NCBI GenBank assembly: GCA_003504275.1
Contig: DOAO01000006.1
Coordinates: 66,588-130,587, forward strand
From: Patescibacteria group bacterium
GTDB lineage: Bacteria; Patescibacteriota; Minisyncoccia; Phycocordibacterales; UBA12445
Direction of reading: 5' to 3'
DNA length: 64,000 nucleotides
A program made the position numbers and the translations under genes. The notes below the pieces were generated by a model. It did no database searches. It had not been told where the DNA came from and saw only the letters and a program-made list of their open reading frames with translations. This document shows, piece by piece, positions 1 through 64,000 of the stretch; positions within the stretch are counted from its first letter, which is position 1; the number at the start of each line of letters is the position of its first letter.

Positions 1-20
1 CATCGTTAGGGTTTTTAATA

Positions 21-85
21 CCCAAAGAGGGACAACGAAGCGACTTTTTGTTGCTACACAATAAGTCTCGTTGTCCCTCTTTGGG
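21..85. repeat. Perfect 18-bp inverted repeat (CCCAAAGAGGGACAACGA ... TCGTTGTCCCTCTTTGGG) with a 29-nt loop. It lies just 3' of the minus-strand ORF 135..749 and may be a terminator or element boundary.
   Basis: The two arms are exact reverse complements, read directly from the sequence. Confidence 0.8.
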
Positions 86-134
86 CACAAAAATGTTGTC
101 GTTTATTGTCTTATTGTGTAGCTTGTTCATAATA

Positions 135-749
135 TCATTTTTTCTTCTTTGTCGCCCTCAAGATACGCTTAGCTTTTCCACTTAATAACCTAGCTATTCC
201 TATAAAAGATTGCTCTGCACGCTCATCCATCTTCAAATATCGCAAATATTTTTTTGTTGGCTTTCCTTTGTAATTGGTCCGTTTAACCTTCTCTCTCATT
301 TTTTCAATCTCTCGGATATTGATAACTCTGCCAAACGGCTTTGCTAGACCGCTTATATTTCTGCTTGAATAAGTAAGGTTGTAACAATGCCGACAGCCAA
401 ACAAATCACCATTTTTATAAAGGACACCGACACGCCTTCCACAATAGACACCATTCTTGTAAAGTAAGCACCTGAACCAATATCTACTTCCTCCGTATCG
501 GCACGGAGTTGTGGTGAGGGGCACCTTGTAATCAAAGTCCTCTTTCTCACTAGTATCTCTGCTTGTTTGTGCGTAGTAAAATCTAACAAACTTCTCATCG
601 CCCCAAAGATTTACTTCACAGCCAATACTTCCTTTGTCCCCATTAGTTCCCCATAAAATAGTCGTATCTTTATATTTACTATTTTTCATATCACGCAGTA
701 GCCACCATATTTCTATTTTCTTACACCAATCTGCTTCTGTTTTACTCAT
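135..749 (-). CDS. Hypothetical Cys-rich basic protein (possible zinc-binding). It belongs to the mobile-element-like module with the adjacent primase.
   Basis: 204-aa ORF. It contains CRYGG...RYWFRC...CGRRV...GCRHC cysteine pairs and a K/R-rich C-terminus. No recognisable catalytic motif. Confidence 0.5.
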   Translation of the reverse strand: MSKTEADWCKKIEIWWLLRDMKNSKYKDTTILWGTNGDKGSIGCEVNLWGDEKFVRFYYAQTSRDTSEKEDFDYKVPLTTTPCRYGGSRYWFRCLLYKNGVYCGRRVGVLYKNGDLFGCRHCYNLTYSSRNISGLAKPFGRVINIREIEKMREKVKRTNYKGKPTKKYLRYLKMDERAEQSFIGIARLLSGKAKRILRATKKKK

Positions 750-780
750 AATTTTTTATAGTTGCCGAAATCAATAGAGA

Positions 781-3000
781 TTAGGAGTCATCTAACCTAA
801 TTTGATTATCTGATAATGTTTCAACCCCACACTCGTCATCACTATTGTTTTGCATTTGTTGTGGATTGAAAAAAGTAGACGGAGAAATAAGTATTTTTCT
901 CTTGTCATTTGGGTCTTGTTCTTGATAAATAAGCCCTGAGGTTTCAAGAATGGGAATAATCTGCTGTCGGAGCTGTTGAGCATCTAACATGCGTCCATAA
1001 GCCTTGTAGTGCTTCTCTAGGATGTCTTGGCGAGTGATACCTAGCTTTGGTGTCTCATTGAATACTTGCGACTGAAGCTCATTTTTTTCTTTGTATACAG
1101 GAACAATGATTTGAGTATAAATGTCGTAGATAAATGGAGGCAGATTGAGCTCTTGGCTGATTGATATTTTTTCCCAAAGTTTGAAAGCTTGCTCTATATC
1201 ATCATCGTTCGCTGTGATAGTGGACCCGTTTCGTTCTCTCCACCATAGATTAAGTAATGCGAACGACTTCACAAGCGAAATAAGTCTCTTTATGTCTCGT
1301 TGGTGGCGAGGTTGTAATTTCTTATCCTGCTTGAAAAATCTCTCAAAGATTTTTTCTTGATTTGATATCTTGATGTCATCAATGTGTTCTTGTCTGATTG
1401 CTTGGATACGGAGCTTGAGTTGTTTTCTCTTTGGGTCGTTATCAAGCCATGCTTTGTATTTTTCATTGTCTGCTTCTTTGCGGATTGTGTTTGAAATACC
1501 TGCGTGAATTTTTTCTTGATTGACTTCGGGGGAAAGTAAGATGAAGCGTGTTTGTTCTTGTGGGTCCATACGAAGCCCTGCCGTGCAGAATATAACTGAT
1601 GGATAGCCCTTGAGTGCGATTGTCTTTGTGCGGTTTCCACCTTTCTGGTTCTTGTCTGTTATCTTGGAATACATTATCTTTTCATCGTGTGAAAGAAATG
1701 AACGGAGCCCCTCTAGCAATCCTGTATGTGGCATATCTGTGAATATGAGTATCTTTCGTGAAAGGTCTACGGTAATTTCATTCGTTTCTTTGTTGTAGCT
1801 TCCTTGCTCGTGGAAGAAAGCCGTCTTTGAACAGTTGCCGAGCTTTATAACATCCTCATTCGGGAAAAGTTTTGATACTTCCAAAGCAATGTAGCTTTTA
1901 CCCGTGCTTGAAGGACTATTAAATGAGACATTGAATTGAGCATCTTCCGTATAAGCCGAGAGCTGACAGAGAAAAGTAACGATTTTATTTTCATTGTCAT
2001 TTTTAATTGTGAGCTCAAGTGCTTTTGATAGTTCCTCTGGTGTGAGGGATTGAAATTGAGATGGGTCAATGCGTTCAGGATATTCCTTTGCATATTTATC
2101 AAATAGGTCTGGGATTAAAAGGTTAAGTTTTGTTAAGTAGTCTGTTATGTCTCCGCCATCTCCGACTTCTTCGGGAAGCGTGATGTGATAGAGGTTCCGT
2201 AATCCAACATTTTCCAATATTTTAAGCACCTTTATGGACCCTTTTTTACCTGCCCCATCGTTATCAAAACAAATATAGATTTTCTGACATTTTCTGATGT
2301 CCGCATCAATCCATTCTTCCTTAAATGTGCCTGCCCCGTGCGTAGAAGTAAGAGCAAAGCACCCCTCTGAGATGAGAGCTAGTGCATCAAGTTCTCCTTC
2401 GCAGATAATTTGATTTTCTTCTGATGGTGCATACATTCCAAATAATTGTGCCTCTGCACCTTTTGGATATGTGATTTTTCCGTCGCCGTCTTTTGGGTCC
2501 TGTCGTAGTTTGAAGAATTTATAGCCATCATCGTCCATTACTGGAATAGTGATGTAATTCTTGCCGTAGAATGTGCCATAGCCGAGCCTGTAGCTGTCTA
2601 CAATGCCATTTATGATGCCTCGTTCGTTGAGATATGTTCGTATACGGTCTGGCATTTGCTCGTGGCATTTCTGCACGAGTTCATCTGTAAATCTTGGTCC
2701 ACGATATGATGATGCACGCTGTGGGGTAGTTTTATCTCCGAAGTGTTTTTGTAGCGTGATAATGTTTCCTTTCTCTCCGCATTTTTTGCACTCGTATTGC
2801 GAAGTGTCTTTGTTGAAGTAGAGATGTGCTTCGCTTCCAGTGCTGTTTTTATCGCAGTCATTAAAAATACATTTGGCGATAAGTTCCTGTCCGTTCTCAT
2901 GATGGGTGATACCTTTTTGTGAGAGATATTCTGCTATGTTTATTTTCGTCATATATTGTAATTTATTAGTGATGAATGATGATTGGTATGTCTTTCGCAA
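781..3000 (-). CDS. Phage/plasmid-type DNA primase: CHC2 zinc finger plus Toprim (DnaG-like) domain, with a C-terminal putative P-loop NTPase region (P4-family-like).
   Basis: The N-terminus has a C-x4-C ... H ... C-x2-C pattern (CIFNDC...AHLYF...CKKCGEKG). Toprim acidic motifs ICEGELDALAL and YICFDNDGAG are present. The C-terminal part has a Walker-A-like SPSSTGKS. Confidence 0.7.
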   Translation of the reverse strand: MRKTYQSSFITNKLQYMTKINIAEYLSQKGITHHENGQELIAKCIFNDCDKNSTGSEAHLYFNKDTSQYECKKCGEKGNIITLQKHFGDKTTPQRASSYRGPRFTDELVQKCHEQMPDRIRTYLNERGIINGIVDSYRLGYGTFYGKNYITIPVMDDDGYKFFKLRQDPKDGDGKITYPKGAEAQLFGMYAPSEENQIICEGELDALALISEGCFALTSTHGAGTFKEEWIDADIRKCQKIYICFDNDGAGKKGSIKVLKILENVGLRNLYHITLPEEVGDGGDITDYLTKLNLLIPDLFDKYAKEYPERIDPSQFQSLTPEELSKALELTIKNDNENKIVTFLCQLSAYTEDAQFNVSFNSPSSTGKSYIALEVSKLFPNEDVIKLGNCSKTAFFHEQGSYNKETNEITVDLSRKILIFTDMPHTGLLEGLRSFLSHDEKIMYSKITDKNQKGGNRTKTIALKGYPSVIFCTAGLRMDPQEQTRFILLSPEVNQEKIHAGISNTIRKEADNEKYKAWLDNDPKRKQLKLRIQAIRQEHIDDIKISNQEKIFERFFKQDKKLQPRHQRDIKRLISLVKSFALLNLWWRERNGSTITANDDDIEQAFKLWEKISISQELNLPPFIYDIYTQIIVPVYKEKNELQSQVFNETPKLGITRQDILEKHYKAYGRMLDAQQLRQQIIPILETSGLIYQEQDPNDKRKILISPSTFFNPQQMQNNSDDECGVETLSDNQIRLDDS

Positions 3001-3027
3001 ATGAATTGTTTGCGAGGCTGTTTTACC

Positions 3028-3255
3028 CTATTTTTCGGTCGTCCTCAATGGGTCTGAGAGATTGTCCAAGTGTGCCAACACAGCCCTTTTTTCTTTTTTT
3101 ACATAATCATCTTTATCAACTAACTTTTGAAACCAGCGATGAGTTGTTTGTTTGTTAAAACGCTGTCCTTTTATGGTTCTGACAAAATAAGCGTAAGAGC
3201 TCAAATTTGGATTTTTTTCTGCAATGTTATTGAATCTTCTTTGAAGTGATTTCAT
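3028..3255 (-). CDS. Small basic hypothetical protein (possible DNA-binding regulator of the element).
   Basis: 75-aa ORF immediately downstream of the primase on the same strand. No motif recognised. Confidence 0.35.
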   Translation of the reverse strand: MKSLQRRFNNIAEKNPNLSSYAYFVRTIKGQRFNKQTTHRWFQKLVDKDDYVKKEKRAVLAHLDNLSDPLRTTEK

Positions 3256-3281
3256 ATATTTGTAATTTATTGATGAGTAAT

Positions 3282-3668
3282 TTATTCGGAAGAATGGATA
3301 CGATTTTTTAACATTCTTAAGGCATCAAAATAAACTAAAGATTTTATTTCTAGTCTTCCATTCCAGTGGTCATCAATATCTTGTTCAATTCCGACCTCTC
3401 GTTTGAATATGAATAAAACTTTTCGCTGGTCTTGCTTATCTAAGGCGACTAGCTCAAACCCACGAGAAACTAACGAACTGCTCAAACCCAAATCTTGAGT
3501 CTGAAAATACTCTTTTGAGTTTTCCAAAGAGGTATATTCAAAATTATTTTTTTCTTTTTTTGTGTTTTGCATATAGTTTTGCTTAATAATTTGTAATATT
3601 GAGAGTGTTCCTGCTCTCAACCTATGTGCTGAAAAAACAGTGAAAAAGAAAAAACCGCTATATTTCAA
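3282..3668 (-). CDS. Hypothetical protein.
   Basis: 128-aa ORF. The true start may be an internal Met. No motif recognised. Confidence 0.4.
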   Translation of the reverse strand: MKYSGFFFFTVFSAHRLRAGTLSILQIIKQNYMQNTKKEKNNFEYTSLENSKEYFQTQDLGLSSSLVSRGFELVALDKQDQRKVLFIFKREVGIEQDIDDHWNGRLEIKSLVYFDALRMLKNRIHSSE

Positions 3669-3712
3669 GCAGTTTTTGTCTTTATTTGTCGCTGAAAACT
3701 TCAGTCAATCAA

Positions 3713-6196
3713 TCAAACTTCAGTGAGGTATTGCATTGCTCTCGTATCTTGGATTTCAAGATTTCTCAACTCTTTTTCTGGGGTGATTTTCAACAAAGGA
3801 TTGTATCCTCGCACTGTCTTATCAAAAGGTATTGGTTCTTCTGTTATTTCAAAATACTCACACAATGCTTTTGAGAGAGCTGACTTGTATGTTTGAAATA
3901 AACCTTTCTTTTCCTTGCTCCTTGAAAAAGCATTTTTACAGAAATTGAACATATTATCCGGGGTCAAATAAAAATCTGTATTGCCTTGTCTTTTAGTTTT
4001 AGTAAATGAGAGTGCTTGCAGTATTTTCCAAGAGACATTATCTGATTTTTTGAAGCCGAAGATTTCGTAATCTCCTTTGTTTTTTAGTTTTCCTTTTACA
4101 AGTATTTCAATGTTGTTGTCATCTGTGAACTTAATTTCAATATCGGACCAGCTCAATTTTGGTTTTTGAGCCGTATCGGCTTTATTGTTTTTGTGAAGAT
4201 TACTTTTCTTTACAGAAAACATCCTTTCTTTGTTTCTGTTTATGAGCTCTTGTTTTTCATCAGTTAGCTCAAAAGCTCTAGTGATGGTTTCTTTTGCTTT
4301 TTTCACATCTCCTTTTTCTTCATAAATCAAAGCAAGATTGTTCAATATTGAAGAACTCGTGTCCTCAATGCTCTCGTATACTTTTTGAGCTTCGTCCACT
4401 CTTTCTACCTCGTTGAGAGAGTAGGCAACCTCAAACCTTCTGTCAAAGAAAGTGTATCCGTCCTCAAGTTCTTCTGGTGCAAAGAAAAGCTCCAGCGTTT
4501 GGCCTTCAAGCAAGGAATAAATATCAGAGATTGTGTTGTGTTGTTTTTTCTTGAAAAGTTCTTCAATATCCTTGCTGAACATTTCCTTGAAATATCTTTC
4601 TGCCCGCACATCACGGCTTGGCGGTTTTGCTATTTCTTCTTTGATAGTTGTTGCGTAATTATACAAGAAATCGTCACTACATTCTGCAATGTCTGTATAA
4701 ATCCACTCCTTTCCTCCAGAGAGAACATATTTGAGCTTGTAGACAACGGCATTGTCATACTGTTTTATACGATAATACCCGTGAGCCAACAGATACAGGT
4801 CAAAGAGAGTTTCTTTTGTATTTTTCTTTATTTCGTTGAGTAGTCCTTCAATCTCTTTTTTGTTATTTTCTGACAATACAGTTTCGTCTTGGTAAAGAAA
4901 CTTCTTGAAAAGATAAATTGCCGTTAATTTCGTTTTATCGCTGATATTATTTTTGATTGCATACTGGATTTCATCAAGGAAGAATTGTTTTGTAGGTAGC
5001 TCCATTTGGAATACAAAATAATCATTCATTGATATGCTCTCAATTTGTTTACACATCTGGGATAGGGTGTTTTCTATGCCGACATCGTCCTTGAGTTTCA
5101 GATAGATAGAAAACATATAAATATGGCATCCCAAGAGCAATTCTGTGTCGCCGATATTTTCTATAGTTTCCTTGAAATATTTCAAACTCTCACTATATTT
5201 TTCTTGCTCGTAATAAAGAACGCCTCGCAAATATGAGTTGATGTTGTCGTTCAAATAGTTCCACGGAGTATGTATTTCTGGTTCGTTCTGTAGTATCTCC
5301 TTACACATATCAAACTGTTTGCTTTTCAAGAAAAAGACAAAAGATAGGCGAACAAAGTCGTTTGAGTAGATAGCTCTTTTTAATTCTTCATAGTTCTCCT
5401 TATAAAATTTTTTGAAGTTCTCAACCTCTTGATTATCTGATTTTGTGTAGTAATCAAAAGTTGCCCTGAGAGCTGGCTCGTATTTGGAGTTTTTAGTCAA
5501 AACTTTCTTTGCAAGATTGAACCTTTTGAGTAGACTGGTTTCTTTTTCAAAATAAAGCCCAATGTATTCTTGTTTTGCGAGCATCAAGTTTTCTGGCTTT
5601 TCGTCGTAAAGGTTTGAGAGTTTTCTGAGAGCAAATGACTTGTGCCAGTAGTTATCATCGTAGTTCGTGAGCGTATCATCAAGGTTATTTTTCATTAAAA
5701 TAAATAAAAGATTTCCTTCTATTTTTTGAGTTGAAACTTTGAGAAAATCTGAACCAGTCAAGAAACGTAAAATCTCTGATTGAGGAGATTGGATACTTTC
5801 AACATAGATATGAAATAGGGTTTCTTCGTAATCTTTTTTTATTTCTTCAATAGAAATTGTTTTTGTTTTTTGGATATGAAAATTACCGTTCAGTAGGTCC
5901 AGTGTTGTCATCGTGTGTGTGATTTCAAACTTGTTATTTTTATCTTTTTTATATTCTTGTTTTGTAACGTCTATGAGTAAATAATCTATATCATCTTTTC
6001 GGAGCTTCTCTATTTCTTTTTTGTCTAAGACTCCGATTCTTCCCAAGAAATCAATAGAAAACCAAAGCATGTTTTGGTCGTTTGAGAAATTTATTTCATC
6101 AAAGAATGATTTATCATCATTCTTGTCTATTGTTTTATCTACTGGTTTTATTTTGGGCATAGTGTAATTGTAATTTATCTTTAAGCATCCTAGCAT
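3713..6196 (-). CDS. Large alpha-helical TPR-like repeat protein of unknown function, divergent from the Type III R-M operon.
   Basis: 827-aa ORF with many TPR-like helical pairs (for example YYRIKQYDNAVVYKLKYVL, EEKGDVKKAKETITRAFEL). No catalytic motif seen. Confidence 0.65.
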   Translation of the reverse strand: MLGCLKINYNYTMPKIKPVDKTIDKNDDKSFFDEINFSNDQNMLWFSIDFLGRIGVLDKKEIEKLRKDDIDYLLIDVTKQEYKKDKNNKFEITHTMTTLDLLNGNFHIQKTKTISIEEIKKDYEETLFHIYVESIQSPQSEILRFLTGSDFLKVSTQKIEGNLLFILMKNNLDDTLTNYDDNYWHKSFALRKLSNLYDEKPENLMLAKQEYIGLYFEKETSLLKRFNLAKKVLTKNSKYEPALRATFDYYTKSDNQEVENFKKFYKENYEELKRAIYSNDFVRLSFVFFLKSKQFDMCKEILQNEPEIHTPWNYLNDNINSYLRGVLYYEQEKYSESLKYFKETIENIGDTELLLGCHIYMFSIYLKLKDDVGIENTLSQMCKQIESISMNDYFVFQMELPTKQFFLDEIQYAIKNNISDKTKLTAIYLFKKFLYQDETVLSENNKKEIEGLLNEIKKNTKETLFDLYLLAHGYYRIKQYDNAVVYKLKYVLSGGKEWIYTDIAECSDDFLYNYATTIKEEIAKPPSRDVRAERYFKEMFSKDIEELFKKKQHNTISDIYSLLEGQTLELFFAPEELEDGYTFFDRRFEVAYSLNEVERVDEAQKVYESIEDTSSSILNNLALIYEEKGDVKKAKETITRAFELTDEKQELINRNKERMFSVKKSNLHKNNKADTAQKPKLSWSDIEIKFTDDNNIEILVKGKLKNKGDYEIFGFKKSDNVSWKILQALSFTKTKRQGNTDFYLTPDNMFNFCKNAFSRSKEKKGLFQTYKSALSKALCEYFEITEEPIPFDKTVRGYNPLLKITPEKELRNLEIQDTRAMQYLTEV

Positions 6197-6289
6197 CTTT
6201 TACTATGAAAATTAAGTATTTTTTGTTACACTAGAACAGTCTTAAAAGACACACAATTTAGTTACCTAAGGTCTACTCAAAATAGATAC

Positions 6290-6443
6290 GGTACAAATAA
6301 ACCCCATCCCTGATACTGAACCCCGTGTTCAGCTACTCAGGGATGGGTCATTGTCGGGAAACTGATAATGGAGTCGCAAGGCTCAAGCTGGCACGGGGTT
6401 CTGTGCTTTCTCGGTCCAGCTTTATTAGACAAAACCCATCCCT
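6290..6443. other. GC-rich structured intergenic element with nested hairpins, flanked by the 12-nt direct repeats AAACCCCATCCC / AAAACCCATCCC. Candidate small ncRNA or MITE.
   Basis: CCATCCCTGA pairs with TCAGGGATGG. GAACCCCGTG pairs with CACGGGGTTC about 90 nt downstream. GC content is far above the surrounding AT-rich DNA. Confidence 0.4.
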
Positions 6444-6446
6444 TTT

Positions 6447-8204
6447 ATGTCTACAAACAAATTACAATCAATAGAAAAAGCTAAAGGTAGAGCTATGCTC
6501 GTATGGGCTGGCAAGAAGCCTTTAGAGAGCATTGAATACTATCCTGCTCAAGAGAAAGAAATATACGGCAACAAGAAGTCGCAAGATTTTAATAAATTAT
6601 TTTGGGGAGATAATCTCCAAGTTCTCGCACACTTACTAAAAGAGTATCGTGGTAAAGTTGATTTGATATATATAGACCCTCCGTTTGATAGCAAGGCGGA
6701 TTATGTTAAATCAGTAAAAATGAAAGGTGAAAAGGTTGAGGGGGTTGAGCAAGGACTGCTTGAAGAAAAACAGTATGGCGATATTTGGGAAAAGGATGAG
6801 TATCTTCAATTTATGTATGAGCGTTTTTTAATTTTGAAAGAACTTTTGTCTGAAAATGGAAGTATATATTTACATTGTGATTGGCATAAAAACTCCCATC
6901 TTCGCTTGTTAATGGATGAAGTATTCAGTGAAGATAATTTTAGAAATGAAATTATCTGGCATTATTTTGTATCTGGAAAATATCCAAGTGAGTTTGCAAA
7001 AGACCACGATAATATCTATGTATATTCAAAAAGTAAAAACTCCACATTTAACTATGAGAAACAAGTAGACAAATATCTATATTATGAAAAGTTTTACAAT
7101 AAACAAATTGTTAAAGGAAAGGATGGAAAAGAATACTATGAATATAATGGAGAATTAAGAACGTTTGAAAAACAGGTTTCTGAAACTTGGAATATAAATA
7201 AAATTAAAAGAGACGGCAAAGAAATTGTTGGCTATCCTACACAAAAACCAGAAGAATTACTAGAAAGAATAATTAAAGCATCTTCAAATGAGGGCGATGT
7301 GGTCCTTGATTGTTTTTGTGGCTCTGGAACCACGATGGTTACCGCTCAAAAATTAGGTCGCCGATGGATTGGATGCGACATAAATCTCGGAGCGATACAA
7401 ACCTCCACAAAACGCCTCAATCAGATTATTGAGGAGCAGAAAAATGCTCTCGGTTTCAAAGTGCTCAATGTGAATGAATATACAGCGTTCAAAAATGAAC
7501 TTGAAGCGAAAGATATTGTGATGGAAATGTATGGCGTGGAGCCAATGAAGCGAAGTTATTTTGACGGAGTGCTTGATACTTCGTATGTGAAAGTGATGCC
7601 AATGAACAGGGTCCTCAACAAGCTAGATATGAAAACCTTGCTCAAGAATGTGAATGACAAGCTCGCTGATTTTACAGTCAAAAAGAAGTCCAAATCTGGC
7701 GAGGCGGTGTATGACGAGGGTGTGCTTGTCATCTGCTCTGGTATGGACCTTGAAGTTGCCGACTATCTCAAAAAAGAGAACAAGACGGGCGTGAAGATTG
7801 ATGTCCGAGACATTGCCACAGACAAGAAAAATCTCGTCTTTAAGAAACCACCAGAGGCAAATATTGAGGTGAAAGTAAAAGACAAAAATCTCTCCGTGTC
7901 GCTCAAAGAGTTCTATTCGCCTATAATGATGCGAAAATTAGAGATTGAAAACAGTAAAGCTCTCAAGAAAGAATACCAAGCAAAAGTTGAAGATTTCCGC
8001 CAGATTATTGATAGCGTGGCTATTGATGTGGATTATACAGGCGACCTTTTTAATGCCGAGATTATGGACCTGCCGACAAAGCGTGAGCTCATCAAAGCTG
8101 ACTACTCTTGGGGATATCCAAAGAAAGGCAAATACACTGTGGCAGTCAAAATCGTGGATGTGCTTGGCGAGGAATACTTTGAAACTTTTAGAGTAAATGT
8201 ATAA
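6447..8204 (+). CDS. mod: Type III restriction-modification methyltransferase (Mod; beta-class N6-adenine/N4-cytosine MTase).
   Basis: Motif IV DLIYIDPPF precedes motif I VVLDCFCGSGTT by about 200 aa, leaving room for a target-recognition domain. It is followed by a helicase-nuclease Res gene. Confidence 0.85.
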   Translation: MSTNKLQSIEKAKGRAMLVWAGKKPLESIEYYPAQEKEIYGNKKSQDFNKLFWGDNLQVLAHLLKEYRGKVDLIYIDPPFDSKADYVKSVKMKGEKVEGVEQGLLEEKQYGDIWEKDEYLQFMYERFLILKELLSENGSIYLHCDWHKNSHLRLLMDEVFSEDNFRNEIIWHYFVSGKYPSEFAKDHDNIYVYSKSKNSTFNYEKQVDKYLYYEKFYNKQIVKGKDGKEYYEYNGELRTFEKQVSETWNINKIKRDGKEIVGYPTQKPEELLERIIKASSNEGDVVLDCFCGSGTTMVTAQKLGRRWIGCDINLGAIQTSTKRLNQIIEEQKNALGFKVLNVNEYTAFKNELEAKDIVMEMYGVEPMKRSYFDGVLDTSYVKVMPMNRVLNKLDMKTLLKNVNDKLADFTVKKKSKSGEAVYDEGVLVICSGMDLEVADYLKKENKTGVKIDVRDIATDKKNLVFKKPPEANIEVKVKDKNLSVSLKEFYSPIMMRKLEIENSKALKKEYQAKVEDFRQIIDSVAIDVDYTGDLFNAEIMDLPTKRELIKADYSWGYPKKGKYTVAVKIVDVLGEEYFETFRVNV

Positions 8205-8206
8205 AT

Positions 8207-8653
8207 ATGCAAAACGACACTATAAAAATAAGCAAACAACTCTTACACCAAGCCGAGCTGATGGGTGGAAATAGCGAATACGCTAAGGCTATTACAAAAC
8301 TCAACGAAGCAATCAACCATCTTGTCTATTTTTCACCACCAGAAGAGCAACAACACGAAAAAATATCGTTGTTACACCAGTGTTTCTTTGACGCAGGACG
8401 GTATCATTCTGAATTAAAACATTTTGCCACTGCGATAGAAAATTTCATTACAGCAAAGCTATTTGCTGTGTCAAAAGATAACACAGACCAATTAGATAGA
8501 TGGATTGACGGGTCTTTAGATGAGTATGAATTTTTGATACAGGAGCCAGCCACGAAAGATATCGCACTTTCTGAATTGGATGAATTGCAAGACAAATTGT
8601 TTAAAAATAACATACCCGTTCTACCTCGTATTGAGAAATTGTTAAAACAATAA
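8207..8653 (+). CDS. Hypothetical alpha-helical protein encoded between mod and res and translationally coupled to both.
   Basis: Its start is 3 nt after the mod stop. Its stop TAA overlaps the res ATG (TAATG). 148 aa, no known motif. Confidence 0.6.
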   Translation: MQNDTIKISKQLLHQAELMGGNSEYAKAITKLNEAINHLVYFSPPEEQQHEKISLLHQCFFDAGRYHSELKHFATAIENFITAKLFAVSKDNTDQLDRWIDGSLDEYEFLIQEPATKDIALSELDELQDKLFKNNIPVLPRIEKLLKQ

Positions 8654-11196
8654 TGGAAAATCTATTTTTACAGAGTATAAAAGTCAAAGTATCCGAGTGG
8701 CGAGAAAACGGGTATCAAGGAGGCTTCAAGGAGAGCATAAACATTTTGAACTATGTGAAGCGTGTCGGCTTTTTACACGAGCCACAAATTGAAGCTCTTG
8801 AAACTTATATCTATATCAAGGAGGTTTTGGAAAATAAGCCAACGGGTGAAATTTTCAAAGACGCTTTTTCAAAGAAATCCGATTTGCTTCGTTCTCTTGG
8901 TGTGCCAGAGAGAAATATTTCGGACATTATGGAAGCCGATAATCGTGACGAGCAAATAACTGAAATCATTAAGGAAAAGTTTGGTTCTCAAGATTACGCA
9001 AATCAAGTTTATGCTCTTACAATGGGTTCGGGTAAGACAATTTTAATGGCGACTTTTTTAATATACGATTTCGTTCTTTCATACTATCATCCAGACGATG
9101 CACGCTTTGCAAAGAATGCTCTAGTCTTTGCTCCCGATACGACCATTATAGAGAGCTTAAAAGAGATAAAAACTTTTGATTATTCAAGGGTCTTGCCAAA
9201 GGAATATCAGAATATTTTGCTTAACATTAAGTATCACTACCTAGAGAGCACGGAAACAGGGCTCTCTCCGATTGGTAATTACAATGTCATCGTTTCAAAC
9301 TCGCAAAAGATAATTCTCAAAACAAGAAATAGTGATACGGACAATGGGGTAAAAAAGTTATTTGGAGATAAGGGGGAACTAGCAAAGCGTGAAGTAGAAA
9401 ATGCCCGTCTGCGTGCTATCCGAGAGCTCAATAACCTCATTATATTTGTAGATGAAGCTCATCACTCTTATGGTGTGAACCTTGAGGGTGCTTTGAAAAA
9501 GACACGCCAAACAATTGATTACTTGCACGGCAATACTCCGCTTGTGGGTGTTGTAAATCTCACAGGAACACCATATCTCAATAACAGGATGATAGACGAT
9601 GTTGTATATCACTTTGGGCTCAAACAAGGTATAGAAAAAGGCATCTTGAAACAAGTGAAGATATTGGATTTCGGAGAGGTCCGCTCGGAGATTTTCATTG
9701 AAGAAGTGCTCTCTACATTCTGGTCCGAGTATGGAGAAAATCGCCTCGAAGGTCGTCTGCCTAAAATGGCTTTCTATGCTCCTAATATTGATAATTTACA
9801 AAATGAACTCAAGCCTCGTATTGAGAGAATTCTCGCTGAGATGGATATACCTATTGATAAAGTCCTTGAGTATCACACCGAAGCAGAAGACAGTAAAGAT
9901 GAGTTTCGAATACTTGATACTATAGATAGTAAGAAACAGTTTGTGCTTCTTGTTGGTAAGGGGACCGAAGGATGGAACTGTCGCTCATTGGTTGCTTGTG
10001 CTCTCTATCGTAAGCCATCTAGCTCAATTTTTGTGCTCCAAGCATCTACACGCTGTATGAGGTCCATTGGAGATAATTCTACACGAGCCCATATATTCCT
10101 CTCAAAAGAAAACTATAAGGTATTAGATAAAGAGCTTAAGAACAACTTTGCTTCAAGCATTCAAGACATCAACAACCAAGAGCAAAAGAGCTTCGAGTTT
10201 GAAATTAAAGTTGAAAAGAAAAAGACCATCAAGGTAAAAAAGCTCATCCGAGATATTATTTCCACACAGGCAACAAATACAGACGATATCAAGATTGATA
10301 TTAAGAAATATAAACCAGAGAAATACGAGCACTATATCTTGGGTTCAGAACTTGTTGTAGATACTTCTGGCAAGGCAATTTTTAAGCACGATACGCTTGG
10401 CTCAAAGAAAATAAAAGAGAGTAATTCATATACCTATTATGAAATCGTAGAGCTTATCAATCGCTACACACATTTGCCATGTTTAGCGATAGGTAAATTA
10501 TTGGAAAATATCGGATTGTCTAGGAATGAGCTAGCAAGTAAAGTGAATACGAGTGTGGGGTTTTTACCCTTCATTATTCAATCTGTTCTTGAAACTGTTT
10601 ATCAGTATACGGAAACAGAAACAGCTACCGAAGAAGAAATTGAACTTACTAAAGAATACCCGTTTAAGATGAGCCGAGAGGAGGGTAAAAAAGCCCTTGT
10701 TGTATTTAAAGAAAAAGAGGAAGCAGACGGAGCTACAAGTCGTATCGGTTTTCATATCAACCCTTATAATTTTGACAGTAGCGATGAACGGGACCTGTTC
10801 CGACAATTCCGACAGCTTCTGGTAGATAAAGAGACGATTAAGGATGTTTACTTTAATGGTGGAGTTACTACCATTGCTCACAATGATTTTTATGTTGAAT
10901 ATTGGAACCCTACAGAACAGCGTATATCCAAGTATTTTCCAGACTTTTTGATAGAAACTGATAAGGGTCGTTTCTTGGTTGTAGAGGTAAAATCTGGGTC
11001 CGAAAAGACAGAGTATGAAGCAAACAAGAAACGCTACAATGGGACCAACACATCACTCTTTAATGAGGTATATGCTAAAGAGGTTGGCTTCCTAGATTTT
11101 CAAAAAGTGAATAAGGATTTTGAATACAAAGTCATCTTTGACGCTCACTTGCAAGAAAGACAGCGAGAGCTCTTTGAGATGATTAGAACTCTGTAA
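8653..11196 (+). CDS. res: Type III restriction enzyme Res subunit (SF2 helicase plus C-terminal PD-(D/E)xK nuclease).
   Basis: Walker A is TMGSGKTILMATF. The DEAH box is IIFVDEAHHS. The C-terminal segment YFPDFLIETDKGRFLVVEVKSG matches PD...D/ExK. Confidence 0.85.
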   Translation: MENLFLQSIKVKVSEWRENGYQGGFKESINILNYVKRVGFLHEPQIEALETYIYIKEVLENKPTGEIFKDAFSKKSDLLRSLGVPERNISDIMEADNRDEQITEIIKEKFGSQDYANQVYALTMGSGKTILMATFLIYDFVLSYYHPDDARFAKNALVFAPDTTIIESLKEIKTFDYSRVLPKEYQNILLNIKYHYLESTETGLSPIGNYNVIVSNSQKIILKTRNSDTDNGVKKLFGDKGELAKREVENARLRAIRELNNLIIFVDEAHHSYGVNLEGALKKTRQTIDYLHGNTPLVGVVNLTGTPYLNNRMIDDVVYHFGLKQGIEKGILKQVKILDFGEVRSEIFIEEVLSTFWSEYGENRLEGRLPKMAFYAPNIDNLQNELKPRIERILAEMDIPIDKVLEYHTEAEDSKDEFRILDTIDSKKQFVLLVGKGTEGWNCRSLVACALYRKPSSSIFVLQASTRCMRSIGDNSTRAHIFLSKENYKVLDKELKNNFASSIQDINNQEQKSFEFEIKVEKKKTIKVKKLIRDIISTQATNTDDIKIDIKKYKPEKYEHYILGSELVVDTSGKAIFKHDTLGSKKIKESNSYTYYEIVELINRYTHLPCLAIGKLLENIGLSRNELASKVNTSVGFLPFIIQSVLETVYQYTETETATEEEIELTKEYPFKMSREEGKKALVVFKEKEEADGATSRIGFHINPYNFDSSDERDLFRQFRQLLVDKETIKDVYFNGGVTTIAHNDFYVEYWNPTEQRISKYFPDFLIETDKGRFLVVEVKSGSEKTEYEANKKRYNGTNTSLFNEVYAKEVGFLDFQKVNKDFEYKVIFDAHLQERQRELFEMIRTL

Positions 11197-11200
11197 AAAT

Positions 11201-11389
11201 ATGCAAATATCAGACAAACATTTCTTGGAGTTTAAGAAGTTAATGAGAGATAAGGTGGGGGAGGAAAAATACAATAAAATGACAGAACAAGAACTCCTTG
11301 CAAGTGCAATCGCCTTAATAACTATGATGAAAGCGGTCTATAAACCAATCACAAAAGAGGCTTATGAAAAATACAAGAAAGCAAATTGA
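11201..11389 (+). CDS. Small hypothetical ORF downstream of res.
   Basis: 62-aa ORF with no clear ribosome-binding site. It overlaps the next small ORF. Confidence 0.25.
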   Translation: MQISDKHFLEFKKLMRDKVGEEKYNKMTEQELLASAIALITMMKAVYKPITKEAYEKYKKAN

Positions 11390-11562
11390 AGATAAAATGC
11401 CACAGTGTAAGGAGGCAGATTGCAATGAGCTATTAGTTGCTGATAATGACGGATATTGTCTTCGCCATATTTGTCCGCCTCCCATACCTTTGATACTTCA
11501 GTATCTTAATGAACAAGATACAAAGAAAAAAGAAAAGAATGAGGAAGTAAAATAAAAAAACT

Positions 11563-11802
11563 ATGGTCCATATATCTCCAGATACTGTTGAGAGGTTCAA
11601 ACAGATATTCAAAAGAGAATATGGTGTTGAATATTCTGATAGTGAAGCGTGGGAAGCTACTCATAATCTACTAGGGGCTTTTAATATTTTATTAAAAGAA
11701 GACAAAAAACAACATCCAGAGAATTATAAGAAGAAAATATATAGTGATGACGGAGGTGGGGTGATTATACAGACAAAATCTGATAAAATAATCTCGGAGT
11801 AG
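11563..11802 (+). CDS. Small hypothetical protein.
   Basis: 79-aa ORF with no motif. Confidence 0.3.
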   Translation: MVHISPDTVERFKQIFKREYGVEYSDSEAWEATHNLLGAFNILLKEDKKQHPENYKKKIYSDDGGGVIIQTKSDKIISE

Positions 11803-11836
11803 CCAGAGTTGATATTTTATAGCTTCGGTTATAAAC

Positions 11837-11982
11837 GGGGGTTGTGAATTAAGTCCGTCATCCGCCTCGTGCGGTGGATTTGTCCGAAAGGGCAGAGGGT
11901 AGCGGTGAAAAGCGATAACTGGCTTACGGGTGTATCAAGAGTGTTACTCTGACAAAGAACTTCCATCTGTGGGAGTTTTTTG
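11837..11982 (+). ncRNA. Candidate structured small RNA: a GC-rich ~145-nt segment ending in a T-run. Identity is unknown; a weak resemblance to an SRP-RNA helix-8 core is not convincing.
   Basis: GC-rich island in AT-rich DNA. It contains GUCCGAAAGGGCAGAGG with a GNRA tetraloop and ends GGGAGTTTTTTG. No coding potential. Confidence 0.2.
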
Positions 11983-12089
11983 TTTTATAATTACTTTGTT
12001 TTATCCGCTTCATACTCTCGCATAATGTGCATTAAGTAATCACACTCCTTCGCAAATTGGTTCCAAAATTGGCACCCTAAGTCCACAAA

Positions 12090-12115
12090 CAAAATCCGCT
12101 TTAGCGGATTTTTTA
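12090..12115. terminator. Bidirectional rho-independent terminator hairpin.
   Basis: AAAATCCGCTTTAGCGGATTTTTT: a perfect stem flanked by an A-run and a T-run. Confidence 0.6.
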
Positions 12116-12374
12116 GTGGGCCGTAAGTAAGCAAACTTCTTTGCTTACGTCAGGACTCGAAAAGGCTCTCCCTTATTTCTGAAGATTTTTTAATCTGAAG
12201 AAATGGGAAGCCTATACCGTCCCCGTAGGGGAAGAGTCCTACCGTACAGGACTCGAAAGCCGCAGTCGGGCCCCTTGCTGAAAGCAAGGGAGACGAGGCG
12301 GGGTCGCGAGTACTTTGATTTATGTAAGGCGAAGCCGATACAGAAAGCTTAGTAACTCGTGACCGAGTCCTGTT
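12115..12374 (+). repeat. Two tandem copies, the first degenerate, of GC-rich repeat family A. The terminal inverted repeats are CAGGACTCG ... CGAGTCCTG and one end resembles a tRNA 3' end.
   Basis: The core GGGAGACGAGGCGGGGTCGCG matches GGGAGCTGAGGCGGGGTCGCG at 33640 and its reverse complement in the 51226-51770 array. AGTGGGCCGTAAG...CGTCAGGACTCGAA parallels the inverted tRNA-Ala 3' fragment at 33463. Confidence 0.6.
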
Positions 12375-12408
12375 AAAAAATCAATCGATGTCAGCATAAA
12401 TAACTTTT

Positions 12409-12672
12409 TCAGTTCCCCTTGATTTTAAAATATCGTCTTAGTATTAAAACAACTCCCAAAGTAAAAAGCATGATGCCTAACACTTTATAATTAGTATGGT
12501 AATCAGTATACCCACCATAATTATCAAAGGGGTTGCATAGTCCCGAGCAGACATAATTAGCGGGGCGTAAAAAATTATATGAGAAAATTAAAACACCAAA
12601 GAGCACTAAACCATCTGGCAAATATTTTTTTATAATTGAAGGTAAGTTTTTCATATCTTTATTATTGTACAT
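12409..12672 (-). CDS. Small membrane protein (hypothetical).
   Basis: 87-aa ORF with two hydrophobic segments. Confidence 0.45.
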   Translation of the reverse strand: MYNNKDMKNLPSIIKKYLPDGLVLFGVLIFSYNFLRPANYVCSGLCNPFDNYGGYTDYHTNYKVLGIMLFTLGVVLILRRYFKIKGN

Positions 12673-12786
12673 TAATACGTGGCATAAGCCCAGGGTTGTT
12701 TGTTGTGTAATAAAACCCCCTGCCTTTTCCCTTCCCTCAAAACTTTTGCTATACTATTAAAATTAATTATTAGATAAAAGATATAT

Positions 12787-13461
12787 ATGGAGGTAGAAAA
12801 AACAAATAATAAAAACAAGATTATTGTCGCGGTGATTTTGGTTATTTTGGTGATAGGAGGCTATTTTTATTTTGGAGGCAATGATATGGGTGATAACGTG
12901 GCTGTTGTAAATGGTGAGAGTATATCCATGTCGACATACAATACTCAGTTAGACAGCGCTATTGCTCTATATAAATCGCAGGGCCTTGATATTACAAATG
13001 CGGACAATGTTTCTAGAATCAAAACAGAAGTTTTGGGTGGTCTTATAGATAATGAATTAGTATCACAAAAAATATTAGAGGCTGGAATAAAAATAAATTC
13101 AGAAGAAATAGAGAGACAATTCCAGTCAATTTTAACACAAACAGGTGGAATTGAGGGACTTAATGCTGAATTAGCTAAAAATAATATTACAGAGGAGCAG
13201 TTGCGAGAAAATATATCTAAACAACTTGCTGCTCAGGCATATCTGACACAAAATGTTGATATGAAATCAATAACCGTTAGCGACGATGAAGTTGTGCAAT
13301 TTTACTCAAATTATAGTAAGACCCAGGAGTCTGTACCGACACTAGAAGAAATCGGTGCTCAGATAAAACAGCAGATTGTTTTAAATAAACAACAGGCAAT
13401 GGTCAAAGAGTTTATTGCTTCTCTTAGGACAGGTGCAAAAATAGAAACAATAGCTATTTAA
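12787..13461 (+). CDS. Membrane-anchored SurA/PpiD N-terminal-domain-like chaperone protein.
   Basis: N-terminal transmembrane helix, then a helical region resembling the SurA_N / PpiD chaperone domain. No PPIase domain. Confidence 0.5.
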   Translation: MEVEKTNNKNKIIVAVILVILVIGGYFYFGGNDMGDNVAVVNGESISMSTYNTQLDSAIALYKSQGLDITNADNVSRIKTEVLGGLIDNELVSQKILEAGIKINSEEIERQFQSILTQTGGIEGLNAELAKNNITEEQLRENISKQLAAQAYLTQNVDMKSITVSDDEVVQFYSNYSKTQESVPTLEEIGAQIKQQIVLNKQQAMVKEFIASLRTGAKIETIAI

Positions 13462-13496
13462 ATATCTTTTTAGGAAAATTTATATTTTATTTTAAA

Positions 13497-13524
13497 AACC
13501 GTCCAAAAATTTTGACGGTTTTTA
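13497..13524 (+). terminator. Rho-independent terminator.
   Basis: CCGTCCAAAAATTTTGACGG hairpin followed by TTTTT. Confidence 0.6.
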
Positions 13525-13576
13525 AAAACACTCTTTATTTAGATGAATTTTCTTTTTTTAATGATAATATAAGTAT

Positions 13577-14065
13577 ATGAACCTTTTCTTGATGGTGTTG
13601 GGAATAATTGCGGGTATCATTGGAATAATTGGCAGTGTGTTACCAGCTCTTCCTGGACCATTACTAACTTATTCAACCCTCTTTATTCTCTACTATATAG
13701 GCGGAGAGAATTTAATGCCTTCTTATAACTTGATATATATAGGTGTAATTGCTGGTCTTTTGGTAATAATTAGCAATCTTATTCCTGTGGCTGCTACGAA
13801 AATAAGCGGTGCTTCTAAGAGTGGGGTTTATGGTTCTATCATTGGCTCAATTGTCGGTTTAATAATGTTCCCACCACTGGGTGTTTTCTTGGGTGCAGTA
13901 ATAGGTGCTACGCTAGGGGAATATTATGCCTTCAGTGATGTTAAGAGGTCTATCAGCGCAGGTGTAGGTTCCACGCTTGGCACTATCGCTGTTCTGTTTA
14001 TTCAATTTATTTTTTCTATCTCCGTTTTTGTCTATTTTCTAATTAAAGCACTCTCTTTACTGTAA
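13577..14065 (+). CDS. DUF456-like small integral membrane protein.
   Basis: The N-terminus GIIAGIIGIIGSVLPALPGPLL is typical of DUF456. There are four or more hydrophobic helices. Confidence 0.55.
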   Translation: MNLFLMVLGIIAGIIGIIGSVLPALPGPLLTYSTLFILYYIGGENLMPSYNLIYIGVIAGLLVIISNLIPVAATKISGASKSGVYGSIIGSIVGLIMFPPLGVFLGAVIGATLGEYYAFSDVKRSISAGVGSTLGTIAVLFIQFIFSISVFVYFLIKALSLL

Positions 14066-14093
14066 AAAAACCATAAAAAATAAGGGTTAAAAA

Positions 14094-14116
14094 ACCGCAC
14101 ATAAGCGGTTTTTTAC
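14094..14116 (+). terminator. Rho-independent terminator.
   Basis: ACCGCACATAAGCGGT hairpin followed by TTTTTT. Confidence 0.6.
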
Positions 14117-14198
14117 TTAATTCGAGCTCCTCTATTGCAACAATCTTAAAATAATTGTATAATGCATCGCTTTAATAAAATACCATGAAAAACGACAA

Positions 14199-14218
14199 TT
14201 TACCCGCCAAAATTTTTT
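14199..14218 (+). promoter_or_regulatory. Occurrence of the recurrent motif TTTACCCGCCAAAATTTTTT upstream of uvrA. Its partner AAAAATTTAGGAGGG lies at 14290-14304.
   Basis: The same CCGCCAAAATTTT core occurs at 20241, 25021 and, in reverse complement, at 45988. Confidence 0.35.
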
Positions 14219-14283
14219 AAAGACAAAAAATCATCGCAATAAAAAATAAGGTCGAATAAAAATAACTTAAACTTAAAAATAAT

Positions 14284-16881
14284 ATGGATAAAAATTTAGG
14301 AGGGCAAGACAAAATAAGAATTAAGGGGGCTCGAACACATAATCTAAAAGATATCGATCTCGAGATTCCTCGTGGTAAAATGATTGCTTTTACGGGTCTT
14401 TCTGGATCAGGAAAGTCATCCCTTGCTTTTGATACCATTTTTGCCGAGGGACAGAGACGCTATGTAGAATCATTGTCTTCTTATGCAAGACAGTTTTTGA
14501 AGCAATTTCAGAAGCCTGATGTGGATGAAATTACAGGTTTGTCTCCAGCTATTTCTATTGACCAAAAGTCACATTCTGCTAATCCACGTTCTACGGTCGC
14601 AACTATCACAGAAATATATGACTACCTCCGTGTTCTCTTCGCAAGGATAGGGTTACCTCACTGTCTTATTTGTAATGAGCCGATAAAGAAGCTTTCTACC
14701 GATGAAATCATTCAGTTTATAATGGAGAAAATAAATAATTCCGACCGAAAGGATGAGTTATCTCGTGTTCTCATTTTCTCACCAGTTGTTCGTGGTAGAA
14801 AAGGAGAATATTATCAGATGCTTTATGACTTTCTCGGTAAGGGTTTTTATAAGGCGAGGGTTGACGGTACGTTATGTCACCTCCGAGAACAAATAGTTTT
14901 AGACAAAAATAAAAAACACGATATTGATATTTTGGTTGATGAGATACCTGTCAGCGATTTTGGAGTTGATAATCAGAAGGTTAGAGACCGTCTCGCCGAG
15001 TCTGTTCCTCTAGCACTCTCTCACGCAGAAGATACGGTAAGGGTTATTTTTTCATATGATGGAGGTAAACTTCGTCTCACTGACCTTGGTAAAAAGTGGG
15101 AGGAATTCGCGATGTCTGCCAAATATACTTGTCCCAACGACGGATTTTCTTTTATTGAAATAGAGCCGAGACTTTTTTCTTTTAACTCTCCATACGGAGC
15201 GTGTCCCGAGTGTCATGGTATTGGTACTGAGTCTCTTTGGAGTGATGAGGTCTGTAAAGAATGTAATGGTCTCAGATTAAGAAAAGAGGCGCTACAGGTG
15301 CGAGTCGGTGGTAAAAATATAGTAGAACTTTCGTCTCTTTCCATAGAGGAAGCTTTTAGATTTTTTAATGAAATCAAGATGACACCAAGAGAGGTGGAGA
15401 TCTCAAAAGTTTTGACTCGAGAAATAAATTCAAGACTTAAATTTATGTTAGATGTTGGACTTAGCTACCTTTCTCTTGATAGACGTGCTGGTACTCTTTC
15501 TGGTGGAGAAGCTCAGAGAATCCGTTTGGCTTCACAGCTCGGTTCGCATCTTGTAGGAGCGCTCTATGTGCTTGATGAACCAACTATCGGTCTGCACTCT
15601 CGCGACAACGAACAGCTTATAAAAACTCTTAAGAGATTGAGGGACCTCGGAAATACAATAATCGTTGTTGAGCACGATGAGGATACTATTTTTTCTTCCG
15701 ACCACTTAGTAGATATTGGACCTGGTGCGGGGATTCATGGCGGTAAAGTTGTTATTTCGGGTGATACAGATGAACTTATAACAAATAGGAAATTAGCCCC
15801 CGTCGGCAAGTCTCTTACTCTAGATTATTTAAGGGGAGATAAGAAAGTACCTGTTCCGGAAAAAAGAAGAAATAAAGAAAAGGGTTCACTAAAGATATTG
15901 GGTGGTCATGCAAATAGCATAAGCGGATTAAATTTAGATATTCCTCTTGGAAGACTTACTTGCTTTACAGGTGTTTCTGGTTCTGGAAAGTCTACTCTTA
16001 TGTACGACATCATTCACAAGAATCTTGATGCGCGTCTAGAGAGGTGGAGAGGTTCTAAAGATCCGATAAATTGTAAAAACTTTATGGGCGCAGAGTATCT
16101 TTCTAGAATGGTGCTTATAGACCAGTCACCAATAGGTAGAACACCTAGGTCAAATCCGGCTACTTACACGGGCACATGGACCCACATTCGAGACATGTTC
16201 GCGGAGACGGTTGATGCTAAGGTTCGCGGTTGGAAACCTAGCCGATTTTCTTTTAACGTGAAAGGAGGTAGGTGCGAGACCTGCCAGGGTAATGGAATGA
16301 TAGGAGTAGAAATGCACTTTTTGCCGACAGTATATGTGCCATGTGATGTCTGTCTCGGTAAGAGATTTGATAAAGAAACTCTTCAGGTAAAATATAAGGG
16401 CAAAAATATTCACGATGTTCTCAAGACAACCATTGAGGAAGCAGCTGTTTTCTTTAAAGATATTCCTGCGATTTCAGACAGATTGGAGTGTTTGGTTGAT
16501 GTCGGTTTAGGTTATCTTGAGCTTGGACAATCCGCGACTACTCTTTCTGGAGGAGAATCACAGAGGGTAAAAATTGCTTCTGAATTTTATAGACCACACA
16601 CAGAGAAAACAATATATCTTTTAGATGAGCCTACTATTGGTTTGCATTATGAAGATGTTGGTAACTTGATCGGAATACTTCATCGACTAGTAAATAGGGG
16701 AAACTCCGTAATTGTTATTGAACACAATATGGATGTTATTAAAAGCGCCGACTATATAGTAGATATGGGTCCTGAAGGAGGGGATAATGGTGGGCAAGTG
16801 ATTGCGACAGGTACTCCTGAGGATGTGGCAAAAAATCTTAAATCCCATACGGGTAGATACCTTAAAAAGGCTCTTAAATAA
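14284..16881 (+). CDS. uvrA: Excinuclease ABC subunit A.
   Basis: N-terminal GARTHNLKDIDLEIPRGKMIAFTGLSGSGKSS. Two ABC ATPase modules with LSGGE signatures. Zinc-finger cysteines are present. Confidence 0.95.
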   Translation: MDKNLGGQDKIRIKGARTHNLKDIDLEIPRGKMIAFTGLSGSGKSSLAFDTIFAEGQRRYVESLSSYARQFLKQFQKPDVDEITGLSPAISIDQKSHSANPRSTVATITEIYDYLRVLFARIGLPHCLICNEPIKKLSTDEIIQFIMEKINNSDRKDELSRVLIFSPVVRGRKGEYYQMLYDFLGKGFYKARVDGTLCHLREQIVLDKNKKHDIDILVDEIPVSDFGVDNQKVRDRLAESVPLALSHAEDTVRVIFSYDGGKLRLTDLGKKWEEFAMSAKYTCPNDGFSFIEIEPRLFSFNSPYGACPECHGIGTESLWSDEVCKECNGLRLRKEALQVRVGGKNIVELSSLSIEEAFRFFNEIKMTPREVEISKVLTREINSRLKFMLDVGLSYLSLDRRAGTLSGGEAQRIRLASQLGSHLVGALYVLDEPTIGLHSRDNEQLIKTLKRLRDLGNTIIVVEHDEDTIFSSDHLVDIGPGAGIHGGKVVISGDTDELITNRKLAPVGKSLTLDYLRGDKKVPVPEKRRNKEKGSLKILGGHANSISGLNLDIPLGRLTCFTGVSGSGKSTLMYDIIHKNLDARLERWRGSKDPINCKNFMGAEYLSRMVLIDQSPIGRTPRSNPATYTGTWTHIRDMFAETVDAKVRGWKPSRFSFNVKGGRCETCQGNGMIGVEMHFLPTVYVPCDVCLGKRFDKETLQVKYKGKNIHDVLKTTIEEAAVFFKDIPAISDRLECLVDVGLGYLELGQSATTLSGGESQRVKIASEFYRPHTEKTIYLLDEPTIGLHYEDVGNLIGILHRLVNRGNSVIVIEHNMDVIKSADYIVDMGPEGGDNGGQVIATGTPEDVAKNLKSHTGRYLKKALK

Positions 16882-16979
16882 AAGTTCTTTCTTGTGTATT
16901 GATAAATCGTTAAATACGTGGTAGCTTTACATTTATTAAGTTTTTTGAAAATTAAAAAATAGAAAGGGGTGAGGGGGAT

Positions 16980-17441
16980 ATGTCGCAAGGAAATTGGAGT
17001 TTTGTTGATCTCGTCAAAAAAATGAATGACGAATTAGAAACAAAGGAAAATAAAACTAAGAAAGCAAAACGTTGCTATCTTTTTAAGGGAGATATTCTTT
17101 CCTATAAAGGCAAGAAAGTTTCTGGAGTAAAGATAGAGAATGAAGAAAGTTTTGTGATCATCTTTGACGAGGATATTCTTGTGGTGGAGTTGGATCAGGA
17201 ATACGAGAAAACGAATAGACCTCCGAGATACAGCCTTTTTACATCTCTTATAGATAATTTGAGAGGCAAGAAGGTTGTGGATACAGAATTGCTGTCAAAA
17301 GACAGTTTCAAGCTTGTTTTTGATGATGGAGATTCTTTTATTGTCAGAACAAAATTGATCAACGAAAAGTCAAAGGACAAAAATAGGACGCTTGAAGCCG
17401 TTTTAATTTCAAAAGACGGAAACAAAATAGTGCTGTTTTAA
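16980..17441 (+). CDS. Hypothetical protein with two tandem ~45-aa internal repeats.
   Basis: 153-aa ORF. The segment KGKKVSGVKIENEESFVIIFDEDILVVELD is repeated as RGKKVVDTELLSKDSFKLVFDDGDSFIVR. Confidence 0.5.
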   Translation: MSQGNWSFVDLVKKMNDELETKENKTKKAKRCYLFKGDILSYKGKKVSGVKIENEESFVIIFDEDILVVELDQEYEKTNRPPRYSLFTSLIDNLRGKKVVDTELLSKDSFKLVFDDGDSFIVRTKLINEKSKDKNRTLEAVLISKDGNKIVLF

Positions 17442-17460
17442 ATAAAAAAGGAGGTTTTTT

Positions 17461-17670
17461 ATGTTTTATTATCGTGAGACAAGACCCTGCCTTTGCAAAA
17501 AATGTGGTTCTGTTGTTTATGTGAATCAGGAATGTTGCAAAAAATGTAATAAAAAAATTGATGGCAACGAAAGATTGTTTACCCCAGAAAATAAAAGAAA
17601 TTTTAATTCGCTTCCAAAAGACCCGACGCTCACAGAAGAAATAACAGAGCTTTTAAAAATGATTATTTGA
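17461..17670 (+). CDS. Small zinc-ribbon protein.
   Basis: 69-aa ORF with CLCKKCGS ... CCKKCNKK. A strong ribosome-binding site, AAGGAGG, precedes it. Confidence 0.5.
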   Translation: MFYYRETRPCLCKKCGSVVYVNQECCKKCNKKIDGNERLFTPENKRNFNSLPKDPTLTEEITELLKMII

Positions 17671-17721
17671 AAATAAAGGAAGTGGATAATCTATTAAACT
17701 TTGAAGTAGGGAGGAAAATAA

Positions 17722-17934
17722 ATGTTTATAATCTTCATGAGAATAATGTACGGCATTGGTTGCCTGTTATTTTTAACAGGTATTTCAATCCAGACATATA
17801 GAGCGCTGAACGGATACATCAAATTCGAAACCAATCAAGTGGAGGTTGGTGAAAAGATAATGATAACTGGCGCACTTATTTGTTTACTGGTTATACTTAT
17901 CGCCTTACCCGGTATTTTGTTTGGGTTTGTTTAA
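17722..17934 (+). CDS. Small membrane protein.
   Basis: 70-aa ORF with two transmembrane helices. Ribosome-binding site GGGAGG. Confidence 0.45.
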   Translation: MFIIFMRIMYGIGCLLFLTGISIQTYRALNGYIKFETNQVEVGEKIMITGALICLLVILIALPGILFGFV

Positions 17935-17968
17935 TGTTTTTTAAGGAGTAGGAAAAACATCATTGGTT

Positions 17969-17999
17969 CGGCGTCTCTCACAAGGAGGCGCCTTTTTAT
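17969..17999 (+). terminator. Rho-independent terminator.
   Basis: GGCGTCTCTCACAAGGAGGCGCC hairpin followed by TTTTTATTT. Confidence 0.55.
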
Positions 18000-18071
18000 T
18001 TAGAAACAAACTTCCTACGGGGTAAATGGTATTGGTTTTATATCTTTCTGAAAAATTGATATACTTAATAC

Positions 18072-20225
18072 GTGAACCTGAAACGACTCGAACTATTAGG
18101 TTTTAAATCTTTTGCAAAAAAGACGGTTTTGGATTTTGAGTCTTCTATTACCTCTATTGTTGGTCCAAATGGTTCCGGTAAATCAAATGTTGCCGAGGCT
18201 TTCCGTTGGGCGCTTGGTGAACAATCTTTAAAATCGCTCAGAGGAAAAAGGGGCGAAGACCTTATTTTTAACGGATCCGCAGGACATCCAAAATTAAATC
18301 ACGCTAGTGTGGAAGTAGTTTTTGATAATAAGCAAAGACAGTTTGCACTCGATTTTGATGAGGTTGCCGTGTCTCGTCATATTTACAGAGACGGAACAAA
18401 TGAGTATTTTATAAATGGCACAAAGGTGCGATTGAAGGATGTTATCGAGCTTCTTTCCGCAGTTTCTCTCGGTGTTTCAAGTCATCATATAATCAGCCAA
18501 GGTGAGGCGGATAGAATACTTAATGCCAATATGTACGAGAGGAGAGAGATGATAGAAGATGCTCTCGGATTAAAAGTTTTTCAATATAAAAAAGAAGAAT
18601 CAGAGAAGAAGTTGGAGAAGACACGTGAGAATATAAAAGAAGTAGAATCGTTAAGGAGAGAGATTGCTCCGCACCTCAGATTTTTACGAAAACAAATTGA
18701 ACAAGTAAAGAAGGCTGAAGAGATGAGGGCTGAGCTCGTAGCAATTTACAAGGAATATTTTAAAAGAGAAGAAAATTATTTAACTCAATTTAAACAGCTT
18801 CTTATCAAGGAAAAAGGAGATCCCGAAACAAAGCTTCAGACTATAGAGACTGAAATTTCAAGACTTTCTGCTATTTTGTCATCTGCCAACACAGCTGATC
18901 CATCCAAGATATCTCGTCTCAGGGAATTGGATTCTAACATTTTTGAAATAAGAAATAAGAAGAATAACCTTGAAAGAGAGATTGGTAAGCTAGACGCGCT
19001 TATAGAGATTAAATCTGTTTCAGACGACAAAGGTAGGAATGATAGAAATATTAGGGTTAATGAAAAGGGAGAGAGGATTTGTCTTTATTGCGCACAGGTT
19101 GTTCCAAGGGTAGTAGATGAAGTCCGTGAGGATGAGCTCCGTCAGGCTAGAGAAAAAGAAGTATCTGAGATAAGAATAAGAAGAGATGAAGTAGAAAAGA
19201 TGATACATTCTCTACATGAGAGTGAGGCCCGTGTACTTGCAGAGATGGACACTGTTCGTGCCGGTATAGAATCCAAAAAAGATGAGTTCCGTGATTCAGA
19301 GAGGATGCTTTATGAACTTCGTGCTGAGAAAAGTAATTTAATGTCACTCCTTAACTCCGCCAGAACAAAGGAAGAAAAGTTTAATATGGAAGAGGGGGCT
19401 TTCAAGATGGAACAAACCGAAGCCGTTGTTCTTGCGGGAAGAGAAGCTGTAAATTTCCGCGACTTTATTATTCCAGCCGGAACAGAGAACGAGCCTCGCG
19501 TAATACAGGAAGAAAGACGACGCAAAATAGAGAGAATAAAAATAAGATTGGAAGATATGGGTAACTCCGGCGAGGATGTTTTGAAAGAATATAATGAGAC
19601 AGAAGAACGAGACAGATTCCTTGAGAAAGAAATCGCCGACTTGATGAGTAGCGCTGAAGGACTTGAAAGTCTCATGGTTGAACTTTCTGAAAAAGTTAAT
19701 ACCGAATTTAAAAAAGGAGTTGAAAAGATAAATAAGCAGTTTCAGGAATATTTCTCCCTTATGTTCGGAGGTGGTTCAGCCGAGCTTGTACTCGTTTTAC
19801 CTATGAAGAAGAAGTCAGCAGAAGAGGTTGCTCTTGGTGTATCTATTCCAGATGAAGATGAAAATAAAGAAGAAGGAGTAGACATAAATGTTAATTTGCC
19901 TAGAAAGAAAATAAAAGGACTTCAAATGCTTTCCGGAGGAGAGAGGGCGCTTACTTCTATTGCACTTTTGTTTGCCGTATCACAGGTTAACCCCCCGCCA
20001 TTCCTTATTTTGGATGAGACAGATGCAGCACTTGATGAATCAAACTCAAAGAAGTATGGAGATATGATTGAGAATTTATCAAAAATATCACAGCTTATTG
20101 TTGTGACACACAACAGAGAGACAATGTCTCGTGCGGGTATTCTTTATGGGGTGACAATGGGTGGCGATGGCGTGTCCAGGCTTCTTTCGATTAAATTTGA
20201 TGAAGCAGTGAGAATAGCAAAATAG
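18072..20225 (+). CDS. smc: SMC-family chromosome segregation ATPase, unusually short at 717 aa.
   Basis: N-terminal Walker A FESSITSIVGPNGSGKSNV. C-terminal signature LSGGERALTSIALLFA and Walker B FLILDETDAALD. Long coiled coils lie between them. Confidence 0.8.
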   Translation: MNLKRLELLGFKSFAKKTVLDFESSITSIVGPNGSGKSNVAEAFRWALGEQSLKSLRGKRGEDLIFNGSAGHPKLNHASVEVVFDNKQRQFALDFDEVAVSRHIYRDGTNEYFINGTKVRLKDVIELLSAVSLGVSSHHIISQGEADRILNANMYERREMIEDALGLKVFQYKKEESEKKLEKTRENIKEVESLRREIAPHLRFLRKQIEQVKKAEEMRAELVAIYKEYFKREENYLTQFKQLLIKEKGDPETKLQTIETEISRLSAILSSANTADPSKISRLRELDSNIFEIRNKKNNLEREIGKLDALIEIKSVSDDKGRNDRNIRVNEKGERICLYCAQVVPRVVDEVREDELRQAREKEVSEIRIRRDEVEKMIHSLHESEARVLAEMDTVRAGIESKKDEFRDSERMLYELRAEKSNLMSLLNSARTKEEKFNMEEGAFKMEQTEAVVLAGREAVNFRDFIIPAGTENEPRVIQEERRRKIERIKIRLEDMGNSGEDVLKEYNETEERDRFLEKEIADLMSSAEGLESLMVELSEKVNTEFKKGVEKINKQFQEYFSLMFGGGSAELVLVLPMKKKSAEEVALGVSIPDEDENKEEGVDINVNLPRKKIKGLQMLSGGERALTSIALLFAVSQVNPPPFLILDETDAALDESNSKKYGDMIENLSKISQLIVVTHNRETMSRAGILYGVTMGGDGVSRLLSIKFDEAVRIAK

Positions 20226-20303
20226 AATTAAATTTGATTTGACCGCCAAAATTTTTTCTTTTAAAAAATTTAGGATGACGAAGCAGTAAAAATCGCAAAA
20301 TAA
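20196..20303 (+). repeat. Degenerate direct duplication of the SMC 3' end, interrupted by a 35-nt mini-insert that carries the CCGCCAAAATTTT motif.
   Basis: GATTAAATTTGATGAAGCAGTGAGAATAGCAAAATAG at the gene end is matched by ATTAAATTTGAT[insert]GATGACGAAGCAGTAAAAATCGCAAAATAA. Confidence 0.55.
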
Positions 20304-20326
20304 TTTTTATTAATTAGTAAAAATTT

Positions 20327-20620
20327 ATGTTTAAAGTAAATGAAAGCATAATAGATAGATTGTTGAGATTAACTTTTGGAGAGATATTTTTTGTTTCGGC
20401 AGCACTTAATGGGGAAATAATTTTAACTTACACTTTTTATTTCCTGTCTTTTGCCATGGTATTAACAGCTATTACTGGACACTCTTTTGTATATCAATTT
20501 GGAAAAATAAATACCAAAGCAAAAACTCTTCCAATTTTTCATAAACTGCCATTATTGTTGTATATATGTTTGCCACTTATAATTCCTCTTGTGTTTTGGT
20601 ATGTATTAACACAAAAATAG
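20327..20620 (+). CDS. Small membrane protein (hypothetical).
   Basis: 97-aa ORF with two or three hydrophobic helices. Confidence 0.4.
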   Translation: MFKVNESIIDRLLRLTFGEIFFVSAALNGEIILTYTFYFLSFAMVLTAITGHSFVYQFGKINTKAKTLPIFHKLPLLLYICLPLIIPLVFWYVLTQK

Positions 20621-20633
20621 TTAAAATATTAAA

Positions 20634-20661
20634 AACACCACACTTATCGTGTGGTGTTTTT
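20634..20661 (+). terminator. Rho-independent terminator.
   Basis: ACACCACACTTATCGTGTGGTGT hairpin followed by TTTT. Confidence 0.55.
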
Positions 20662-20697
20662 AGTAAAGTGACCATTCAAGCAATACTTATAAATGCC

Positions 20698-20825
20698 GTC
20701 ATTGCGAAGCCGAAGGCTTGGCCGTCCACAGGTGTCGACGACGATTCCGTCGACCAATCCAGATTTATTTATGTTGAATTACTGGATTGCCACACCGAAG
20801 CTAAGACGCTTCGACTCGCAATGAC
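20698..20825. repeat. Family B MITE-like element with terminal inverted repeats GTCATTGCGA ... TCGCAATGAC and the internal inverted pair CAATCCAG / CTGGATTG.
   Basis: Same termini as the copies at 41289..41382 and 42503..42614. GC-rich. The overlapping ORF 20566..20874 is regarded as spurious. Confidence 0.7.
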
Positions 20826-20832
20826 GAGCGGA

Positions 20833-22821
20833 TTAATTAGGGATGGTATTAGGGACAAGTCTGAAGTCTATTGATCTTCTCCTTAAATTTGCAGATATAA
20901 GTTCTATTTTGATTCTGTCGCCTATTCGATATTCTTTCTTCGTTTTTTGTCCTACAAGCTTCATTCCTTTTGAGTCGGGTGCGAAGTAATCTTCCTTTAT
21001 GTCTCTTAGTGCCACCATTCCTTCGCAGAGTATTTCTTCGGCCTCTACATACATACCCCAATCGGTTACGCTTGTGATGATTCCTGTAAATATTTGTCCT
21101 ATTTTATCCATAACATATTCAACTTGTTTGAATTTTATTGATTCTCTTTCGGCGTTCATTGCGCGACGTTCCATATCCGAGCAATGATTACATAATTTTT
21201 CATATTCTTTTTTGTCTTCTATTACCATTTTACCGGATAAATGTGATTCAAGGAGGCGGTGTACCATTACATCAGGATATCTTCTTATTGGGGAGGTAAA
21301 ATGAGTGTATGAGTCATACGCGAGACCAAAATGTCCGATATTATCGGTAGAATAAACCGCCTTGGCCATTGATCTTAATATGATCCACATAATAAGAGAT
21401 CTTTCGCTTTTGCCCTCAAATGCATCAATTACAGCATTTATCTCTTGACCTGTGAGCCCAGTACCGGCCCCACGTGGCTTATATCCGAAGTTTACAAGGA
21501 CTTCTTTTAGGTCGCTTATTTTGTCGCTGTTTGGTAACTCATGATTTCTGTAGATGAAAATTTTACCTCCATCTTCTCCACGTTTGAATATTTTCTCAGC
21601 CACTTTCTTGTTGGCGAGGAGCATATATTCTTCAACTAATTTATTTGCGTCTTTTTGTTCTTTTTTATAGATTGAAATCGGTTTTCCTTTTTCGTCTAAT
21701 TTAAATTTTATTTCAGCTGAATCAAGATATATAGAGCCTTTGGCGAATCTTGTAGCTCTCATTTTTTTGGCTATTTTATCGAGAGTATGAATTTCTTTCT
21801 CATATTTATTACCCTCTCCTTCTATAACTTTTTGGACATCCTCATACGTAAATCTCTTGTCGGAATGAATAACAGTTTTTCCGAACCATTCATCTGTTAC
21901 GTGTCCGTTATTGTCTATCGTGAAAACGGCTGAGAAGGTGAGTCGGTCTTGATTTGGGAGAAGACTGCAAAGATTATTTGAAAGTATTTCTGGTAGCATT
22001 GGTATAACTCTATCTACAAGGTAGACCGAAGTGGCTCTCTTTCTCGCTTCTTTGTCTAAGGCACTTCCTGGTTTCAAATAATGTGAGACATCTGCTATGT
22101 GTATACCTATCTCAAATTTATCTCCAACAGGACGAATAGAAATAGCATCATCAAAATCTTTTGCATCCTCAGGGTCAATGGTAAATGTTGTTATATCTCT
22201 GAAATCTCGTCTACCGCTTATATCACTTTCTCTTATACCTGTTTCGTTTAAATTTTTGGCTTCAGTCGTGACCACATTTTCATGTGAGGTACGGAATCCG
22301 TGCTCTTCAGAGATCGCTTCCATTTCTGTATCGTTTTCTCCGACCTTGCCGATAACTCGGATTATTTCTCCTTTTGTTTCTTCTTTGCCATTACTCCAGT
22401 TTGTTATTTTTACAAGAACTACATCATCTTCTTTTGCCCTAAAAGTATTTTCTCCCACAATCATTATTCCGGCAGTTGGGGCCTTAAGGTCCTTCGGTGT
22501 TATCCAAAGAGAGTTTTTCTCTTCGTGTATTGTTCCTACAAATTGTTCTTTGGCACGGGTTTCAATCCGCGTAACTCGTCCTTCAAAATATTTTTCATTT
22601 TCTATTTTTACCCATGCAGTGTCTCCATGGAAGGCACCTCCCAGTTTATCTGAAGCTATAAAAATATCCTTTTTTAATCCTTCCGCCATACCAAATCCCT
22701 CTCCTTTTTTGGTTAAGGATATAGTACAAAGAAATTCTCCGTTAGTAGGGCGAAGTTCGTTGCCGGATTTTACCTTTCTTTCTTTTCCTCTTTTTTTGTT
22801 GTTTGATCTTTTTTTATTCAT
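20833..22821 (-). CDS. rnr: Ribonuclease R (RNB-family 3'-5' exoribonuclease).
   Basis: RNB motif FTIDPEDAKDFDDAISI. OB/cold-shock domains at the N-terminus and an S1 domain at the C-terminus. Basic N-terminal tail. Confidence 0.9.
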   Translation of the reverse strand: MNKKRSNNKKRGKERKVKSGNELRPTNGEFLCTISLTKKGEGFGMAEGLKKDIFIASDKLGGAFHGDTAWVKIENEKYFEGRVTRIETRAKEQFVGTIHEEKNSLWITPKDLKAPTAGIMIVGENTFRAKEDDVVLVKITNWSNGKEETKGEIIRVIGKVGENDTEMEAISEEHGFRTSHENVVTTEAKNLNETGIRESDISGRRDFRDITTFTIDPEDAKDFDDAISIRPVGDKFEIGIHIADVSHYLKPGSALDKEARKRATSVYLVDRVIPMLPEILSNNLCSLLPNQDRLTFSAVFTIDNNGHVTDEWFGKTVIHSDKRFTYEDVQKVIEGEGNKYEKEIHTLDKIAKKMRATRFAKGSIYLDSAEIKFKLDEKGKPISIYKKEQKDANKLVEEYMLLANKKVAEKIFKRGEDGGKIFIYRNHELPNSDKISDLKEVLVNFGYKPRGAGTGLTGQEINAVIDAFEGKSERSLIMWIILRSMAKAVYSTDNIGHFGLAYDSYTHFTSPIRRYPDVMVHRLLESHLSGKMVIEDKKEYEKLCNHCSDMERRAMNAERESIKFKQVEYVMDKIGQIFTGIITSVTDWGMYVEAEEILCEGMVALRDIKEDYFAPDSKGMKLVGQKTKKEYRIGDRIKIELISANLRRRSIDFRLVPNTIPN

Positions 22822-22878
22822 TGAATGTTTTTCTGGCCTGTTATATATTTATATTATATTAGCATTAAAGCAATAAAC

Positions 22879-23502
22879 ATGGATACAACCAATAAATATT
22901 CTTATTTAGCAGTATCGGTTTTAATTGTCGGACTCGCTTTTATGATGTTTGAGGGAAGGACACCCACCGCAGAAGAGCCGAAGGTAGAGATTAACACTAA
23001 TGAGGTAAAAATAGAAGATAAAACTATGTATCAAGCAACAATGAAGACAAATATGGGGGATATCGTTCTTGAGCTTTACAAAGACAAAGCTCCTGTGACA
23101 GTAGAGAATTTTGTGAAATTAGCTAACGAAGGATTCTATAATGGAACAAAATTTCACAGAGTTATTAAGGATTTTATGATCCAGGGAGGAGATCCAAACA
23201 GTAAGCTTGAGGATTGGTCTACACACGGAATGGGTGGTCCTGGATATCAATTTCAGGATGAAATAAACGACGTTAAGCTTGTCGCAGGAGTTCTTGCGAT
23301 GGCGAATTCCGGACCAAATACAAATGGAAGTCAGTTTTTTATTGTTACTGCTGAGTCTACTCCATGGTTGGATGGTAGGCACACTGCTTTCGGAAGAGTC
23401 GTTGGTGGAATGGATATTGTTAATAAAATTGAGGCTGTTAAGGTGGGTGCTAATGACCATCCGGTTGATGACGTAGTCGTTCTTGGTGTGGAAATAAAAT
23501 AA
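22879..23502 (+). CDS. ppiB: Cyclophilin-type peptidyl-prolyl cis-trans isomerase with an N-terminal membrane anchor. The ORF track start at 22825 is probably an extension.
   Basis: FHRVIKDFMIQGGDP and the GPNTNGSQFFI motif. Confidence 0.85.
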   Translation: MDTTNKYSYLAVSVLIVGLAFMMFEGRTPTAEEPKVEINTNEVKIEDKTMYQATMKTNMGDIVLELYKDKAPVTVENFVKLANEGFYNGTKFHRVIKDFMIQGGDPNSKLEDWSTHGMGGPGYQFQDEINDVKLVAGVLAMANSGPNTNGSQFFIVTAESTPWLDGRHTAFGRVVGGMDIVNKIEAVKVGANDHPVDDVVVLGVEIK

Positions 23503-23529
23503 ATAGATTTACAACTAGCTACTTTTTAA

Positions 23530-23573
23530 AACACGGCTTCCGACATAAATCATTGGCCGTGTTTGCTTTTTTT
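23530..23573 (+). terminator. Rho-independent terminator.
   Basis: AACACGGC...GGCCGTGTT stem followed by TGCTTTTTTT. Confidence 0.5.
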
Positions 23574-23671
23574 AAAAAATATTGTAATATTTCTATTTGA
23601 AAAGAGTTTTTTGAAAAATATACATATTTCACGGAAGTTAACCGTAGTTAGTGTAAAGTAATAAGGAGGGG

Positions 23672-24928
23672 TTGTGTATGAGAATTAATAATTTACCATT
23701 AATTTCCTTATTCGTTTTGGTTCTCGTTTCTTTTTCCTTGTTTTTGGGTGGTTGTGCTTATGCCGACAATGAAACCATTAATAAAAACAAATTAGCTGAA
23801 ATTACAAACGATACCACTTCTAGTTTTTTAAATGAACCCTTTGACCTAGAACTTCTTGTAGAGGTTATTGTTGTTGCTTACACGAACCATGTAAATCGTA
23901 AAAATTTTGACAAGAACAAGATAACCAAAGGTATCGTTCGTGGTTTTATGCAAAGCTTGGATAAACATTCTAATTTTCTTGATCCGGAAGAGGCGGCAAA
24001 TCGGTTAGAATCTTCATCAGGTAAAATTGATGGGGGAATTGGTATTGTTTTTAGCGCTCAAAAAAGAAGTCTTCTTGTGGATGAGGTTAATAAAGACTCT
24101 CCGGCAGAAAAAGCTGGCATCAAGGCTAGAGATAGAATAATAGCTATTGATGGTGTTTCTGTTAAAAATATTCAATTAATAGAAATAACAAAAAAGATTC
24201 GCGGTGAAATCGGAACGAATGTTGTTCTTAAAATAGTTCGCCGTGGAGAAAAAAAACCGATTGATATAACCGTCACTCGTGGAATAATAACAGTTCAGAG
24301 TGTTTCTTGTGATGTCGTAAAAAAAGAAAACAAGATTATTGGCATCATTAAAATTACTGGTTTTCGAGAAAATACATATGCTCAATTTTTGTCAGAAACT
24401 TCTAAGTTGATGGATAAAAAACCTGATTATATCATATTTGATCTTCGTGAAAATCCGGGTGGATATGTAAATAGTGTACGTGACATTATGAGTGAAATAG
24501 TGGGTCCTGGCCATGTTCTTTTTCAAGAAGAATTTTGGGATGGAAGAGTGACTAAAATATCTTCCAATCTATTGACTACAAGCAGTATATTCTATAAAGA
24601 TTCTTCTATTAACAAATTCGCTTGTCTTGTGAATGAAAATACGGCTTCTGCTGCTGAAATTATGTCGTCCGGGCTTCGCGATATTCTTGGAACAAAGATA
24701 ATTGGAGAGGCTACGTACGGTAAGGGTACTGGATGGGTTCCTATTGACCTTAAGTCTGGTAAGGGAACTTGCAATGTTACCTGTTTCAGGTGGTTGACCC
24801 CAAGGGGAAATTCTATAGAAGAGGTAGGCGTTGAACCAGATATTGAGGTTTTTATGGAGGAAGAAGATGTGTTCTTGAAAAAAGATCCGCAAATGGACGT
24901 AGCTTTTGAGGAATTGTTGAAAAAATAA
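23672..24928 (+). CDS. ctpA: S41-family C-terminal processing peptidase with a PDZ domain.
   Basis: PDZ segment GIGIVFSA...DSPAEKAGIKARDRIIAIDG. Active-site region FDLRENPGGYV and NENTASAAEIM. N-terminal signal/transmembrane segment. Confidence 0.85.
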   Translation: MCMRINNLPLISLFVLVLVSFSLFLGGCAYADNETINKNKLAEITNDTTSSFLNEPFDLELLVEVIVVAYTNHVNRKNFDKNKITKGIVRGFMQSLDKHSNFLDPEEAANRLESSSGKIDGGIGIVFSAQKRSLLVDEVNKDSPAEKAGIKARDRIIAIDGVSVKNIQLIEITKKIRGEIGTNVVLKIVRRGEKKPIDITVTRGIITVQSVSCDVVKKENKIIGIIKITGFRENTYAQFLSETSKLMDKKPDYIIFDLRENPGGYVNSVRDIMSEIVGPGHVLFQEEFWDGRVTKISSNLLTTSSIFYKDSSINKFACLVNENTASAAEIMSSGLRDILGTKIIGEATYGKGTGWVPIDLKSGKGTCNVTCFRWLTPRGNSIEEVGVEPDIEVFMEEEDVFLKKDPQMDVAFEELLKK

Positions 24929-24936
24929 TAAATTTA

Positions 24937-24965
24937 AGCGGCACTGACAGGTGCCGCTTTTTATA
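24937..24965 (+). terminator. Rho-independent terminator.
   Basis: AGCGGCACTGACAGGTGCCGCT hairpin followed by TTTTAT. Confidence 0.65.
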
Positions 24966-25145
24966 TTGACCCGAACGAGAGGTGTGCTATATTTCGAAGT
25001 AGATAAGTTATTTGAAAACTCGCCCGCCAAAATTTTCGGATACAACTTATATTGCCAATAAAATTATATTTTAATCAAATATTAATACATTTTGTGGTTA
25101 AGGTTAGTTTGGTAAAAAATTTAGGAGGGTAAAGGAAGGTGTAGT

Positions 25146-25388
25146 ATGGATGAAAAGTTTAGAAAAATTTTGAGAGAAATTTTTGAGAATCCGCCCTTGA
25201 GAGAAGCTATTAGAAGAGGAAAAGAAGAAGGAGATCGTTTTCGTTCTGACCGAGAGTATCCTGGCGTATTAACAAAATGTTTGGGTGTTCCTGTCAAAAC
25301 CAAAATTGTTTCCGATGAGGTGGATGAAAAATCAGAGGTTCCAAAAATCGAAATAATAGAGACTCTGATAACCCTTAACGTCAGTTGA
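25146..25388 (+). CDS. Small hypothetical protein (80 aa).
   Basis: A ribosome-binding site AAAGGAAGG lies 7 nt upstream. Charged, helical. The antisense ORF 25121..25471 is regarded as spurious. Confidence 0.4.
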   Translation: MDEKFRKILREIFENPPLREAIRRGKEEGDRFRSDREYPGVLTKCLGVPVKTKIVSDEVDEKSEVPKIEIIETLITLNVS

Positions 25389-26099
25389 TTGTGCGTTACG
25401 TCGAGGAGGCGATTTATGAAAAGATTTTTGTTTGTTCTCATTCTGCTCGTTTTTTTAATGTCGGGCGGCATCGTGTTTGGTGAAAACGAACGCTTTATTT
25501 TACCGGGAGATAGACCAATCGATTCTGTGGCAGATGGAATTGCTTATATTAAAGTAAGCGATTACTTTGAATGCGGATTTTCTCGCTTTCACGATGTAGT
25601 ATCAGAAATAAAAAGGAAGAAATTAAACAGTAAGATTATTCTTGATTTTCGTGGAAGTTCCGCTGTTGATCTTAAAGGAGCCATAGAGGTAATTGAGACT
25701 TTTATTGGTCCAGGAAAAGTCGCCTATATTAAAGAGAACAAAGAAGACGGAGTCAGAGAAAAAACAATGACGGGCTATCCAAAGGAAAATATAAAGATTG
25801 GCAAAATTGTTTGTCTTGCGGACACAGATACAAATGTGCCATCAGAGATAATTGTTTTAGCCTTAAAATATCATTTGTTTAACTTTACCACTGTCGGCAA
25901 ACAGACAACCGGTAATCTTGAGTGTTACAGATACTTTCCATCAGGCATAGCAAGGTTGCCTTATGGGTTTAATTGGCTTTCTTCTTCGGGGGTTAAGATA
26001 ACCAATACCGGTATTACTCCTGCTTATGAAGTTGTAGAAGATGAGCCGGGTAGGGATTTGGCGACAGAAAAGGCAATAGAACTTTTAAATAGAGAATAG
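25389..26099 (+). CDS. S41-peptidase-like domain protein lacking a PDZ domain, with an N-terminal transmembrane helix.
   Basis: ILDFRGSSAVDLKGAIEV and LADTDTNVPSEIIVLALK resemble the S41 catalytic core. A ribosome-binding site GAGGAGG is present. Confidence 0.55.
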   Translation: MCVTSRRRFMKRFLFVLILLVFLMSGGIVFGENERFILPGDRPIDSVADGIAYIKVSDYFECGFSRFHDVVSEIKRKKLNSKIILDFRGSSAVDLKGAIEVIETFIGPGKVAYIKENKEDGVREKTMTGYPKENIKIGKIVCLADTDTNVPSEIIVLALKYHLFNFTTVGKQTTGNLECYRYFPSGIARLPYGFNWLSSSGVKITNTGITPAYEVVEDEPGRDLATEKAIELLNRE

Positions 26100-26108
26100 T
26101 TTTTATAA

Positions 26109-26137
26109 ACGACCCATAATCATGGGCCGTTTTTCTT
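26109..26137 (+). terminator. Rho-independent terminator.
   Basis: CGACCCATAATCATGGGCCG hairpin followed by TTTTTCTT. Confidence 0.5.
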
Positions 26138-26140
26138 ACT

Positions 26141-26236
26141 CTGTAGGAATTTTTTCCCATGAATTTATTTCCTCTCAAGAAGTCTTCCCAGCCCATTTCT
26201 TTCTTTCCTTCGGGGGTTACTTTTTCGGGTACAAAC
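26141..26236 (-). pseudogene. Remnant duplicate of the fmt 3' end (direct repeat A of the pair that brackets the radical-SAM gene).
   Basis: About 72 nt are near-identical to fmt 28047..28118 (TTATTTCCYCTCAAGAAGTCTTCCCARCCCATTTCTTTCTTTCCTTCRGGRGTTACTTTTTCGGG). The minus-strand ORF 26014..26196 begins MGWEDFLRGNK, which is the fmt C-terminus. Confidence 0.75.
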
Positions 26237-26339
26237 GTATCACTTTTCTTTCGTTTGATTAATCCGTGTTGTGATTTTTAAAGAAATGTATTTTGTGGTC
26301 TGTTTTTGGTATTATTTGTTATATATTTAAATAATTACC

Positions 26340-28013
26340 ATGGAGACGTTACCAATAAGAGAAAAAAATAAGAAGGAAGAAATCGGGGATATACGAGATA
26401 TACACCCCAATGGATTGAATGATTTTTTTGAGAAACAATATAATTCCGGTGATTTGGAAAAATATCTTGATAAGATTGCCGAAGAACCTTCCGTTATTGC
26501 ACACATAAGTTATTGGGAAAAATACCTCAATCCAAAGTACAAAAATCTTTTTGAAGAAATGTATAAGGAAAAAGTGTTGCCAGAGATTAAAAATTCAGAA
26601 CTCCCCCTTGCTCTAGAGAAAAGGTTTTCCGAAAAAGAATTAAAAATGATTTTTGAAGACATCCAGACAATCCAATTGACATTTGGTTGTTCGAAAGGAT
26701 GTAAGTTTTGCGGATTAGATGCCGTGCCGGGCGTTAGTGATCACATACCATTTGAACAATTAAAAAATTTTTTTTCAAAATACGGCAAAGAGCTTTCTGT
26801 ATCCGAGCCATTTTTATATTATGCATCTGAGCCGGCCGACTACAGGTCTGAGGATAAGGAAGGAAGGGTTGTTGCTTATAAAGATGTTGAGGCACTTGCT
26901 CATGACAACTCGGGATATATTCCCACTATCACGACGAGGGAGATCAATGACGAATCGTGGTTAAATTTTTTGGGCGAAAGAACAAACAAGGAAGATGTTA
27001 GGGTAAGCGTTTATGGTAAGTTTAAGGATGTCGATATTCCCGATCAAATAGATGCGTCCAAAACTTTAATATACAAACATGACAAGATACCTCTCGGTAA
27101 GGATATTACCAGGGAAAATCAAGAGGGTTCATTGGTGGGAATAGGCTGTTTTGATGGGATTCTTGTGACCCCGCGGGGCATCTATAATGTTATGCAGATC
27201 CCTGTATCCATTGAATATCCCCAGGGACAAATGATCGTCCCTCTTCGGGAAATATCAAAAGAGCCGATATGCATAGGGCAGAGTTTTGAATCAGTTTTGT
27301 CGTGTGCAGTCCTACAGAATAATGTCGAATTATATGTTGATCGTTTTTTGATTAAGCCATATGTAACGGTTGAGACAGGGGCAGGGATGTTTGATATTGT
27401 TCTGGATAATGAACTTAATGTGAAAAATGTCATTCCTAGCGATGAAAAAGTTGAAGAGCTTATGGGCAGGATGGAACGCTTTAGGAAATTACGCAGAATT
27501 ATTATTTCTAAGGACAAACAAATATTAGTTGATTATCTAGGATCGTTAGAAGAAGGAGATGGGGAAGTTCTTGTCGAGATTTGTCACCAAATAAGCGGTA
27601 TGGAGATAGTTGATATTGAAGACAAGAATAAATTAGCTGAAAATTTAATTAGTTTGAGACGATTGGCATTCAATCGCATTAATATAAAAATTGGAGAATT
27701 TGAAGACGAAATTGGGGAATATTCTAAAAAACAAAAGGACAAATTGGGCCCAGGTTGGTTTGATAGTAGAGATTTCGTTTTGGGACCAAATAGTAATTTT
27801 TATGTGAATGCATCTCGCTCAATGATTCAAGTAGACAGCGATGGTAAAAAATATTTTAGATTAGAGCGACCTGGCGATGTAAATACAGCTGAAATACTCA
27901 TTTATCCCCCAGAAGGATTTAAATGGGAAAATGCAGGGGATTTTTGGAATATCAGGTTACTGTACGGGTCTAGAGTAAAGGTCAGGCTAATTGATAGCCA
28001 GAAAGATAAATAA
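26340..28013 (+). CDS. Radical SAM domain protein (557 aa) of unknown function.
   Basis: CxxxCxPhiC motif in LTFGCSKGCKFCGLD. Few other cysteines, so probably no SPASM or auxiliary cluster. Confidence 0.8.
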   Translation: METLPIREKNKKEEIGDIRDIHPNGLNDFFEKQYNSGDLEKYLDKIAEEPSVIAHISYWEKYLNPKYKNLFEEMYKEKVLPEIKNSELPLALEKRFSEKELKMIFEDIQTIQLTFGCSKGCKFCGLDAVPGVSDHIPFEQLKNFFSKYGKELSVSEPFLYYASEPADYRSEDKEGRVVAYKDVEALAHDNSGYIPTITTREINDESWLNFLGERTNKEDVRVSVYGKFKDVDIPDQIDASKTLIYKHDKIPLGKDITRENQEGSLVGIGCFDGILVTPRGIYNVMQIPVSIEYPQGQMIVPLREISKEPICIGQSFESVLSCAVLQNNVELYVDRFLIKPYVTVETGAGMFDIVLDNELNVKNVIPSDEKVEELMGRMERFRKLRRIIISKDKQILVDYLGSLEEGDGEVLVEICHQISGMEIVDIEDKNKLAENLISLRRLAFNRINIKIGEFEDEIGEYSKKQKDKLGPGWFDSRDFVLGPNSNFYVNASRSMIQVDSDGKKYFRLERPGDVNTAEILIYPPEGFKWENAGDFWNIRLLYGSRVKVRLIDSQKDK

Positions 28014-28030
28014 AAATAGTTTTAACTAAA

Positions 28031-28909
28031 TTATTGTAGAGGGATTTTATTTCCCCTCAAGAAGTCTTCCCAACCCATTTCTTTCTTTCCTTCAGGAGTT
28101 ACTTTTTCGGGAATGAATCTGTCGTTCTCTATTTTTGCTTTAGTTATTTTTACGCGCATTTCCTTGTCGCGAATATTTAAAATTGTGAAAGTCCCTGGGT
28201 CTGGATTTAGCGCCCTGACCTTTCTTTCTGCCTCAATAATTTTTTCTCTAGAAACATTATCTGAAGTTATAATTTCAGATTCTATGAAGCCGTCTTTTTT
28301 GTCTATTTTTTTACAGTAGGTAGCCGCCCCGTGGTCTTGTTGTTTGGGTTCTATCTCACCATTTATATAAGAGGGAATAGACTCACAAAGAATTTTTCCT
28401 CCGACTTCGCCGAGTTTTTCTTCTAGTTCACTGTAGGATAAATTTTCTGAATTTATTTTTTCTGTCTTTAAGATTGGCCCATGGTCCATTTCTTCGTCTA
28501 GGAGCATTATCGAAACACCCGTCTCTTTTGCGCCTTCTAATATTGCCGATTGTATTGGGCTAGGACCTCGTAAGTGTGGAAGAAGCGAAGGATGTACATT
28601 AAGGATGCCATATTTTGGAATATTCAATATTCTTTTTGGGACAAGTTTTCCGTATGCGGCTAAAATGAATATTTCATAATCGCCGTCAATTTCAAAATCC
28701 TTTAAACTTTTTGGTTGGAACACCTCAATGCCTCTTTTAACCGCCCATTCTTTAACTGGCGGAGGAGTAAGGACGAGATGCCTTCCTTTTGGCTTATCTG
28801 GCGAAGTTACGATTTTGTCTGGTAGGAAACCACATGCTTCAAGTTGGTCTAAAATAATAACCGCAAAGTGCGGTGTTCCAAAAAAGACGAATTTTGGTTT
28901 AGTGTTCAT
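28031..28909 (-). CDS. fmt: Methionyl-tRNA formyltransferase.
   Basis: FFGTPHFAV at the N-terminus and HPSLLPHLRGPSPIQ. Last gene of the conserved priA-def-fmt operon. Confidence 0.9.
   Translation of the reverse strand: MNTKPKFVFFGTPHFAVIILDQLEACGFLPDKIVTSPDKPKGRHLVLTPPPVKEWAVKRGIEVFQPKSLKDFEIDGDYEIFILAAYGKLVPKRILNIPKYGILNVHPSLLPHLRGPSPIQSAILEGAKETGVSIMLLDEEMDHGPILKTEKINSENLSYSELEEKLGEVGGKILCESIPSYINGEIEPKQQDHGAATYCKKIDKKDGFIESEIITSDNVSREKIIEAERKVRALNPDPGTFTILNIRDKEMRVKITKAKIENDRFIPEKVTPEGKKEMGWEDFLRGNKIPLQ
28047..28118. repeat. Direct repeat B: the fmt 3' coding end, duplicated at 26165..26236.
   Basis: About 72-nt match with 4 mismatches to repeat A. Confidence 0.75.
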
Positions 28910-28912
28910 TTT

Positions 28913-29464
28913 TTATTTATTCTTGCTCTTTTTCTCCGGAACTTCATTTTCTTGTGTGAGCTGATATAGGTCTGTGGCTTTGTCTACAAACAAGATGCCG
29001 TCGAGGTGATCTGTTTCGTGTTGAAATATTTCCGCCAGAAGACCGCTTGCCCCACGTGATATTTTTTTACCGGTTTCGTCAATAGCTTCTATCGTAGCTT
29101 TTTCAGATCTTCGTATTTTTCCAAAAATTCCACGTACGCTGAGACACCCCTCATCTAATCTTACTGTTTTGGTAGAAAGTTTAGTAATTTTAGGATTTAT
29201 AAAAATGAGATGTTTGAATTTCTTTAATTTCTCATCCGTTATTTCTTCGTCTGGGGGTATGAATGCTTTTGGTGATACCATGAATATTCTAAGCGATTTT
29301 CCTATTTGAGGAGCTGCAATAGCCACGCCATCATAACAGGCGTCCATTGCTTTTTTCATGTCGTCTATAATTTTGTTTAATTGTGGAGTTCCTATCTCTT
29401 CTGGGGCGACTTCTCTAGCTTTTTGCCTTAGTACAGGATTATCCAATTGAACGACTTTAACCAT
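28913..29464 (-). CDS. def: Peptide deformylase.
   Basis: GIAAPQIG, EGCLSV and QHETDHLDG (HExxH) motifs. Confidence 0.9.
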   Translation of the reverse strand: MVKVVQLDNPVLRQKAREVAPEEIGTPQLNKIIDDMKKAMDACYDGVAIAAPQIGKSLRIFMVSPKAFIPPDEEITDEKLKKFKHLIFINPKITKLSTKTVRLDEGCLSVRGIFGKIRRSEKATIEAIDETGKKISRGASGLLAEIFQHETDHLDGILFVDKATDLYQLTQENEVPEKKSKNK

Positions 29465-29496
29465 GTGGTTTATGATACTGAATTACCGATTATGTG

Positions 29497-31443
29497 TCAA
29501 AGAATACTTTCGGCATCTACTTTGACGGCAAAGCGGGGAGGCAATATTTTTAATATTTCAGGTAGAGACATTTTTTCAGGATCTTCACTGCCAGATGATT
29601 TTTCCGGCCAATTTACGGGATTAACTTTGATTAGGAGGTTCATTCTCGCTTTTCCTCCCGGAAGATTACTGGAGGATCGGAATTTTTCCGGATTCCATTT
29701 TTTTAGGAATATCGCAAGTTCATCAAATTCTTTTGTAACCACTTCTTCTTTTCCTTCGCCGGTTATCTTGATAAAAAGCCTGAAGGGCGGATAATTGAAA
29801 TTTTTTCGGAGTAGTATTTCCTCTTTGTAGAACTGAAGAGCATCACCCCTTACGATTTTTTCAAAGATCGGATTATCCGCACATCTAGTTTGAATAATAA
29901 AATTATTTTCCGCCATTAATTTTGCGCTTACTAGAAAGTTGAATACTCTTTCATTTATTTTGAAATCAGGCACAAAGAATAAACTGTCGGTGGATACTAT
30001 TGCGATATTTTCTATGGGTTTAGTTAAATAAAACAGTGCCATCTCTGTCCCAATCATCACAGAACCCTTATTCTCCTCGAAGCTAGTCATCATTTCTTTG
30101 CTTTGCCTGTGGGTTTTTACCGACTCCCCATCCATTCTTAAAATATTTGCATCTGGGAAATTATCTCTTAATTCATCTTCTACTCGTTCTGTGCCGAATC
30201 CGACCGGTCTTAGATTCCAGCTTCGGCATTTATTGCAAAGTACATTTGTATTTTGGCCTGTTCCGCATTTGTGACAGAAAAATACATTTGAACTGTCTCT
30301 TCGATGTAGAGTTGTTGTACTTCCACAATTTTTGCAGGATACGATTGTTTTACAGTCTCCACAGATAGTAGCGCTAGAAAGACCTTTTTTGGTGGTTAAT
30401 AGAAGAGTATTCTTTTTTGCTTCAATAGAGTTCCTTACAACATCTAGTAAATCTTCGGATATAGCTTTAGTGTCAAAATTATTTTTGTCTTTCTTTGTAT
30501 CTAATATTTTTGGTATCACTCTACTTATCAGGCGGTATTTAAAAAGTAAGGACGGGGAGTATTCATCTATTTCTTTTTTGTGCAGGGTTTCAAGACGAAG
30601 CACGGTGTCTCCTAAAATTAATCTAAGGGACAATTTTTTGGCTAACTTTTCTATAAATAATCTTGAGTCTATAAAAGGTCGAGAGAGAGTCTTGTGTGCA
30701 TTAGAGCTTTCTTTTTCTATAATAACTGTTTCAAAGCTATCGTCTAAAAAACACGAGAATATCGGCGTAGCAATAATGAGGAGTGGGTGAGATTTATCTC
30801 TGGCTGTCTGCCTTGCGTTCACTAATTTCTTCGGAGAGTCTTCGGGTCTTAATAGTAAGGTGTAATCTTCTATCCCTTTTTTAAGATTGTCCGCAAAAAC
30901 ATTTACTTCGTGCGTGGTCGGTAGACACAGGAAGACTGAAGACTTTCTGGCAAAATTTTCCCTTATAAGACTTTTATAAAAAGCGATTCTGTCTTCTATT
31001 GGAGCTTGGACGAGTTCCACGATATGTTTTTTTTCTTCGGCAATTTCTTTGACCGCAGTATCTTTTGCCTTTATTTTTACCTTTTGTATATTTTTCTCGT
31101 ATCCTTTAAAAAGATTGTTTGGTACATAGCAACTTATAACTTGGCCCAGATTAGTGCCAAAATAATCAGCCATCTCTTCAGCTGTCTCCATAAATTCTTT
31201 TGAAAAGAATTTTTCATCTCCGGCCTTGTCTATTTTTTTAAGCTCAAAGTCTGATCTTTTTATTTCTGTCTTTGCGTCTTTGATCGATCTTGTAGAAATA
31301 AGTATTGCGGGTATCCTTCTTTTCCTTATAGGCACAAAAACAAGCGAACCTGGTTCGATATCTTTCATTGTGAAATAGGAGAGTGATTCTTTGAAGATGG
31401 AATCTCCTATTGGTATAACTGTCGCCATTTTTATTTCGGCCAT
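29497..31443 (-). CDS. priA: Primosomal protein N' (PriA)-like. The Cys4-Cys4 zinc-binding region and C-terminus are conserved, but no recognisable Walker A motif is present.
   Basis: CGDCKTIVSCKNCGSTTTLH...FFCHKCG...CNKCRSW...GFGTERVEDEL. The GSGKT motif is absent. Sits in the priA-def-fmt operon context. Confidence 0.65.
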   Translation of the reverse strand: MAEIKMATVIPIGDSIFKESLSYFTMKDIEPGSLVFVPIRKRRIPAILISTRSIKDAKTEIKRSDFELKKIDKAGDEKFFSKEFMETAEEMADYFGTNLGQVISCYVPNNLFKGYEKNIQKVKIKAKDTAVKEIAEEKKHIVELVQAPIEDRIAFYKSLIRENFARKSSVFLCLPTTHEVNVFADNLKKGIEDYTLLLRPEDSPKKLVNARQTARDKSHPLLIIATPIFSCFLDDSFETVIIEKESSNAHKTLSRPFIDSRLFIEKLAKKLSLRLILGDTVLRLETLHKKEIDEYSPSLLFKYRLISRVIPKILDTKKDKNNFDTKAISEDLLDVVRNSIEAKKNTLLLTTKKGLSSATICGDCKTIVSCKNCGSTTTLHRRDSSNVFFCHKCGTGQNTNVLCNKCRSWNLRPVGFGTERVEDELRDNFPDANILRMDGESVKTHRQSKEMMTSFEENKGSVMIGTEMALFYLTKPIENIAIVSTDSLFFVPDFKINERVFNFLVSAKLMAENNFIIQTRCADNPIFEKIVRGDALQFYKEEILLRKNFNYPPFRLFIKITGEGKEEVVTKEFDELAIFLKKWNPEKFRSSSNLPGGKARMNLLIKVNPVNWPEKSSGSEDPEKMSLPEILKILPPRFAVKVDAESIL

Positions 31444-31516
31444 GCCCCTATTCTGTCAAAAAGGAACACAAGGGACACTATTGACCTGGTTAGATTTAAT
31501 ATGTTACTTTCTGTTG

Positions 31517-32755
31517 ATGGTAAGTCTTTCTAAGTCCAAAAAAGATAATAAAGAAAAGCCCCCAAAGAGGGTTTTTGTCGGAATGTCCGGAGGAGTAGAT
31601 TCTTCTGTGTCCGCAGCTCTTTTAAAAGAGGCTGGTTTCGAAGTGATAGGCGTTTTTATTAAAGTTTGGTCTCCTGACTGGCTTCCATGTGATTGGCGAG
31701 AAGAGAGACGTGATGCTATGAGATGTGCAGCTATACTTGAAATACCCCTACTTACTTTAAATTTAGAAAAAGAATACAAAGAGGAGGTTGTGGATTATAT
31801 GATTCGCGAATACAAGGCGGGTCGTGTTCCAAACCCGGATGTTATGTGTAATCGAACTGTTAAGTTTGGCGGTTTTTTTAAAGAAGCGATGAATATGGGA
31901 GCTGATTTTGTGGCGACCGGTCATTATGCGAGAACAAGGGGGGTTGATGGTAAAAGTATTGATAGTGCATCCTCCTTATCGTCATCCGCCCGGATGAATG
32001 CGTTCATCCATTCGGACGGGTTGCGAGGGCGAGGCGTCCTAGCCGAAGACCGTGGCAATCAAATTAAAAATTCAAAAGTTAAATACAATTTACTTGCAGG
32101 GGTTGATGGTAACAAAGACCAGTCATATTTCTTATGGACACTCAAGCAGGAGCAATTATCAAAAACACTATTTCCTGTCGGTCATTTTAAAAAAGAAGAA
32201 GTGAGAGTCGTTGCGGAGAAATTCGGACTTCCGACAGCAACAAAGAAAGATAGTCAGGGATTATGCTTCTTGGGAAAGATAGATGTTAAAGACTTTTTGA
32301 AAAGATATATAAATGTTAAAAGCGGGAAAGTTCTTAATGAAAAAGGGGAAACAGTAGGAGTGCATGACGGTGCCGTGCTATATGCGATAGGAGAGAGACA
32401 CGGTTTTTCTATTGAGAACAAAAAACCAGATGACGCACCTTATTATATTGTGGGTAAGGATATTAAGAAAAATACTTTAGTTGTTTCTAATAATAAGAGT
32501 TTTGGAAAGTCGGCTCAAAAAGAAATAGAAATAGGGGATTTGAATTGGATCAAAGGTGTCTCCCCTCTTAAAAATAAAAAATATTCAGCCAGGATCAGAT
32601 ATAGAGAAGAACTCAAGAATTGTAAAATAAAAAATATATCGCCTAAAAAGGCAACTATTGTTTTTGATGAACCAGAAGAATCCGTCTCGTTCGGGCAATC
32701 TCTCGTCCTTTATGACGGAGATGTGTGTCTCGGCGGGGGCGTAATAAATAAATAG
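31517..32755 (+). CDS. mnmA: tRNA 2-thiouridylase MnmA carrying a ~45-aa in-frame insertion. The ORF-track start 31391 overlaps priA and is probably an extension.
   Basis: PP-loop VFVGMSGGVDSS. ATGHYAR, DGKS, then extra residues before the conserved NKDQSYFLW. Confidence 0.85.
   Translation: MVSLSKSKKDNKEKPPKRVFVGMSGGVDSSVSAALLKEAGFEVIGVFIKVWSPDWLPCDWREERRDAMRCAAILEIPLLTLNLEKEYKEEVVDYMIREYKAGRVPNPDVMCNRTVKFGGFFKEAMNMGADFVATGHYARTRGVDGKSIDSASSLSSSARMNAFIHSDGLRGRGVLAEDRGNQIKNSKVKYNLLAGVDGNKDQSYFLWTLKQEQLSKTLFPVGHFKKEEVRVVAEKFGLPTATKKDSQGLCFLGKIDVKDFLKRYINVKSGKVLNEKGETVGVHDGAVLYAIGERHGFSIENKKPDDAPYYIVGKDIKKNTLVVSNNKSFGKSAQKEIEIGDLNWIKGVSPLKNKKYSARIRYREELKNCKIKNISPKKATIVFDEPEESVSFGQSLVLYDGDVCLGGGVINK
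31975..32060. repeat. GC-rich family B-related element fragment inserted in frame within mnmA.
   Basis: GCGAGGGCGAGGCGTCCTAGCCGAAGACCGTGGCAATC shares GAGGCGTCCTAGCCGA and GTGGCAATC with the element at 42503..42614. It shares GCGAGGGCGAGGCGTC, in reverse complement, with 41289..41382. It contains a GGATGAATGCGTTCATCC hairpin. Confidence 0.6.
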
Positions 32756-32789
32756 GTAATAAAAAATCCGGCGAAAAGCCGGATTTATC

Positions 32790-33044
32790 CTAAAATTTAA
32801 TAGGATAATTATTTCTTAACCAATAAAGGCCTTCCTGAGTGGAAAGCTCAAAGTAGTCTACTTTTAGGTGTGTTAAGAGAAAATCCATTTCTTTTTTCAT
32901 GTTTTTGTCCATAGGTAAGTCGCTAAAATATCTCTCGACAAAACTCCCTATACTTAATATTTCCGAAACACTACCTTTAAGGAAAAATCTTTTGATATCG
33001 TTATCAAAATTTTCTGCCAGTTGTCTATATCCTTTAATAATCAC
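32790..33044 (-). CDS. Hypothetical small protein.
   Basis: 84-aa ORF with no motif. Confidence 0.35.
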   Translation of the reverse strand: MIIKGYRQLAENFDNDIKRFFLKGSVSEILSIGSFVERYFSDLPMDKNMKKEMDFLLTHLKVDYFELSTQEGLYWLRNNYPIKF

Positions 33045-33229
33045 TTAAAACACCTCCCCGTCACTTAATTTCAGTTAAATGGTAATTTTAAAGAACTTAA
33101 GATGTTTCCATATTTATAATAATCAAAAATCGATATAATACAAATGTTTTTCATGAATATTCAGTGCAGGTAACCAAGGCGGTTGATTTTAAAAAAGTTT
33201 TTAGTTAATATAGAAAAACAAATTTAAGA

Positions 33230-33307
33230 GGGCCGTTAGCTCACTTGTCCCGATATTTTGTAAAAATATCGAGGATCCTCGACCCGAGGGGTCGGGAGTA
33301 GAGCATT
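33230..33307 (+). pseudogene. Partial 5' duplicate of tRNA-Ala (positions 1-18, a 50-nt palindromic insert, then GTAGAGC).
   Basis: GGGCCGTTAGCTCACTTG is identical to the 5' end of the complete tRNA at 33350. The insert TCCCGATATTTTGTAAAAATATCGAGGATCCTCGACCCGAGGGGTCGGGA forms two hairpins. Confidence 0.6.
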
Positions 33308-33349
33308 GTAGTGGTGGAAGTGATAGTATCATTTATATTGATATATATT

Positions 33350-33422
33350 GGGCCGTTAGCTCACTTGGTAGAGCGCATCCATGGCATGGATGAGGTAGCA
33401 GGTTCGATCCCTGTACGGTCCA
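33350..33422 (+). tRNA. tRNA-Ala (anticodon GGC).
   Basis: Cloverleaf inferred by hand. Acceptor GGGCCGT/ACGGTCC with G3:U70, D-stem GCTC/GAGC, anticodon stem CATCC/GGATG with loop AUGGCAU, T-arm GCAGGTTCGATCCCTGT, discriminator A. CCA is not encoded. Confidence 0.8.
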
Positions 33423-33436
33423 CTGGTAAAAATATT

Positions 33437-33464
33437 AGCGCCCTAAAAGGCGCTTTTATTTTTT
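33437..33464 (+). terminator. Rho-independent terminator after the tRNA.
   Basis: AGCGCCCTAAAAGGCGCT hairpin followed by TTTATTTTTT. Confidence 0.7.
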
Positions 33465-33690
33465 CAGTGGACCGTAAGCAAAGCATTTTAAATGCTTTGC
33501 GTCAGGGATCGAAAAGCTTTTGAGCATTTTTTGGAGTGCTTTTGCACGAATAAAAAATCCAAAAGGTATACTGCCGCCGTAGGCGGAGATCCCTAAGATC
33601 GAAAGCCGGAAGCGGGACCCATTCTGTAAGAATGGGAGCTGAGGCGGGGTCGCGCAAAATTTTCGAAGAAAATTTATGCGTGACCGATCC
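33463..33690. repeat. Inverted fragment of the tRNA-Ala 3' end (with a hairpin insert), followed by a family A GC-rich repeat unit at about 33597-33690.
   Basis: AGTGGACCGTAAG[hairpin]CGTCAGGGATCGAA is the reverse complement of TTCGATCCCTG...ACGGTCCAC. The unit ATCGAAAGCCGGAAGCGGGACCCATTCTGTAAGAATGGGAGCTGAGGCGGGGTCGCG...GTGACCGATCC is repeated in reverse orientation in the 51226-51770 array. Confidence 0.65.
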
Positions 33691-33860
33691 CCATATGCCT
33701 CCACAAAATAATAGAACAACCGCACGGGGGTTGACCCCGTAGTAGAATTTTGGCTCAAAAAATATTTACAATATTTTTTATGATTACGGGGTAATCAAGC
33801 CGAAATTTCACTACGGGGTTGACTCATAAAAGGCTTTTTGTTAGTATGTCCTTCATGTTA

Positions 33861-34190
33861 ATGATTAGATTACAGCGAGTTGGCAAGAAGCACGATCCAT
33901 CTTTTCGTGTACTTTTGACTGATTCCAAAAACAGCACAAAGAGCGGTAAGTTTATTGAAGTACTTGGTCACTATGATGCTAGAGGCGGAAAGGCTGAGCT
34001 TAAGAAAGATAGGATAAAGCACTGGCTCTCTGTTGGCGCAAAGACATCTATAACACTTCACAATATATTAAAAAACAACAAAGTAGTTGAGGGCAAGAAA
34101 ATCAACGCTTTACCTAAGAAGAAGAAAGGTAAGGAAGAAGCAGCTAAACCAGTTGCAGCCGCAACTCCAGCCCCAGCACCTGCAGTATAA
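33861..34190 (+). CDS. rpsP: 30S ribosomal protein S16 with a Lys/Ala/Pro-rich C-terminal tail. The ORF-track start 33819 is probably an extension.
   Basis: MIRLQRVGKKHDPSFRVLLTDSKNS...GKFIEVLGHYD. Confidence 0.85.
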   Translation: MIRLQRVGKKHDPSFRVLLTDSKNSTKSGKFIEVLGHYDARGGKAELKKDRIKHWLSVGAKTSITLHNILKNNKVVEGKKINALPKKKKGKEEAAKPVAAATPAPAPAV

Positions 34191-34205
34191 AATATTAAAC
34201 ATAAG

Positions 34206-34235
34206 AATCCCTGATTAAAATCGGGGATTTTTTGT
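34206..34235 (+). terminator. Rho-independent terminator (imperfect stem).
   Basis: ATCCCTGATTAAAATCGGGGAT followed by TTTTTTG. Confidence 0.5.
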
Positions 34236-34405
34236 ATTTCACCATACACAAATAACTTAGCGACCACTAAGTTATTTGTGTATGGGAGTGGCAGAATATT
34301 TTTCCACAATCACCTAAGTTGCTAGTTTTATCTTGTTTGTGCTATAAATATATCCAGCAGTACGAGGTCGAATGACTGCATTTTACAAAAGATTAGAATT
34401 GCAAA

Positions 34406-34741
34406 ATGGAAAAAGATCAGGAATTTCTAGAATTGGTTGCAAAGTCTTTAGTTGATAATCCTCAGGATATCAAAGTAAAGAGAGTTGTAGACGAGATGGG
34501 AGTCCTCCTTACGCTCGATGTAAATCCAGCGGATATGGGAAAGATCATTGGACGAAGCGGTAATACCGCAAAGGCCATGCGAACTCTTCTTCGTGTTGTA
34601 GGAATGAAGCACAACGCAAGAGTTAATCTCAAGATTAACGAACCAGAGGGAAGCACAAGACCAATGAGTCCTATGAGCTCTATGAGCCCACAGTCAGCTT
34701 CTAAGACAGTTGACGAGGCTATGCAGGATCTCAAGCTCTAA
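34406..34741 (+). CDS. KH-domain RNA-binding protein (YlqC/UPF0109-like), the typical neighbour of rpsP.
   Basis: GKIIGRSGNTAKAMRTLLRV KH motif. S/P/M-rich C-terminal tail. Confidence 0.75.
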   Translation: MEKDQEFLELVAKSLVDNPQDIKVKRVVDEMGVLLTLDVNPADMGKIIGRSGNTAKAMRTLLRVVGMKHNARVNLKINEPEGSTRPMSPMSSMSPQSASKTVDEAMQDLKL

Positions 34742-34759
34742 ATTTAATTTAGAATAAAA

Positions 34760-34796
34760 ACAGCTCCGAGTAATATCGGGGCTGTTTTGCTTTTCG
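34760..34796 (+). terminator. Rho-independent terminator.
   Basis: ACAGCTCCGAGTAATATCGGGGCTGT followed by TTTGCTTTT. Confidence 0.6.
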
Positions 34797-34863
34797 AAAG
34801 TTTTGTGATTGAATGAGGCGGAAATAGGTAATTAGTACCTTGAAAATAAAAGGAGGGGTTTGT

Positions 34864-36114
34864 ATGGGAAAGATCAAACAAACAGTCAGACAGGACGGTC
34901 TTCGTATAATTACAAAAAAATTGACCTATACTCAAAAAGTAATGTTCTCCGTTACTTCTCTTATGGGTAGCGCTAATGATTCAGAAGAAAGTTTAGGACT
35001 AGCCCATTATTTTGAGCATATGGTTTTTCAGGGGACAAAGAATCGGGACAAAGATGAACTCGAACGTCTACTCGCTCTTTATTGCATAACACACAATGCT
35101 GATACCTCACACCTTCGTACTCGCTATTATGGTGAGTCCGCTAAGATCAATTACAAAAAGATGGTTGAGGTCATTCTGGATATGTATTGTAATCCAATTT
35201 TTCCGGAAGATAGAATCGAGAATGAAAGAGGCGTTATTAATAATGAGATTATTATGAGACACAGTAGTGATGATATTACCGTTTCAGAAAATATCATCAC
35301 AGCTCTTTATGGCGACAAGAGTCTTGCCGGAAGAGGTGTCATCGGTTCGAAAGAAACTATTGCCACTGTAAACCGCGAAGTTCTTCTTAAGATGCATAAA
35401 GAATATTATTCCCCGGCAAATTCTGTAATTGTTGTGACGGGGGATGTGTCTCATTCCGAAGTCGTTAAGATGGTCAACCGCTTTTTTCCAAGAATTGTCG
35501 GTAATTACAAGAGTCAAAAGATTGAATGGAATAATGATTCCTGCTCATTGCCCAGCTCTCAAATTATTCAAGAGGAGAGGCCCGGCAGAGAATGTGCTCT
35601 TTTGTGTCTTGGTGTGAAGTTGAAAAATTTTGATTTCAAAGAAAGGGTAATACTAAGTATTCTTGTAAAATATTTCAGGAAGATAGTTTTCGATGAACTT
35701 CGCCAAAAGAGAGGGCTTGTCTATACGGCTGGTGCATATCTAAATAGCGAAAGACCTTTGTATAATACCTTTTGCCTTTACGCAGAGACAGCCGTCGCTA
35801 ATTTAGACGAGATTAAGAAATTAATGACGGAGATAATTCTCAATAAAGTGTGTCTTGAAAAATATATCGAAGATATTAAACAGAGAATATTGGCTGAGTC
35901 CTCAGTATCTCTTGAGACCACGGGGGATTGGAATAGGGCAATTCTCGGTCGAGTTGTATTGGGAGAAGATGATGTTTCCTCCTTGGACAATTATTTTAAG
36001 AATATTTCAGAGGCTCTTAACAGTATCGATCTTGGTATGGTCGAGCGAATTTTCTACGAAAATTTGAACCATAAAGACAACCTCGCATTTTCTATAGTCA
36101 CAAATAAAATATAA
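34864..36114 (+). CDS. M16-family (pitrilysin/insulinase-like) zinc peptidase.
   Basis: Inverted zinc motif HYFEHMVFQGT (HxxEH). A ribosome-binding site AAAGGAGGGG lies just upstream of the ATG at 34864. Confidence 0.75.
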   Translation: MGKIKQTVRQDGLRIITKKLTYTQKVMFSVTSLMGSANDSEESLGLAHYFEHMVFQGTKNRDKDELERLLALYCITHNADTSHLRTRYYGESAKINYKKMVEVILDMYCNPIFPEDRIENERGVINNEIIMRHSSDDITVSENIITALYGDKSLAGRGVIGSKETIATVNREVLLKMHKEYYSPANSVIVVTGDVSHSEVVKMVNRFFPRIVGNYKSQKIEWNNDSCSLPSSQIIQEERPGRECALLCLGVKLKNFDFKERVILSILVKYFRKIVFDELRQKRGLVYTAGAYLNSERPLYNTFCLYAETAVANLDEIKKLMTEIILNKVCLEKYIEDIKQRILAESSVSLETTGDWNRAILGRVVLGEDDVSSLDNYFKNISEALNSIDLGMVERIFYENLNHKDNLAFSIVTNKI

Positions 36115-36127
36115 TAGTTATTTATTT

Positions 36128-36157
36128 ATCCGCTCCAATATTGGAGCGGATTTTTTA
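36128..36157 (+). terminator. Rho-independent terminator.
   Basis: ATCCGCTCCAATATTGGAGCGGAT followed by TTTTTT. Confidence 0.7.
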
Positions 36158-36158
36158 T

Positions 36159-36188
36159 AAAAAAAACCTTAAGTGTAAACACTTAAGG
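36159..36188 (-). terminator. Rho-independent terminator for the convergent minus-strand gene.
   Basis: CCTTAAGTGTAAACACTTAAGG, preceded on the plus strand by an A8 run, which is a T8 run on the minus strand. Confidence 0.6.
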
Positions 36189-36201
36189 TCAAGGCTTCTT
36201 T

Positions 36202-36720
36202 TTAATCATAGGAGAATTCAATTTTCAGTTTTTTGTTTCTTTTTTCGTAAATTTTTCCCAGTTTCAATTTTCTTCTTTCTTTTTCTCTCCAGGTTTTTAC
36301 TTCTTTTGTATTGTTGGATTCTCTGCCCTGAATATCTTTTTCAAGTTCGGCGATAATTTTTCCCGCGTCGATTTCGTCAATATTTTCGAGAAGTTCTTTT
36401 ATGATTTTTTCATCCGAAGCGAGAGGAGCTTCGTCCATGATACAGACGATATCCCCATTTAGCAGATCCACTGCTAAGCGATAATACTGTTGATTGGGTC
36501 GGCAGTAATTTAAAATCCAATATCCGTCGGTGTAGGCTGCGCTATATAGGCTTAAATAACCACCTCTGCCGTCGGCTTCAAGGGCCAGATTTGGCACTAA
36601 TTGCCATAAATCTTTTTGGCTTCGGCAAAATTCTCTGATGGTTTCCGCAAGTTCCCTGCTTAGCTTTTTGGTCTTTTTCTCAACTTCTTTCTTATTTGTT
36701 TCCGGAAAATTATTTTTCAC
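36202..36720 (-). CDS. Hypothetical protein.
   Basis: 172-aa ORF with charged termini. No motif recognised. Confidence 0.5.
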   Translation of the reverse strand: MKNNFPETNKKEVEKKTKKLSRELAETIREFCRSQKDLWQLVPNLALEADGRGGYLSLYSAAYTDGYWILNYCRPNQQYYRLAVDLLNGDIVCIMDEAPLASDEKIIKELLENIDEIDAGKIIAELEKDIQGRESNNTKEVKTWREKERRKLKLGKIYEKRNKKLKIEFSYD

Positions 36721-36889
36721 TAAACACCATCTCCTTTTTTTTAATTTTTTAAAAATACTAATTATCTACCACTAAGCTAACATATAAGATAAAAATAATC
36801 AAAAGATTAGTTAAGACAAAATATGCAAGAAGAAGTGTCCTTGCATTTTTAATGAAATAATGTAATATTCTTCCCATATGGTAGTAAGA

Positions 36890-37096
36890 ATGAGACATAC
36901 GCGGGCTCACACCGCGAACAGGAGATCCCATCACGCTCTTAAAGGAGCGGGCCTTACAAAGTGCGTTAAGTGCGGGGCGATGACAAAGATGCATCAGGTT
37001 TGCCCGGCTTGCGGATACTATAAGGGTTCAGAAAAAGTGAACACGATGGCGAAGATCCAGAAGAAAAATAAGAAGGAGACAAAGAAGTCTAAGTAA
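36890..37096 (+). CDS. rpmF: 50S ribosomal protein L32 with a Lys-rich C-terminal tail. Alternative start at 36878.
   Basis: RRSHHAL motif, CxxC...CxxC zinc ribbon (CVKCG ... CPACG). Confidence 0.8.
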   Translation: MRHTRAHTANRRSHHALKGAGLTKCVKCGAMTKMHQVCPACGYYKGSEKVNTMAKIQKKNKKETKKSK

Positions 37097-37177
37097 TTTT
37101 AATTTTACGTAGAACTTTGTAGTCTGCCGGATTTTATTTGTATTGGGATTACCGGCACCCTGTAATTTTGAAATATT

Positions 37178-38080
37178 ATGGCCAATAGGCACCTAGCGAG
37201 AAGTATAGTTTTACAAACCCTTTTTGAGTGGGACTTCAATGGCTGTGATAATTCTAAATTAAGAGAAATTCTTCATAAAAATGTAGAGGAGTTCGGTCCT
37301 GGGTTGACCGACTTTTCTTTTATCGAATCACTTCTAGAGAGTGTTATTAATAAAATAGAGGCGATGGATTCTATTATTGTTAAAGCTGCTCCTGAGTGGC
37401 CAATAGATAGGATTTCAATAATAGATAGAAATGTTCTTAGAATGGGTCTCTATGAGCTTATTTTTGTTGATAAGGAAGAAGTACCTGCAAAAGTAGCCAT
37501 AAATGAAGCGATTGAACTCGCAAAGACTTTTGGAGGGGAAAGTAGCGGTAAATTTATAAATGGAGTTTTGGGAACTATATATAAGGAAATGGGTGAACCG
37601 GGTAAGGATGAAGTTTCCAGACCAAAGAAAAATAGCGCAGGTGTTGATGTCTCTAAGCTCCCAGTAGATAAATTGGGTGGCGCTGTTGTTTATGCGGTTA
37701 AGGATAATAAAATATATCTCGCATTGGTTCATGATGTGTTTGGATATTGGACCCTCTCCAAGGGGCATATAGAAGATGGAGAATCAGAGGAGGATGGTAC
37801 GAAGAGGGAAATTATGGAAGAGATAGGATTAGAAATAGAAATAGGAAAAAAGATTGGAGAGAATGAATATGTAGCGAATGACCCAGAGAGAGGTAAAATA
37901 AGAAAGAGTGTTTCTTATTTTTTGGGAAAAACAGATAAGGAGGAATTGAAACTCAGAGAATCTGGTGGGGGTTTGGATGATGCAAAATGGTTTGAGGCAG
38001 AAGAAATACTGGATCTTAAAATTTATAATGATATTGTTCCAATAATCACTGAGGCGATAAAAGAGATCTCTCTATTATAA
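37178..38080 (+). CDS. nusB: NusB transcription antitermination factor fused to a C-terminal NUDIX hydrolase domain.
   Basis: NusB-like N-terminus MANRHLARSIVLQTLFEWDF. Nudix box GHIEDGESEEDGTKREIMEEIGLEI (Gx5Ex7REUxEExGU). Confidence 0.8.
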   Translation: MANRHLARSIVLQTLFEWDFNGCDNSKLREILHKNVEEFGPGLTDFSFIESLLESVINKIEAMDSIIVKAAPEWPIDRISIIDRNVLRMGLYELIFVDKEEVPAKVAINEAIELAKTFGGESSGKFINGVLGTIYKEMGEPGKDEVSRPKKNSAGVDVSKLPVDKLGGAVVYAVKDNKIYLALVHDVFGYWTLSKGHIEDGESEEDGTKREIMEEIGLEIEIGKKIGENEYVANDPERGKIRKSVSYFLGKTDKEELKLRESGGGLDDAKWFEAEEILDLKIYNDIVPIITEAIKEISLL

Positions 38081-38094
38081 ATAAATTTAGATAG

Positions 38095-38802
38095 ATGAAA
38101 TTTATGAATATTCCGGATTTTTCTAAATTTGAAAAAAAATTAGCGATAGATTTTAAGAATAAATCTCTGCTTAAGCAGGCTTTTACCCATCGTTCATATA
38201 TAAACGAAAACAAAGGCAGTGGTCTTTTTCATAATGAGAGACTAGAATTTCTTGGTGACGCCGTATTAGAGCTCGTTATAACTGAATTTTTGTTTAATAA
38301 GTTTCCAGATAAACAGGAGGGTGAGCTTACTAGCTTACGCGCCGCTCTCGTAAATACTGTTACAATATCAAAAGTGGCGGGGGATATTGGTATGAATGAT
38401 TTCTTGCTTTTATCCAAGGGAGAATCTAAAGATACGGGCAGAGCAAGGCAAGTTATTTTGGCGAACACCTTTGAAGCCTTTATTGGTGCAATATATTTGG
38501 ATCAGGGGTATGAATTAGCAAAGAAATTTGTTTCTGATAATCTTTTTCCAGAATTAAATATTATTGTTGAGAAGTCTCTTTGGAAAGACTCCAAAAGCGC
38601 CTTTCAAGAAAAGGCCCAAGAGCTACTGAGTATTACCCCTGTGTATAAGACTATTAACGAGACAGGACCTGATCATAATAAAATATTTACAGTAGGCTTA
38701 TTTCTTGGAGAAGAGCAGTTGTCTGAAGGAAAAGGACACTCTAAACAAGAAGCACAAGAAGATGCTGCTAAGATTGGTTTAAAAAAACGGGGTTGGCAGT
38801 AA
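38095..38802 (+). CDS. rnc: Ribonuclease III.
   Basis: ERLEFLGDAVLELVITEFLF signature. C-terminal dsRBD. Confidence 0.9.
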   Translation: MKFMNIPDFSKFEKKLAIDFKNKSLLKQAFTHRSYINENKGSGLFHNERLEFLGDAVLELVITEFLFNKFPDKQEGELTSLRAALVNTVTISKVAGDIGMNDFLLLSKGESKDTGRARQVILANTFEAFIGAIYLDQGYELAKKFVSDNLFPELNIIVEKSLWKDSKSAFQEKAQELLSITPVYKTINETGPDHNKIFTVGLFLGEEQLSEGKGHSKQEAQEDAAKIGLKKRGWQ

Positions 38803-39012
38803 AGATTAACGGTTGGATTTGTGTTGTAATATAAAAACAAAGACCAATTACTTGAAGTGGCTTTCTTTAATTTATCACTGTTTTATATGATTAACTTCTC
38901 GTTAAATTCCAATATATTTTTCTTGGAGGTGGGTTGCTTGACTTATTCTCTTATCTAAGTAGAATGACGTTATTGACGATTTTAATAATATATTATCACC
39001 TATAAAAGAATC

Positions 39013-40050
39013 ATGTCTAAGCAACACAAACTAACGTTTAATCCAAAGAAAGTAACCAAAGATCTGTTGGGAGTTTTGCCGATAAGGGCCAGAGACATAA
39101 TAAAGAAAAGATATGGACTTGACTCTGTTTCTGGTGGAATGACTTTGGAGGCTATTGGAGAGACATACGGTATTACCAGGGAGAGGGTTAGACAGATTGA
39201 AAATTTTGCTCTGAATTCCATTAGAAAATCTGATGCTTACACAACGAACGTTGTTTCTTTCGACGAATTAAGGAAGCATATGGATGAATACGGCGGAGTT
39301 GTTCATGAGCAGGATTTCTTGGATCATCTTACCTCTGACAAAGAACTTCAAAATCATGTCAGTTTCTATTTAGAACTTGGAAATGATTTTATTAAATTAA
39401 AAGAAGATGAAGAATTCTCTCACAGATGGACCATTGATGAAGGGCTGAGTAAAAAGGTTCATGACTCATTAAAAAAACTTTACGAAAGTCTTTCAGAAGA
39501 TGATCTTATTTCAGAGAGTGAGATGATAATAAAATTCCTCGATCATTTGGAGGATACTGTTAAGGATATAAGAAACGAAGAACTTGCTAAGAGGTGGATT
39601 AAGATGTCTAAAAAGATAGGAAAGAATGCTCTCGGAGAGTGGGGTGTCGCTCACTCACCAAATATTAGAGTGAGGGGGATTAGAGATCTTGCTTATTTAG
39701 TTTTGAGGAAGCATGGTTCCCCAATGCATTTTAGAGAGGTTGCCAAGGCAATAAAGCAGATATTCGGCAAGAATGCTAACGAAGCAACATGTCATAATGA
39801 GCTTATAAAAGACAAGAGATTTGTGTTGGTTGGACGAGGCCTTTATGCGCTTTCTAAGTGGGGATATAGTCAAGGAACAGTTCGTGATATAATAAAGACT
39901 ATAATAAAAGATAAGGGCCCACAGTCCAGAGATGAAATATTAAAGAAGGTTTTAAGGGAGAGGTACATAAAGGAAAATACTGTTTTGGTAAATCTCCAAA
40001 ATAAAAAATATTTCAAGAAGGACAAAAACGGCAAATATTTGATCGTATGA
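39013..40050 (+). CDS. Protein with an N-terminal sigma-70 region-4-like HTH and a C-terminal HARE-HTH domain (as in the RNA polymerase delta subunit N-terminus).
   Basis: LEAIGETYGITRERVRQIENFALNSIRK is sigma region 4-like. HGSPMHFREVAKAIKQIF...DKRFVLVGRGLYALSKWGY matches the HARE-HTH pattern. Confidence 0.55.
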   Translation: MSKQHKLTFNPKKVTKDLLGVLPIRARDIIKKRYGLDSVSGGMTLEAIGETYGITRERVRQIENFALNSIRKSDAYTTNVVSFDELRKHMDEYGGVVHEQDFLDHLTSDKELQNHVSFYLELGNDFIKLKEDEEFSHRWTIDEGLSKKVHDSLKKLYESLSEDDLISESEMIIKFLDHLEDTVKDIRNEELAKRWIKMSKKIGKNALGEWGVAHSPNIRVRGIRDLAYLVLRKHGSPMHFREVAKAIKQIFGKNANEATCHNELIKDKRFVLVGRGLYALSKWGYSQGTVRDIIKTIIKDKGPQSRDEILKKVLRERYIKENTVLVNLQNKKYFKKDKNGKYLIV

Positions 40051-41273
40051 TCCCAGAAATTTTGATTCAATTTTTTAAACCTGTAGGCGGGGTGCTGATT
40101 CAGGCTTTTTCTTTCGCTCTACCGTTTCTCACTATTATTTTAGCTTGGAGCTCGTGGCGCCATTATATTGTTAAAAGTTTTATTTCTAAGGCGGAATGGG
40201 TAATGCTTGAAATAAGACTACCAAAGGAACACCAAAAAACACCACTAGCAATGGAGGTGGTTTTGGGGGCTTTTCATCAATTTCCAACACCGCCCACTTG
40301 GTATGACTATTGGTGGTTAGGTAAAGTTCCGCTTTGGTTTTCTCTTGAACTCGTTTCAATAAATGGCAAAGTACATTTTTTCTTGAGGATACAGAAAGGA
40401 CAAAAAAGTATAATTGAAAATCATATATATTCTCAATATCCACAAGTTGAATTACACCAAGTTCCAGATTATGTCGGAGCTGTTAATTTTGATGCTCCCG
40501 AATCTGACTGGAAAATGTTTGGAATGGAGCATGTCTTAGTAAGAGAGGATGCTTATCCTATAAAGACTTATATTGATTATGGATTAGATAGAGAACTTCT
40601 AAAAGAGGAACAAAAAGTTGATCCAATAACTTCAACTATTGAATTTCTGGGTTCCCTTGGGGAAGGTGAGCAGGCTTGGATACAAATAATCATAATGGCT
40701 GCCCAGGCAAGATTTCCAAAGCCGGGTACATGGTTTCAAAAAGAGGATTGGAAGGGAAATGCAAAAGAGCTTATCAAAAAGATAATGAAGCGAGATGCGC
40801 CTGGCTCTGGTCCCAGCGCACTGTCTCCAGGAGAAAGATCCACTGTGGAAGCTATAGAGAGAAGTATGTCTAAGCTCGGTTTTGATTGTGGAATAAGAAC
40901 GCTTTATCTTGCAAGTGGAAAGGATAAAGAAGGAAAACATAGGTTTAATCCGGGAAATATATCATCTCTTTTTGCTACATTTAGACAATATGGTTCCGTG
41001 ACTTTGAATAGTTTTAAGCCAACAAGAATCACTCAATTTAATTGGTGGGTTGATCCTTTCGGCTGGAGAGTGGCTAGGATAAAGAGAGAATTATTTGAGG
41101 CCTATGTTAATAGGGGTTATTTTTATAGACCACACAATAAAGTCCCGCCATTTGTTTTAAGTACCGAAGAATTGGCTACGATATATCACTTCCCAGGAGC
41201 GGTATCTGTCACTCCGACATTTAGTAGAATTGAGTCAAAGAGGTCTGAAGCTCCTGTTAATCTTCCTATTTAA
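40047..41273 (+). CDS. Hypothetical membrane protein, translationally coupled to the preceding gene by a 4-nt ATGA overlap.
   Basis: 408-aa ORF with an N-terminal transmembrane helix. No motif recognised. Confidence 0.55.
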   Translation: MIPEILIQFFKPVGGVLIQAFSFALPFLTIILAWSSWRHYIVKSFISKAEWVMLEIRLPKEHQKTPLAMEVVLGAFHQFPTPPTWYDYWWLGKVPLWFSLELVSINGKVHFFLRIQKGQKSIIENHIYSQYPQVELHQVPDYVGAVNFDAPESDWKMFGMEHVLVREDAYPIKTYIDYGLDRELLKEEQKVDPITSTIEFLGSLGEGEQAWIQIIIMAAQARFPKPGTWFQKEDWKGNAKELIKKIMKRDAPGSGPSALSPGERSTVEAIERSMSKLGFDCGIRTLYLASGKDKEGKHRFNPGNISSLFATFRQYGSVTLNSFKPTRITQFNWWVDPFGWRVARIKRELFEAYVNRGYFYRPHNKVPPFVLSTEELATIYHFPGAVSVTPTFSRIESKRSEAPVNLPI

Positions 41274-41288
41274 TCCCATTAGTTTTCT

Positions 41289-41382
41289 TGTCATTGCGAA
41301 CGAAGTGAAGCAATCCAGATTGTGTTGTAAAAAAAGCTAGATTGCCACGTGCTTCGGCTAAGACGCCTCGCCCTCGCAATGA
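41289..41382. repeat. Family B MITE-like element (GTCATTGCGA ... TCGCAATGAC).
   Basis: GTCATTGCGAACGAAGTGAAGCAATCCAG...CTAGATTGCCACG...CCTCGCAATGAC. Confidence 0.7.
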
Positions 41383-41425
41383 CGATAAGGAGAATACGCT
41401 ATTTATAATTTTTAATTCTTAAAAA

Positions 41426-42481
41426 GTGCACCCTAATTTATCTAATATCTTAATGTTAAGAATGGAGCTCGAAGAACCTGGTGGGTTTAGGGGCGAGAAT
41501 GTTTCTATGCCCCAAAATAAATTTCATTTTGAAGATAAAAAGAGAAAATTTTTATTATTTATCATAACTATTTTTATCGCACTTTATGCGATAAATTATT
41601 TTTTATTTTCCGCACCGTTTGAACATCCGAGAGGTACTAAGTTTACTATTTCCTCCGGTATGACAATTTCTGAAGCAGGTGAGTATCTGAAGAAGCATGA
41701 CATAATTAGGTCTCCAATCGCCTTTAAGGCCCTCGTTTATATAATAGGAGGGAGAAGTGGGGTGATTGCCGGAAGCTACTTTATAGAGAATCCTGTCTCT
41801 GTCGCTAGAATAGCTATGATGGTAACGACAAACGGATATGGAATAAAAATGTATAAGGTTACTATTCCTGAAGGTCTTTCAAATAAACAAATAGGGGATT
41901 TACTTGAGAAAAATTTAGATAATTTTGATAAGGCGAAGTTTTTGAAATTGGCAAAAGATAAAGAAGGTTATCTATTCCCTGATTCTTATTTCTTTGAGCC
42001 TGATTCAACGCCAGAGAAGGTTATACAGATGATGAACGATAATTTTAAAGAGAGAATTAAACTGATAAATATTGATCTCGCTTTCTTTAATAAACCGCTG
42101 AAGGATGTGATAATAATGGCGTCAATTTTGGAAGAAGAAGCTCGTACGGAGAATACCAGGAGAATGATAGCTGATATATTGTGGAGGAGAATTGAAAAGG
42201 GGATGCCACTTCAAGTAGATGCTTCTTTCGTATATTTACTTGGTAAGGGTAGTGCGGAATTAACATTGGACGAGCTTAAAATGGACTCCCCATACAACAC
42301 ATATAAATATAAGGGATTACCTCCAGGTCCCATAACAAATCCCGGTCTTGCCTCTATTTTGGCCGCTACAAAGCCTCTAAGGAACAAATACTGGTTCTAT
42401 CTTTCTGATAAAGAAGGAAATATGCATTACGCTGTGACTTTTGAGGAGCACAAGGCAAATAAGGCGAAATACATAGACTAA
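41426..42481 (+). CDS. mltG: Endolytic murein transglycosylase MltG (YceG family).
   Basis: N-terminal transmembrane helix. YNTYKYKGLPPGPITNPG signature. Confidence 0.85.
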   Translation: MHPNLSNILMLRMELEEPGGFRGENVSMPQNKFHFEDKKRKFLLFIITIFIALYAINYFLFSAPFEHPRGTKFTISSGMTISEAGEYLKKHDIIRSPIAFKALVYIIGGRSGVIAGSYFIENPVSVARIAMMVTTNGYGIKMYKVTIPEGLSNKQIGDLLEKNLDNFDKAKFLKLAKDKEGYLFPDSYFFEPDSTPEKVIQMMNDNFKERIKLINIDLAFFNKPLKDVIIMASILEEEARTENTRRMIADILWRRIEKGMPLQVDASFVYLLGKGSAELTLDELKMDSPYNTYKYKGLPPGPITNPGLASILAATKPLRNKYWFYLSDKEGNMHYAVTFEEHKANKAKYID

Positions 42482-42502
42482 TTTTTATCGCTTCTTTTTG
42501 CC

Positions 42503-42614
42503 GTCATTGCGAGATCGACGGAGATTAACGTCGACAGCCGATGGGGATTAACATCGGCACTTGTAGACAGCCCGTAGACGGCCGAGGCGTCCTAGCCGAG
42601 TTGTGGCAATCCAG
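42503..42614. repeat. Family B element half-copy (GTCATTGCGAG ... GTGGCAATCCAG).
   Basis: Shares the left terminus and the CAATCCAG with the other copies. Contains GAGGCGTCCTAGCCGAG, which is also found inside mnmA. Confidence 0.65.
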
Positions 42615-42695
42615 TTTTTAAAGTAATAATCATTTTGTTTTTATCACCATATGAAGTAAAATATCCTCATAGTCATTAGGAGAATATTTTTATAT

Positions 42696-43709
42696 ATGAA
42701 AATTGCAATAAATGGTTTTGGAAGAATTGGAAGACAGTTTTTAAAAATTGCTCTTAACGATCCGACATTGGAAATCGTCGCAATAAACGACCTCGGTGAA
42801 CTTTCCAATCTCGCTTACCTTTTGGAATTTGATAGCGTTTATCGCGGATATGATAAAAAAGTTGAAACGAAAGATGGTAATTTAGTTGTTGATGGAAAAA
42901 TAATAAAATTCCTTCAAGAGCCAGAGCCGATGAAACTTCCTTGGAGAGATTTGGGAATTGATGTTGTTGTTGAGTGTACCGGCAGGTTTACATCTTCCGA
43001 CACAGCTAAAGTGCATTTAGATGCCGGAGCAAAGAGAGTTGTGATATCGGCTCCCGCAAAAGATGACGCGACACCAACCTGTACACCAAATGTAAATGTA
43101 AGTGCGCTTACTGGTTCAAAGATAACCTCAAATGCTTCTTGTACAAGTAACTCTATAATTCCTATAGCCTCAATACTTGGCGCTAAGCCTGGAATAAAAT
43201 ATTCCCTTATAAATACTGTTCATGGATATACAGCCGAGCAGTCTCTCGTAGATGGTCCGATGCCGAAGCTCCATAAAGATTTTAGAAGAGGAAGAGCTGC
43301 TGCTCAGAATATAGTGCCGACAACAAGCGGTGCTGCTAGTGCAGTTGGCAAGACAATACCTTCTATGGTGGGAAAGTTCGATGGTATGGCTCTTCGTGTA
43401 CCTGTTCCTGCTGGTTCAATTCTTGATTTTACATTTATTGCCGAGAACAAAACTTCCGTCGAAGAGATAAACGCTATTTTGATAGAAGCTTCAGGAAAGC
43501 CAGAGTGGCAGGGTATATTTACTGTCACAGATAAGCCGATCGTATCATCTGATATCCTCGGTAGTCCATACGGTTCTATTGTAGATTTGAATCTAACGAA
43601 AGTGGTGGGAGGGGAGTTGGTGAAAGTGATGGCGTGGTATGACAATGAATGGGGATACGCAAGTATGCTCGTAAAGCATGTATTGTCATTAAAGGACTTG
43701 CTTGATTAG
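42696..43709 (+). CDS. gap: Glyceraldehyde-3-phosphate dehydrogenase.
   Basis: MKIAINGFGRIGR; SNASCTSN catalytic Cys; WYDNEWGY. Confidence 0.9.
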   Translation: MKIAINGFGRIGRQFLKIALNDPTLEIVAINDLGELSNLAYLLEFDSVYRGYDKKVETKDGNLVVDGKIIKFLQEPEPMKLPWRDLGIDVVVECTGRFTSSDTAKVHLDAGAKRVVISAPAKDDATPTCTPNVNVSALTGSKITSNASCTSNSIIPIASILGAKPGIKYSLINTVHGYTAEQSLVDGPMPKLHKDFRRGRAAAQNIVPTTSGAASAVGKTIPSMVGKFDGMALRVPVPAGSILDFTFIAENKTSVEEINAILIEASGKPEWQGIFTVTDKPIVSSDILGSPYGSIVDLNLTKVVGGELVKVMAWYDNEWGYASMLVKHVLSLKDLLD

Positions 43710-43725
43710 TAAAAAAAATAAAAAA

Positions 43726-43752
43726 TCCCCACTTATTGTGGGGATTTTTTCT
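43726..43752. terminator. Bidirectional rho-independent terminator.
   Basis: ATCCCCACTTATTGTGGGGAT hairpin flanked by an A-run and a T-run. Confidence 0.7.
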
Positions 43753-43815
43753 CTGTCCCGTAGTGTAATTTGGCAATTTTTTGGCGATAGCCGTTGCCAA
43801 ATTCTACTACCGGGA

Positions 43816-44265
43816 TTATTTAGCTGTGATTTTCTTATAGCATGACCAATGATTTTCTTTATCGTTGGCGAGAGCCCAAATGGCTAATTTGATATTGTCT
43901 TCAGGGTTGTAGTAGTCCAATTTTTCTCCCTTGAGCCTTGAGAACATTTCAAAGGTTGGTTTGTGGAATTGATAAACTCCATAAGCCTTACCATTGTCTC
44001 CACGGGCGTTTGGTACGTAGTTTGATTCACAGTACGCAATAGCCCTTGCCATCTTCTCGGAATAATTAAATTCTTTTGAATATTTTTTTATTAGGCTTAA
44101 TACACATTCTTTTTCTTTTGCATCACATTCTACCACTACCATATCTACAGGGGAGATGGCATCGCTTTCAATTATCTTCAACATATCCGTAGTTACCGGA
44201 ACAGTTGTAGAAGATATCAAAAACATAGTACCGACTACAGTGTTTGTGAATAATGCTGTTAACAT
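43816..44265 (-). CDS. Membrane-anchored lytic transglycosylase (SLT-domain)-like protein.
   Basis: ARAIAYCESNY...GVYQF (E-S...GxxQ motif). N-terminal transmembrane helix. Confidence 0.55.
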   Translation of the reverse strand: MLTALFTNTVVGTMFLISSTTVPVTTDMLKIIESDAISPVDMVVVECDAKEKECVLSLIKKYSKEFNYSEKMARAIAYCESNYVPNARGDNGKAYGVYQFHKPTFEMFSRLKGEKLDYYNPEDNIKLAIWALANDKENHWSCYKKITAK

Positions 44266-44516
44266 AATTTATTGTTAATTGATTTTCATCCTTGTTCTCT
44301 AAAGAGGTTTTGGACGACTAGCCCTCTAACCCTCTTTTGCCTTTCAGCCCTAAAATTAATACTATTTAAAGAAAAAATCCGTACTTTCGTATGAATTTTC
44401 TCGTTCTATGATTCTATCATATCAAGGATTAAATGTCAAGCTTTTTATTGGTAAAAAGGACATAAAAGGGTGGCTTAGGTTAAGTTAAAATACCCTTAAA
44501 AATCAAGTTAATAATA

Positions 44517-44545
44517 GGATAAAACCACCCGATTGGGGGTGGTCT
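44517..44545 (-). terminator. Putative terminator hairpin after sodA.
   Basis: ACCACCCGATTGGGGGTGGT stem. The T-run on the minus strand is weak. Confidence 0.35.
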
Positions 44546-44560
44546 TTATAAACTAAAAAT

Positions 44561-45136
44561 TTAGAACCTATTTTCTATCTTGGGCCAGTTTAGATTTGAG
44601 AGATAGGCTTCAATATACTCTTTTCTTTGTGAGGGCAAATAATCAAAAAGAAAGGCGTGTTCCCAGACGTCTAGTGCAATGAGAATCTTGAGTCCTGCGA
44701 GGTGTCCGATCTCGTGACTGCTTACCCAAACACTAAAGAATCTTTTTATTTCTTCGTCGTAGTAGAGAATGGCCCATCCGGTACCTCGCATCATCGCTGT
44801 CGCCTTGAAGTCTTTTAGCCAATTTTCAAAGCTCCCATACTGAGAAGCAAGGGCGGATTTTAATTTTCCATCTTCTGTAATGACGCCGTTTCCTCCAAGA
44901 TCGCCAAAATAGAAGTCGTGTAATCTCATCCCGTTAAACTCAAATCCAATTCTTCTCTTTAGCTCGGCTATTATGTATGCATCAGCGTTTGCGTCCATCC
45001 GCATCTTCTCTAGCTTTTCGTTGAGACTGTTAATATTTTTAACATATCCTGCGTACAGTTTAATGTGCTCGGAAATCTGTTTTTCAGATAATCCCGGTAG
45101 GCTTGTTAGTCCAAAATTTTTTTCTGGATATATCAT
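44561..45136 (-). CDS. sodA: Fe/Mn superoxide dismutase.
   Basis: HDFYF and the DVWEHAF metal-ligand motif. Confidence 0.9.
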   Translation of the reverse strand: MIYPEKNFGLTSLPGLSEKQISEHIKLYAGYVKNINSLNEKLEKMRMDANADAYIIAELKRRIGFEFNGMRLHDFYFGDLGGNGVITEDGKLKSALASQYGSFENWLKDFKATAMMRGTGWAILYYDEEIKRFFSVWVSSHEIGHLAGLKILIALDVWEHAFLFDYLPSQRKEYIEAYLSNLNWPKIENRF

Positions 45137-45199
45137 ATTTTTCTGTTTAGTTATATTTTAATAATGTTTAAATATTATCATATCTAAACATTATTAAAA

Positions 45200-45236
45200 T
45201 ATAAAAATACCCACTTTTGAAAGTGGGTATTTTGAA
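45200..45236. terminator. Bidirectional rho-independent terminator.
   Basis: ACCCACTTTTGAAAGTGGGT hairpin with A/T runs on both sides. Confidence 0.65.
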
Positions 45237-45254
45237 TTGGTAAAGATTGTTTGT

Positions 45255-45938
45255 TTATTTATTTGGGAAACAGCTTCTACATGCGTCTTGGGCTTGTCCG
45301 GCCGGTACATAAGAACAGCTAGGGACAGAGCTAAACATAGAGCAATCTACACTAGGCGCACCGGAAGGTGCTGATCCGACCCCTGTTTCAGGTGGCACGA
45401 CGCCAGTGCTCGGAGGTGCGGAGATTTCACCCATATCAGTAGGTGCACCTGTCTGCGTAGGTATTGTTGGGATAGTGATATTCGGAGGAATGCTTCCGCC
45501 GGTCGGGATGGAGGGAATGGAGATTTGTGGCATCATGTTTGAGAGGTTTGGTGTACCAAGATTTATATTACTTGCTTTTACAACAGATACTTCGGTGTTG
45601 AAGTTAGTATTAAAGTCTCCAAGCTTAGGAGTGGCAATTTCTGGCATACGGAGGTTAAGCGCATTTAATTCAAGTTTTGGGAGAGGCGATACTGACACGT
45701 CAAAATCAGTACTTTCTATTGAGAGATTATCTAGCGCCTCCTCTTTTGTTTCTCCGCCGAGTATATTTTCTCTGACAGAATCTACGCTAATAGGTTTACC
45801 CTTAACCGCTAAATATGTTACCCCTCCGCCTCCTGCCAACAGCGCCACAATGAGGATAATTATAAGCGGAGCAATACCCCTCTTTAGATTATCTGTTTTC
45901 ACTCTCCCAAATTTTTCTTTGTTAATTTTTGTGTTCAT
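45255..45938 (-). CDS. Membrane-anchored Pro/Thr-rich repeat protein (surface protein, hypothetical).
   Basis: N-terminal transmembrane helix. IPSIPTGGSIPPNITIPTIPT low-complexity stretch. C-terminal Cys cluster. Confidence 0.5.
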   Translation of the reverse strand: MNTKINKEKFGRVKTDNLKRGIAPLIIILIVALLAGGGGVTYLAVKGKPISVDSVRENILGGETKEEALDNLSIESTDFDVSVSPLPKLELNALNLRMPEIATPKLGDFNTNFNTEVSVVKASNINLGTPNLSNMMPQISIPSIPTGGSIPPNITIPTIPTQTGAPTDMGEISAPPSTGVVPPETGVGSAPSGAPSVDCSMFSSVPSCSYVPAGQAQDACRSCFPNK

Positions 45939-45987
45939 ATGATTATTTTTTCCGTTATTTAGTTTTTACTCGTCCAATATCTTTTTA

Positions 45988-46011
45988 TAAAAATTTAGGC
46001 GGGTAAATTTT
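45988..46011 (-). promoter_or_regulatory. Recurrent motif occurrence (TTTACCCGCCTAAATTTTT on the minus strand) about 47 nt upstream of the start of gene 45255..45938.
   Basis: Near-identical to the TTTACCCGCCAAAATTTTTT motif upstream of uvrA. Confidence 0.3.
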
Positions 46012-46037
46012 ATTTTTCATTATTTTGGTGTTGAAAA

Positions 46038-48890
46038 TTATCTCTCTGGTGGAACCTCGTTTCCGCTTGTAATATAGAAAGCGTCCAAAATGGCCGCTCC
46101 GGCTGTTGTTGCTTCCTTTTCGACTTTTAATGTATTTGCGCCACCACTGATCTTTATCGGACCAGCTATCTTGTGCCAACCGAATATTCCTTTGGCAGGA
46201 TCTATTTTTCTACTTGAAGCTGATAACTCCGCGAGGGAAATTTCCGGCGCTGTAACTATTTTGTTTCCATTAATATAGTACGTAGCTCTTCTGATTCCCT
46301 TTGCTTGGAAATTGTCTACATAGTCCCTAACCCAGATGTAATAGTGTGTAGAAATTGGTAATTCGAACCTATAAGAAAGGCTTTCTTTGCCACGCGATAG
46401 ATACCATACTCCGCTACCGTAATATGGTGGCCTCCAGCTTGGGTTCGTTTCCTCTCTAGAGTGCCAATCAGCTGTCTTCGGGAGGAGGCTCTTTGCGATC
46501 TCATCTTCGGCTTCTATCTTTACACCCTTAGGGGAGAAGAGAGATGCTTTTGTCTGTAGTTCTTCCATTTCTCGAACAAGCTTCTTTATTGCCTCGCCTT
46601 CTTCTTTGAGGCCACTCGTTTCGATAGCTTTCAGGAATGCGCCACTTGGTTTCTCTGATTTTGCGGAGTCACAAGTGTTTTTGATGTTTCCGAATTTGTT
46701 AATTATATTTTCCGATTTTGTTTTTATCTCGTCGAATTTTGTCTGAAGTTTTTGTATCGCTACACACTTTTCATCATTCTTTCCGTTGCAGGCGTTTTGG
46801 GTATCGGAGATCTTTTTGATACCAACACTTATATCAGCCTTAGCGCTTTCTGTCTGTGGAAGAACGGCTTTACAGATGGCGCGCTCACTTATTGTTGTCG
46901 CTTGTTCCTCCTGCAATTCTTTCGCCATAAGCTTCAATTTTTCCCCATCTTCTTTCAGTGTGTTAAATGAGGTACCTATCTTCTCAAAATCTTCTTCTCT
47001 TGGATTACTACAAAAAGCCGATACATCTTTCGCCCTTGTTGAAAAGGCGCTCATTTCGCGATTCAGTGCTTCATACTTGGTGCGTGTCTTATTTATGAGA
47101 TCGCAGTCCTCGGATGTATTACCAACACACTTTGCAAGATTATTTTTTAAAACAGAAAGATCGTTCTTGGTAACTTCAGTCTCGTATGCATTAAGCTGGG
47201 GGAGTACTTTACCACAAATAGCCTCTGCGCTGTCTGCTATGGCTTTGGATTTCTCAACTTCAAGCGCTTCCCCAAATACTTTCAGATCCTCACCATCACT
47301 TTGGATCTTTCTCATCAGAGAGATGAGTGTCTGGATATCGGCTTTTTCTTCATCCTTGCACATATTCTCGGCCATATTCATACCCGCGAGAAGTTCACTC
47401 ATTTTAGAACTAAGCGTCTCAAATCTGCCCGAGAATTGGTTCACTTTCAAACAGTCGTCGGAGGCGCTTCCCGCGCACTTCGCCTGAATATCATCTACTT
47501 TTTTAATATTCGTTTGCATTTGAGCTCTTGCTCCTTGGAACTTAGCGAGAGCTGTGGTGCAGACCTTGGAGACCGACTGTTGCATTGCTTTTTCTCCTTC
47601 CGCTCTCATTGTTTCCCACTTCATTTTGAATTCGTTGATCGCGTTCTGGAAGGCATTCTCATCTCCGGCCTCAAGCGCAACGTCCAGCCTGTCTGCAAGT
47701 ACTTTTTTGTCCTGATTCAATTCCGCTTTTATGCTCGCAACATTTTTAATCGTTGGATCATCTTTTCTGGCGGCCTCAATGTCTTTTTCCGAGGCATCGA
47801 GTTTCTTTAGTCCATCTTCAAGATTCTTGTCTAGTACTTTCATCACCATCTCTCTTCTTAGATTGAATGCTTCTTCTTTGTATTTGTCATATGCACCAAG
47901 ACCCGCATTTATGTCCGCTTGTATTTTGCCGTCTATTCCTTCGAAAAGTTTACCGAGCTCAATGAATTTACCTGCTTCACCTTGCTTCACTTCTTCAATT
48001 TTCGCTTGTACTTTCTGGGTAATCTCTTGTTTTTTGGCTTCAATGATAGGTTTTAGTCTTTCTTCTATCTGTGCCCTCATCGCAGCTATGTCGGCATCTG
48101 TGGGTTGTTTTGTAAATTTGAACGTGCCGGCAATTCTTCTTGCTTCGGCGTCGATTTCTGGTTCCATCTTCTTGCTTTCTTCGTCTATTGTTGGCTGAAT
48201 ACTGTCCTCAATCTTCTTTCTAAGTTCATCTCCTTTTTCTTTCATCTTCTTTTCAAATTCCGACATGAAAGTGCCGATGTATTTTGAGTCTATCTCTTCT
48301 CCCCATATTGAAAATTCTTCCGTTACTTTTTCAGCATCAGCAACAGTTTTGGCGTTACAAATATCATCAATTTTTCTTTGGCCTTCCGCCTGGATATCGT
48401 CAAAACTTGGGATGTTTGTGGTTATGCCAAGGATACTCTTAGCTTGTTCCATTTTTGGTGCCAAATTATTCTTGAGAGAATTCATTGCGCTGAAAAACAT
48501 TCCTGTTTTCCATTTTGCCATCGCACAGTATATTGGCACGATTTCCGCATCAGTTAAATATTTTCTGGCCTCTTCTGGAACCTTACCAGGTTTTTCTATT
48601 TGGGGTTTTTGTGGTTTGTGTTCCTGATATGCTTCCGGTGGAGCGCCAAATTCACTTTCAAATTGAGCTCTAGCTGCAGCGGCTTCTGATTGGGCTCTTG
48701 CTGATGCTTCACTTTTTGCTTGACCCTCTACTTGTGCTTTGTCGGCGTCAGATGGACCTTGTTGTTCAGGAGATACTCCTGTCGGACCGCCGTTTGGAGA
48801 TAGGTCGGCTAATGCTTTGTTGCCTGAAAGCAAAAAGCTAAAAAGAGCTAAAATTGCAATTGATAAAATATATATATTTTTTCTCTTCAT
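46038..48890 (-). CDS. Large secreted alpha-helical coiled-coil protein. It has three ~90-aa modules, each with a Cys-x7/8-Cys pair.
   Basis: Signal peptide. K/E/A-rich sequence. Repeated CAGSASDDC, CVGNTSEDC and CNGKNDEKC contexts (xKCxGxxxDxCxxxxK...). C-terminal ~200 aa are non-helical. Confidence 0.65.
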   Translation of the reverse strand: MKRKNIYILSIAILALFSFLLSGNKALADLSPNGGPTGVSPEQQGPSDADKAQVEGQAKSEASARAQSEAAAARAQFESEFGAPPEAYQEHKPQKPQIEKPGKVPEEARKYLTDAEIVPIYCAMAKWKTGMFFSAMNSLKNNLAPKMEQAKSILGITTNIPSFDDIQAEGQRKIDDICNAKTVADAEKVTEEFSIWGEEIDSKYIGTFMSEFEKKMKEKGDELRKKIEDSIQPTIDEESKKMEPEIDAEARRIAGTFKFTKQPTDADIAAMRAQIEERLKPIIEAKKQEITQKVQAKIEEVKQGEAGKFIELGKLFEGIDGKIQADINAGLGAYDKYKEEAFNLRREMVMKVLDKNLEDGLKKLDASEKDIEAARKDDPTIKNVASIKAELNQDKKVLADRLDVALEAGDENAFQNAINEFKMKWETMRAEGEKAMQQSVSKVCTTALAKFQGARAQMQTNIKKVDDIQAKCAGSASDDCLKVNQFSGRFETLSSKMSELLAGMNMAENMCKDEEKADIQTLISLMRKIQSDGEDLKVFGEALEVEKSKAIADSAEAICGKVLPQLNAYETEVTKNDLSVLKNNLAKCVGNTSEDCDLINKTRTKYEALNREMSAFSTRAKDVSAFCSNPREEDFEKIGTSFNTLKEDGEKLKLMAKELQEEQATTISERAICKAVLPQTESAKADISVGIKKISDTQNACNGKNDEKCVAIQKLQTKFDEIKTKSENIINKFGNIKNTCDSAKSEKPSGAFLKAIETSGLKEEGEAIKKLVREMEELQTKASLFSPKGVKIEAEDEIAKSLLPKTADWHSREETNPSWRPPYYGSGVWYLSRGKESLSYRFELPISTHYYIWVRDYVDNFQAKGIRRATYYINGNKIVTAPEISLAELSASSRKIDPAKGIFGWHKIAGPIKISGGANTLKVEKEATTAGAAILDAFYITSGNEVPPER

Positions 48891-49025
48891 TTCTTTTTTA
48901 TGACTAATATTAACTTTTAATTTATTCGTTAATTATAACCTTACAAAAACGACAAAGCAACGTTATTTTATAAAATAAAAATCCCAAAGGTTTGTCCTTT
49001 GGGATCTGATTTTTTATTTGCGATA

Positions 49026-49610
49026 TTAGGAATTTATTTTCTCGGGTTTTGGTTTGTGATCTATCCAGATTCCATTTCTCCAGAGATAGAGATAGGAACC
49101 TTGAACTCTTGGTCTCTCAAAGCGCCAATGGGTAATTTCTAGATTAGGGTTATCGTCTTCAAATTTCTTAAGAGCCAACAGTACGGATTTGGCGATTTCC
49201 TCTCCCAAACCATATCCTAGCTCTATCTCAACAAAAGAATGATTACCAATTGTGATTATTTTTTCTACTTCAATCTTACTATCGTCCTCGTCGTCACCAT
49301 CTGTCTCATTTTCTTCTGTTTCCTCACCGTCTTCTTCGTTTTCGGTTTCATTTTCTTCATCTTCATTGTTATCGTTGTCGCTTTCTTCTTCTGTCGTATT
49401 ATTGTCGCTATCGTTTTCTGTATTATTGGTATTTCCTTCCTCTTCTTTGTCGTTATTGAAAACATCGTCACGATTCTCTCCGAGTGGAACCGATTTTATG
49501 AGCCAGTCGGGTTCTTTGGGTTTCAAGGTGACTTTACTGCATTTAAACAAGATAAGGATTACCACCACTATTATCGCGAGAATGAGTAAAAAAAATGTTG
49601 AAAAATTCAT
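49026..49610 (-). CDS. Secreted or membrane-anchored protein with a highly acidic D/E/N-rich low-complexity region.
   Basis: N-terminal transmembrane helix. EEESDNDNNEDEENETENEEDGEE tract. Confidence 0.5.
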   Translation of the reverse strand: MNFSTFFLLILAIIVVVILILFKCSKVTLKPKEPDWLIKSVPLGENRDDVFNNDKEEEGNTNNTENDSDNNTTEEESDNDNNEDEENETENEEDGEETEENETDGDDEDDSKIEVEKIITIGNHSFVEIELGYGLGEEIAKSVLLALKKFEDDNPNLEITHWRFERPRVQGSYLYLWRNGIWIDHKPKPEKINS

Positions 49611-49754
49611 TTATACCGCCTCCTTTTAAAGTTCTGATTTTCTGAGGTTATAATACAGATTTGTTTGATTGTTGTCAAACAAAAACGGGAGTGCTTATAT
49701 AAAAAAATGACCCCATAAAAATGAGGTCAATTTAACCATGTAGCTATTTACTAT

Positions 49755-50993
49755 TTAGTTGCTTTGGGGGTGGTCCATCAAGATAATCTTTGCTATTTTT
49801 TTAATCATTTTTCCATTCTCGGGACTCTCGTATTCAACGGTCACCATATCCCCAGCTTTTTTGTTGGAGTAAAGTAAAACCATTCTTATGTCGGCCCCAC
49901 TTTTGACGGTCTTGTTGTCGATTTTAAGTATTAAGTCGCCCTTTTTAAGTTTAGTGGTATGACCGAGAAGTGAGACTGTCTGAAAAACATTAAATTGGTT
50001 ATACTCATAAACGACAATAGCTCCTCTTTCGAAGCTCCCTTTTGCCAGTGCTATTAAATTTTTAATTTCTGTAATTTTTGTAATTTCCCTTAGTATTTCA
50101 ATATCTTCTTTGTTTACAATTATTTCTTTACCGAGTCTCGTGCTGCTACGCGGAAAGTCTTTAAGCATGGCTTCAACACCGAGACAAGGAACTTCTTTTT
50201 GTCCTTTCGCATTCTTGAGTGTCTTGAAAAGATTTATGGGAATTACGAAATTAAGATCATCGCTTGGTCCACCTTTTAACATGGCAATAACCTCACCCTT
50301 GTAATTAAAAATAGGTGAACCACTATTGCCGGGATAAAGTGGAGCCATTGTTTGTATGAAGTCTTCTAAATAACCAAAACCGATAACCCTGTGTGTTTGA
50401 CTGACTATTCCAGTCGAAAGCGTTTGTGAAAATTCGCCATAGGAATTTCCGATAGCCCATATCAAGTCGCCGGTTTTTACCAAATCAGAATTTCCAATTT
50501 TAACACCGCCATGATCTTCTTTTTTTATTCCAATACACCTTACGATTGCTGCATCAATATCATGACTGAAAGAGATAACCTCGCCTCTATACACCTTACC
50601 ATTTAAAATTATTTTGTTTGTGTATTTTTTTATCTTTATCGTTTCGGGAGGAATACCCATTAAAAAACTCATGATATCATTAGTCACGATTTCGTCGTTT
50701 TCAACTCTGACCATGTGGGCGTTCGTGTAGAGGATATTTTCTTCACCTTCAATAAAATATCCTGTTCCACGAAATCTTTGGGTTACTGCGCTGGAGACGC
50801 CATTATCATCGGTCTCCTTTTTGTCTAATTCAATGACCGTTTCAATGTCGCATATAGCGGACACATTTTCTTTAAATATCTTATTCCCAATATTTTGTAA
50901 TTCGGGAGTTGCTAAACATGGGGTTACTCCCATAGAGAAAGATACTGCCAAAATGATGGACAAACAAAGTAAAAATCTTTTACCCATAACCAC
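49755..50993 (-). CDS. htrA: HtrA/DegP-like trypsin-fold serine protease with a C-terminal PDZ domain.
   Basis: GNSGSPIF (catalytic Ser), catalytic His (TNAHMV) and Asp regions. PDZ-like C-terminus. Signal peptide. Confidence 0.7.
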   Translation of the reverse strand: MVMGKRFLLCLSIILAVSFSMGVTPCLATPELQNIGNKIFKENVSAICDIETVIELDKKETDDNGVSSAVTQRFRGTGYFIEGEENILYTNAHMVRVENDEIVTNDIMSFLMGIPPETIKIKKYTNKIILNGKVYRGEVISFSHDIDAAIVRCIGIKKEDHGGVKIGNSDLVKTGDLIWAIGNSYGEFSQTLSTGIVSQTHRVIGFGYLEDFIQTMAPLYPGNSGSPIFNYKGEVIAMLKGGPSDDLNFVIPINLFKTLKNAKGQKEVPCLGVEAMLKDFPRSSTRLGKEIIVNKEDIEILREITKITEIKNLIALAKGSFERGAIVVYEYNQFNVFQTVSLLGHTTKLKKGDLILKIDNKTVKSGADIRMVLLYSNKKAGDMVTVEYESPENGKMIKKIAKIILMDHPQSN

Positions 50994-51225
50994 ACCTCCT
51001 CAGTGAGTCTTGTTGTATGTTTTTGTTTTTGATGTTTGTTAAAGGTGCTCTTCTATAAGAATTTACATATTTTTTAATGATGTCCAAAACCCCCTCCTTT
51101 TTAATTATTTTGTTTTCAATGTTCCTTATGTTTTTAGACTATCATGTGTTAAAAATTTATGCTAGGAGGTAAAGTTTGGAGGGGAATTGGTCATGAGTAA
51201 ATTTGCTGACGCAAATTTTTGATAC

Positions 51226-51770
51226 GGGAAGAGAATCGATCACAACTCTTTTGCTTCGCAAAAGGTCGCAGCCCCGCCTCAGCTCCCATTCTTGCAGATA
51301 GCCGCGGGAGGAATCGGTCACAAACAAATCAGTTTGTGCCACGGAGAAGAATCGGTCACAGATATTTTGCTTCGCAAAATTCCGCGACCCTGCCTACCGG
51401 CAGGCAGGCCCGCCTCAGCTCCCGTTCTTGCAGAACGGGTCCCGCTTCCGGCTTTCGATTCTGATTTTTGCACTACAAAAATCATGTCGTAAGATTTAGC
51501 GCAACGAAGTTGTACTAAATTTACGACGCGTCCCGCTGGGCCGTGGGTATGTCGCGGGAGGTAATCGGTCACGAGTAGACTTGCTCCGCAAATCTCTCTC
51601 GGCCCCAGCTCAGCTCCCATTCAGCCGCGGGAGGAACCGGTCACAAGTTCCGCCTTTGGCGGACTCGCGACCCCAGCCTCGCATTCTGCTACGCAGAATA
51701 TGCTCCGGCTTTTCGATTCTCTCACGCAAGGTGTGCAGACACCTTGCTCCGCGGCACAAATTAAAAAACC
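51226..51770 (-). repeat. Array of four or more degenerate GC-rich family A repeat units adjacent to tRNA-Leu. The units end in tRNA-3'-end-like segments (GCCGCGGGAGGAATCGGTCAC versus the tRNA end GCCGCGGGAGAGAATCGAACTC).
   Basis: CGCAGCCCCGCCTCAGCTCCCATTCTTGCAGA is the reverse complement of the unit at 33620-33660. GGCTTTCGAT and AATCGGTCAC recur. The five overlapping ORFs predicted here in all frames are regarded as spurious. Confidence 0.65.
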
Positions 51771-51796
51771 CAGCAGAAGCTGGATTTTTTAATTTG

Positions 51797-51880
51797 TGCC
51801 GCGGGAGAGAATCGAACTCTCATGACCTTGCGATCGATAGATTTTGAGTCTATTGCGTCTACCAATTCCGCCACCGCGGC
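51797..51880 (-). tRNA. tRNA-Leu (anticodon CAA), class II with a 15-nt variable arm.
   Basis: Cloverleaf inferred by hand. GCCGCGG acceptor, GCGGAATTGGTAGACGC D-arm, anticodon loop CUCAAAA, T-arm GAGAGTTCGATTCTCTC. A bidirectional terminator hairpin CCAGCAGAAGCTGG lies downstream. Confidence 0.8.
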
Positions 51881-51884
51881 ATTT

Positions 51885-52121
51885 TTATGTTAAAGATTTT
51901 AAAAATTCCTTACCACATCCCGTCTTTAAATACTTCTCATGATTTCTTGCCTCTTGCCTTGTTATAAACTCTTTTGTGAATATTACCCTAAATGGTCGAT
52001 AACTTCTAGTGGTTTTTTCTTTGCCTGTGTTGTGCTGATCGAAACGCCTTTTTAAATTATTAGTAAGACCAACATAAATATAATTTTTACTTTCACTTTT
52101 AAGTGCATATATAAAAAACAT
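51885..52121 (-). CDS. Small GIY-YIG nuclease-family protein (UPF0213/YhbQ-like).
   Basis: YIYVGLTNNLKRRFDQHN matches the GIY-x10-YIG...R...H pattern. 78 aa. Confidence 0.75.
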   Translation of the reverse strand: MFFIYALKSESKNYIYVGLTNNLKRRFDQHNTGKEKTTRSYRPFRVIFTKEFITRQEARNHEKYLKTGCGKEFLKSLT

Positions 52122-52127
52122 AATTAT

Positions 52128-52183
52128 GAGTCTATTGCGCCTGTCTGCCGGTAGGCAGGTCTACCAATTCCGCCACCGCGGCA
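52128..52183 (-). pseudogene. Partial 5' duplicate of tRNA-Leu (positions 1 to ~35) carrying a 20-nt palindromic insert in the D-arm.
   Basis: TGCCGCGGTGGCGGAATTGGTAGAC[CTGCCTACCGGCAGACAGG]CGCAATAGACTC. The insert matches CCTGCCTACCGGCAGGCAGG at 51389-51411. Confidence 0.6.
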
Positions 52184-52243
52184 TTATTCAGTTGTTTAGA
52201 CAATATACAAGAAAGGGGTAATTTTTGCAAAAATAGAATACTT

Positions 52244-54346
52244 TTAAACTATTTTTAAATTTGGATACTTTTTTCTGAGTTCTTTTCCTTCGTTATAAGG
52301 GATTTGGTCGAGAAAAATATATCCACCCGCTGTTTCAGGTAGTTTCAACCCCTCAGAGGACTGGAGACTGCTAAGATTAAGATTACCACCCACTGTTTTA
52401 GGTAGCTTCAATCCTTCTGCTGATAGGAGATTGCTGAGATAAAGATTACCACCCACTGCTTCAGGTAGCTTTAACCCTTCGGCGGATTGGAGGCTACTGA
52501 GGTAAATATCACCATTTATTGTTTCTGTTAGTTTCAACCCTTCAGCGGATTCTAGACTACTGAGATTAAGATTACCGCCCACTGTTTCCGGTAGTTCCAA
52601 TCCTTCAGCGGATTCTAGACTACGGAGATCAAGAGATCCACCCACTGCTTCAGGTAACTTCAATCCTTCGGCGGATTGAAGATCGTTTAGATTAAGATTA
52701 CCACCCACTGTTTCCGGTAGTTCCAATCCTTCAGCGGATTCTAGACTACGGAGATCAAGAGATCCACCCACTGCTTCAGGTAACTTCAATCCTTCTGCTG
52801 ATAGGAGATTGCTGAGATAAAGATTACCACCCACTGCTTCAGGTAGCCTCAATCCTTCGGCAGATTTTAGACTACTGAGATCAAGGCTAGTACCCACTGC
52901 TTCAGGTAGCTTCAATCCTTCGGCAGATTTTAGACTACTGAGATCAAGGTGTTCGCCTATTTTTTCTGGAAGTTCCAATCCTTCTGCAAAACGGAGGCCA
53001 CGAAGAGACAACCCTCTACCGATTATTTTCGGTAATTTCAAATCTTTGGCAGATTCTAGCCCATCAAGACTAAGACTACCACTTATTCTTTCTATAAATT
53101 TCAATCTGTTAATCGACTCAATTTTATAAAGACGAAGACCGCCGTAATGAAACTTAATTCCTTCACACATAGCTTCCTTTTCTGTGCCTATACTAATTTC
53201 TTCTTCAAGATAACCGGTTATCGAAGAGAGGTCTGCTTTAATTTTCCTACCTTTCGTTATCTCCTCAGTCCTTGGATCTTCTCCATATCCAAACCCTTCA
53301 ATCCTTGAATCTAGCTGATACAAAAAGGTAAGATCGTCTTTCGTCAGTTCTTCTCCTTTTGCTTTTTTCTTGTCTATCTCGGTAAGCTTCTTCATATCTC
53401 TCTCTTTCTTTTCATACTTCGCGCCGTCGGGAAATTCCTTAAGCTTACTCTTTACAACCTCACCAATATATGGATCGAGATTTTGTTCTTTAGCGATACC
53501 TCTCACTTCTCCAATTTTTGAATCACTCATACGAATAGCAACCCTGGGGATAGTGGGCTTACCTTGTTTATCGTTGGAGTAATAGACATAGAAGTCTCCG
53601 CCTTCAAGTTGAATTTTGGCTGTTGATTCTCCTGCAGTACACCATCCGGTACCATGACCTTGGAGTGATTCTACGAGTGGCATGTGATCAGATTTCTGAG
53701 GATATTTAATCCACCTTCCTTCAGTGTTCAGTAATTCATTCTCTTCTGTCGGTGTTACTTTTTCGATAGCATAGGCGTAGAGTTTACCGAAGTTTGAACC
53801 TTCAAGAAGTTTCTTAAATTCAGGATTATTTTCTATGTCCGGTATTTCTTCATTACCGGCTTTTTTGACAATGGCATCTACTACATAGGCGAGTGCTTCG
53901 CGATTGAGATCGGGAAATGGAGCGACAGTACCTTTATCTCTCTTACCAAAGGCATGTTTCTCTTTGTCGAAGGTAGATAGCTTGAGCATATTATTAAATG
54001 CCCAGTATTTAGCCCACATAGGATAACTATCTGAATCAGGAGAGGAGAGGTAATTGACCCAATTGTCTAATGTAGAGTTTTGGTCATTGATGATTACTTC
54101 GCTCAGCTGTTCTTTTGTCTCGTCGGTAATCTCAATATCGCCGTGTCCTTGTTCACGAGCTAATCTTTTTTGATTGTCATAATAGCTTTCAGGAATGTCT
54201 TCTGGTTTAATGACATATTCTTTGTGATAATGTTCCTTGATTCTTTCTAATACTCTAGGGTCATCTCTATGTCCTGTGTGAGTTCTTTTGATGACTTCTA
54301 GGAAGTCAGAGATCTTGTCTATCGGTTTTTTGTGAGATTTCTTCAC
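52244..54346 (-). CDS. Leucine-rich-repeat protein with about 12 tandem 23-aa LRR units (L.L..L.SAEGLKLPEAVGG.L) in the C-terminal half and a unique N-terminal domain.
   Basis: The repeats are read directly from the translation. No signal peptide is obvious. Confidence 0.7.
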   Translation of the reverse strand: MKKSHKKPIDKISDFLEVIKRTHTGHRDDPRVLERIKEHYHKEYVIKPEDIPESYYDNQKRLAREQGHGDIEITDETKEQLSEVIINDQNSTLDNWVNYLSSPDSDSYPMWAKYWAFNNMLKLSTFDKEKHAFGKRDKGTVAPFPDLNREALAYVVDAIVKKAGNEEIPDIENNPEFKKLLEGSNFGKLYAYAIEKVTPTEENELLNTEGRWIKYPQKSDHMPLVESLQGHGTGWCTAGESTAKIQLEGGDFYVYYSNDKQGKPTIPRVAIRMSDSKIGEVRGIAKEQNLDPYIGEVVKSKLKEFPDGAKYEKKERDMKKLTEIDKKKAKGEELTKDDLTFLYQLDSRIEGFGYGEDPRTEEITKGRKIKADLSSITGYLEEEISIGTEKEAMCEGIKFHYGGLRLYKIESINRLKFIERISGSLSLDGLESAKDLKLPKIIGRGLSLRGLRFAEGLELPEKIGEHLDLSSLKSAEGLKLPEAVGTSLDLSSLKSAEGLRLPEAVGGNLYLSNLLSAEGLKLPEAVGGSLDLRSLESAEGLELPETVGGNLNLNDLQSAEGLKLPEAVGGSLDLRSLESAEGLELPETVGGNLNLSSLESAEGLKLTETINGDIYLSSLQSAEGLKLPEAVGGNLYLSNLLSAEGLKLPKTVGGNLNLSSLQSSEGLKLPETAGGYIFLDQIPYNEGKELRKKYPNLKIV
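52300..53010 (-). repeat. Tandem 69-bp repeats that encode the LRR units. They are not CRISPR.
   Basis: Near-identical 69-nt periodic units lie within the CDS, for example GATTACCACCCACTG(T/C)TTC(A/C)GGTAG(C/T)T(T/C)CAATCCTTC(A/G/T)GC(G/T)GAT. There are no separate spacers. Confidence 0.8.
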
Positions 54347-54547
54347 CCGCTATTTTCTTCCTTTTCATTTCGTGCTCTACCTCTTGGGTTTTGTGAAGAT
54401 TTGAGTCTTTTTGATGTAAAAATTGTTCACCTGGATTTTTCATCAATTTATTATATATTTTTCAATGTTGAAAGCAAACTGATATTTTTTTGCAAAAAGC
54501 TAAGTTGATGATAAAATCAGAGCATCACTAGTTAATTTTCTCATCAT

Positions 54548-55531
54548 ATGGAACCACTCGAAAGTAAAAACAATATAAGCAATTCTATATTCTGGATTGA
54601 GACGAGTAAAATCAATCCAAATCCTTATCAACCGAGAAAAGAATTTGATGAAAAGGCCCTCAGAGAACTTGCCGACTCTATAAAACAATACGGAATTTTA
54701 CAGCCACTTGTCGCTACAAGAAGGGAGATAGAGAAGCCTGATGGTGGACTTGCTGTTGAGTATGAACTTATTTCAGGAGAAAGAAGGCTTCGTGCCTCTA
54801 AACTCGCAGGACTTGCACAGGTGCCTGTCGTTATAAGAACAGGGGAACAGTCCGATGTTCTTAAATTTGAATTAGCCATTATTGAGAACCTCCAAAGAGA
54901 AGACTTAAATGTAATAGACAGGGCTAAGGCATTTCAGCAACTCGCCGAGAAATTCAATTACAAACATGTGGAAATTGCCGCTAAGGTGGGTAAAAGTCGT
55001 GAATATGTTTCGAACAGTATCAGGGTTCTCGCATTACCAGCCGATATTCAAGACGCTCTTACAAATCGCAAAATAACAGAAGGACACTGCCGACCGCTCC
55101 TCATGCTTTGTGATAAACCAGCCGAGCAAATGACCTTGTATAAGGAAATTGTTTACAAAAAGCTCACAGTAAGAGAGGCGGAATCTATTTCTAGGCATAT
55201 TGCGACCGATAAGGTACGAAAGAAAGAGTATATTATGGATCCTGATATTCTTGATATGGAATCTAAGCTTACAGAGAAGCTGGGTACACGTGTTCATATT
55301 GAGAAGAAAGATTTTGGCGGTAAGGTCACAATAGACTTTTTCTCTAAGGAAGATTTAAGGAGTTTGCTTGACATGGTCTCAAAAGGAAAGATTGCGTTGC
55401 CTAAAAATACAGTCATTACGGTAGAAGAGACATCCGCTGTTGCAGAGAATGGAGTTCCTGTAGATGACAGTACACCGGAAGATACTGTAGACGATTCCGA
55501 ACTATATTCAATAAAAAATTTCTCACTTTAA
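54548..55531 (+). CDS. parB: ParB/Spo0J-family partition protein. No parA is adjacent.
   Basis: YQPRKEFDEKALRELADSIKQYGILQPLV, ISGERRLRASKLAG, and an HTH. Confidence 0.85.
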   Translation: MEPLESKNNISNSIFWIETSKINPNPYQPRKEFDEKALRELADSIKQYGILQPLVATRREIEKPDGGLAVEYELISGERRLRASKLAGLAQVPVVIRTGEQSDVLKFELAIIENLQREDLNVIDRAKAFQQLAEKFNYKHVEIAAKVGKSREYVSNSIRVLALPADIQDALTNRKITEGHCRPLLMLCDKPAEQMTLYKEIVYKKLTVREAESISRHIATDKVRKKEYIMDPDILDMESKLTEKLGTRVHIEKKDFGGKVTIDFFSKEDLRSLLDMVSKGKIALPKNTVITVEETSAVAENGVPVDDSTPEDTVDDSELYSIKNFSL

Positions 55532-55691
55532 TTATCATATAATTTTCCGATAAATATTATATATGGTGTGGTTTTTGTCTTGTTAATAACTTTTTTGACA
55601 AGATTATTTGTAAAAGAGATAATCAAACAAAACTATTTGATATTTGAAAAATAAAACAAATTATATTTTCCAAGAAAAGGAGGTTTTTATT

Positions 55692-55871
55692 ATGACCGAA
55701 AAAGAAGTCATTGATTTAATGAGAAGTAGTAAGTCTCTGAAGCAATGGAATGCAAATTGCGATAAGGTAAAAAATGCGCATGGCGGTTTTTATCCTCCGT
55801 TTTGGTTTAGTACTATTGTTCAATCAGGTTTCGCCGCCGAGGTAATTTCTAAATTTGTTGATTTGGCTTAA
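55692..55871 (+). CDS. Small hypothetical protein (59 aa). The ORF-track start 55644 is probably an extension.
   Basis: A strong ribosome-binding site AAAGGAGG lies 8 nt upstream of the ATG at 55692. Confidence 0.45.
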   Translation: MTEKEVIDLMRSSKSLKQWNANCDKVKNAHGGFYPPFWFSTIVQSGFAAEVISKFVDLA

Positions 55872-55930
55872 CTTGTTCTTCGTTAAAACGGAGAAAAACC
55901 CACAATATCGTGGGTTTTTATTTTGGTTTT

Positions 55931-57475
55931 TTATCTCTCCAATCTTTCTTTGTTCTTTTTTGTATTACCCAGTGATATACGAATCCTTTTTATTGCTTCA
56001 GAAGTTTTTGCATACTCAAGCCACTTTGGACTAGGGGTACTTTTTTCTCTGGTTATTATTTCAACAATATCACCATTTTTTAGAGCAGTATCAAATGATG
56101 CCATTTTGCCATTTACCTTAGCTCCAAAAGCATGACTACCTATGTCTGTATGAATCAAATATGCGAAATCGAGAGGACTTGCGCCCTCGGGAAGTTCTAC
56201 AACGTCGCCCTTTGGGGTAAAGACGAATATTTGATTATTGAAAAAATCCGTTTTTAGATTGTCTAAAAAGCTTTCAGACTCGTGGACTCCTTTTTGCCAC
56301 TCAATAAGTTGGGTTATCCATTTTAATTTTTTACTAAGTTCGCCTCCCGTTTTTTTCTTTCCTGATTCATCGTATGCGAGGTGCGCAGCTATACCATATT
56401 CTGCTTCGTTGTGCATTTGTTCGCTTCTTATCTGTATCTCCACAATTCCGCCATCTCCTGTGAAAATGACTGTATGAATGCTTTGGTATCCGTTTGGCTT
56501 TGGCACCGCGATATAGTCTTTTAGGCGCTCAGGAAGGGGTCTCCATGTGTTGTGAATAATACCTAACACTCGGTAACAGTCTTCTGTCGTGGGTACCATT
56601 ATTCGCAAAGCAGAAAGATCATATATCTTGTCGATATCCATATTTTTCTTTTGAAGCTTTAAGAAAAGGGAATATATATGTTTTACACGGAAGTCGGTTT
56701 TAAATTTTGTGATACCTGCTTTAGCCAACCTCTTGCACAAGAGGCGGTTTATTTTTTCCAATCTCTTCATGATTTCTTTCGACTTTTTCTGTCTCAGACG
56801 AACAGTTTCCTTGTATTCATTCGGTAATATATAAGGAAAGGCGAGGTCTTCAAGTTCTCCTTTTATGTGTCCCATCCCAAGTCGGTTTGCAAGTGGCGCA
56901 TATATTTCCAGTGTCTCCAAAGCTATCCTCCTGCTTTTTTCCGGTCGCACTTTATGGAGACTTTCTAGTGTGGCAGCGTTATTGAGCCTGTCGGCTAGTT
57001 TAATCAAAAGAACACGTATGTCTCTCGCTGTCGCAATAAAAAGTTTTCGCAGACTTTCAGCATGTCTCTCTACTCCGTGATATTTTATTTTTCCGAGCTT
57101 TGTGACACCTTCTATCATAAATGTAATATCATCACCAAACTCTCTTACGACATCTTCTTTTTTTGTTGTGGTGTCTTCGAGTACGTCATGAAGTAGTCCC
57201 GCTGCGATGGTCTCAGCATCGGCTTTTATCTCCGCCAGGTTTTTCGCTGTTCCTACCAGGTGAACAATATATGGATCACCGGAAAGTCTCTCGAAATTTT
57301 TGTGAGCTTCTTTTGCGAATTTGTATGCTTTAGTGATCAGTTTTTCGTCTTCTTCGGAATGTTTCTGCATTAAATCAAAAATCGCACGAAGGTCATTTGT
57401 GTTATCTTCTGTTTCTTTTTTAATAATTTCCTCGGGCATTTTTGAGTATTTGAACTTACTACAATTATAACACAA
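55931..57475 (-). CDS. rel: Short RelA/SpoT-homolog (p)ppGpp synthetase/hydrolase with HD, synthetase and TGS domains. The ACT / C-terminal regulatory region is absent.
   Basis: HD HLVGTAKNL...LLHDVLEDT. Synthetase YQSIHTVI. TGS FTPKGDVVELPEGASPLDFAYLIHTDIG. The protein ends about 60 aa after TGS. Confidence 0.9.
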   Translation of the reverse strand: MCYNCSKFKYSKMPEEIIKKETEDNTNDLRAIFDLMQKHSEEDEKLITKAYKFAKEAHKNFERLSGDPYIVHLVGTAKNLAEIKADAETIAAGLLHDVLEDTTTKKEDVVREFGDDITFMIEGVTKLGKIKYHGVERHAESLRKLFIATARDIRVLLIKLADRLNNAATLESLHKVRPEKSRRIALETLEIYAPLANRLGMGHIKGELEDLAFPYILPNEYKETVRLRQKKSKEIMKRLEKINRLLCKRLAKAGITKFKTDFRVKHIYSLFLKLQKKNMDIDKIYDLSALRIMVPTTEDCYRVLGIIHNTWRPLPERLKDYIAVPKPNGYQSIHTVIFTGDGGIVEIQIRSEQMHNEAEYGIAAHLAYDESGKKKTGGELSKKLKWITQLIEWQKGVHESESFLDNLKTDFFNNQIFVFTPKGDVVELPEGASPLDFAYLIHTDIGSHAFGAKVNGKMASFDTALKNGDIVEIITREKSTPSPKWLEYAKTSEAIKRIRISLGNTKKNKERLER

Positions 57476-57548
57476 TAAAATTGATAAAAGATTCTACTTA
57501 GACCCCAGGGGTCTAAGTAGAAAAGGTAGTAAATATGTTGTGCGAGTT

Positions 57549-59738
57549 TTATTCTTTGGCGAGGGTCCTCTTGTTTGGCAAATCAGGTCTATTATTCTCA
57601 CACTCTTTACGGCTACATCTCTCGGGAATAGTCTTCGTACCTTCCATCATAAGTGCACCACATTTGTCACAGACGCGTCCGGTCGGCTTGGATTTCATTA
57701 TGAACTTACATTTAGGGTAATTATTACAGCTAAAGAATGTTCCAAATCTTCCTTTTCTTTCAGATATCTCTCCCTCTTTACATTCAGGACATTTTACGCC
57801 GGTTGAGTTTGCCTTCTTGGCTTCTTCTGATTCGTCTTTTTTAATGTACTTACATTTCGGATATCTTCCACAAGCGACGAATTTTCCGAATTTTCCCGTT
57901 CTCTCTACGAGTTTGCCTTCTTTACATTCAGGACAATCTTCACCAGTTTCTTTTGGGGCTTCCATAATTTCTCCGTCTATTGTTCTCGCTCCTGTACAGT
58001 CGGGGAATTTATCACAGCTCAAGAATTTTCCGGTTCTTCCAAGTTTTATAACCATTCCACTTCCGCACTCAGGACACTTTATATCCTTAGGCGCATCTCC
58101 TAATGTTGTAACTTTAGGAACTTTATTTTTTGATTCAACTTCTTTTTTGAACGGTCCGTAAAATTCTTTCAGTATTTTTCCGTAATCTTTTGTACCATTT
58201 GCGATTTCGTCCAAATCTTCCTCCATCTGTGCCGTAAAGGTATCGCTTATGATATTTGCAAAATGCTCCTCAAGGAAATTGCTAACTACCTCGCCGGTAT
58301 CTGTTGGCTTGAGTGCTTTACCGTCTTTTTCCACATATCCTCTTGTTATAATCGTATGGATGATAGCGGCATAGGTACTTGGTCTTCCAATACCTCTTTT
58401 TTCAAGCTCTTTTACCAGTCCCGCTTCTGAGTATCTTCCCAGTGGCTCTGTTTGTTTGCCCTCAGAGTTTATTTCGGTAATCTTTAATTTTTCTCCCTTT
58501 TTAACTTCCGGAAGTATGGTATCTTCTCCTTTTGCGTATTCGTCGCACAAGAGCCAACCAGGATTAATAAGACGAGAACCATTGGCGTGATAAGGTTTTA
58601 CTGTACTGTCGCCTGTCTCAGCCACTATTTTCGTTCTTATGAAATTTGCGTCAGGCATCTGACTAGAAACAGTTCTTCTCCATATGAGGTCATAAAGTTT
58701 ACTGTCCTCTCCACCACCTGGAATATTTCTTTTTTCAAAGTGTGTTGGTCTTATTGCTTCGTGCGCTTCTTGGGCATTTTTGACCTTAGTCTTATATTCT
58801 CTATATGACCAAAATTTTTCCCCATACTCTTTTGTGATGACATTTTTTATCGCATCCATCGCATCCTGAGAGAGTGTCGTGCTGTCGGTTCTCATATATG
58901 TGATATGTCCGCTTTCGTAGAGCTTCTGCGCAATCTTCATTGTACGAGCAGGGGAGAAACCGAGCCCGGAACTTGCAGCTTGTTGGAGTGTGGAAGTTGT
59001 GAATGGGGATTTTGGTTTTCTTGTATAATCGCTTTCTTCAATATCTGTAATTTCTAGATTTGAAATTTTTGAAAGAGCGACAACGCGGTCGGCTTCTTCT
59101 TGCGTTTTTGGTTCTTCAGAATAAGCAAATTCAATCGCACTATTTTTAGGCGATTGAGTCTGTGCTTTTATAACCCAGTAACCCTCCGGAATGAATGCAC
59201 GTATCTCTCTTTCTCTTTCCATTAAGATACGAAGAGCGGGGGACTGTACACGACCCGCAGATAGTCCATACCTTACTTTTTTCCAGATAAGTCCGGAGAG
59301 GTCGTATCCCACAAGTCTGTCTAATACACGCCTTGCTTCCTGAGCTTTTCTTAGGTTTTGATCTATCTCGCGTGGGTGTTTTACGGCTTCTTTTACGGCT
59401 TTTTCCGTAATTTCATGGAAAGTGACTCTTTTTGGATTTTTAATTTTTAGAGCTTCGGCCACGTGCCAGGCGATCGCTTCTCCTTCTCGGTCGGGGTCAG
59501 TTGCGAGTAAAATTTCACTGGATTTTTTTGCCAACTCTTTTAGTTCGGAAACAACTTTTTCTTTGCCTTTAGAAATTTCATATTTGGGAATAAAACCGCC
59601 ATCTATATCGATGGCTTCTTTGTTACTTTTTGGCAGATCTCGAATGTGTCCCACACTCGCTTTTACCGTATATTCGTTATCCAAATATTTGGATATCGTC
59701 TTCGCCTTTGCAGGTGACTCTACTATTAATAATCGCAT
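57549..59738 (-). CDS. topA: DNA topoisomerase I with multiple C-terminal C4 zinc ribbons.
   Basis: MRLLIVESPAKAKTISKYL, Toprim, catalytic Tyr region, and four C-terminal CxxC...CxxC modules. Confidence 0.95.
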   Translation of the reverse strand: MRLLIVESPAKAKTISKYLDNEYTVKASVGHIRDLPKSNKEAIDIDGGFIPKYEISKGKEKVVSELKELAKKSSEILLATDPDREGEAIAWHVAEALKIKNPKRVTFHEITEKAVKEAVKHPREIDQNLRKAQEARRVLDRLVGYDLSGLIWKKVRYGLSAGRVQSPALRILMEREREIRAFIPEGYWVIKAQTQSPKNSAIEFAYSEEPKTQEEADRVVALSKISNLEITDIEESDYTRKPKSPFTTSTLQQAASSGLGFSPARTMKIAQKLYESGHITYMRTDSTTLSQDAMDAIKNVITKEYGEKFWSYREYKTKVKNAQEAHEAIRPTHFEKRNIPGGGEDSKLYDLIWRRTVSSQMPDANFIRTKIVAETGDSTVKPYHANGSRLINPGWLLCDEYAKGEDTILPEVKKGEKLKITEINSEGKQTEPLGRYSEAGLVKELEKRGIGRPSTYAAIIHTIITRGYVEKDGKALKPTDTGEVVSNFLEEHFANIISDTFTAQMEEDLDEIANGTKDYGKILKEFYGPFKKEVESKNKVPKVTTLGDAPKDIKCPECGSGMVIKLGRTGKFLSCDKFPDCTGARTIDGEIMEAPKETGEDCPECKEGKLVERTGKFGKFVACGRYPKCKYIKKDESEEAKKANSTGVKCPECKEGEISERKGRFGTFFSCNNYPKCKFIMKSKPTGRVCDKCGALMMEGTKTIPERCSRKECENNRPDLPNKRTLAKE

Positions 59739-59948
59739 AAATTTAAAAAATTATTTATTGAGTATTTAACTATAGTAATGCGATTTTTGAGAGAATGTCA
59801 AATTTTATGACTAAATTTTGCCAATAAAATCCCGATTTAGCTTGACATAATCTATTAAATATGTATATAGTGTAAGTAGATTCTAGATAAAGTTCTTTTA
59901 CAAAATCTGCCAATTGGTGGCGGATAATATAAGTGTAAAAGAGAAAGG

Positions 59949-60773
59949 ATGGAAATGCCTATGAAAAACAGGAATGTCCAAAATCACGGGAGTGGTTTAA
60001 CACGTGAGGCTGATTGTGCGGTATTGAAAGCCCTCTCCGTCGTCTATGAAGAGATAACCCCCGAGGAGCTTCAGGCCTTCATCGGACTGAAACAACCCGA
60101 GAGAATCGACAGACTTCGCGGAGCAGTGTTGGGTAGAGCGGTGCTGGGTAAATCAAAAAAGAGTTATGTTTCTCTGAAAGCATCAAACCTTCTCGGAGGG
60201 AAAGAAGTTTCTTACGATATCTTGGAGTTCACCGCTATCTGGTCAAATTTCTACAAAGAGGTCTTGGGCATCACGCTCGAACATCCGATAAGTATTCCGG
60301 GACACAAAGACGGTTTCGACTTCTTAATAATCATGGCTAAGGGTCTGACCCATAAAATGATTTCGAATGTCGAAGTCAATCTTTATTCGACATACAAGTA
60401 TCAGAGCGACCTCGACAACGCCACTGACCAGACCAAAGAAGAAAGAACGACCAAGAAATCATACGCTATCTGGATCCAGGACTCGATCGAAGCTCCTGAA
60501 GACCTTAAAAACGTTTCCGCATCTGAAATAGAGAGAAGAAAACTAAAGACAATGACACTCCTCGAACGCCGTCTTCTCGAGCTGTTCTACTACTGGACGA
60601 CTAAAAAACATCTGGATATCGATAACTGGACACTCTGCGCCGGCTCCCGTTATTCCGATGGCTACGTCCCGCGCACGTGCTGGTTTCCGTCGGATGGCAG
60701 GTTCCACGTCGGTTGGTGCTACGCCAGTTACTCGTACTCCTACTTGCGGGCTCGCACAGTAGTTTCCTACTAA
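59949..60773 (+). CDS. Hypothetical protein encoded by a compositionally atypical (GC-richer) gene.
   Basis: 274-aa ORF whose GC content is visibly higher than that of neighbouring genes, especially the last ~150 nt. No motif recognised. Confidence 0.5.
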   Translation: MEMPMKNRNVQNHGSGLTREADCAVLKALSVVYEEITPEELQAFIGLKQPERIDRLRGAVLGRAVLGKSKKSYVSLKASNLLGGKEVSYDILEFTAIWSNFYKEVLGITLEHPISIPGHKDGFDFLIIMAKGLTHKMISNVEVNLYSTYKYQSDLDNATDQTKEERTTKKSYAIWIQDSIEAPEDLKNVSASEIERRKLKTMTLLERRLLELFYYWTTKKHLDIDNWTLCAGSRYSDGYVPRTCWFPSDGRFHVGWCYASYSYSYLRARTVVSY

Positions 60774-60928
60774 ACCTTTTACCTTATATCTTTTACCCTG
60801 TTGAGTAAAATTTTAAGTCGTTAGGCTTAAAATTTAGATTTGAAATCAAATCCTCAACAGTGTGAATCTTTGAAGAAAGGAGAAAACTGGTTTTTAAAAA
60901 GGTATTTCGTCGTAAAGGAGGACGTTTA

Positions 60929-61084
60929 ATGAAAGAAAAAAAGACAGAAAAGACTCCGAAAAAATCCACAGAGGCGACTAAAAAAGTTTTTGTGGTTGAT
61001 TTGAATGGGGTTACCACCGTAGTTGTTTCTGACACTGATAACAAGGAAAAAGATTATCGCCCCATAGACTTTCTCGGTTTCTGA
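60929..61084 (+). CDS. Small Lys-rich hypothetical protein (51 aa), not in the ORF track.
   Basis: A ribosome-binding site AAAGGAGG lies 7 nt upstream of the ATG. The overlapping antisense ORF 60793..61044 is regarded as spurious. Confidence 0.35.
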   Translation: MKEKKTEKTPKKSTEATKKVFVVDLNGVTTVVVSDTDNKEKDYRPIDFLGF

Positions 61085-61174
61085 TCATTAACATAATATT
61101 TAGTCATTGTTCATGTACCCCCAAGCTTAAATGCTTGGGGATTTTTTTTATAAAAATGTGTTAAAATCATCTCT

Positions 61175-62128
61175 ATGAATAATGTAGTGAAAAATATTGA
61201 AATAAGCCAACATCTTAATTTTGGGGTTGGGGGTAAGGTAAGTCATTTTGTTACGGCTTCAAATAAAGAGGATATTTTGTCGGCTGTGGCATACGCCAAA
61301 AAAGAAAAAATACCATATTTAATATTGGGAGGTGGAAATAATATTGTTTCTTGTGATAAAAAGATAAAATGTCTCGTTATTAAGATTTCGAGTGAGCCTG
61401 ATAGTGTGGGCGGAGAAATAAAAATAAAAGATAATAAAATTTATACTGATGCCGGTATTCTTCTGTCTGATTTAGTTAGTACTACGGTAAAAAATGGTTT
61501 TGTTGGATTAGAGACTCTTTCTGGTATACCAGGCACGGTTGGCGGTTCTATATATGGTAATGCCGGTGCATACGGTCACTCTATTTCGGAATTTATTTCT
61601 TCGGTCACCATTTTTGACGGAAAAAAAATAATAAAAACAGGAAACAAGGACTGTCATTTTGGGTATCGCGAAAGTGTTTTCAAAAAAAAGAAATGGATAA
61701 TTATCGGTGCGGAATTTAAATTTAAAAAAGGAGACGCAAAAGAGCTCACAAAAATATCTGAAGATATAATTGAAACAAGGTGGAAAAAATTCGGTCCTAA
61801 ACCAAAATGTCCGGGAAGTTATTTTAAGAACATTATCGTGAAAGATATTTCTAAAAAATCTCTCGCCTTTATTGATCCTTCCAAAATAAAAGACGGGAAA
61901 ATTCCCGTGGGTTATTTATTGGAAGAAGTTGGCGCAAAAGGTATGAGGGAAGGGGGTATATATGTGTCTGATTTTCATGGGAATATAATATTGAATGATG
62001 GAACAGGAAAGTATAACGACCTAACGAAATTGGTTAAAAAATTAAAATCGCTTGTAAAAAAGAAATTTGGAATAGAAATTGAGGAAGAAGTGCAATATTT
62101 GCATGAAAAGATATTAAATTCTCGATAA
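61175..62128 (+). CDS. murB: UDP-N-acetylenolpyruvoylglucosamine reductase.
   Basis: FAD-binding region. GIPGTVGGSIYGNAGAYG motif. Confidence 0.8.
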   Translation: MNNVVKNIEISQHLNFGVGGKVSHFVTASNKEDILSAVAYAKKEKIPYLILGGGNNIVSCDKKIKCLVIKISSEPDSVGGEIKIKDNKIYTDAGILLSDLVSTTVKNGFVGLETLSGIPGTVGGSIYGNAGAYGHSISEFISSVTIFDGKKIIKTGNKDCHFGYRESVFKKKKWIIIGAEFKFKKGDAKELTKISEDIIETRWKKFGPKPKCPGSYFKNIIVKDISKKSLAFIDPSKIKDGKIPVGYLLEEVGAKGMREGGIYVSDFHGNIILNDGTGKYNDLTKLVKKLKSLVKKKFGIEIEEEVQYLHEKILNSR

Positions 62129-62198
62129 AAACATACCTTGATTTTAATTAGATTGTGTGTTTTTTGCAGATAAGGCTTCTTTAATTTAGGGAGTTTTT

Positions 62199-62870
62199 TT
62201 GCTATATTTATTAAGTTATACTTATAAAATAATTAAAATGATCATTACATATTACGGAAATTTATGTACTAAGGCGCAAATAGGAGACATGTCGGTTTCT
62301 TTTAATCCGCCACTTAGGGCTGATGGTAAGACACCTCGATTTACTTCAAACATCGCTCTTTTTAGTACGAAAGAAAAAGACCAGAACTTTTCCCACTCAT
62401 CTCCCGAAAAAGATGTTTTTATAATTGATGGTCCGGGAGAATATGAAGTTGGTGGTATTTTTATAAAAGGAGTTCTTGTTGAAAAGGAGATAGACGGAAA
62501 GAAAAAAATGAACACCGTTTATTCAGTTTTATTTGATGATATTAATTTGTGTCATTTGGGCGCCATTTCATCAGCCGATCTTAAGCCGACAGTTCTCGAG
62601 ACCCTTGGTTCCGTAGATATTTTATTTGTTCCTGTTACTGGTGGCGACGTTGCCACACCTGCAGTAGCTAGTAAGTTAGCCACTGCTTTTCAGTCACACG
62701 TCGTTATACCTCTTTATGGTACAGATAAGGGCGCAAGTGCAGACTCGTTGAAAATGTTCTTAAAAGAAGAAGGTGCTGAAGGTGCACAGCCAACTGACAA
62801 ATTAACGATTAAAAAGAAAGATATAGAGGGTAAAGACGGGGAAATAATAGTTTTATCTCCGACAGCTTAA
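62199..62870 (+). CDS. Metallo-beta-lactamase-fold (Lactamase_B_3)-like protein with degenerate metal-binding motifs.
   Basis: N-terminal IITYYGNLCTKAQIGD...FNPP resembles the MKITxLGHAxFLIE...ILIDP pattern. No HxHxDH motif is present. Confidence 0.35.
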   Translation: MLYLLSYTYKIIKMIITYYGNLCTKAQIGDMSVSFNPPLRADGKTPRFTSNIALFSTKEKDQNFSHSSPEKDVFIIDGPGEYEVGGIFIKGVLVEKEIDGKKKMNTVYSVLFDDINLCHLGAISSADLKPTVLETLGSVDILFVPVTGGDVATPAVASKLATAFQSHVVIPLYGTDKGASADSLKMFLKEEGAEGAQPTDKLTIKKKDIEGKDGEIIVLSPTA

Positions 62871-62876
62871 TTTATA

Positions 62877-63110
62877 ATGTTAAGATTTATTGAAAAATTA
62901 AGAAGTAGACCGGAGTCAGATAGAGAGAAAATGCTGATCGTTCTTGTAGTTTTATTTATGATGTCGGTTGTATTTTTGTGGATAACGAATTTAGATAAAA
63001 TTTTCCCTGTTGCTTCTGTTGAAAATAATGATGCCAAAATTTCCAGTGTTTCTCCGTTCAAAATATTTTCAGACAAGATATTGTATATGAAGGATGCTAT
63101 TTTAGAATAA
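62877..63110 (+). CDS. Small membrane protein (hypothetical).
   Basis: 77-aa ORF with one transmembrane helix. Confidence 0.4.
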   Translation: MLRFIEKLRSRPESDREKMLIVLVVLFMMSVVFLWITNLDKIFPVASVENNDAKISSVSPFKIFSDKILYMKDAILE

Positions 63111-63188
63111 TTTAATGCAGTTACAGGCGGGGGACAATAAAAAGAGGACTTTATAACATTATAACTTTTAACTTTATAACCAGTTCAA

Positions 63189-64000
63189 ATGGCTAAGGAA
63201 AAGAAAAATAAAAAAGGGAAGGATGCACATTTTCATGGTGACATGCCCCCAGATGTAGTTAAGGTAGAGCCAAAGATCGTGAAAATAGACATTGTGCCGG
63301 AGATGAAGACATCTTATTTAGACTATGCTATGTCCGTTATTGTTTCTCGTGCTTTGCCCGATGTCAGAGACGGTCTTAAGCCTGTGCACAGAAGAATTCT
63401 TTTTTCTATGTATGATTTAGGCTTGACCGCTTCCGCTAAGTTCAGAAAATCCGCTATGATCGTCGGAGATGTGCTTGGTAAATATCATCCACACGGTGAC
63501 TCTGCTGTTTATGATGCGATGGTTAACTTGGCTCAGAATTTCAAAACCAGATATCCTCTCGTCTTTGGTCAAGGAAACTTCGGTTCTATTGACGGAGACA
63601 GCGCCGCTGCTTACAGATACACAGAGGCCAAAATGGCTAAAATTACTTCGGAGATATTGGGTGACCTTGAAAAGGATACCGTGGATTTCATTCCAAACTT
63701 CGATAACACCAGAAAAGAGCCGAGTGTTTTTCCTTCTGCAATACCAACACTTCTTCTTAATGGAACATTGGGTATCGCTGTAGGTATGGCCACAAAGATT
63801 CCTCCTCATAACTTAGGAGAGATAATGGATGCATTGATACATCTAGCCGACAATGGAGATGCTACAACCGAAGATTTATTTAAATTTATAAAAGGTCCGG
63901 ACTTTCCGACGGGAGGAATTGTTTTCAATGAGAAAGATATTTTAAGAGCTTCTGCTACAGGAAGAGGCGGAGTGGTTGTCCGCGGTGAAGCGGAGATAGT
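63189..64000 (+). CDS. gyrA: DNA gyrase subunit A, 5' part. It runs off the window end and is absent from the ORF track because no stop lies inside the window.
   Basis: [29 protein letters not shown] (active-site Tyr), [24 protein letters not shown]. The antisense ORFs at 63417..63809 are spurious. Confidence 0.9.

Follow-up and report, generated by a model that had tools for sequence, protein, structure and literature searches.

A predicted TPR-fold gene inserted between mod and res of a Type III-type restriction-modification operon of Patescibacteria

A Type III-type restriction-modification (R-M) operon of a Patescibacteria group bacterium carries a third gene, referred to as X here, between mod and res. 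Alignment of the window, the 64,000-nucleotide stretch of DNA that was analyzed, to its closest relatives shows X as a clean 444-bp insertion, and the bases next to it indicate that it arrived together with short mod and res flanks from a different operon lineage. X is predicted to fold into a small tetratricopeptide repeat (TPR)-like domain. Related operons mostly have no gene at this junction or hold small genes of at least 12 unrelated families there, which marks X as an optional cassette rather than a fixed component of the system.

Operon layout and identity of Mod and Res

In textbooks, a Type III R-M system consists of two genes; its DNA cleavage is ATP dependent and needs two inversely oriented unmodified sites, with hemimethylation of one strand. 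In the window, mod, X, and res all lie on the + strand in three different frames (Table 1). The mod stop codon (TAA, 8202-8204) is followed by an "AT" spacer and the ATG of X at 8207, and the stop codon of X (TAA, 8651-8653) overlaps the res ATG (8653-8655) by one base, just as the initial annotation had read both junctions. The GC content of X equals that of the flanking genes. Shine-Dalgarno-like sequences were absent upstream of all genes of the operon, promoter-like sites were not in excess inside it, and neither junction showed promoter- or terminator-like sites on the + strand. Judging from their spacing, mod, X, and res may be translationally coupled. The last of the three small ORFs that follow res, encoding 79 amino acids, has homologues directly 3′ of res in other loci. 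Further downstream, a terminator-like hairpin likely marks the end of the transcription unit.

Table 1 Features of the mod-X-res operon (positions in the window)
Feature	Position	Strand	Basis
mod, Type III-type beta-class N6-adenine DNA methyltransferase, 585 aa	6447..8204	+	ORF, motifs, Pfam, PADLOC
mod central stretch, unmatched at the DNA level in three of six close relatives aligned	6953..7232	+	blastn segment boundaries
Last 10 nt of mod (including stop TAA) and 2-nt spacer, AAATGTATAAAT	8195..8206	+	Identical to mod 3′ remnant 5′ of X in L003
X, 148 aa, seven helices, three-TPR-like (predicted); optional cassette gene	8207..8653	+	ORF, homologues, AlphaFold2, dN/dS
TAATG, X stop/res start	8651..8655	+	One base in common
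res, SF2 helicase-type restriction subunit, 847 aa	8653..11196	+	ORF, motifs, Pfam, NCBIfam
First ~20 nt of res, diagnostic bases (positions 10, 16, 18, 19) of distant X-bearing clade	8653..8672	+	Diagnostic-site comparison
Three small ORFs 3′ of res (62, 63, 79 aa)	11201..11802	+	4 nt after res
Terminator-like hairpin and T run	11951..11984	+	Consensus match only

In Mod, DPPF at residue 77 (nt 6675-6686) precedes FCGSGTT at residue 290 (nt 7314-7334), which is the beta-class order. The protein matches Pfam N6_N4_Mtase (1.1e-52) and, with residues 46-575 of 585, nearly the full length of the PADLOC Type III methyltransferase model PDLC03633 (MTase_III; 1.7e-74), while residues 41-254 align with EcoP15I Mod (4zcf; 2.7e-22). 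The central stretch of mod listed in Table 1 is probably the target-recognition region: it has no DNA match in L006, L030, and L034, and L007 lacks this part of mod, although the blastn alignment runs unbroken across it in L008 and L009.

Res contains the motifs GSGKT (residue 125, nt 9025-9039), DEAH (267, nt 9451-9462), and TGTP (304), as well as a C-terminal PD(763-764)...EVK(778-780) (nt 10939-10992). It matches Pfam ResIII above the curated cut-off (1.3e-08) and, partially, the NCBIfam BPTD_3080 restriction endonuclease (3.7e-23). Assignment of the nuclease is based on the motif and on weak TnsA-like and REase_III matches only (E 0.025-0.03), the PADLOC REase_III match being marginal, and no PDB relative of Res was detectable by sequence. 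The pair combines the features expected of Type III, that is, a beta-class Mod and a Res with SF2 helicase/ATPase motifs and a C-terminal PD-(D/E)xK motif, which bears out the motif reading of the initial annotation. Mod and Res are separate polypeptides encoded in different frames, which speaks against a single-chain Type IIG/ISP enzyme; the third gene departs from the canonical two-gene count.

Conservation and predicted fold of X

Homologues of X share 47 to 79% identity overall. Those with 64 to 79% are likewise flanked by mod and res on their contigs, and the mod-X-res order is kept in four other contig families. The dN/dS values of X (0.06-0.20) indicate that it is under strong purifying selection. 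The AlphaFold2 model of X, although built from only five sequences, is confident (mean pLDDT, 94.2) and contains seven helices, in agreement with the alpha-helical product described initially. With homologues in other mod-res loci and a confident fold, X escapes the conditions under which the initial annotation would have been given up. In a Foldseek search of the PDB, almost all of the top ∼30 matches were three-TPR domains (probability, 1.0; TMq, 0.5-0.68; E only 1e-3 to 3e-2), the best ones being peptide-binding domains such as those of FKBP52, Sgt2, and Sec72. The model suggests that roughly three TPR repeats, standing alone as one domain, make up X, a putative scaffold for protein or peptide binding. 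Its assignment to the TPR proteins comes from this predicted fold and not from sequence profiles: X from the window has no Pfam TPR match at E ≤ 0.1, and its homologue P0006 scores 24.2 bits against TPR_2, under the 27-bit cut-off. Another homologue (P0003) carries the JGI label "TPR repeat protein." The family is very small: 1.84 billion representatives yielded three clusters at E < 1e-30. X is annotated as hypothetical protein UT05_C0004G0054 of Parcubacteria GW2011_GWF2_38_76.

Searches for a known activity of X gave no catalytic or effector domain (Pfam, NCBIfam, PADLOC), no helix-turn-helix (HTH) or other DNA-binding domain (Pfam; the predicted fold is TPR), no PADLOC model and hence no recognized defense or candidate-defense family, no PHROG match, and no relatives on viral contigs; its BFVD matches were generic TPR proteins only. 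Three candidate identities were rejected on these grounds. A guardian of the PrrC/RloC type would carry ABC-ATPase and anticodon-nuclease domains, which are missing from a 148-amino-acid fold that is all TPR. An R-M controller (C) protein is at odds with the TPR fold and the lack of an HTH family match, and an Ocr/ArdA-like DNA mimic with a pI of 5.2, a net charge of about −8, and the PHROG, viral-contig, and BFVD results.

Occupancy of the mod/res junction and traces of recombination

Scans based on Res retrieved about 116 informative related operons (43 genome and 73 metagenome loci), almost all from Patescibacteria/CPR; the family is essentially confined to CPR/Patescibacteria metagenome-assembled genomes (MAGs). 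In ∼80% of them mod and res are directly adjacent, the res ATG usually following the mod stop after 2 to 5 nt (occasionally the genes overlap by 1 nt or are as much as 8 nt apart). The remaining ∼20% (7 of 43 genome and 16 of 73 metagenome loci) contain an insert, usually a single gene of 60 to 230 codons, spaced 0 to 16 nt from the upstream gene (30 in one locus) and −8 to +16 nt from the downstream one. Clustering of the 23 inserts with blastp gave 12 families, which include a GGACT/AIG2-type enzyme, a membrane protein, and a candidate defense gene. None of the 116 operons retrieved with Res has X itself, which, together with its tiny family, suggests that selection for X is weak or local. 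Operons whose Res and Mod are 89-92% and 75-79% identical to those of the window either lack X (L006, L007, and L030) or have an unrelated 100-amino-acid gene in its place (L008 and L060). The operon is carried on a Toprim/DUF5659 mobile-element-like backbone, and the small ORFs after res are possibly a second variable slot.

The geometry of the insertion is seen most clearly against L006, whose positions 5025-6000 and 6001-8538 align by blastn to 7233-8208 and 8653-11190 of the window, leaving 8209-8652 without counterpart. The end of mod and the spacer are identical to a mod 3′ remnant located 5′ of X in L003, indicating that this flank travels with the X cassette. At the other side, the four leading diagnostic sites of res are of the foreign clade's type (P about 3e-5 for this run), whereas from nt 22 onward the gene follows its own clade, with 52 of the 57 remaining sites of that type; the change marks a recombination breakpoint. 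X arrived from another operon lineage together with short flanks, ∼12 nt from the end of mod and ∼20 nt from the beginning of res. L003 (order mod-Y-X-res) preserves a res-5′/mod-3′ fusion scar between its two cassettes: after the stop of Y come 48 nt from the res 5′ end and 37 nt from the mod 3′ end, fused at the microhomology CTTGGCGA, and then X. In neighbor-joining, unbootstrapped Res trees, X occurs in two separate Res clades, and one shallow clade has X, TPRb, u100, u63, GGACT, u106, and empty junctions interspersed. Synonymous divergence does not discriminate transfer from codivergence. The scars show that inserts are exchanged between operons, with the slot behaving as a recombination hot spot.

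The commonest insert, accounting for 9 of the 23, is TPRb, another family of small TPR proteins. In both operons with two inserts, L003 and L141 (mod-T5orf172-TPRb-res), it is the TPR gene that abuts res. In L139, a single nucleotide separates TPRb from the Type I hsdR that follows it, and a homologue of X is found 3′ of an Mrr-like nuclease gene in L052; the TPRb member of L140 is not adjacent to an R subunit gene. The profiles of X and TPRb align weakly (hhalign E, 8.9e-5; probability, 60%; shared AIENF), a similarity that may be generic to TPR repeats.

Possible roles of X and comparison with known systems

We tentatively favor, at close to an even chance, the view of X as an optional small TPR adaptor that is exchanged horizontally, is expressed together with the restriction subunit, and probably acts on Res. 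Ribosomes re-initiating after mod would translate X from the operon mRNA, and re-initiation after X would in turn give Res, so that the two proteins would be made together. X may then bind Res or the Mod2Res complex and tune the nuclease-ATPase by stabilizing, restraining, or gating it, while being dispensable for basic restriction or modification. We infer Res as the partner because small TPR genes are commonest in the slot, abut res in two-cassette operons, and are found 1 nt from a Type I hsdR. Arguing against a partner are the enzymes, membrane protein, and candidate defense gene in the same slot, which generic cargo would explain equally well, as well as the rarity of X and the location of TPRb in L140. 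An optional modulator of this kind would be a looser form of what the initial annotation proposed. We consider it rather doubtful that, beyond this, the junction is a dedicated, recombination-serviced cassette site and X and TPRb an exchangeable class of third subunits, coupled and stoichiometric with Res or Type I HsdR, that dock to gate or stabilize the nuclease-ATPase or to sense phage interference.

The initial annotation itself suggested that X could be a regulator or act in specificity, assembly, or anti-self-restriction, which would make it a core third subunit or obligatory regulator of this enzyme. Its tight packing against both genes, the mod-X-res order in four other contig families, and a conservation of X between those loci at least as high as that of Mod and Res would suit such a role, but the comparative data largely refute it and leave it very improbable: most related operons have no insert, nearly the same Res and Mod occur without X or with an unrelated gene, at least 12 families share the slot, and X lacks a DNA-binding domain suited to a controller. 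That X is a chance ORF within an exceptionally long intergenic spacer, a reading with the missing database family annotation as its sole point, has practically no probability left given the homologues, the signature of selection, the confident model, and a GC content like that of the flanking genes.

Unlikely, although not negligible, is that X is an embedded guardian or sensor whose TPR surface recognizes a phage protein, e.g., an anti-restriction factor, and alters Res or another effector, with PrrC in EcoprrI and RonA (Ronin) by hsdMS as precedents. TPR domains act as sensors in known immune proteins, which we count for this reading. Same-orientation embedding of defense genes in R-M, BREX, and DISARM loci is documented (10.1101/2024.01.29.577857), the gene that fills the slot in L026 is a match to the PADLOC candidate PDC-S57 (7.4e-69), and members of the u100 cassette family are also found next to a toxin-antitoxin pair and to Shedu-like, Type II, and another Type III locus. 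X, however, has no effector domain, no PADLOC or PHROG match, and no relatives found on viral contigs, and at 148 amino acids it could act only through another protein. We give a similarly low probability to X being passenger cargo unrelated to restriction, with the junction as a "genomic sink" that is safe and well expressed and in which any small gene hitchhikes on a mobile, addictive operon. The diversity of families in the slot, the ∼80% of empty operons, the mobile-element-like backbone, and the rarity of X agree with cargo; the overrepresentation of small TPR genes, their res-proximal position in both two-cassette operons, the tight packing of TPRb with hsdR in an unrelated system, and the strong purifying selection on X do not.

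In a large Type III family of the CPR, roughly every fifth operon has an additional gene at precisely the same inter-codon position, and the scars show how the cassettes are swapped. This offers a natural system for how defense operons gain add-ons without breaking the mod/res expression balance, as well as a dozen small uncharacterized accessory or defense gene candidates from organisms of poorly known immunity. Should small TPR proteins prove to be partners of restriction subunits in both Type III and Type I systems, they would add a new level of regulation to ATP-dependent restriction enzymes.

The canonical Type III systems EcoP15I and EcoP1I are encoded as mod-res and form a Mod2Res1 complex. 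The operon in the window resembles them in its Mod, a beta-class N6-adenine enzyme whose central region varies, the SF2 helicase motifs and C-terminal PD-(D/E)xK of Res, and the position of mod 5′ of res in one tightly packed operon, but differs in its third gene and in a Res without sequence-detectable PDB relatives, from a family nearly confined to CPR/Patescibacteria MAGs. Like the C proteins of Type II R-M systems, X is the product of a small gene that precedes the endonuclease gene in an R-M operon and is presumably expressed together with it; C proteins, however, are HTH DNA binders of roughly 80 to 100 amino acids that act on C-boxes. The arrangement of seven predicted helices as three helix-turn-helix repeats plus a capping helix is shared with FKBP51/52, Sgt2/SGT, Sec72, CHIP, and Sti1 TPR2B (Foldseek). 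At only 10 to 19% identity and an rmsd of 6 to 11 Å, the resemblance to these eukaryotic co-chaperones is architectural only.

PrrC, in the Type IC locus EcoprrI, and RonA, by hsdS/hsdM, are likewise accessory genes nested in R-M operons whose products are thought to work by contact with the R-M complex, but PrrC is an ABC-ATPase/anticodon nuclease, RonA a 61-amino-acid toxic effector, and their hosts are Type I. Payne et al. described "guilt-by-embedding" for genes within Hma, BREX, DISARM, and Type I R-M (10.1101/2024.01.29.577857), Type III R-M being outside the scope of that study; a catalog of embedded genes for Type III was not found in the searchable literature. As in their set, the slot holds variable same-strand extra genes inside one system that are missing from most homologous hosts, and X fits this definition, lying between genes of one defense system on the same strand and being absent from homologous hosts. 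One cassette (L026) even belongs to a candidate defense family, unlike X. The slot differs from theirs in being a single inter-codon position with scars of flank-mediated exchange. By analogy, the arrangement is best read as a Type III counterpart of gene embedding in Type I R-M, BREX, and DISARM.

The mod-X-res operon and the predicted fold of X

According to the ORF calls in the window, mod, X and res lie head to tail on the forward strand. The mod stop codon (TAA, 8202-8204) is followed by an AT spacer and the ATG of X, and X in turn runs into res in a TAATG, where the final base of its stop codon (TAA, 8651-8653) is common to the res ATG. Promoter-like sites showed no excess inside the operon, and no terminator-like site was found at either junction. 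Mod carries DPPF at residue 77, N terminal to FCGSGTT at residue 290, and matches Pfam N6_N4_Mtase (1.1e-52) as well as, over nearly its full length, the PADLOC Type III methyltransferase model (1.7e-74); its N-terminal half resembles EcoP15I Mod (2.7e-22). Res contains GSGKT (residue 125), DEAH (267), TGTP (304) and a C-terminal PD...EVK (763-780), scores above the Pfam ResIII threshold and partially matches the NCBIfam BPTD_3080 restriction endonuclease family; a PDB search gave no sequence relative. ORFs, motifs and family matches thus bear out the initial annotation, which had described a mod/res pair of the Type III kind and an additional gene between its members. The single-chain enzyme considered there as an alternative is not the case, since Mod and Res are separate ORFs in different frames.

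Features of the operon and its surroundings in the window
Feature	Position	Strand	Remarks
Toprim primase-like gene	781-3000	-	739 aa
DUF5659 gene	3282-3668	-	
TPR-repeat protein gene	3713-6196	-	827 aa; divergent from mod
mod	6447-8204	+	ORF, 585 aa
X	8207-8653	+	ORF, 148 aa
res	8653-11196	+	ORF, 847 aa
Three small ORFs	11201-11802		62, 63 and 79 aa; 4 nt 3' of res
Terminator-like hairpin	11951-11984		

A central stretch of mod (6953-7232) has no blastn match in three of the closest relatives (L006, L030 and L034), with flanks that are 78-84% identical, and is aligned across in L008 and L009. Judging from these alignments, it is likely the target-recognition region, in which case near-identical operons would differ in their recognition sequence.

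X has the same sequence as a protein annotated as hypothetical in Parcubacteria group bacterium GW2011_GWF2_38_76, and it has no significant match in Pfam, NCBIfam, PADLOC or PHROGs. Its invariant residues include C59, F60, F61, G64, R65, E78, N79, K84 and W99. With its four homologues (64-79% identity) it gives pairwise dN/dS values of 0.06-0.20, comparable with those of mod and res. An AlphaFold2 model, built from only five sequences, has seven helices and a mean pLDDT of 94.2, and its best Foldseek matches in the PDB are nearly all three-TPR peptide-binding domains, including those of FKBP51/52, Sgt2/SGT, Sec72, CHIP and Sti1 TPR2B (probability 1.0, TM 0.5-0.68, modest E-values). We conclude that X is a real protein with a predicted TPR-like fold. 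Foldseek against BFVD returned only generic TPR proteins.

The family is tiny and uncharacterised. An exhaustive HMMER profile search of 1.84 billion representatives yielded three clusters below 1e-30 and, beyond these, weak repeat matches in large TPR proteins, and profile pattern scans of metagenome and viral contigs gave no relatives. One cluster holds the X of the window. Another is the protein P0006 (locus L052), encoded downstream of an Mrr-like nuclease gene and outside any mod-res pair; here (L052:697-2485) the homologue is 48% identical and lies 44 nt 3' of the gene for a 427-aa protein that gives a weak Mrr_cat/restriction-endonuclease hit. The third, P0007 (L051:711-1937), fuses the X domain to ~260 C-terminal residues that appear to hold two MraZ/AbrB-like repeats, judging solely from a sub-threshold Pfam MraZ match (E = 0.011). 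The same ~260 residues include a Cys-rich linker, and the P0007 gene is preceded by one for a 146-aa zinc-ribbon protein. The single-sequence AlphaFold model of P0007 (pLDDT 42) was unusable, and nothing was found in the PDB for its C-terminal part.

Closer to the operon, descent of X from the 827-aa TPR protein upstream was rejected (BLASTP E = 0.047 over just 20 residues), as was detectable one-to-one homology to the TPR gene inserted between mod and res in L023 (hhalign probability 0.2%). A profile-to-profile comparison aligned X weakly with TPRb, a second family of small TPR proteins (E = 8.9e-5, probability 60%), and an AIENF motif is common to the second repeat of both; this may reflect distant homology or merely generic TPR likeness.

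The mod-res junction as a slot for small genes

X-bearing contigs show either mod-X-res (L001 and L002) or mod-Y-X-res (L003 and L004), Y being an extra 161-aa Cys-rich gene. A Res-based search found 45 species-representative genomes, nearly all from Patescibacteria/CPR, 43 of them with an informative junction, and 80 metagenome loci, of which 73 were informative. The mod stop directly precedes the res ATG in 36/43 genome loci and 57/73 metagenome loci, and X occurs in none of either set (0/43 and 0/73). Even the closest Res proteins (89-92% identical) come from operons with no insert (L006, L007 and L030) or with an unrelated 100-aa gene in the same place (L008 and L060), and a DNA alignment to L006 places window positions 8209-8652 as a clean 444-bp insertion exactly between mod and res. 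By this comparison of gene orders, X does not count among the conserved components of the enzyme.

Of about 116 informative operons, 23 (roughly 20%) have one small gene in the slot; two genes occupy it in L141 and L003. All-against-all blastp grouped these cassettes into 12 families. The commonest, at 9 loci, is TPRb (119-129 aa); the others are X, Y, u100 (100 aa, unknown), u63, a GGACT/AIG2-like enzyme, a T5orf172/MUG113 protein with a match to the PADLOC candidate PDC-S57 (7.4e-69), a membrane protein of 230 aa and four more unknown families of 62-115 aa. Cassette ORFs all begin 0-16 nt 3' of the mod stop, except for one at 30 nt (L048), and their ends range from 8 nt inside res to 16 nt short of it. 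Cassettes that overlap res stop at the TAA within ATGGATAA, which produces a recurrent ending in NG before the stop codon. The spacing is so tight that it leaves no room for attachment sites, and in all cassettes it is kept such that translational re-initiation would be permitted.

Members of the u100 family also occur outside the slot (L053-L058), beside a RelB/YafQ toxin-antitoxin pair, 3' of a different mod-res pair, adjoining a Shedu SduA_C gene and after an MTase/MutH-like Type II pair, and u100 looks like a defence-island-associated small gene. At L043:1-1935, a Res homologue has no mod recognisable by tblastn upstream, and all that remains immediately ahead of res is a mod-like 3' tail; this mod may have decayed or been replaced.

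Exchange of cassettes and the surrounding backbone

In neighbor-joining trees of Res, which are unbootstrapped and indicative only in their topology, X falls in two separate clades, and one shallow clade interleaves X, Y+X, TPRb, u100, u63, GGACT, u106 and empty junctions. The sequence-level evidence is stronger. At 61 sites in the first 300 nt of res that separate the window's own clade from an X-bearing clade, the window's gene is of the foreign type at the first four (positions 10, 16, 18 and 19) and of the native type at 52/57 later ones, a leading foreign run with P about 3e-5. By this pattern, the window's res is a mosaic. On the other side of X, AAATGTATAAAT, made up of the final 10 nt of mod and the spacer, recurs unchanged as the remnant ahead of X in L003. 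X-bearing Mods terminate in V, compared with A in about two-thirds of empty-junction operons, and we attribute the V to co-transfer of the flank. As a possible signature of a TPR ligand in the Mod C-terminal tail, the V ending does not extend to TPRb-bearing Mods.

The remnant in L003 belongs to an 89-nt gap of four parts between Y and X. Two spacer bases come first, followed by 48 nt from the 5' end of a res gene, MENPFLQHIQQKVAAW, and then by 37 nt from the 3' end of a mod gene (ending in ...EEYFETFETNV and the stop), fused to the res piece at the microhomology CTTGGCGA; a further 2-nt spacer leads into the start codon of X. Such a scar is as expected from recombination of a mod-Y-res operon with a mod-X-res operon. 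Together, the mosaic flanks and the L003 scar indicate that cassettes carry short mod 3' and res 5' pieces and that recombination within these conserved flanks swaps them. X has a pS about 0.75-0.8 times as high as res, within and between clades alike, a ratio that does not separate recent transfer from co-divergence. The starts of X (ATGCAAAAC, 8207-8215) and res (ATGGAAAAT, 8653-8661) match at 8/9 bases when the ATGGAAAAC start of the closest relatives is counted; the match may be accidental or may reflect how the cassette was joined to a res start.

Upstream of mod, the Toprim and DUF5659 module recurs in L001 and L002 together with an HTH_17/MerR excisionase-like gene, and a mobile-element-like backbone appears to carry the operon; no tRNA was found within 20 kb. 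The 827-aa TPR protein is kept at 81-84% in L008 and L030, whatever occupies the slot. Downstream, homologues of the 79-aa ORF lie directly 3' of res in L012, L016, L049, L022 and L047, while other operons have Y-like and u100-like genes (L115) or a u100-like gene (L090) there, a pattern suggestive of another variable slot 3' of res. The hairpin beyond the small ORFs may end the transcription unit.

Possible role of X and comparison with embedded genes

No catalytic or DNA-binding domain was found in X. Scaffolds of three TPRs bind other proteins or peptides, and several arrangements point to the restriction subunit as the partner in question. Among slot occupants, small TPR proteins (TPRb plus X) are the most frequent, and in both two-cassette operons, mod-Y-X-res (L003) and mod-T5orf172-TPRb-res (L141), it is the TPR gene that abuts res. 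In an otherwise unrelated system (L139:2762-5405), a gap of 1 nt (TAA-T-ATG) separates a TPRb gene from the Type I hsdR gene downstream of it, so that the family extends beyond Type III operons. In L141:4387-7896, TPRb overlaps res by 8 nt, and the member at L140:5001-5396 lies within a Type I/Mrr island and precedes a DUF4268 gene.

The initial annotation had proposed, among other roles, a specificity or assembly factor. As an obligatory third subunit, this is largely excluded by the comparative data on related operons: close relatives of Res occur without X, and X cannot be obligatory when a Res 91% identical works in a two-gene context. We instead favor X as an optional adaptor that would be made together with Res and act on it by stabilising, restraining or gating it, because TPR genes are the commonest in the slot and abut res in the two-cassette operons, TPRb adjoins hsdR, an X homologue follows an Mrr-like nuclease gene, and the X and TPRb profiles align, albeit weakly. 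This reading is tentative, and we place it slightly short of an even chance; that X is an optional mobile cassette we hold with much greater confidence, and that Res is its binding partner with low confidence. Two other readings remain beside the adaptor, namely, that X is an embedded guardian or sensor recognising a phage factor, by analogy with PrrC or RonA, or that it is pure passenger cargo in a genomic sink. Some TPR domains bind EEVD, and by analogy the conserved acidic/aromatic C terminus of Mod, GEEYFETF(E/D)V-COOH, might be a candidate TPR ligand, but it is only a lead, because the tail is equally conserved in operons without a TPR gene.

[quoted passage not shown] Our literature searches, incomplete in coverage so that absence is unproven, gave no description of a gene lying between mod and res or of a TPR protein that partners a restriction subunit. 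The present case differs from known embedding in its Type III host, its single-position slot, the preserved coupling geometry, the visible scars of exchange and the prominence of small TPR proteins. Embedding is nevertheless the closest known concept to the situation of X.

Follow-up and report, generated by a model that had tools for sequence, protein, structure and literature searches.

How did a radical-SAM gene come to lie at the 3' end of fmt, between two direct repeats of that end? The locus that raises this question lies in a 64-kb (64,000-nt) stretch of DNA from a Patescibacteria group bacterium (hereafter, the window). The essential fmt gene (28031-28909, minus strand) is the final gene of priA-def-fmt and, as judged from its ORF and profile matches, encodes a methionyl-tRNA formyltransferase of 292 aa. 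Next to it, on the plus strand, is a divergent radical-SAM gene (26340-28013) encoding a protein of 557 aa with CSKGCKFC at residues 117-124, that is, a CxxxCxxC motif at C117, C121, and C124; it is the only substantial ORF between the repeats, as an earlier note on this DNA had stated. Upstream of the radical-SAM gene are, again as described there, an 80-aa ORF (25146-25388) and a PDZ-less homologue of S41 peptidases (25389-26099, plus strand; Pfam S41, E = 3e-11, no PDZ match), the true start of which is likely to be the Met of the MKRFLF signal anchor at 25416.

The direct repeat of the fmt 3' end is real. The best gapless match pairs 26161-26229 (copy A, minus strand) with 28043-28111 (copy B, minus strand), at an offset of 1882 and with 64 of 69 nt identical, and BLASTN of the upstream flank against the downstream flank of the radical-SAM gene returns it with E = 4e-25. 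The repeat spans fmt codons 266-288 of 292 (PEKVTPEGKKEMGWEDFLRGNK plus one further codon, F in copy A) and leaves the last three fmt codons and the stop outside. The earlier note had placed the repeat at 26165-26236 with 4 mismatches in 72 nt; the four mismatches are correct for the 66-nt core (26164-26229; 62/66 identical), but the 72-nt interval overshoots the right edge by 7 nt and holds 8 mismatches. Copy A is recognizable as a piece of fmt at the protein level (tblastn, 29 aa, 83%, E = 1.5e-14), with a likeness that reaches to about 26247 (KSDTFV), and the minus-strand ORF at 26014-26196 does begin with MGWEDFLRGNK. Identity between the copies drops steeply at both edges of the repeat: divergence is 6% within the block vs. 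about 30% just outside, where there are also indels of 13 nt and roughly 30 nt. Farther out, 26086-26109 and 28007-28030 exhibit weak collinear homology across the S41 and radical-SAM stop codons (P = 0.003-0.01), which is suggestive only. The 64-kb window contains no further copy of the fmt end.

The genome is a metagenome-assembled draft, and a repeat of this kind could in principle arise if sequences from two strains had been wrongly joined within the 3' end of fmt. However, a Logan assembly (seen in three samples) and an ENA MEGAHIT k127 assembly are identical to the window across 7.7 kb around the radical-SAM gene, such that three independent assemblies agree on the sequence; the longest exact run common to both copies is about 20 nt, as counted in the alignment, and is too short to mislead large-k assemblers; and the left junction joins an fmt fragment to non-fmt DNA, which is not expected from k-mer chimerism. 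Because the independent assemblies are identical to the window, we conclude that the repeat is not an assembly artefact, a possibility to which we give next to no weight.

Comparison with relatives supports the view that the radical-SAM gene is an addition at fmt. At the four loci with the nearest fmt relatives (L010, L082, and L083/L084; 67-74% amino-acid identity), S41 peptidase genes converge with fmt, and the loci that were checked for it (L010, L082, and L083) have a hairpin terminator separating the two; the radical-SAM gene is absent from all four. At six remoter loci (L011, L012, L016, L019, L020, and L022), ppi adjoins fmt. The neighbourhoods of radical-SAM homologues elsewhere bear no relation to this one: in L009, for instance, the gene is flanked by mraY and murD, and in L008 it precedes ileS. 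The arrangement that the earlier note had named beforehand as speaking against insertion, that is, the radical-SAM gene at fmt in relatives and without repeats, was looked for and was not found. The opposite history would make the present position of the gene, flanked by S41 genes and fmt, its original one, with losses in every relative sampled and with the repeat as a local duplication of unrelated origin. It has some room, since no relative above 74% fmt identity is at hand, and the composition of the radical-SAM gene agrees with that of the genome. Nevertheless, this history requires the gene to have been lost precisely, and each time independently, in L010, L082, and L083/L084 as well as in six or more remoter lineages; it has to accommodate a closest radical-SAM homologue that is 47% identical and in a different context, vs. 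73-81% identity to the L010 orthologues for the genes flanking the insert; and it leaves the exact bracketing of the gene by the repeats unexplained. We consider it very improbable. Insertion of a single gene at the fmt 3' end, as the earlier note had inferred, is supported.

The insertion comprises the radical-SAM gene and two short ends. The left-hand end (26230-26339) is non-coding, contains no ORF, and is presumed to include the radical-SAM promoter, with a promoter-like site at 26306-26335; the right-hand end (28014-28042) consists of a 17-nt spacer without a terminator, followed by the fmt stop and the P-L-Q codons (28031-28042). The S41 gene at 25389-26099 belongs to the resident S41 array and not to the insert. 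In 45 other loci of the radical-SAM family, the family gene never occurs together with the 80-aa ORF or with S41 peptidases, nor does it occur beside fmt; a link of either with the radical-SAM gene finds no support, and the 80-aa ORF and S41 genes are incidental neighbours. The composition of the cassette is the same as that of its neighbours, and there is therefore no independent sign of foreign origin. A possible common origin of the sequences that precede the 80-aa ORF and the radical-SAM gene (motifs AATRYATTTTGTGGT and TTTTCGGRTACAA) was considered and rejected, the gapped alignment not being significant (P = 0.07-0.19).

The two fmt ends differ in ways that bear on how the insertion occurred. 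Copy B is the functional 3' end of fmt (TIGR00460, 213 bits, above cutoff), and no terminator follows it. Copy A, the putative displaced fragment, is the copy that retains the terminator: a G+C-rich hairpin (26110-26131; stem-loop at 26113-26126, then a T run) that separates the S41 gene from the presumed ancestral end of fmt, at a position that agrees with that of the post-fmt hairpin in L010 and L082. Between copy A and this hairpin is a segment (26136-26160, minus strand) that appears to be a remnant of the native fmt tail: shortening an A6 run (plus strand T6, 26150-26155) by one nucleotide gives M-G-K-I-P-T-E-stop, with the stop 6 nt before the terminator. With the single A removed, copy A reads GNK-FMGK-IPTE-stop and copy B reads GNK-IPLQ-stop, such that the two tails differ by an in-frame indel of 12 nt. 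In relatives, fmt stops 0-8 codons past FLRG and has a hairpin 3' of the stop where this was checked (L010, L082, L012, and L083), and copy A, if its frame was lost by a single-A slip, would have had a plausible fmt ending. In the 22 shared codons, all four differences are synonymous third-position transitions. For these four sites, an all-synonymous outcome has a probability of about 0.001-0.01 under neutral decay, and of about 0.02, calculated from the same fractions, even when part of the changes is assigned to copy B, which is under selection. Because the differences are all synonymous, the tails (with the one A removed) differ by an in-frame indel, and the edges are sharp, we infer that the copies represent two diverged functional fmt ends, not one sequence duplicated in place.

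Duplication in place is what the earlier note had proposed, in the form of a target duplication. By that account, an illegitimate or staggered-cut insertion doubled about 70-145 nt of the S41-terminator-fmt junction, after which the copies diverged: selection on fmt preserved copy B, and copy A either decayed or stayed similar through gene conversion. The account fits the presence of exactly one gene between direct repeats, the weak collinear homology beyond the fmt stop, which a long whole-junction duplication would give, the failure to find a recombinase, and the uniform composition. However, a decaying copy A should show mostly nonsynonymous changes, and it shows none among four; the divergence is very uneven between the block and the sequence, with its indels, just outside; and the target duplications made by known transposases are far shorter than 70-145 nt. 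We regard a target duplication as unlikely.

The reading that we favour, and consider probable, is that a 1.8-kb, one-gene piece of DNA carrying an orphan member of the radical-SAM family was inserted at the fmt 3' end by recombination with a cassette-borne fmt end. According to this reading, the ancestral junction would have had an S41 peptidase gene and fmt converging on a hairpin terminator, and the incoming DNA would have borne its own conserved fmt C-terminal block and a short tail (IPLQ-stop), such that the fmt tail now at 28031-28042 would have arrived with the cassette. The cassette would have entered by recombination inside the block of roughly 69 nt, in a Campbell-type or an attP x attB-type exchange. 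The fmt gene would now owe its 3' end to the cassette (copy B), and the native end (copy A) would have been displaced to the far side, beside the old terminator, where it would later have gained the one-base slip that abolished its stop codon. Since the cassette brings no recombinase of its own, the exchange would require a recombinase acting in trans or RecA acting on a circularised fragment. The fall-off of identity at the block edges is steeper than expected for two orthologues diverging uniformly; such edges would match an att-like block or gene conversion, and appear compatible with either a RecA or a site-specific route. No donor arrangement, with the radical-SAM gene beside fmt in another genome, was found, and neither was an empty site in the same species.

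Some integrative elements and genomic islets insert at the 3' end of a conserved gene, for which they bring a replacement end; direct repeats (attL/attR) result, and integrase-less, att-flanked remnants of such elements exist, for example the cis-mobilisable elements (CIMEs) of streptococci. By analogy, the fmt repeats may be attL/attR-like. As in gene-end-targeting elements, the repeats in the window are the 3' end of the target gene, fmt is intact, the displaced end and old terminator are at the far side, and the insert is absent from relatives; of the attributes of att-flanked elements, target-derived flanking repeats and a restored fmt are thus present. Unlike such elements, the insert is small (1.8 kb) and carries a single cargo gene, and its target is the protein-coding fmt of a Candidate Phyla Radiation (CPR) bacterium, with no att sequence common to the loci of the family. 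It is also unlike them in that no integrase, excisionase, or transfer gene was found in it or near it: neither an integrase nor a transposase is encoded between the repeats or by any of the 10 unassigned ORFs of the window, the other ORFs of which were inspected by eye. Several other origins were considered and rejected. A transposon or IS insertion was set aside on the lack of significant terminal inverted repeats around the insert, the 69-nt, non-identical repeat, and the failure to find a transposase; a tRNA or Rfam element as the attachment site, on finding neither near the locus within the window; phage origin, on the lack of viral contigs with the family and of a PHROGs match; a role as a defence gene, on the lack of a PADLOC match; and serial insertions at fmt, on finding no further fmt-end remnant in the window or at 28 fmt loci from relatives.

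The inserted gene belongs to a family that is restricted to Patescibacteria (517 cluster representatives). The three cysteines of CxxxCxxC are invariant in 24 of 24 aligned members, and the window protein retains all 24 of the 24 family-invariant residues; its C-terminal 220 aa are common only to it and P0002. The Pfam Radical_SAM model matches 18 of the 24 members (best E = 6e-10), and three family members have a precomputed PF04055 annotation. For the window protein, the PF04055 score is 22.2 bits, with a cutoff of 29.5. The window protein should bind a [4Fe-4S] cluster through C117, C121, and C124 and cleave SAM, as its conserved motif would predict. SPASM and B12-binding domains, which the earlier note had entertained, were not found: no Pfam match to SPASM, Fer4, or B12-binding domains was obtained for any of the 24 members, nor does their alignment contain a conserved Cys beyond CxxxCxxC. 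Of the NCBIfam radical-SAM models, TIGR04517 (PoyD-type RiPP epimerases) alone is matched, by 24 of 24 members; it also matches 7 of 10 distant relatives tested. At 22.4 bits for the window protein and no more than 48 bits for the distant relatives (best E in the set of 24 members, 6.2e-10), the TIGR04517 scores fall far short of the curated cutoff (325 bits); on these profile scores, the family is a distant relative of PoyD and not a member. The top Foldseek match is the radical-SAM enzyme MiaB (E = 0.1), and assignment of the window protein to an enzyme is remote. No sequence relatives with a solved structure and no literature specific to this family in CPR bacteria were found.

In 28 of 36 loci, a conserved ORF of 44-54 aa overlaps the start of the family gene. 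No significant Pfam domain was found in this small ORF, or in the N-terminal 107 aa or C-terminal 227 aa of the radical-SAM protein. The family resembles PoyD-type epimerases in having an N-terminal domain of about 110 aa before CxxxCxxC, no SPASM domain, and, in most members, a small ORF directly upstream. It differs from them in its scores (22-48 bits), in matching the first half of the model only, and in its partner peptides, which are Lys/Arg/Glu-rich helices unlike the proteusin precursors that are known. The window copy differs further in being without any partner ORF: no homologue and no precursor-peptide gene is present in 26230-26339, and a small-ORF HMM had no match in a six-frame translation of the 64-kb window. 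Since the only named relatives are PoyD-type and the usual partner is a small ORF, the product most likely modifies a peptide or protein. The RiPP-like role, which the earlier note had offered as weak speculation, may apply in part at the level of the family, where the PoyD model and the small ORF recur, but not to the window copy.

Whether the pair moves as a unit is a more speculative matter. The small ORF and radical-SAM gene might constitute a self-contained, recombinase-less, Patescibacteria-specific mobile module that travels as a circle of roughly 2 kb, enters the ends of conserved genes by using a captured piece of an earlier host's gene as its attachment site, and encodes a new radical-SAM peptide or protein modification; we think this improbable. 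If it were so, the window would contain a derivative that lost its peptide gene. Like an integron cassette, the unit has a single gene and is about 2 kb, and one relative (L060) assembles as a circle or tandem unit of 2,087 nt, which is the hint of a circular form. Unlike an integron cassette, it has no attC-like conserved imperfect palindrome across loci, no IntI, and no attI, and the repeats in the window are fmt coding sequence.

CPR bacteria have very small genomes, and how they gain genes is little understood. The locus is an unusually clean record of gene gain in a groundwater Parcubacterium, with the ancestral junction, displaced end, and replacement end within 2 kb. The insertion itself is of a broadly familiar kind, akin to known gene-end-targeting islands, and leaves current ideas unchanged; the radical-SAM family is uncharacterised and, through the conserved 44-54-aa peptide gene that accompanies most members, offers a concrete candidate for peptide modification of a new kind.

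Flanking direct repeats are not a general trait of the family: a strong one occurs in the window only, with roughly 30 other loci having none, and the ends of 35 loci have no non-coding element in common that might serve as a cassette-end or att signal. A flanking duplication at L007 that was considered as an fmt-like junction proved to consist of paralogous genes of 615 and 618 aa and an 89-nt upstream element. Separately, L051 has a flanking repeat of 22-25 nt, and L052 has similar hairpins.

Comparison of the two flanks of the radical-SAM gene confirms that the 3' end of fmt is present as a direct repeat. Positions 26161-26229 and 28043-28111 align without gaps at an offset of 1882, with 64 of 69 nt identical, and BLASTN between the upstream and downstream flanks returns the match with E = 4e-25. 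The near-exact 72-nt repeat of the earlier note thus exists, but the interval 26165-26236 contains 8 mismatches in 72 nt, not 4, because it runs 7 nt beyond the right-hand repeat edge. The right-hand copy, copy B, forms the genuine 3' end of fmt (28031-28909 on the minus strand; 213 bits to TIGR00460, above cutoff) and spans codons 266-288 of 292. The left-hand copy, copy A, has a hairpin terminator (26110-26131) to its left and, to its right, the start of the 557-aa radical-SAM ORF (26340-28013), which, as previously claimed, is the only gene between the repeats; the window holds no third copy of the fmt end. The window sequence recurs unchanged over 7.7 kb around the locus in two independent assemblies, and the arrangement is therefore not an artefact. 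The radical-SAM and fmt proteins have identical database entries under the name Parcubacteria group bacterium GW2011_GWF2_38_76. The G+C content of the window is 37.8%.

The window proteins were located in 36 fmt loci drawn from reference genomes. In L011, L012, L016, L019, L020, and L022, the cyclophilin gene ppi lies directly after fmt, in convergent orientation, and in L011 and L012 it is followed by rnr and smc in window-like order. In the loci with the closest fmt relatives (L010 and L082, 73% identity; L083/L084, 67%), two to four S41 peptidase genes separate ppi from fmt, the last of them convergent with fmt; L010, L082, and L083 have a G+C-rich hairpin beyond the fmt stop; and the radical-SAM gene is absent from the fmt junction. 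On gene order, the S41-terminator-fmt junction is the ancestral state for the window's clade, and, because these nearest relatives have junctions free of the radical-SAM gene, that gene was added in the window's lineage. Synteny of the fmt relatives thus supports the proposal that the gene was inserted at the fmt 3' end. In a 5.8-billion-protein collection no fmt was more than 74% identical to that of the window, and no same-species empty site was found. The interval between ppi and fmt is a variable array of S41 paralogues (window 23503-26099; L010 1460-3945; L082 4782-7865; L083 8062-13618), with no S41 gene in several relatives, two in L010, L082, and the window, and four in L083. One of the two window genes lacks a PDZ domain; identities to the other, PDZ-containing, S41 protein are 29% to 54%, as against 73-81% for flanking genes and their L010 orthologues. 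Gene turnover seems to be concentrated in this interval.

The earlier note attributed the repeat to target duplication; a resident fmt end plus an fmt end borne by the cassette (the ~1.8-kb inserted DNA) accounts better for its features. The 22 codons common to both copies differ at 4 sites, and every difference is a synonymous third-position transition (ACC/ACT, CCC/CCT, GGC/GGT, and AGA/AGG), a synonymous-only pattern with P = 0.001-0.01 under neutral change, the range being set by transition bias. Copy A as found is open for 52 codons without a stop; removal of one A from its A6 run (T6 on the plus strand, 26150-26155) yields the ending GNK-FMGK-IPTE-stop and places the stop codon 6 nt short of the hairpin. 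The ending of copy B is GNK-IPLQ-stop, so that the tails, with one A removed from copy A, differ by an in-frame 12-nt indel. In relatives, fmt stops 0-8 codons past FLRG, and the hairpin is just 3' of the stop in L010 and L082 and further downstream in L012 and L083. The terminator adjoins copy A, whereas copy B is followed by 17 nt and then the radical-SAM stop codon, without a terminator. At the block edges identity collapses on both sides (upstream, KSDTFV vs. ENDRFI; downstream, the differing tails). From the synonymous-only differences, the pattern of tails and stops, the terminator at copy A, and the collapse at the edges, we infer that copy A is the displaced native fmt end and that copy B and its tail came with the cassette. 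A weaker collinear match, 26086-26109 vs. 28007-28030 (P = 0.003-0.01), leaves room for in-place duplication of a longer junction stretch; a simple in-place copy, however, is disfavoured by the exclusively synonymous differences, by the tail and stop that copy A would have with one A removed, and by a terminator at copy A but not at copy B. The radical-SAM and fmt genes are convergent, with stops 17 nt apart and no terminator between them (28014-28030), and the transcript of each probably runs antisense into the other.

On the reading of copy A as native and copy B as cassette-borne, recombination inside the conserved fmt block would have inserted the cassette, and the locus has the same attL/attR geometry as elements that target and restore gene ends. 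The exchange could have been performed by a recombinase acting in trans, or by RecA acting on a circularised fragment. No recombinase is encoded between the repeats, where the radical-SAM ORF stands alone, or among ten unassigned ORFs elsewhere in the window, in which Toprim, DUF5659, TPR, and metallo-beta-lactamase-fold domains were found. No tRNA or Rfam element lies near the locus, and the composition of the insert equals that of neighbouring genes. Elsewhere in the window, minus-strand genes at 781-6196 encode a Toprim-domain protein of 739 aa, a DUF5659 protein, and a TPR protein of 827 aa, again with no recombinase; this stretch may be connected with mobility or replication. An Rfam LOOT RNA motif (RF03000; 53 bits, above gathering cutoff) lies at 6263-6384, just upstream of a 585-aa ORF (6447-8204).

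The window radical-SAM protein scores 22 bits against Pfam Radical_SAM, below the 29.5 threshold; sequence comparison supports the assignment at family level, because C117, C121, and C124 are invariant across 24 family members and 18 of the 24 match PF04055 (best E = 6e-10). An AF2 model (pLDDT 75.7) has an N-terminal helical domain followed by a beta/alpha core, with MiaB giving the best, though weak, Foldseek PDB matches (E = 0.1); the SPASM and B12-binding domains that the earlier note had suggested looking for were not found. Among radical SAM models, the 24 members match only TIGR04517 (PoyD RiPP epimerases; best E = 6.2e-10), and every one of them does so. The same holds for 7 of the 10 distant relatives examined, at scores of up to 48 bits, and all TIGR04517 scores are far under the 325-bit cutoff. 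By these profile matches, the family is a distant relative of PoyD, not a member. With E limited to 0.001, an exhaustive profile search returned 517 cluster representatives. Every source organism named for the family is Patescibacteria or Parcubacteria; searches of viral contigs, PADLOC, PHROGs, PDB sequences, and the literature returned no match to the family. The family is uncharacterised; the insertion is a known kind of event.

Neighbours of the family differ lineage by lineage, for example a glycosyltransferase cluster in L002, mraY and murD on either side in L009, and ileS downstream in L008. Of 36 non-redundant loci whose flank was long enough to be counted, 28 have a small ORF of 44-54 aa, rich in Lys, Arg, and Glu, whose end falls no more than a few codons from the radical-SAM start, mostly overlapping it (L002 7880-8017, L004 7865-8014, L008 3552-3692, L050 5853-6002, and ~24 others). 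Its sequence roughly follows the pattern LV..R..L..EL..L..Y.KKI..V+KKY and matches nothing in Pfam; a role as substrate peptide or as partner subunit is possible. The small ORF is absent from the window and from L001, the locus of P0002, which at 47% identity is the only close homologue of the window protein and shares its distinct C-terminal region. A 127-aa ORF ahead of the L001 gene (2487-2870) comprises only a C-terminal piece of an ABC-transporter ATPase and looks like a truncated gene remnant. The suggested link of the window's 80-aa ORF (25146-25388) and S41 genes to the radical-SAM gene is unsupported, neither ever accompanying the family at 45 other loci.

Hints of mobility appear at other loci, with no end sequence common to them. 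The ends of L060 (FLOH01002558.1, 2,212 nt) are identical over 125 nt, which implies a circle or tandem repeat with a unit of 2,087 nt whose only contents are the small ORF, the radical-SAM gene, and a 463-nt non-coding portion that includes a hairpin. In L051 a 22-25-nt direct repeat lies on either side of the module of small ORF and radical-SAM gene; two pairs of short direct repeats there (1403-1427 and 3288-3312; 770-814 and 3948-3990) are nested around the module and adjoining genes, the outer pair holding a small palindrome. In L052 the module lies between similar 30-nt sequences able to form hairpins (5764-5793 and 7232-7261), and a tRNA-Leu(CAG) gene (7308-7394) lies 100 nt past the radical-SAM stop. 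In L007 the flanking duplication is not an fmt-like junction: the module is flanked by paralogous 615/618-aa genes, 5.3 kb apart, whose first 300 nt are identical (5805-6104 and 11096-11395), and an 89-nt element just ahead of it (7775-7863) has a 93% identical copy (13801-13889) upstream of an ABC-ATPase fragment.

Follow-up and report, generated by a model that had tools for sequence, protein, structure and literature searches.

The mnmA gene of a Paceibacterota bacterium (candidate phyla radiation, CPR; genome GC 38%) contains within its coding sequence a GC-rich segment that resembles repeats lying between genes in the same stretch of DNA. This raises the question of where the segment comes from, and how a conserved housekeeping enzyme accommodates it. 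An earlier note, based on the sequence itself, proposed a palindromic element with terminal inverted repeats (TIRs), acting as a peptide-adding MITE analogous to the Rickettsia palindromic elements (RPEs). We analysed the locus in a 64-kb window, i.e. the whole stretch of 64,000 nucleotides to which the positions below refer and in which all listed features are given on the plus strand, together with related loci. It is probable that a single unit, from a family of dispersed GC-rich repeats that form hairpins, was copied into the mnmA coding sequence and is tolerated there in frame.

Host gene and its protein

The host gene mnmA (tRNA 2-thiouridine(34) synthase) extends over 31517-32755 and encodes 412 aa, with neither a stop nor a frameshift in its 412 codons; the preserved reading frame described in the earlier note is thus confirmed. 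In a homologue search its best matches are annotated as MnmA and carry the Pfam domains PF03054, PF20259 and PF20258, which are also present in a database protein identical to that of the window (P0001). Alignments show that the PP-loop SGGVDS (S24-S29), Cys111 and Cys250 are all retained, and a phmmer search against PDB gave E = 2.5e-90. The AF2 model has a mean pLDDT of 88.8 and a target-normalised TM of 0.90-0.91 to the solved structures 2hma and 2det (Foldseek). As modelled, the protein is therefore predicted to keep the three-domain MnmA fold with its PP-loop and catalytic cysteines.

Two ENA records (L013 and L014) include an identical mnmA, with 0 mismatches in 1239 nt. Because they match the window elsewhere too, scaffold gaps excepted, they may share the sample or reads with it.

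Extent and composition of the insert

The inserted repeat unit comprises 99 nt, or 33 codons, at 31962-32060 (about residues 149-182, DSASSLSSSARMNAFIHSDGLRGRGVLAEDRGN), and is located between the motifs ATGHYAR and LLAGxDxNKDQSYF. Its GC content is 58.6% versus 37.9% in the remainder of mnmA, with a sharp jump at the boundaries. The unit begins with an extension, ATAGTGCATCCTCCTTATC (31962-31980), situated beyond the terminus GTCAT (31981-31985), which the alignment equates with the initial half of GTCATTGCGAG, the family terminus, split in the mnmA copy. The same extension adjoins the terminus at window positions 41384-41402, L003 12300-12318, L007 ~5650-5670 and L012 10008-10026; because it recurs beside the terminus at four different loci, it belongs to the repeat itself and not to the flanks. 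Next to the terminus is a nested 35-nt module, CCGCCCGGATGAATGCGTTCATCCATTCGGACGGG (31986-32020), which folds as a hairpin, is identical in the intergenic L012 copy and is missing from the copy at 41290. The inner hairpin of the insert, GGATGAA-TGCG-TTCATCC, has a 7-bp stem, and MNAFI is encoded on both of its strands. The unit closes with the core TTGCGAGGGCGAGGCGTCCTAGCCGAAGACCGTGGCAATC (32021-32060).

The core is 93% complementary to 41340-41379 over 40 nt (blastn E=3.5e-10) and matches L007 and L003 at 90% and 87.5%, respectively, while the segment 32030-32046 is repeated exactly, over 17 nt, at 42583-42599. The stretch 31952-31985 is 82% complementary to 41379-41412, a region outside the terminus of the 41290 copy. 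The insert is homologous to window positions 41340-41402 in reverse complement. In an intergenic region of another metagenome contig, L012 (10008-10089), identity to the insert is 97.6% over 82 nt (E = 8e-34). This contig was the sole return from a scan of metagenome contigs with the MnmA protein, and was matched via the insert peptide. The sharing with the 42503 copy, the reverse-complement sharing with the copy listed earlier at 41289, and a hairpin of the segment's own had all been pointed out in the earlier note and are upheld. Its estimate of ~135 nt and ~45 added residues describes a real extra loop, but the repeat-derived part is limited to the 99 nt and 33 codons given above.

Of the ~45 extra residues, 33 derive from the repeat, and the other ~12 are an older AT-rich extension, unrelated to it, common to relatives and native to the gene. 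The left part of this extension (GKSI., 31946-31961) aligns with the loop of P0005, P0002 and P0010, and in its right part (.IKNSKVKYN, 32061-32089) AAAGTTAAATACAAT aligns with AAAGTTAAATATAAT of L001. A 14-nt direct repeat, GGGGTTGATGGTAA, present at 31940-31953 and 32099-32112, brackets the entire variable loop.

Folding of the mnmA copy as a hairpin is weak (z = -1.4) compared with the full intergenic copies at 20698-20825 (z = -6.2) and 41290 (z = -3.3). The unit is free of stops in two of its six frames, and mnmA stays open because these 33 codons are read in one of the two. With a length that is a multiple of three, a random insertion would keep the ORF open about one third of the time, and the preserved frame alone is therefore weak evidence for selection. 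Deleting the 99 nt in silico keeps the frame and gives the peptide GKSIEIKNSKVKYN, which resembles the loop of P0005.

In the AF2 model pLDDT falls below 50 at residues 160-178, between the strands 138-142 and 190-194, and the remainder is confident. The insert is accordingly predicted to form a disordered loop at the tip of a beta-hairpin in the N-terminal catalytic domain of an otherwise intact MnmA fold, a surface-loop position being what the earlier note had proposed to check by modelling. Solved MnmA structures have 2 residues where the window protein has 45. No Rfam family was assigned to the insert when the whole window was scanned at the gathering threshold. The insert peptide gave 0 matches in other proteins (phmmer, 1.84 billion representatives) and no candidates in a word-index search, both of low power with so short a query (41-42 aa).

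Repeat family and its intergenic copies

Full copies of the family are palindromic and bounded by GTCATTGCGA...TCGCAATGAC. One is flanked by a small ORF and by rnr, on the side of its 3' end (20698-20825), and another, together with the extension, upstream of mltG (41290-41402). The right arm of the latter is the closest relative of the mnmA unit in the window, in inverted orientation. A single-unit copy, GTCATTGCGAG...GTGGCAATCCAG, is found downstream of mltG (42503-42614), the gene itself being located at 41426/41453-42481. All three copies listed in the earlier note (20698-20825, 41289-41382 and 42503-42614) are thus present and intergenic, and the last two do flank mltG on either side; the second, however, spans 41290-41383, and the third has one terminus only.

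The organization of a unit can be described as (ATAGYGYATYCTCCTTATC)-GTCAT-TGCGAG, followed by variable hairpin modules and GYGGCAATC(CAG). Units are found singly, as inverted pairs forming long palindromes, and in clusters. In the mnmA copy, terminal inverted repeats do not stand at both ends: one side has a split terminus, and the other closes with GGCAATC. This copy is a member of the family, as had been claimed, but a single half-element and not a palindrome with a TIR pair.

Allowing at most one mismatch, the terminus GTCATTGCGA has 7 pattern matches versus 2.9 expected, and 0 of 100 shuffles reached 7. About 13 family copies were found in ~150 kb of this and related genomes, and together with the L012 match they place the shared sequence beyond chance. 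L012 carries at least five copies in 20 kb, with a cluster at 12656-12960. In the genome-contig collection, to which the window's genome does not belong, the family core pattern has two copies, both in one Patescibacteria MAG (RA.bin60); in viral contigs it gave 0 matches. The mnmA copy alone is intragenic, no second gene being affected across the 64-kb window plus ~90 kb from related loci. In L001, an S41 peptidase gene matches the terminus over a 10-mer, but this is its native coding sequence (GEALAMTVG) with no insert. The 11-mer CGTCATCCGCC at 11856, in what may be an ncRNA region, probably matches by chance.

Comparison with orthologues

The closest orthologues of the window MnmA are 76-81% identical by alignment. 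Their loops are 19 aa long in P0003, P0006 and P0007, versus 62 aa in the window, and 29-33 aa long and AT-rich in P0002 and P0005. In the DNA alignment, the 99-nt unit is missing from L001, L003, L005 and L006. The insertion is thus lineage-specific, as the earlier note had anticipated. Neither of the two outcomes by which that note offered to refute its reading was observed. In the genome of P0002, mnmA is without the insert, yet an orthologous family copy exists upstream of mltG (L003 12215-12318), and the family therefore predates the split while the mnmA copy is younger. Arrival of the unit in mnmA would then postdate the separation from the P0002 and P0003 lineages, and an intergenic copy of the L012 type may have been the donor.

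Hairpin-forming sequences at the same site in other MnmAs

Among the 120 homologues listed, all of which cover at least 94% of the query, both flanking motifs were found in 118. Loops of at least 35 aa occupy the insert site in 36 of these 118 (~30%), interspersed among sisters with short loops, and lengths of up to 67 aa are reached in other intact MnmAs. In this phylum the loop is intrinsically hypervariable in length. Six other long loops were read as DNA, and all six are hairpins, derived from at least three further unrelated families. Folded alone, five of them reach -46 to -81 kcal/mol (z = -8.3 to -12.4). The L011 loop is weaker, with -61.6 kcal/mol over its whole 177 nt and z = -2.8 for the best 130-nt window in the gene. 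The most stable 130-nt window coincides with the loop in 7/7 long-loop genes and in none of 4 short-loop genes. In L009, L010, L016 and L017 the mnmA insert is the sole long-stem, large-loop palindrome within 2.5-21 kb, according to a scan for stems of at least 16 nt, which failed to detect the inserts of L011 and L015.

L015, L016 and L017 have at the site an element of ~125 nt with a three-way junction, which L010 carries in the reverse orientation. The element shows compensatory changes in 25 of 45 base pairs and is shared between lineages whose MnmAs are only 60-65% identical. No second copy of the other long-loop elements was found in the 253 kb examined, and the core common to L015-17 had 0 matches in viral contigs. 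Recent horizontal transfer of a loop cassette among L010, L015, L016 and L017 was rejected by sliding-window identity, the flanks being no more similar than the remaining gene. Known ribozymes or riboswitches were ruled out by Rfam scans, with no family on any insert; at E <= 1, four loci with mnmA inserts gave only generic hairpin matches to miRNA models. A palindrome test at the peptide level was positive (p <= 0.05) in 10 of the 36 long loops, but it has low power and misses imperfect hairpins verified in DNA. That hairpin-forming DNA has a dedicated hot spot at the beta-hairpin tip of Paceibacterota MnmA, used by at least four unrelated families beyond random tolerance, is put forward tentatively, as a possibility we hold to be rather doubtful.

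Alternative explanations

These observations lead to a reading centred on the site and compatible with copying of the repeat unit: the hairpin tip may be a landing pad, or the hairpin or a basic-hydrophilic peptide may be functionally favoured, for example in mRNA regulation or through extra tRNA contacts. Such a reading would account for long loops at the exact site in 36/118 listed homologues, for hairpins in 6/6 of those read as DNA and for the loop being the most stable window in 7/7 genes. It would also fit mnmA inserts that are the only long-stem palindromes in L009, L010, L016 and L017, and a three-way element that occurs in both orientations, with 25/45 compensatory pairs and no second copy in 253 kb. 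However, the insert in the window stems from a family abundant between genes and folds only weakly as a hairpin, the closest relatives do without it, at least four unrelated families at the site argue against a single conserved function, and no insert has an Rfam match. Compensatory changes are also expected for palindromic mobile DNA or for arm-to-arm template-switch correction, and loci picked for a long MnmA loop carry an ascertainment bias. On balance we regard this reading as somewhat improbable.

It is unlikely that the insertion put mnmA on the way to a pseudogene or crippled the enzyme, leaving an open frame by luck. A unit whose length is a multiple of three and which is stop-free in 2/6 frames would indeed leave about one third of random insertions open, but 412 codons show no frameshift or stop, and every invariant MnmA position is retained, including the PP-loop, Cys111 and Cys250. 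The model gives a confident MnmA fold from which the insert is extruded as a loop, and even longer inserts occupy the same position in many other intact MnmAs. Some mitochondrial genes of yeasts contain GC-rich hairpins, the "byp" elements, that the ribosome bypasses, and hairpin-forming GC-rich DNA within a coding region of an AT-rich genome, with very stable hairpins among the other inserts at the site, recalls them. We nevertheless deem it very unlikely that the segment is removed from the mRNA or bypassed by the ribosome. All 7 inserts read as DNA and the 36 long loops at protein level are in frame and stop-free, a state that skipping would not preserve; it also predicts mostly broken carrier genes, whereas all 120 listed matches cover >=94% of the query. 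Furthermore, no intron, intein or ribozyme signature was seen, and a group I or II intron would not fit into 99 nt. Least credible of all is an ordinary lineage-specific expansion of the loop, or an assembly chimera, unrelated to repeats. Although the loop is hypervariable in the phylum and ~12 of the extra residues are indeed older and not repeat-derived, an expansion would explain neither 82 nt at 97.6% to intergenic L012 and 40 nt at 93% to an intergenic repeat in the window, nor the abrupt GC jump at the boundaries. The same sequence in three assembly records, possibly from one sample, speaks against a chimera.

Origin of the insert

According to the favoured explanation, copying of a family unit, mnmA would have gained a hydrophilic and probably disordered peptide of 33 residues through a unit of exactly 99 nt read in a stop-free frame. 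Like RPEs, the insert may be translated and may persist as a tolerated passenger, either neutral or selfish, and judged by its sequence, the insert-bearing MnmA is probably both produced and active. As to mobility, a transposase that recognises hairpins and is encoded elsewhere might have moved the unit in trans; alternatively, the unit might have been copied between repeats by template switching or recombination. No target-site duplication was found at the mnmA insert (flanks ...AAAAGTATTG and AAATTAAAAATTC...), nor was one seen at the L012, L007 and L003 copies, and a second family terminus is missing at the mnmA insert. Among the 41 window ORFs of >=120 aa, Pfam scans covered 38 and disclosed no transposase, RAYT or Y1_Tnp; the three left aside, mnmA, smc and rnr, had already been identified. 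Since target-site duplication, second terminus and transposase are all absent from the window, transposition and the status of a MITE are not demonstrated. From the earlier proposal of an RPE-analogous MITE that adds a peptide, the analogy with RPEs holds.

Comparison with known systems

RPEs (Ogata et al. 2000) are characterized, in the summaries of PMC10969869 and PMC3184786, as short repeats of ~100-150 nt, located between genes and also in frame within genes, where they encode a peptide compatible with the protein fold. The present family is likewise a dispersed short repeat of a small genome, with intergenic copies and one housekeeping gene read through in frame. The likeness shown is one of features, and the host belongs to an unrelated phylum. 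One intragenic copy is seen here, versus dozens of genes in Rickettsia, and it is a single unit instead of a full palindrome. The family also differs in being modular, with nested hairpin modules, and in related lineages other elements are repeatedly found at the site of its insertion. To our knowledge, recurrent occupation of one insertion site has not been described for RPEs.

The REP/BIME sequences of Proteobacteria are similar in being short, GC-rich, imperfect hairpins that occur as single units, inverted pairs or clusters, nearly always between genes. REPs are extragenic by definition, have a conserved 5' tetranucleotide of the GTAG type and are linked to RAYT transposases. In contrast, the present family has GTCAT as its terminus and one intragenic unit, and the 64-kb window yielded no RAYT. 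A RAYT reference is among those listed in PMC3184786.

MITEs within ORFs include ERIC/YPAL, Bordetella BRE, pneumococcal RUP/BOX/SPRITE and the QMITEs of Coxiella; BRE is inside ~9 genes, and EnhC is extended at its C-terminus by 33 residues from QMITE2 (PMC3184786, PMC5896051, PMC10969869). These are non-autonomous repeats with terminal inverted repeats, sometimes in frame in protein genes or fused to them. The family described here differs from bacterial MITEs in that neither a target-site duplication nor a parent IS was found, and the mnmA copy has one family terminus. Its behaviour suggests units of the REP/BIME kind more than a MITE. PARCELs are comparable as dyad-symmetric coding DNA from which related peptides can be read in either orientation, as for MNAFI here and for the opposite orientations of L010 and L016, but they are tandem 25-residue domains of membrane or surface proteins and not single units in a housekeeping enzyme.

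Significance

Rickettsia offers the textbook example of selfish repeats that add peptides in frame, and a few Proteobacteria and Firmicutes have also been noted to carry them. We found no published report of such repeats in CPR bacteria, which have small, streamlined genomes that are considered poor in mobile DNA. By analogy, the insert would represent a fresh case of an already known class, the RPE-like peptide-adding repeats. The locus is unusually clean in offering filled and empty sites, a near-identical intergenic copy of the donor type, a unit of 33 codons and a predicted surface loop.

If the repeated occupation of the MnmA loop by hairpins holds, it would pose a new question, setting insertion-site specificity against selection on a feature of the mRNA or protein. 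Were the loop a true hot spot, either small elements would home site-specifically into this codon position, or the nucleic-acid structure or the added peptide would be favoured by selection inside an essential tRNA-modification gene. The mnmA locus shows that, in CPR bacteria, a conserved housekeeping enzyme can be reshaped by repeats of the REP-like kind. Such inserts inflate the apparent divergence of proteins and can mislead annotation or the alignment of marker genes for phylogeny.

Repeat family copies in the window

The terminus of the GC-rich hairpin family, GTCATTGCGA, was found on the plus strand at 20698, 41290, and 42503, and on the minus strand at 20816-20825 and 41374-41383. When up to one mismatch was allowed, 7 matches were observed versus 2.9 expected, a number attained by no shuffle. 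The three terminus-bearing copies proposed in an earlier note (20698, 41289/41290, and 42503) are confirmed. Two of them (20698-20825 and 41290-41383) form complete palindromes, whose RNA folds have z-scores of -6.2 and -3.3, respectively, and the third (42503-42614) is a single unit ending in GTGGCAATCCAG. All are intergenic, and the latter two lie on either side of mltG, as the same note had described. About 13 family copies were located in ~150 kb of the window genome and related genomes, the only intragenic one being that in mnmA. A 10-mer match in a peptidase gene of L001 (the locus with mnmA of P0005) was considered as a second intragenic copy and rejected as native sequence.

The only match of a metagenome contig scan, L012, has an intergenic copy between pilB-like and pilT-like genes, and at least five family copies within 20 kb, part of them as a tandem cluster. 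At 12656-12960 of this contig, several units CGTCATTG...GCAATYC are clustered in direct orientation within 300 nt in a BIME-like manner, indicating that the family amplifies locally too.

A second GC-rich repeat family (e.g. ...GGGAGCTGAGGCGGGGTCGCG), without any Rfam match, has several copies in the window (12205-12319, 33565-33658, and 51253-51715), two clusters being directly downstream of tRNA genes (33350-33422, +; 51797-51880, -). Two intergenic places (33734-33819 and 43757-43813) carry a third repeat, a small hairpin (CCCGTAGT..AATTTGGC.. or its inverted form). In addition, a 69-nt direct repeat, 93% identical (26161-26229 and 28043-28111), brackets an ORF of 557 aa with a weak radical-SAM match (26340-28010). 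The right-hand copy of this repeat forms the 3' end of fmt, and in syntenic relatives an S41 peptidase gene is followed directly by fmt; it looks as though a cassette of ~1.9 kb had been inserted and the fmt end duplicated. Within an ORF of 591 aa (52247-54019, -), for which no Pfam family was found, a 63-nt (21-codon) unit is repeated in tandem about ten times (52247-53113). LOOT RNA (RF03000) was matched at 6263-6384 (+) with 53.1 bits (gathering score 46.4), adjoining a pair of DNA methylase and ResIII helicase genes (6447-11193).

The repeat unit within mnmA

The host gene (31517-32755, +) codes for a 412-aa protein whose best database matches are MnmA, tRNA 2-thiouridine(34) synthase, of Candidatus Paceibacterota / Parcubacteria. 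The order priA-mnmA ... rpsP, khpA, M16 peptidase, rpmF, nusB, rnc, sigma factor, DUF8128, mltG is common to contigs of the closest relatives. Two further assembly records carry an identical mnmA, although both equal the window sequence except for scaffold gaps and may therefore derive from one sample.

Within mnmA, segment 32021-32060 is 93% complementary to 41340-41379 across 40 nt, 31952-31985 is 82% complementary to 41379-41412, located beyond the terminus of the 41290 copy, and 32030-32046 is an exact 17-nt match to the 42503 copy, in agreement with the homology to intergenic copies claimed previously. In a multiple alignment, the mnmA segment corresponds in reverse complement to the right arm of the copy at 41290, with a nested 35-nt hairpin module between GTCAT and TGCGAG, and with a ~19-nt extension ATAGYGYATYCTCCTTATC past GTCAT. 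Because the extension likewise adjoins the terminus at loci that are not orthologous (L007, upstream of recO, and L012) and in the orthologous mltG-upstream copy of L003, it belongs to the repeat. The L012 copy is 97.6% identical to 31962-32043 along 82 nt, nested hairpin included.

Based on sequence comparison, the unit spans 31962-32060, a length of precisely 99 nt (33 codons), with a GC content of 58.6% (37.9% in the remaining mnmA, 37.8% in the window). The earlier estimate of ~135 nt and ~45 residues was thus right about a repeat-derived insert and too large in extent; the other ~12 residues that exceed the shortest-loop relatives are an older AT-rich extension, common in kind to MnmA homologues P0002, P0005, and P0010. 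In close relatives, loops of medium length consist of short tandem motifs rich in AT, AAAGTC x3 in P0005 (L001 10412-10510) and AAGAATTACGAATT x2 in P0002 (L003 2470-2556), indicating loop growth by simple-repeat slippage as well. The whole variable loop is bracketed by a 14-nt exact direct repeat GGGGTTGATGGTAA (GVDGK / GVDGN; 31940-31953 and 32099-32112), the left copy of which is missing in relatives; local template switch or duplication is its possible source.

Nearest MnmA orthologues share 76-81% identity by alignment. Their loops between TGHY and KDQSYF comprise 19 aa (P0003, P0006, and P0007) or 29-33 aa (P0002 and P0005), compared to 62 aa in the window protein, and DNA alignment leaves a clean gap at the insert in all four relatives, bearing out its lineage specificity. 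The P0002 genome has an mnmA without the insert and, upstream of mltG, the orthologous family copy (L003 12215-12318); the family thus predates the insertion into mnmA.

Reading frame and protein structure

When the unit is deleted in silico, the frame stays open (...GVDGKSIEIKNSKVKYNLLAGVDGN...) and the peptide resembles the P0005 loop KGKIESKGLKVKYNLLAGVD; the preserved frame noticed before is open both with the unit and after its removal. The unit is stop-free in two of six frames, one of which is read in mnmA. A unit inserted at random keeps an ORF open one time in three, so frame preservation alone is not strong evidence of selection.

Positions invariant across the 120 listed MnmAs are all retained, including the PP-loop SGGVDS, Cys111, and Cys250. 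A phmmer match to solved structures is split, residues 15-145 aligning to 2hma 8-141 and residues 191-411 to 2hma 144-364, meaning that solved MnmAs hold 2 residues in place of 45. In the AlphaFold2 model (mean pLDDT 88.8, pTM 0.86), the extra segment lies between strands 138-142 and 190-194, with pLDDT <50 at residues 160-178, and the remainder superposes on 2hma/2det with a target-normalised TM of 0.90-0.91. By this model, the insert is predicted to form a disordered surface loop at the tip of a beta-hairpin in an otherwise intact fold.

The mnmA insert is of repeat origin, recent, and continuous in frame, and the catalytic motifs are intact. It would be translated and tolerated as a passenger, in the manner of Rickettsia palindromic elements (RPEs). 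Removal from mRNA or bypass by the ribosome is unlikely: all readable inserts at the MnmA loop are in frame and stop-free, and signatures of introns or ribozymes were not detected.

The MnmA loop as a possible hot spot

Of the 120 listed homologues, 118 showed both flanking motifs, and in these the loop measures 15-67 aa, reaching at least 35 aa in 36. Both a neighbour-joining tree and pairwise identities place long-loop proteins here and there among sisters with short loops. Besides the loop of the window gene (31928-32113), DNA was read for six long loops in mnmA of other Paceibacterota, all at precisely this position of the protein: L009 5875-5943, L010 10409-10527, L011 10406-10582, L015 5340-5462, L016 4266-4386, and L017 1454-1574. 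All six form hairpins; five inserts folded alone reach -46 to -81 kcal/mol (z = -8.3 to -12.4), and L011 is weaker, its entire 177-nt loop folding at -61.6 kcal/mol. The most stable 130-nt stretch of the gene coincides with the loop in all seven long-loop genes, unlike in the four short-loop genes. At four of the six loci the insert is the sole long-stem, large-loop palindrome in 2.5-21 kb, the scan having missed L011 and L015.

These six inserts are unrelated to the window family and mostly to one another, representing at least three families. A ~125-nt three-way-junction element, with compensatory changes in 25 of 45 base pairs, is common to L015 5336-5464, L016 4262-4390, and L017 1452-1576 (+), and occurs reversed and full length in a different lineage (L010 10403-10533, -); it is open in frame in both orientations. 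No second copy of the loop inserts was detected in 253 kb of compared DNA or in viral contigs. Recent cassette transfer of the loop among loci is not indicated, since its flanks are no more alike than the rest of the gene. The loop may be a hot spot, arising through targeting, selection, or unusual tolerance, a reading given a fairly low probability because the DNA-read loci were picked for long loops.

Relation to known elements

That small repeats can enter protein genes in frame is well documented by RPEs in Rickettsia, and in-gene repeats further include BRE in ~9 Bordetella genes, ERIC/YPAL, pneumococcal RUP/BOX/SPRITE, and Coxiella QMITEs (PMC10969869, PMC3184786, PMC5896051). Literature searches on the family terminus and on comparable repeats in Patescibacteria/CPR returned nothing relevant. 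The likeness of the window element to an RPE is one of function. The proposal of a peptide-adding MITE analogous to RPEs stands for the RPE-like in-frame insertion and not for the MITE, as the mnmA copy has one family terminus only and no visible target-site duplication. The family behaves more like REP/BIME than like a classical MITE: its units are found alone, paired in inverted orientation, or clustered, and its hairpin modules are shuffled. REPs have a conserved 5' GTAG-type tetranucleotide and are linked to RAYT transposases; the family differs in lacking the GTAG terminus, and neither transposase nor RAYT was found among scanned ORFs of the window.

The finding of the earlier note is real and its interpretation correct in outline. 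In-frame repeat insertion is itself known, and what is new is its presence in a lineage where it has not been described; the possible hot spot in the MnmA loop deserves a survey of its own.
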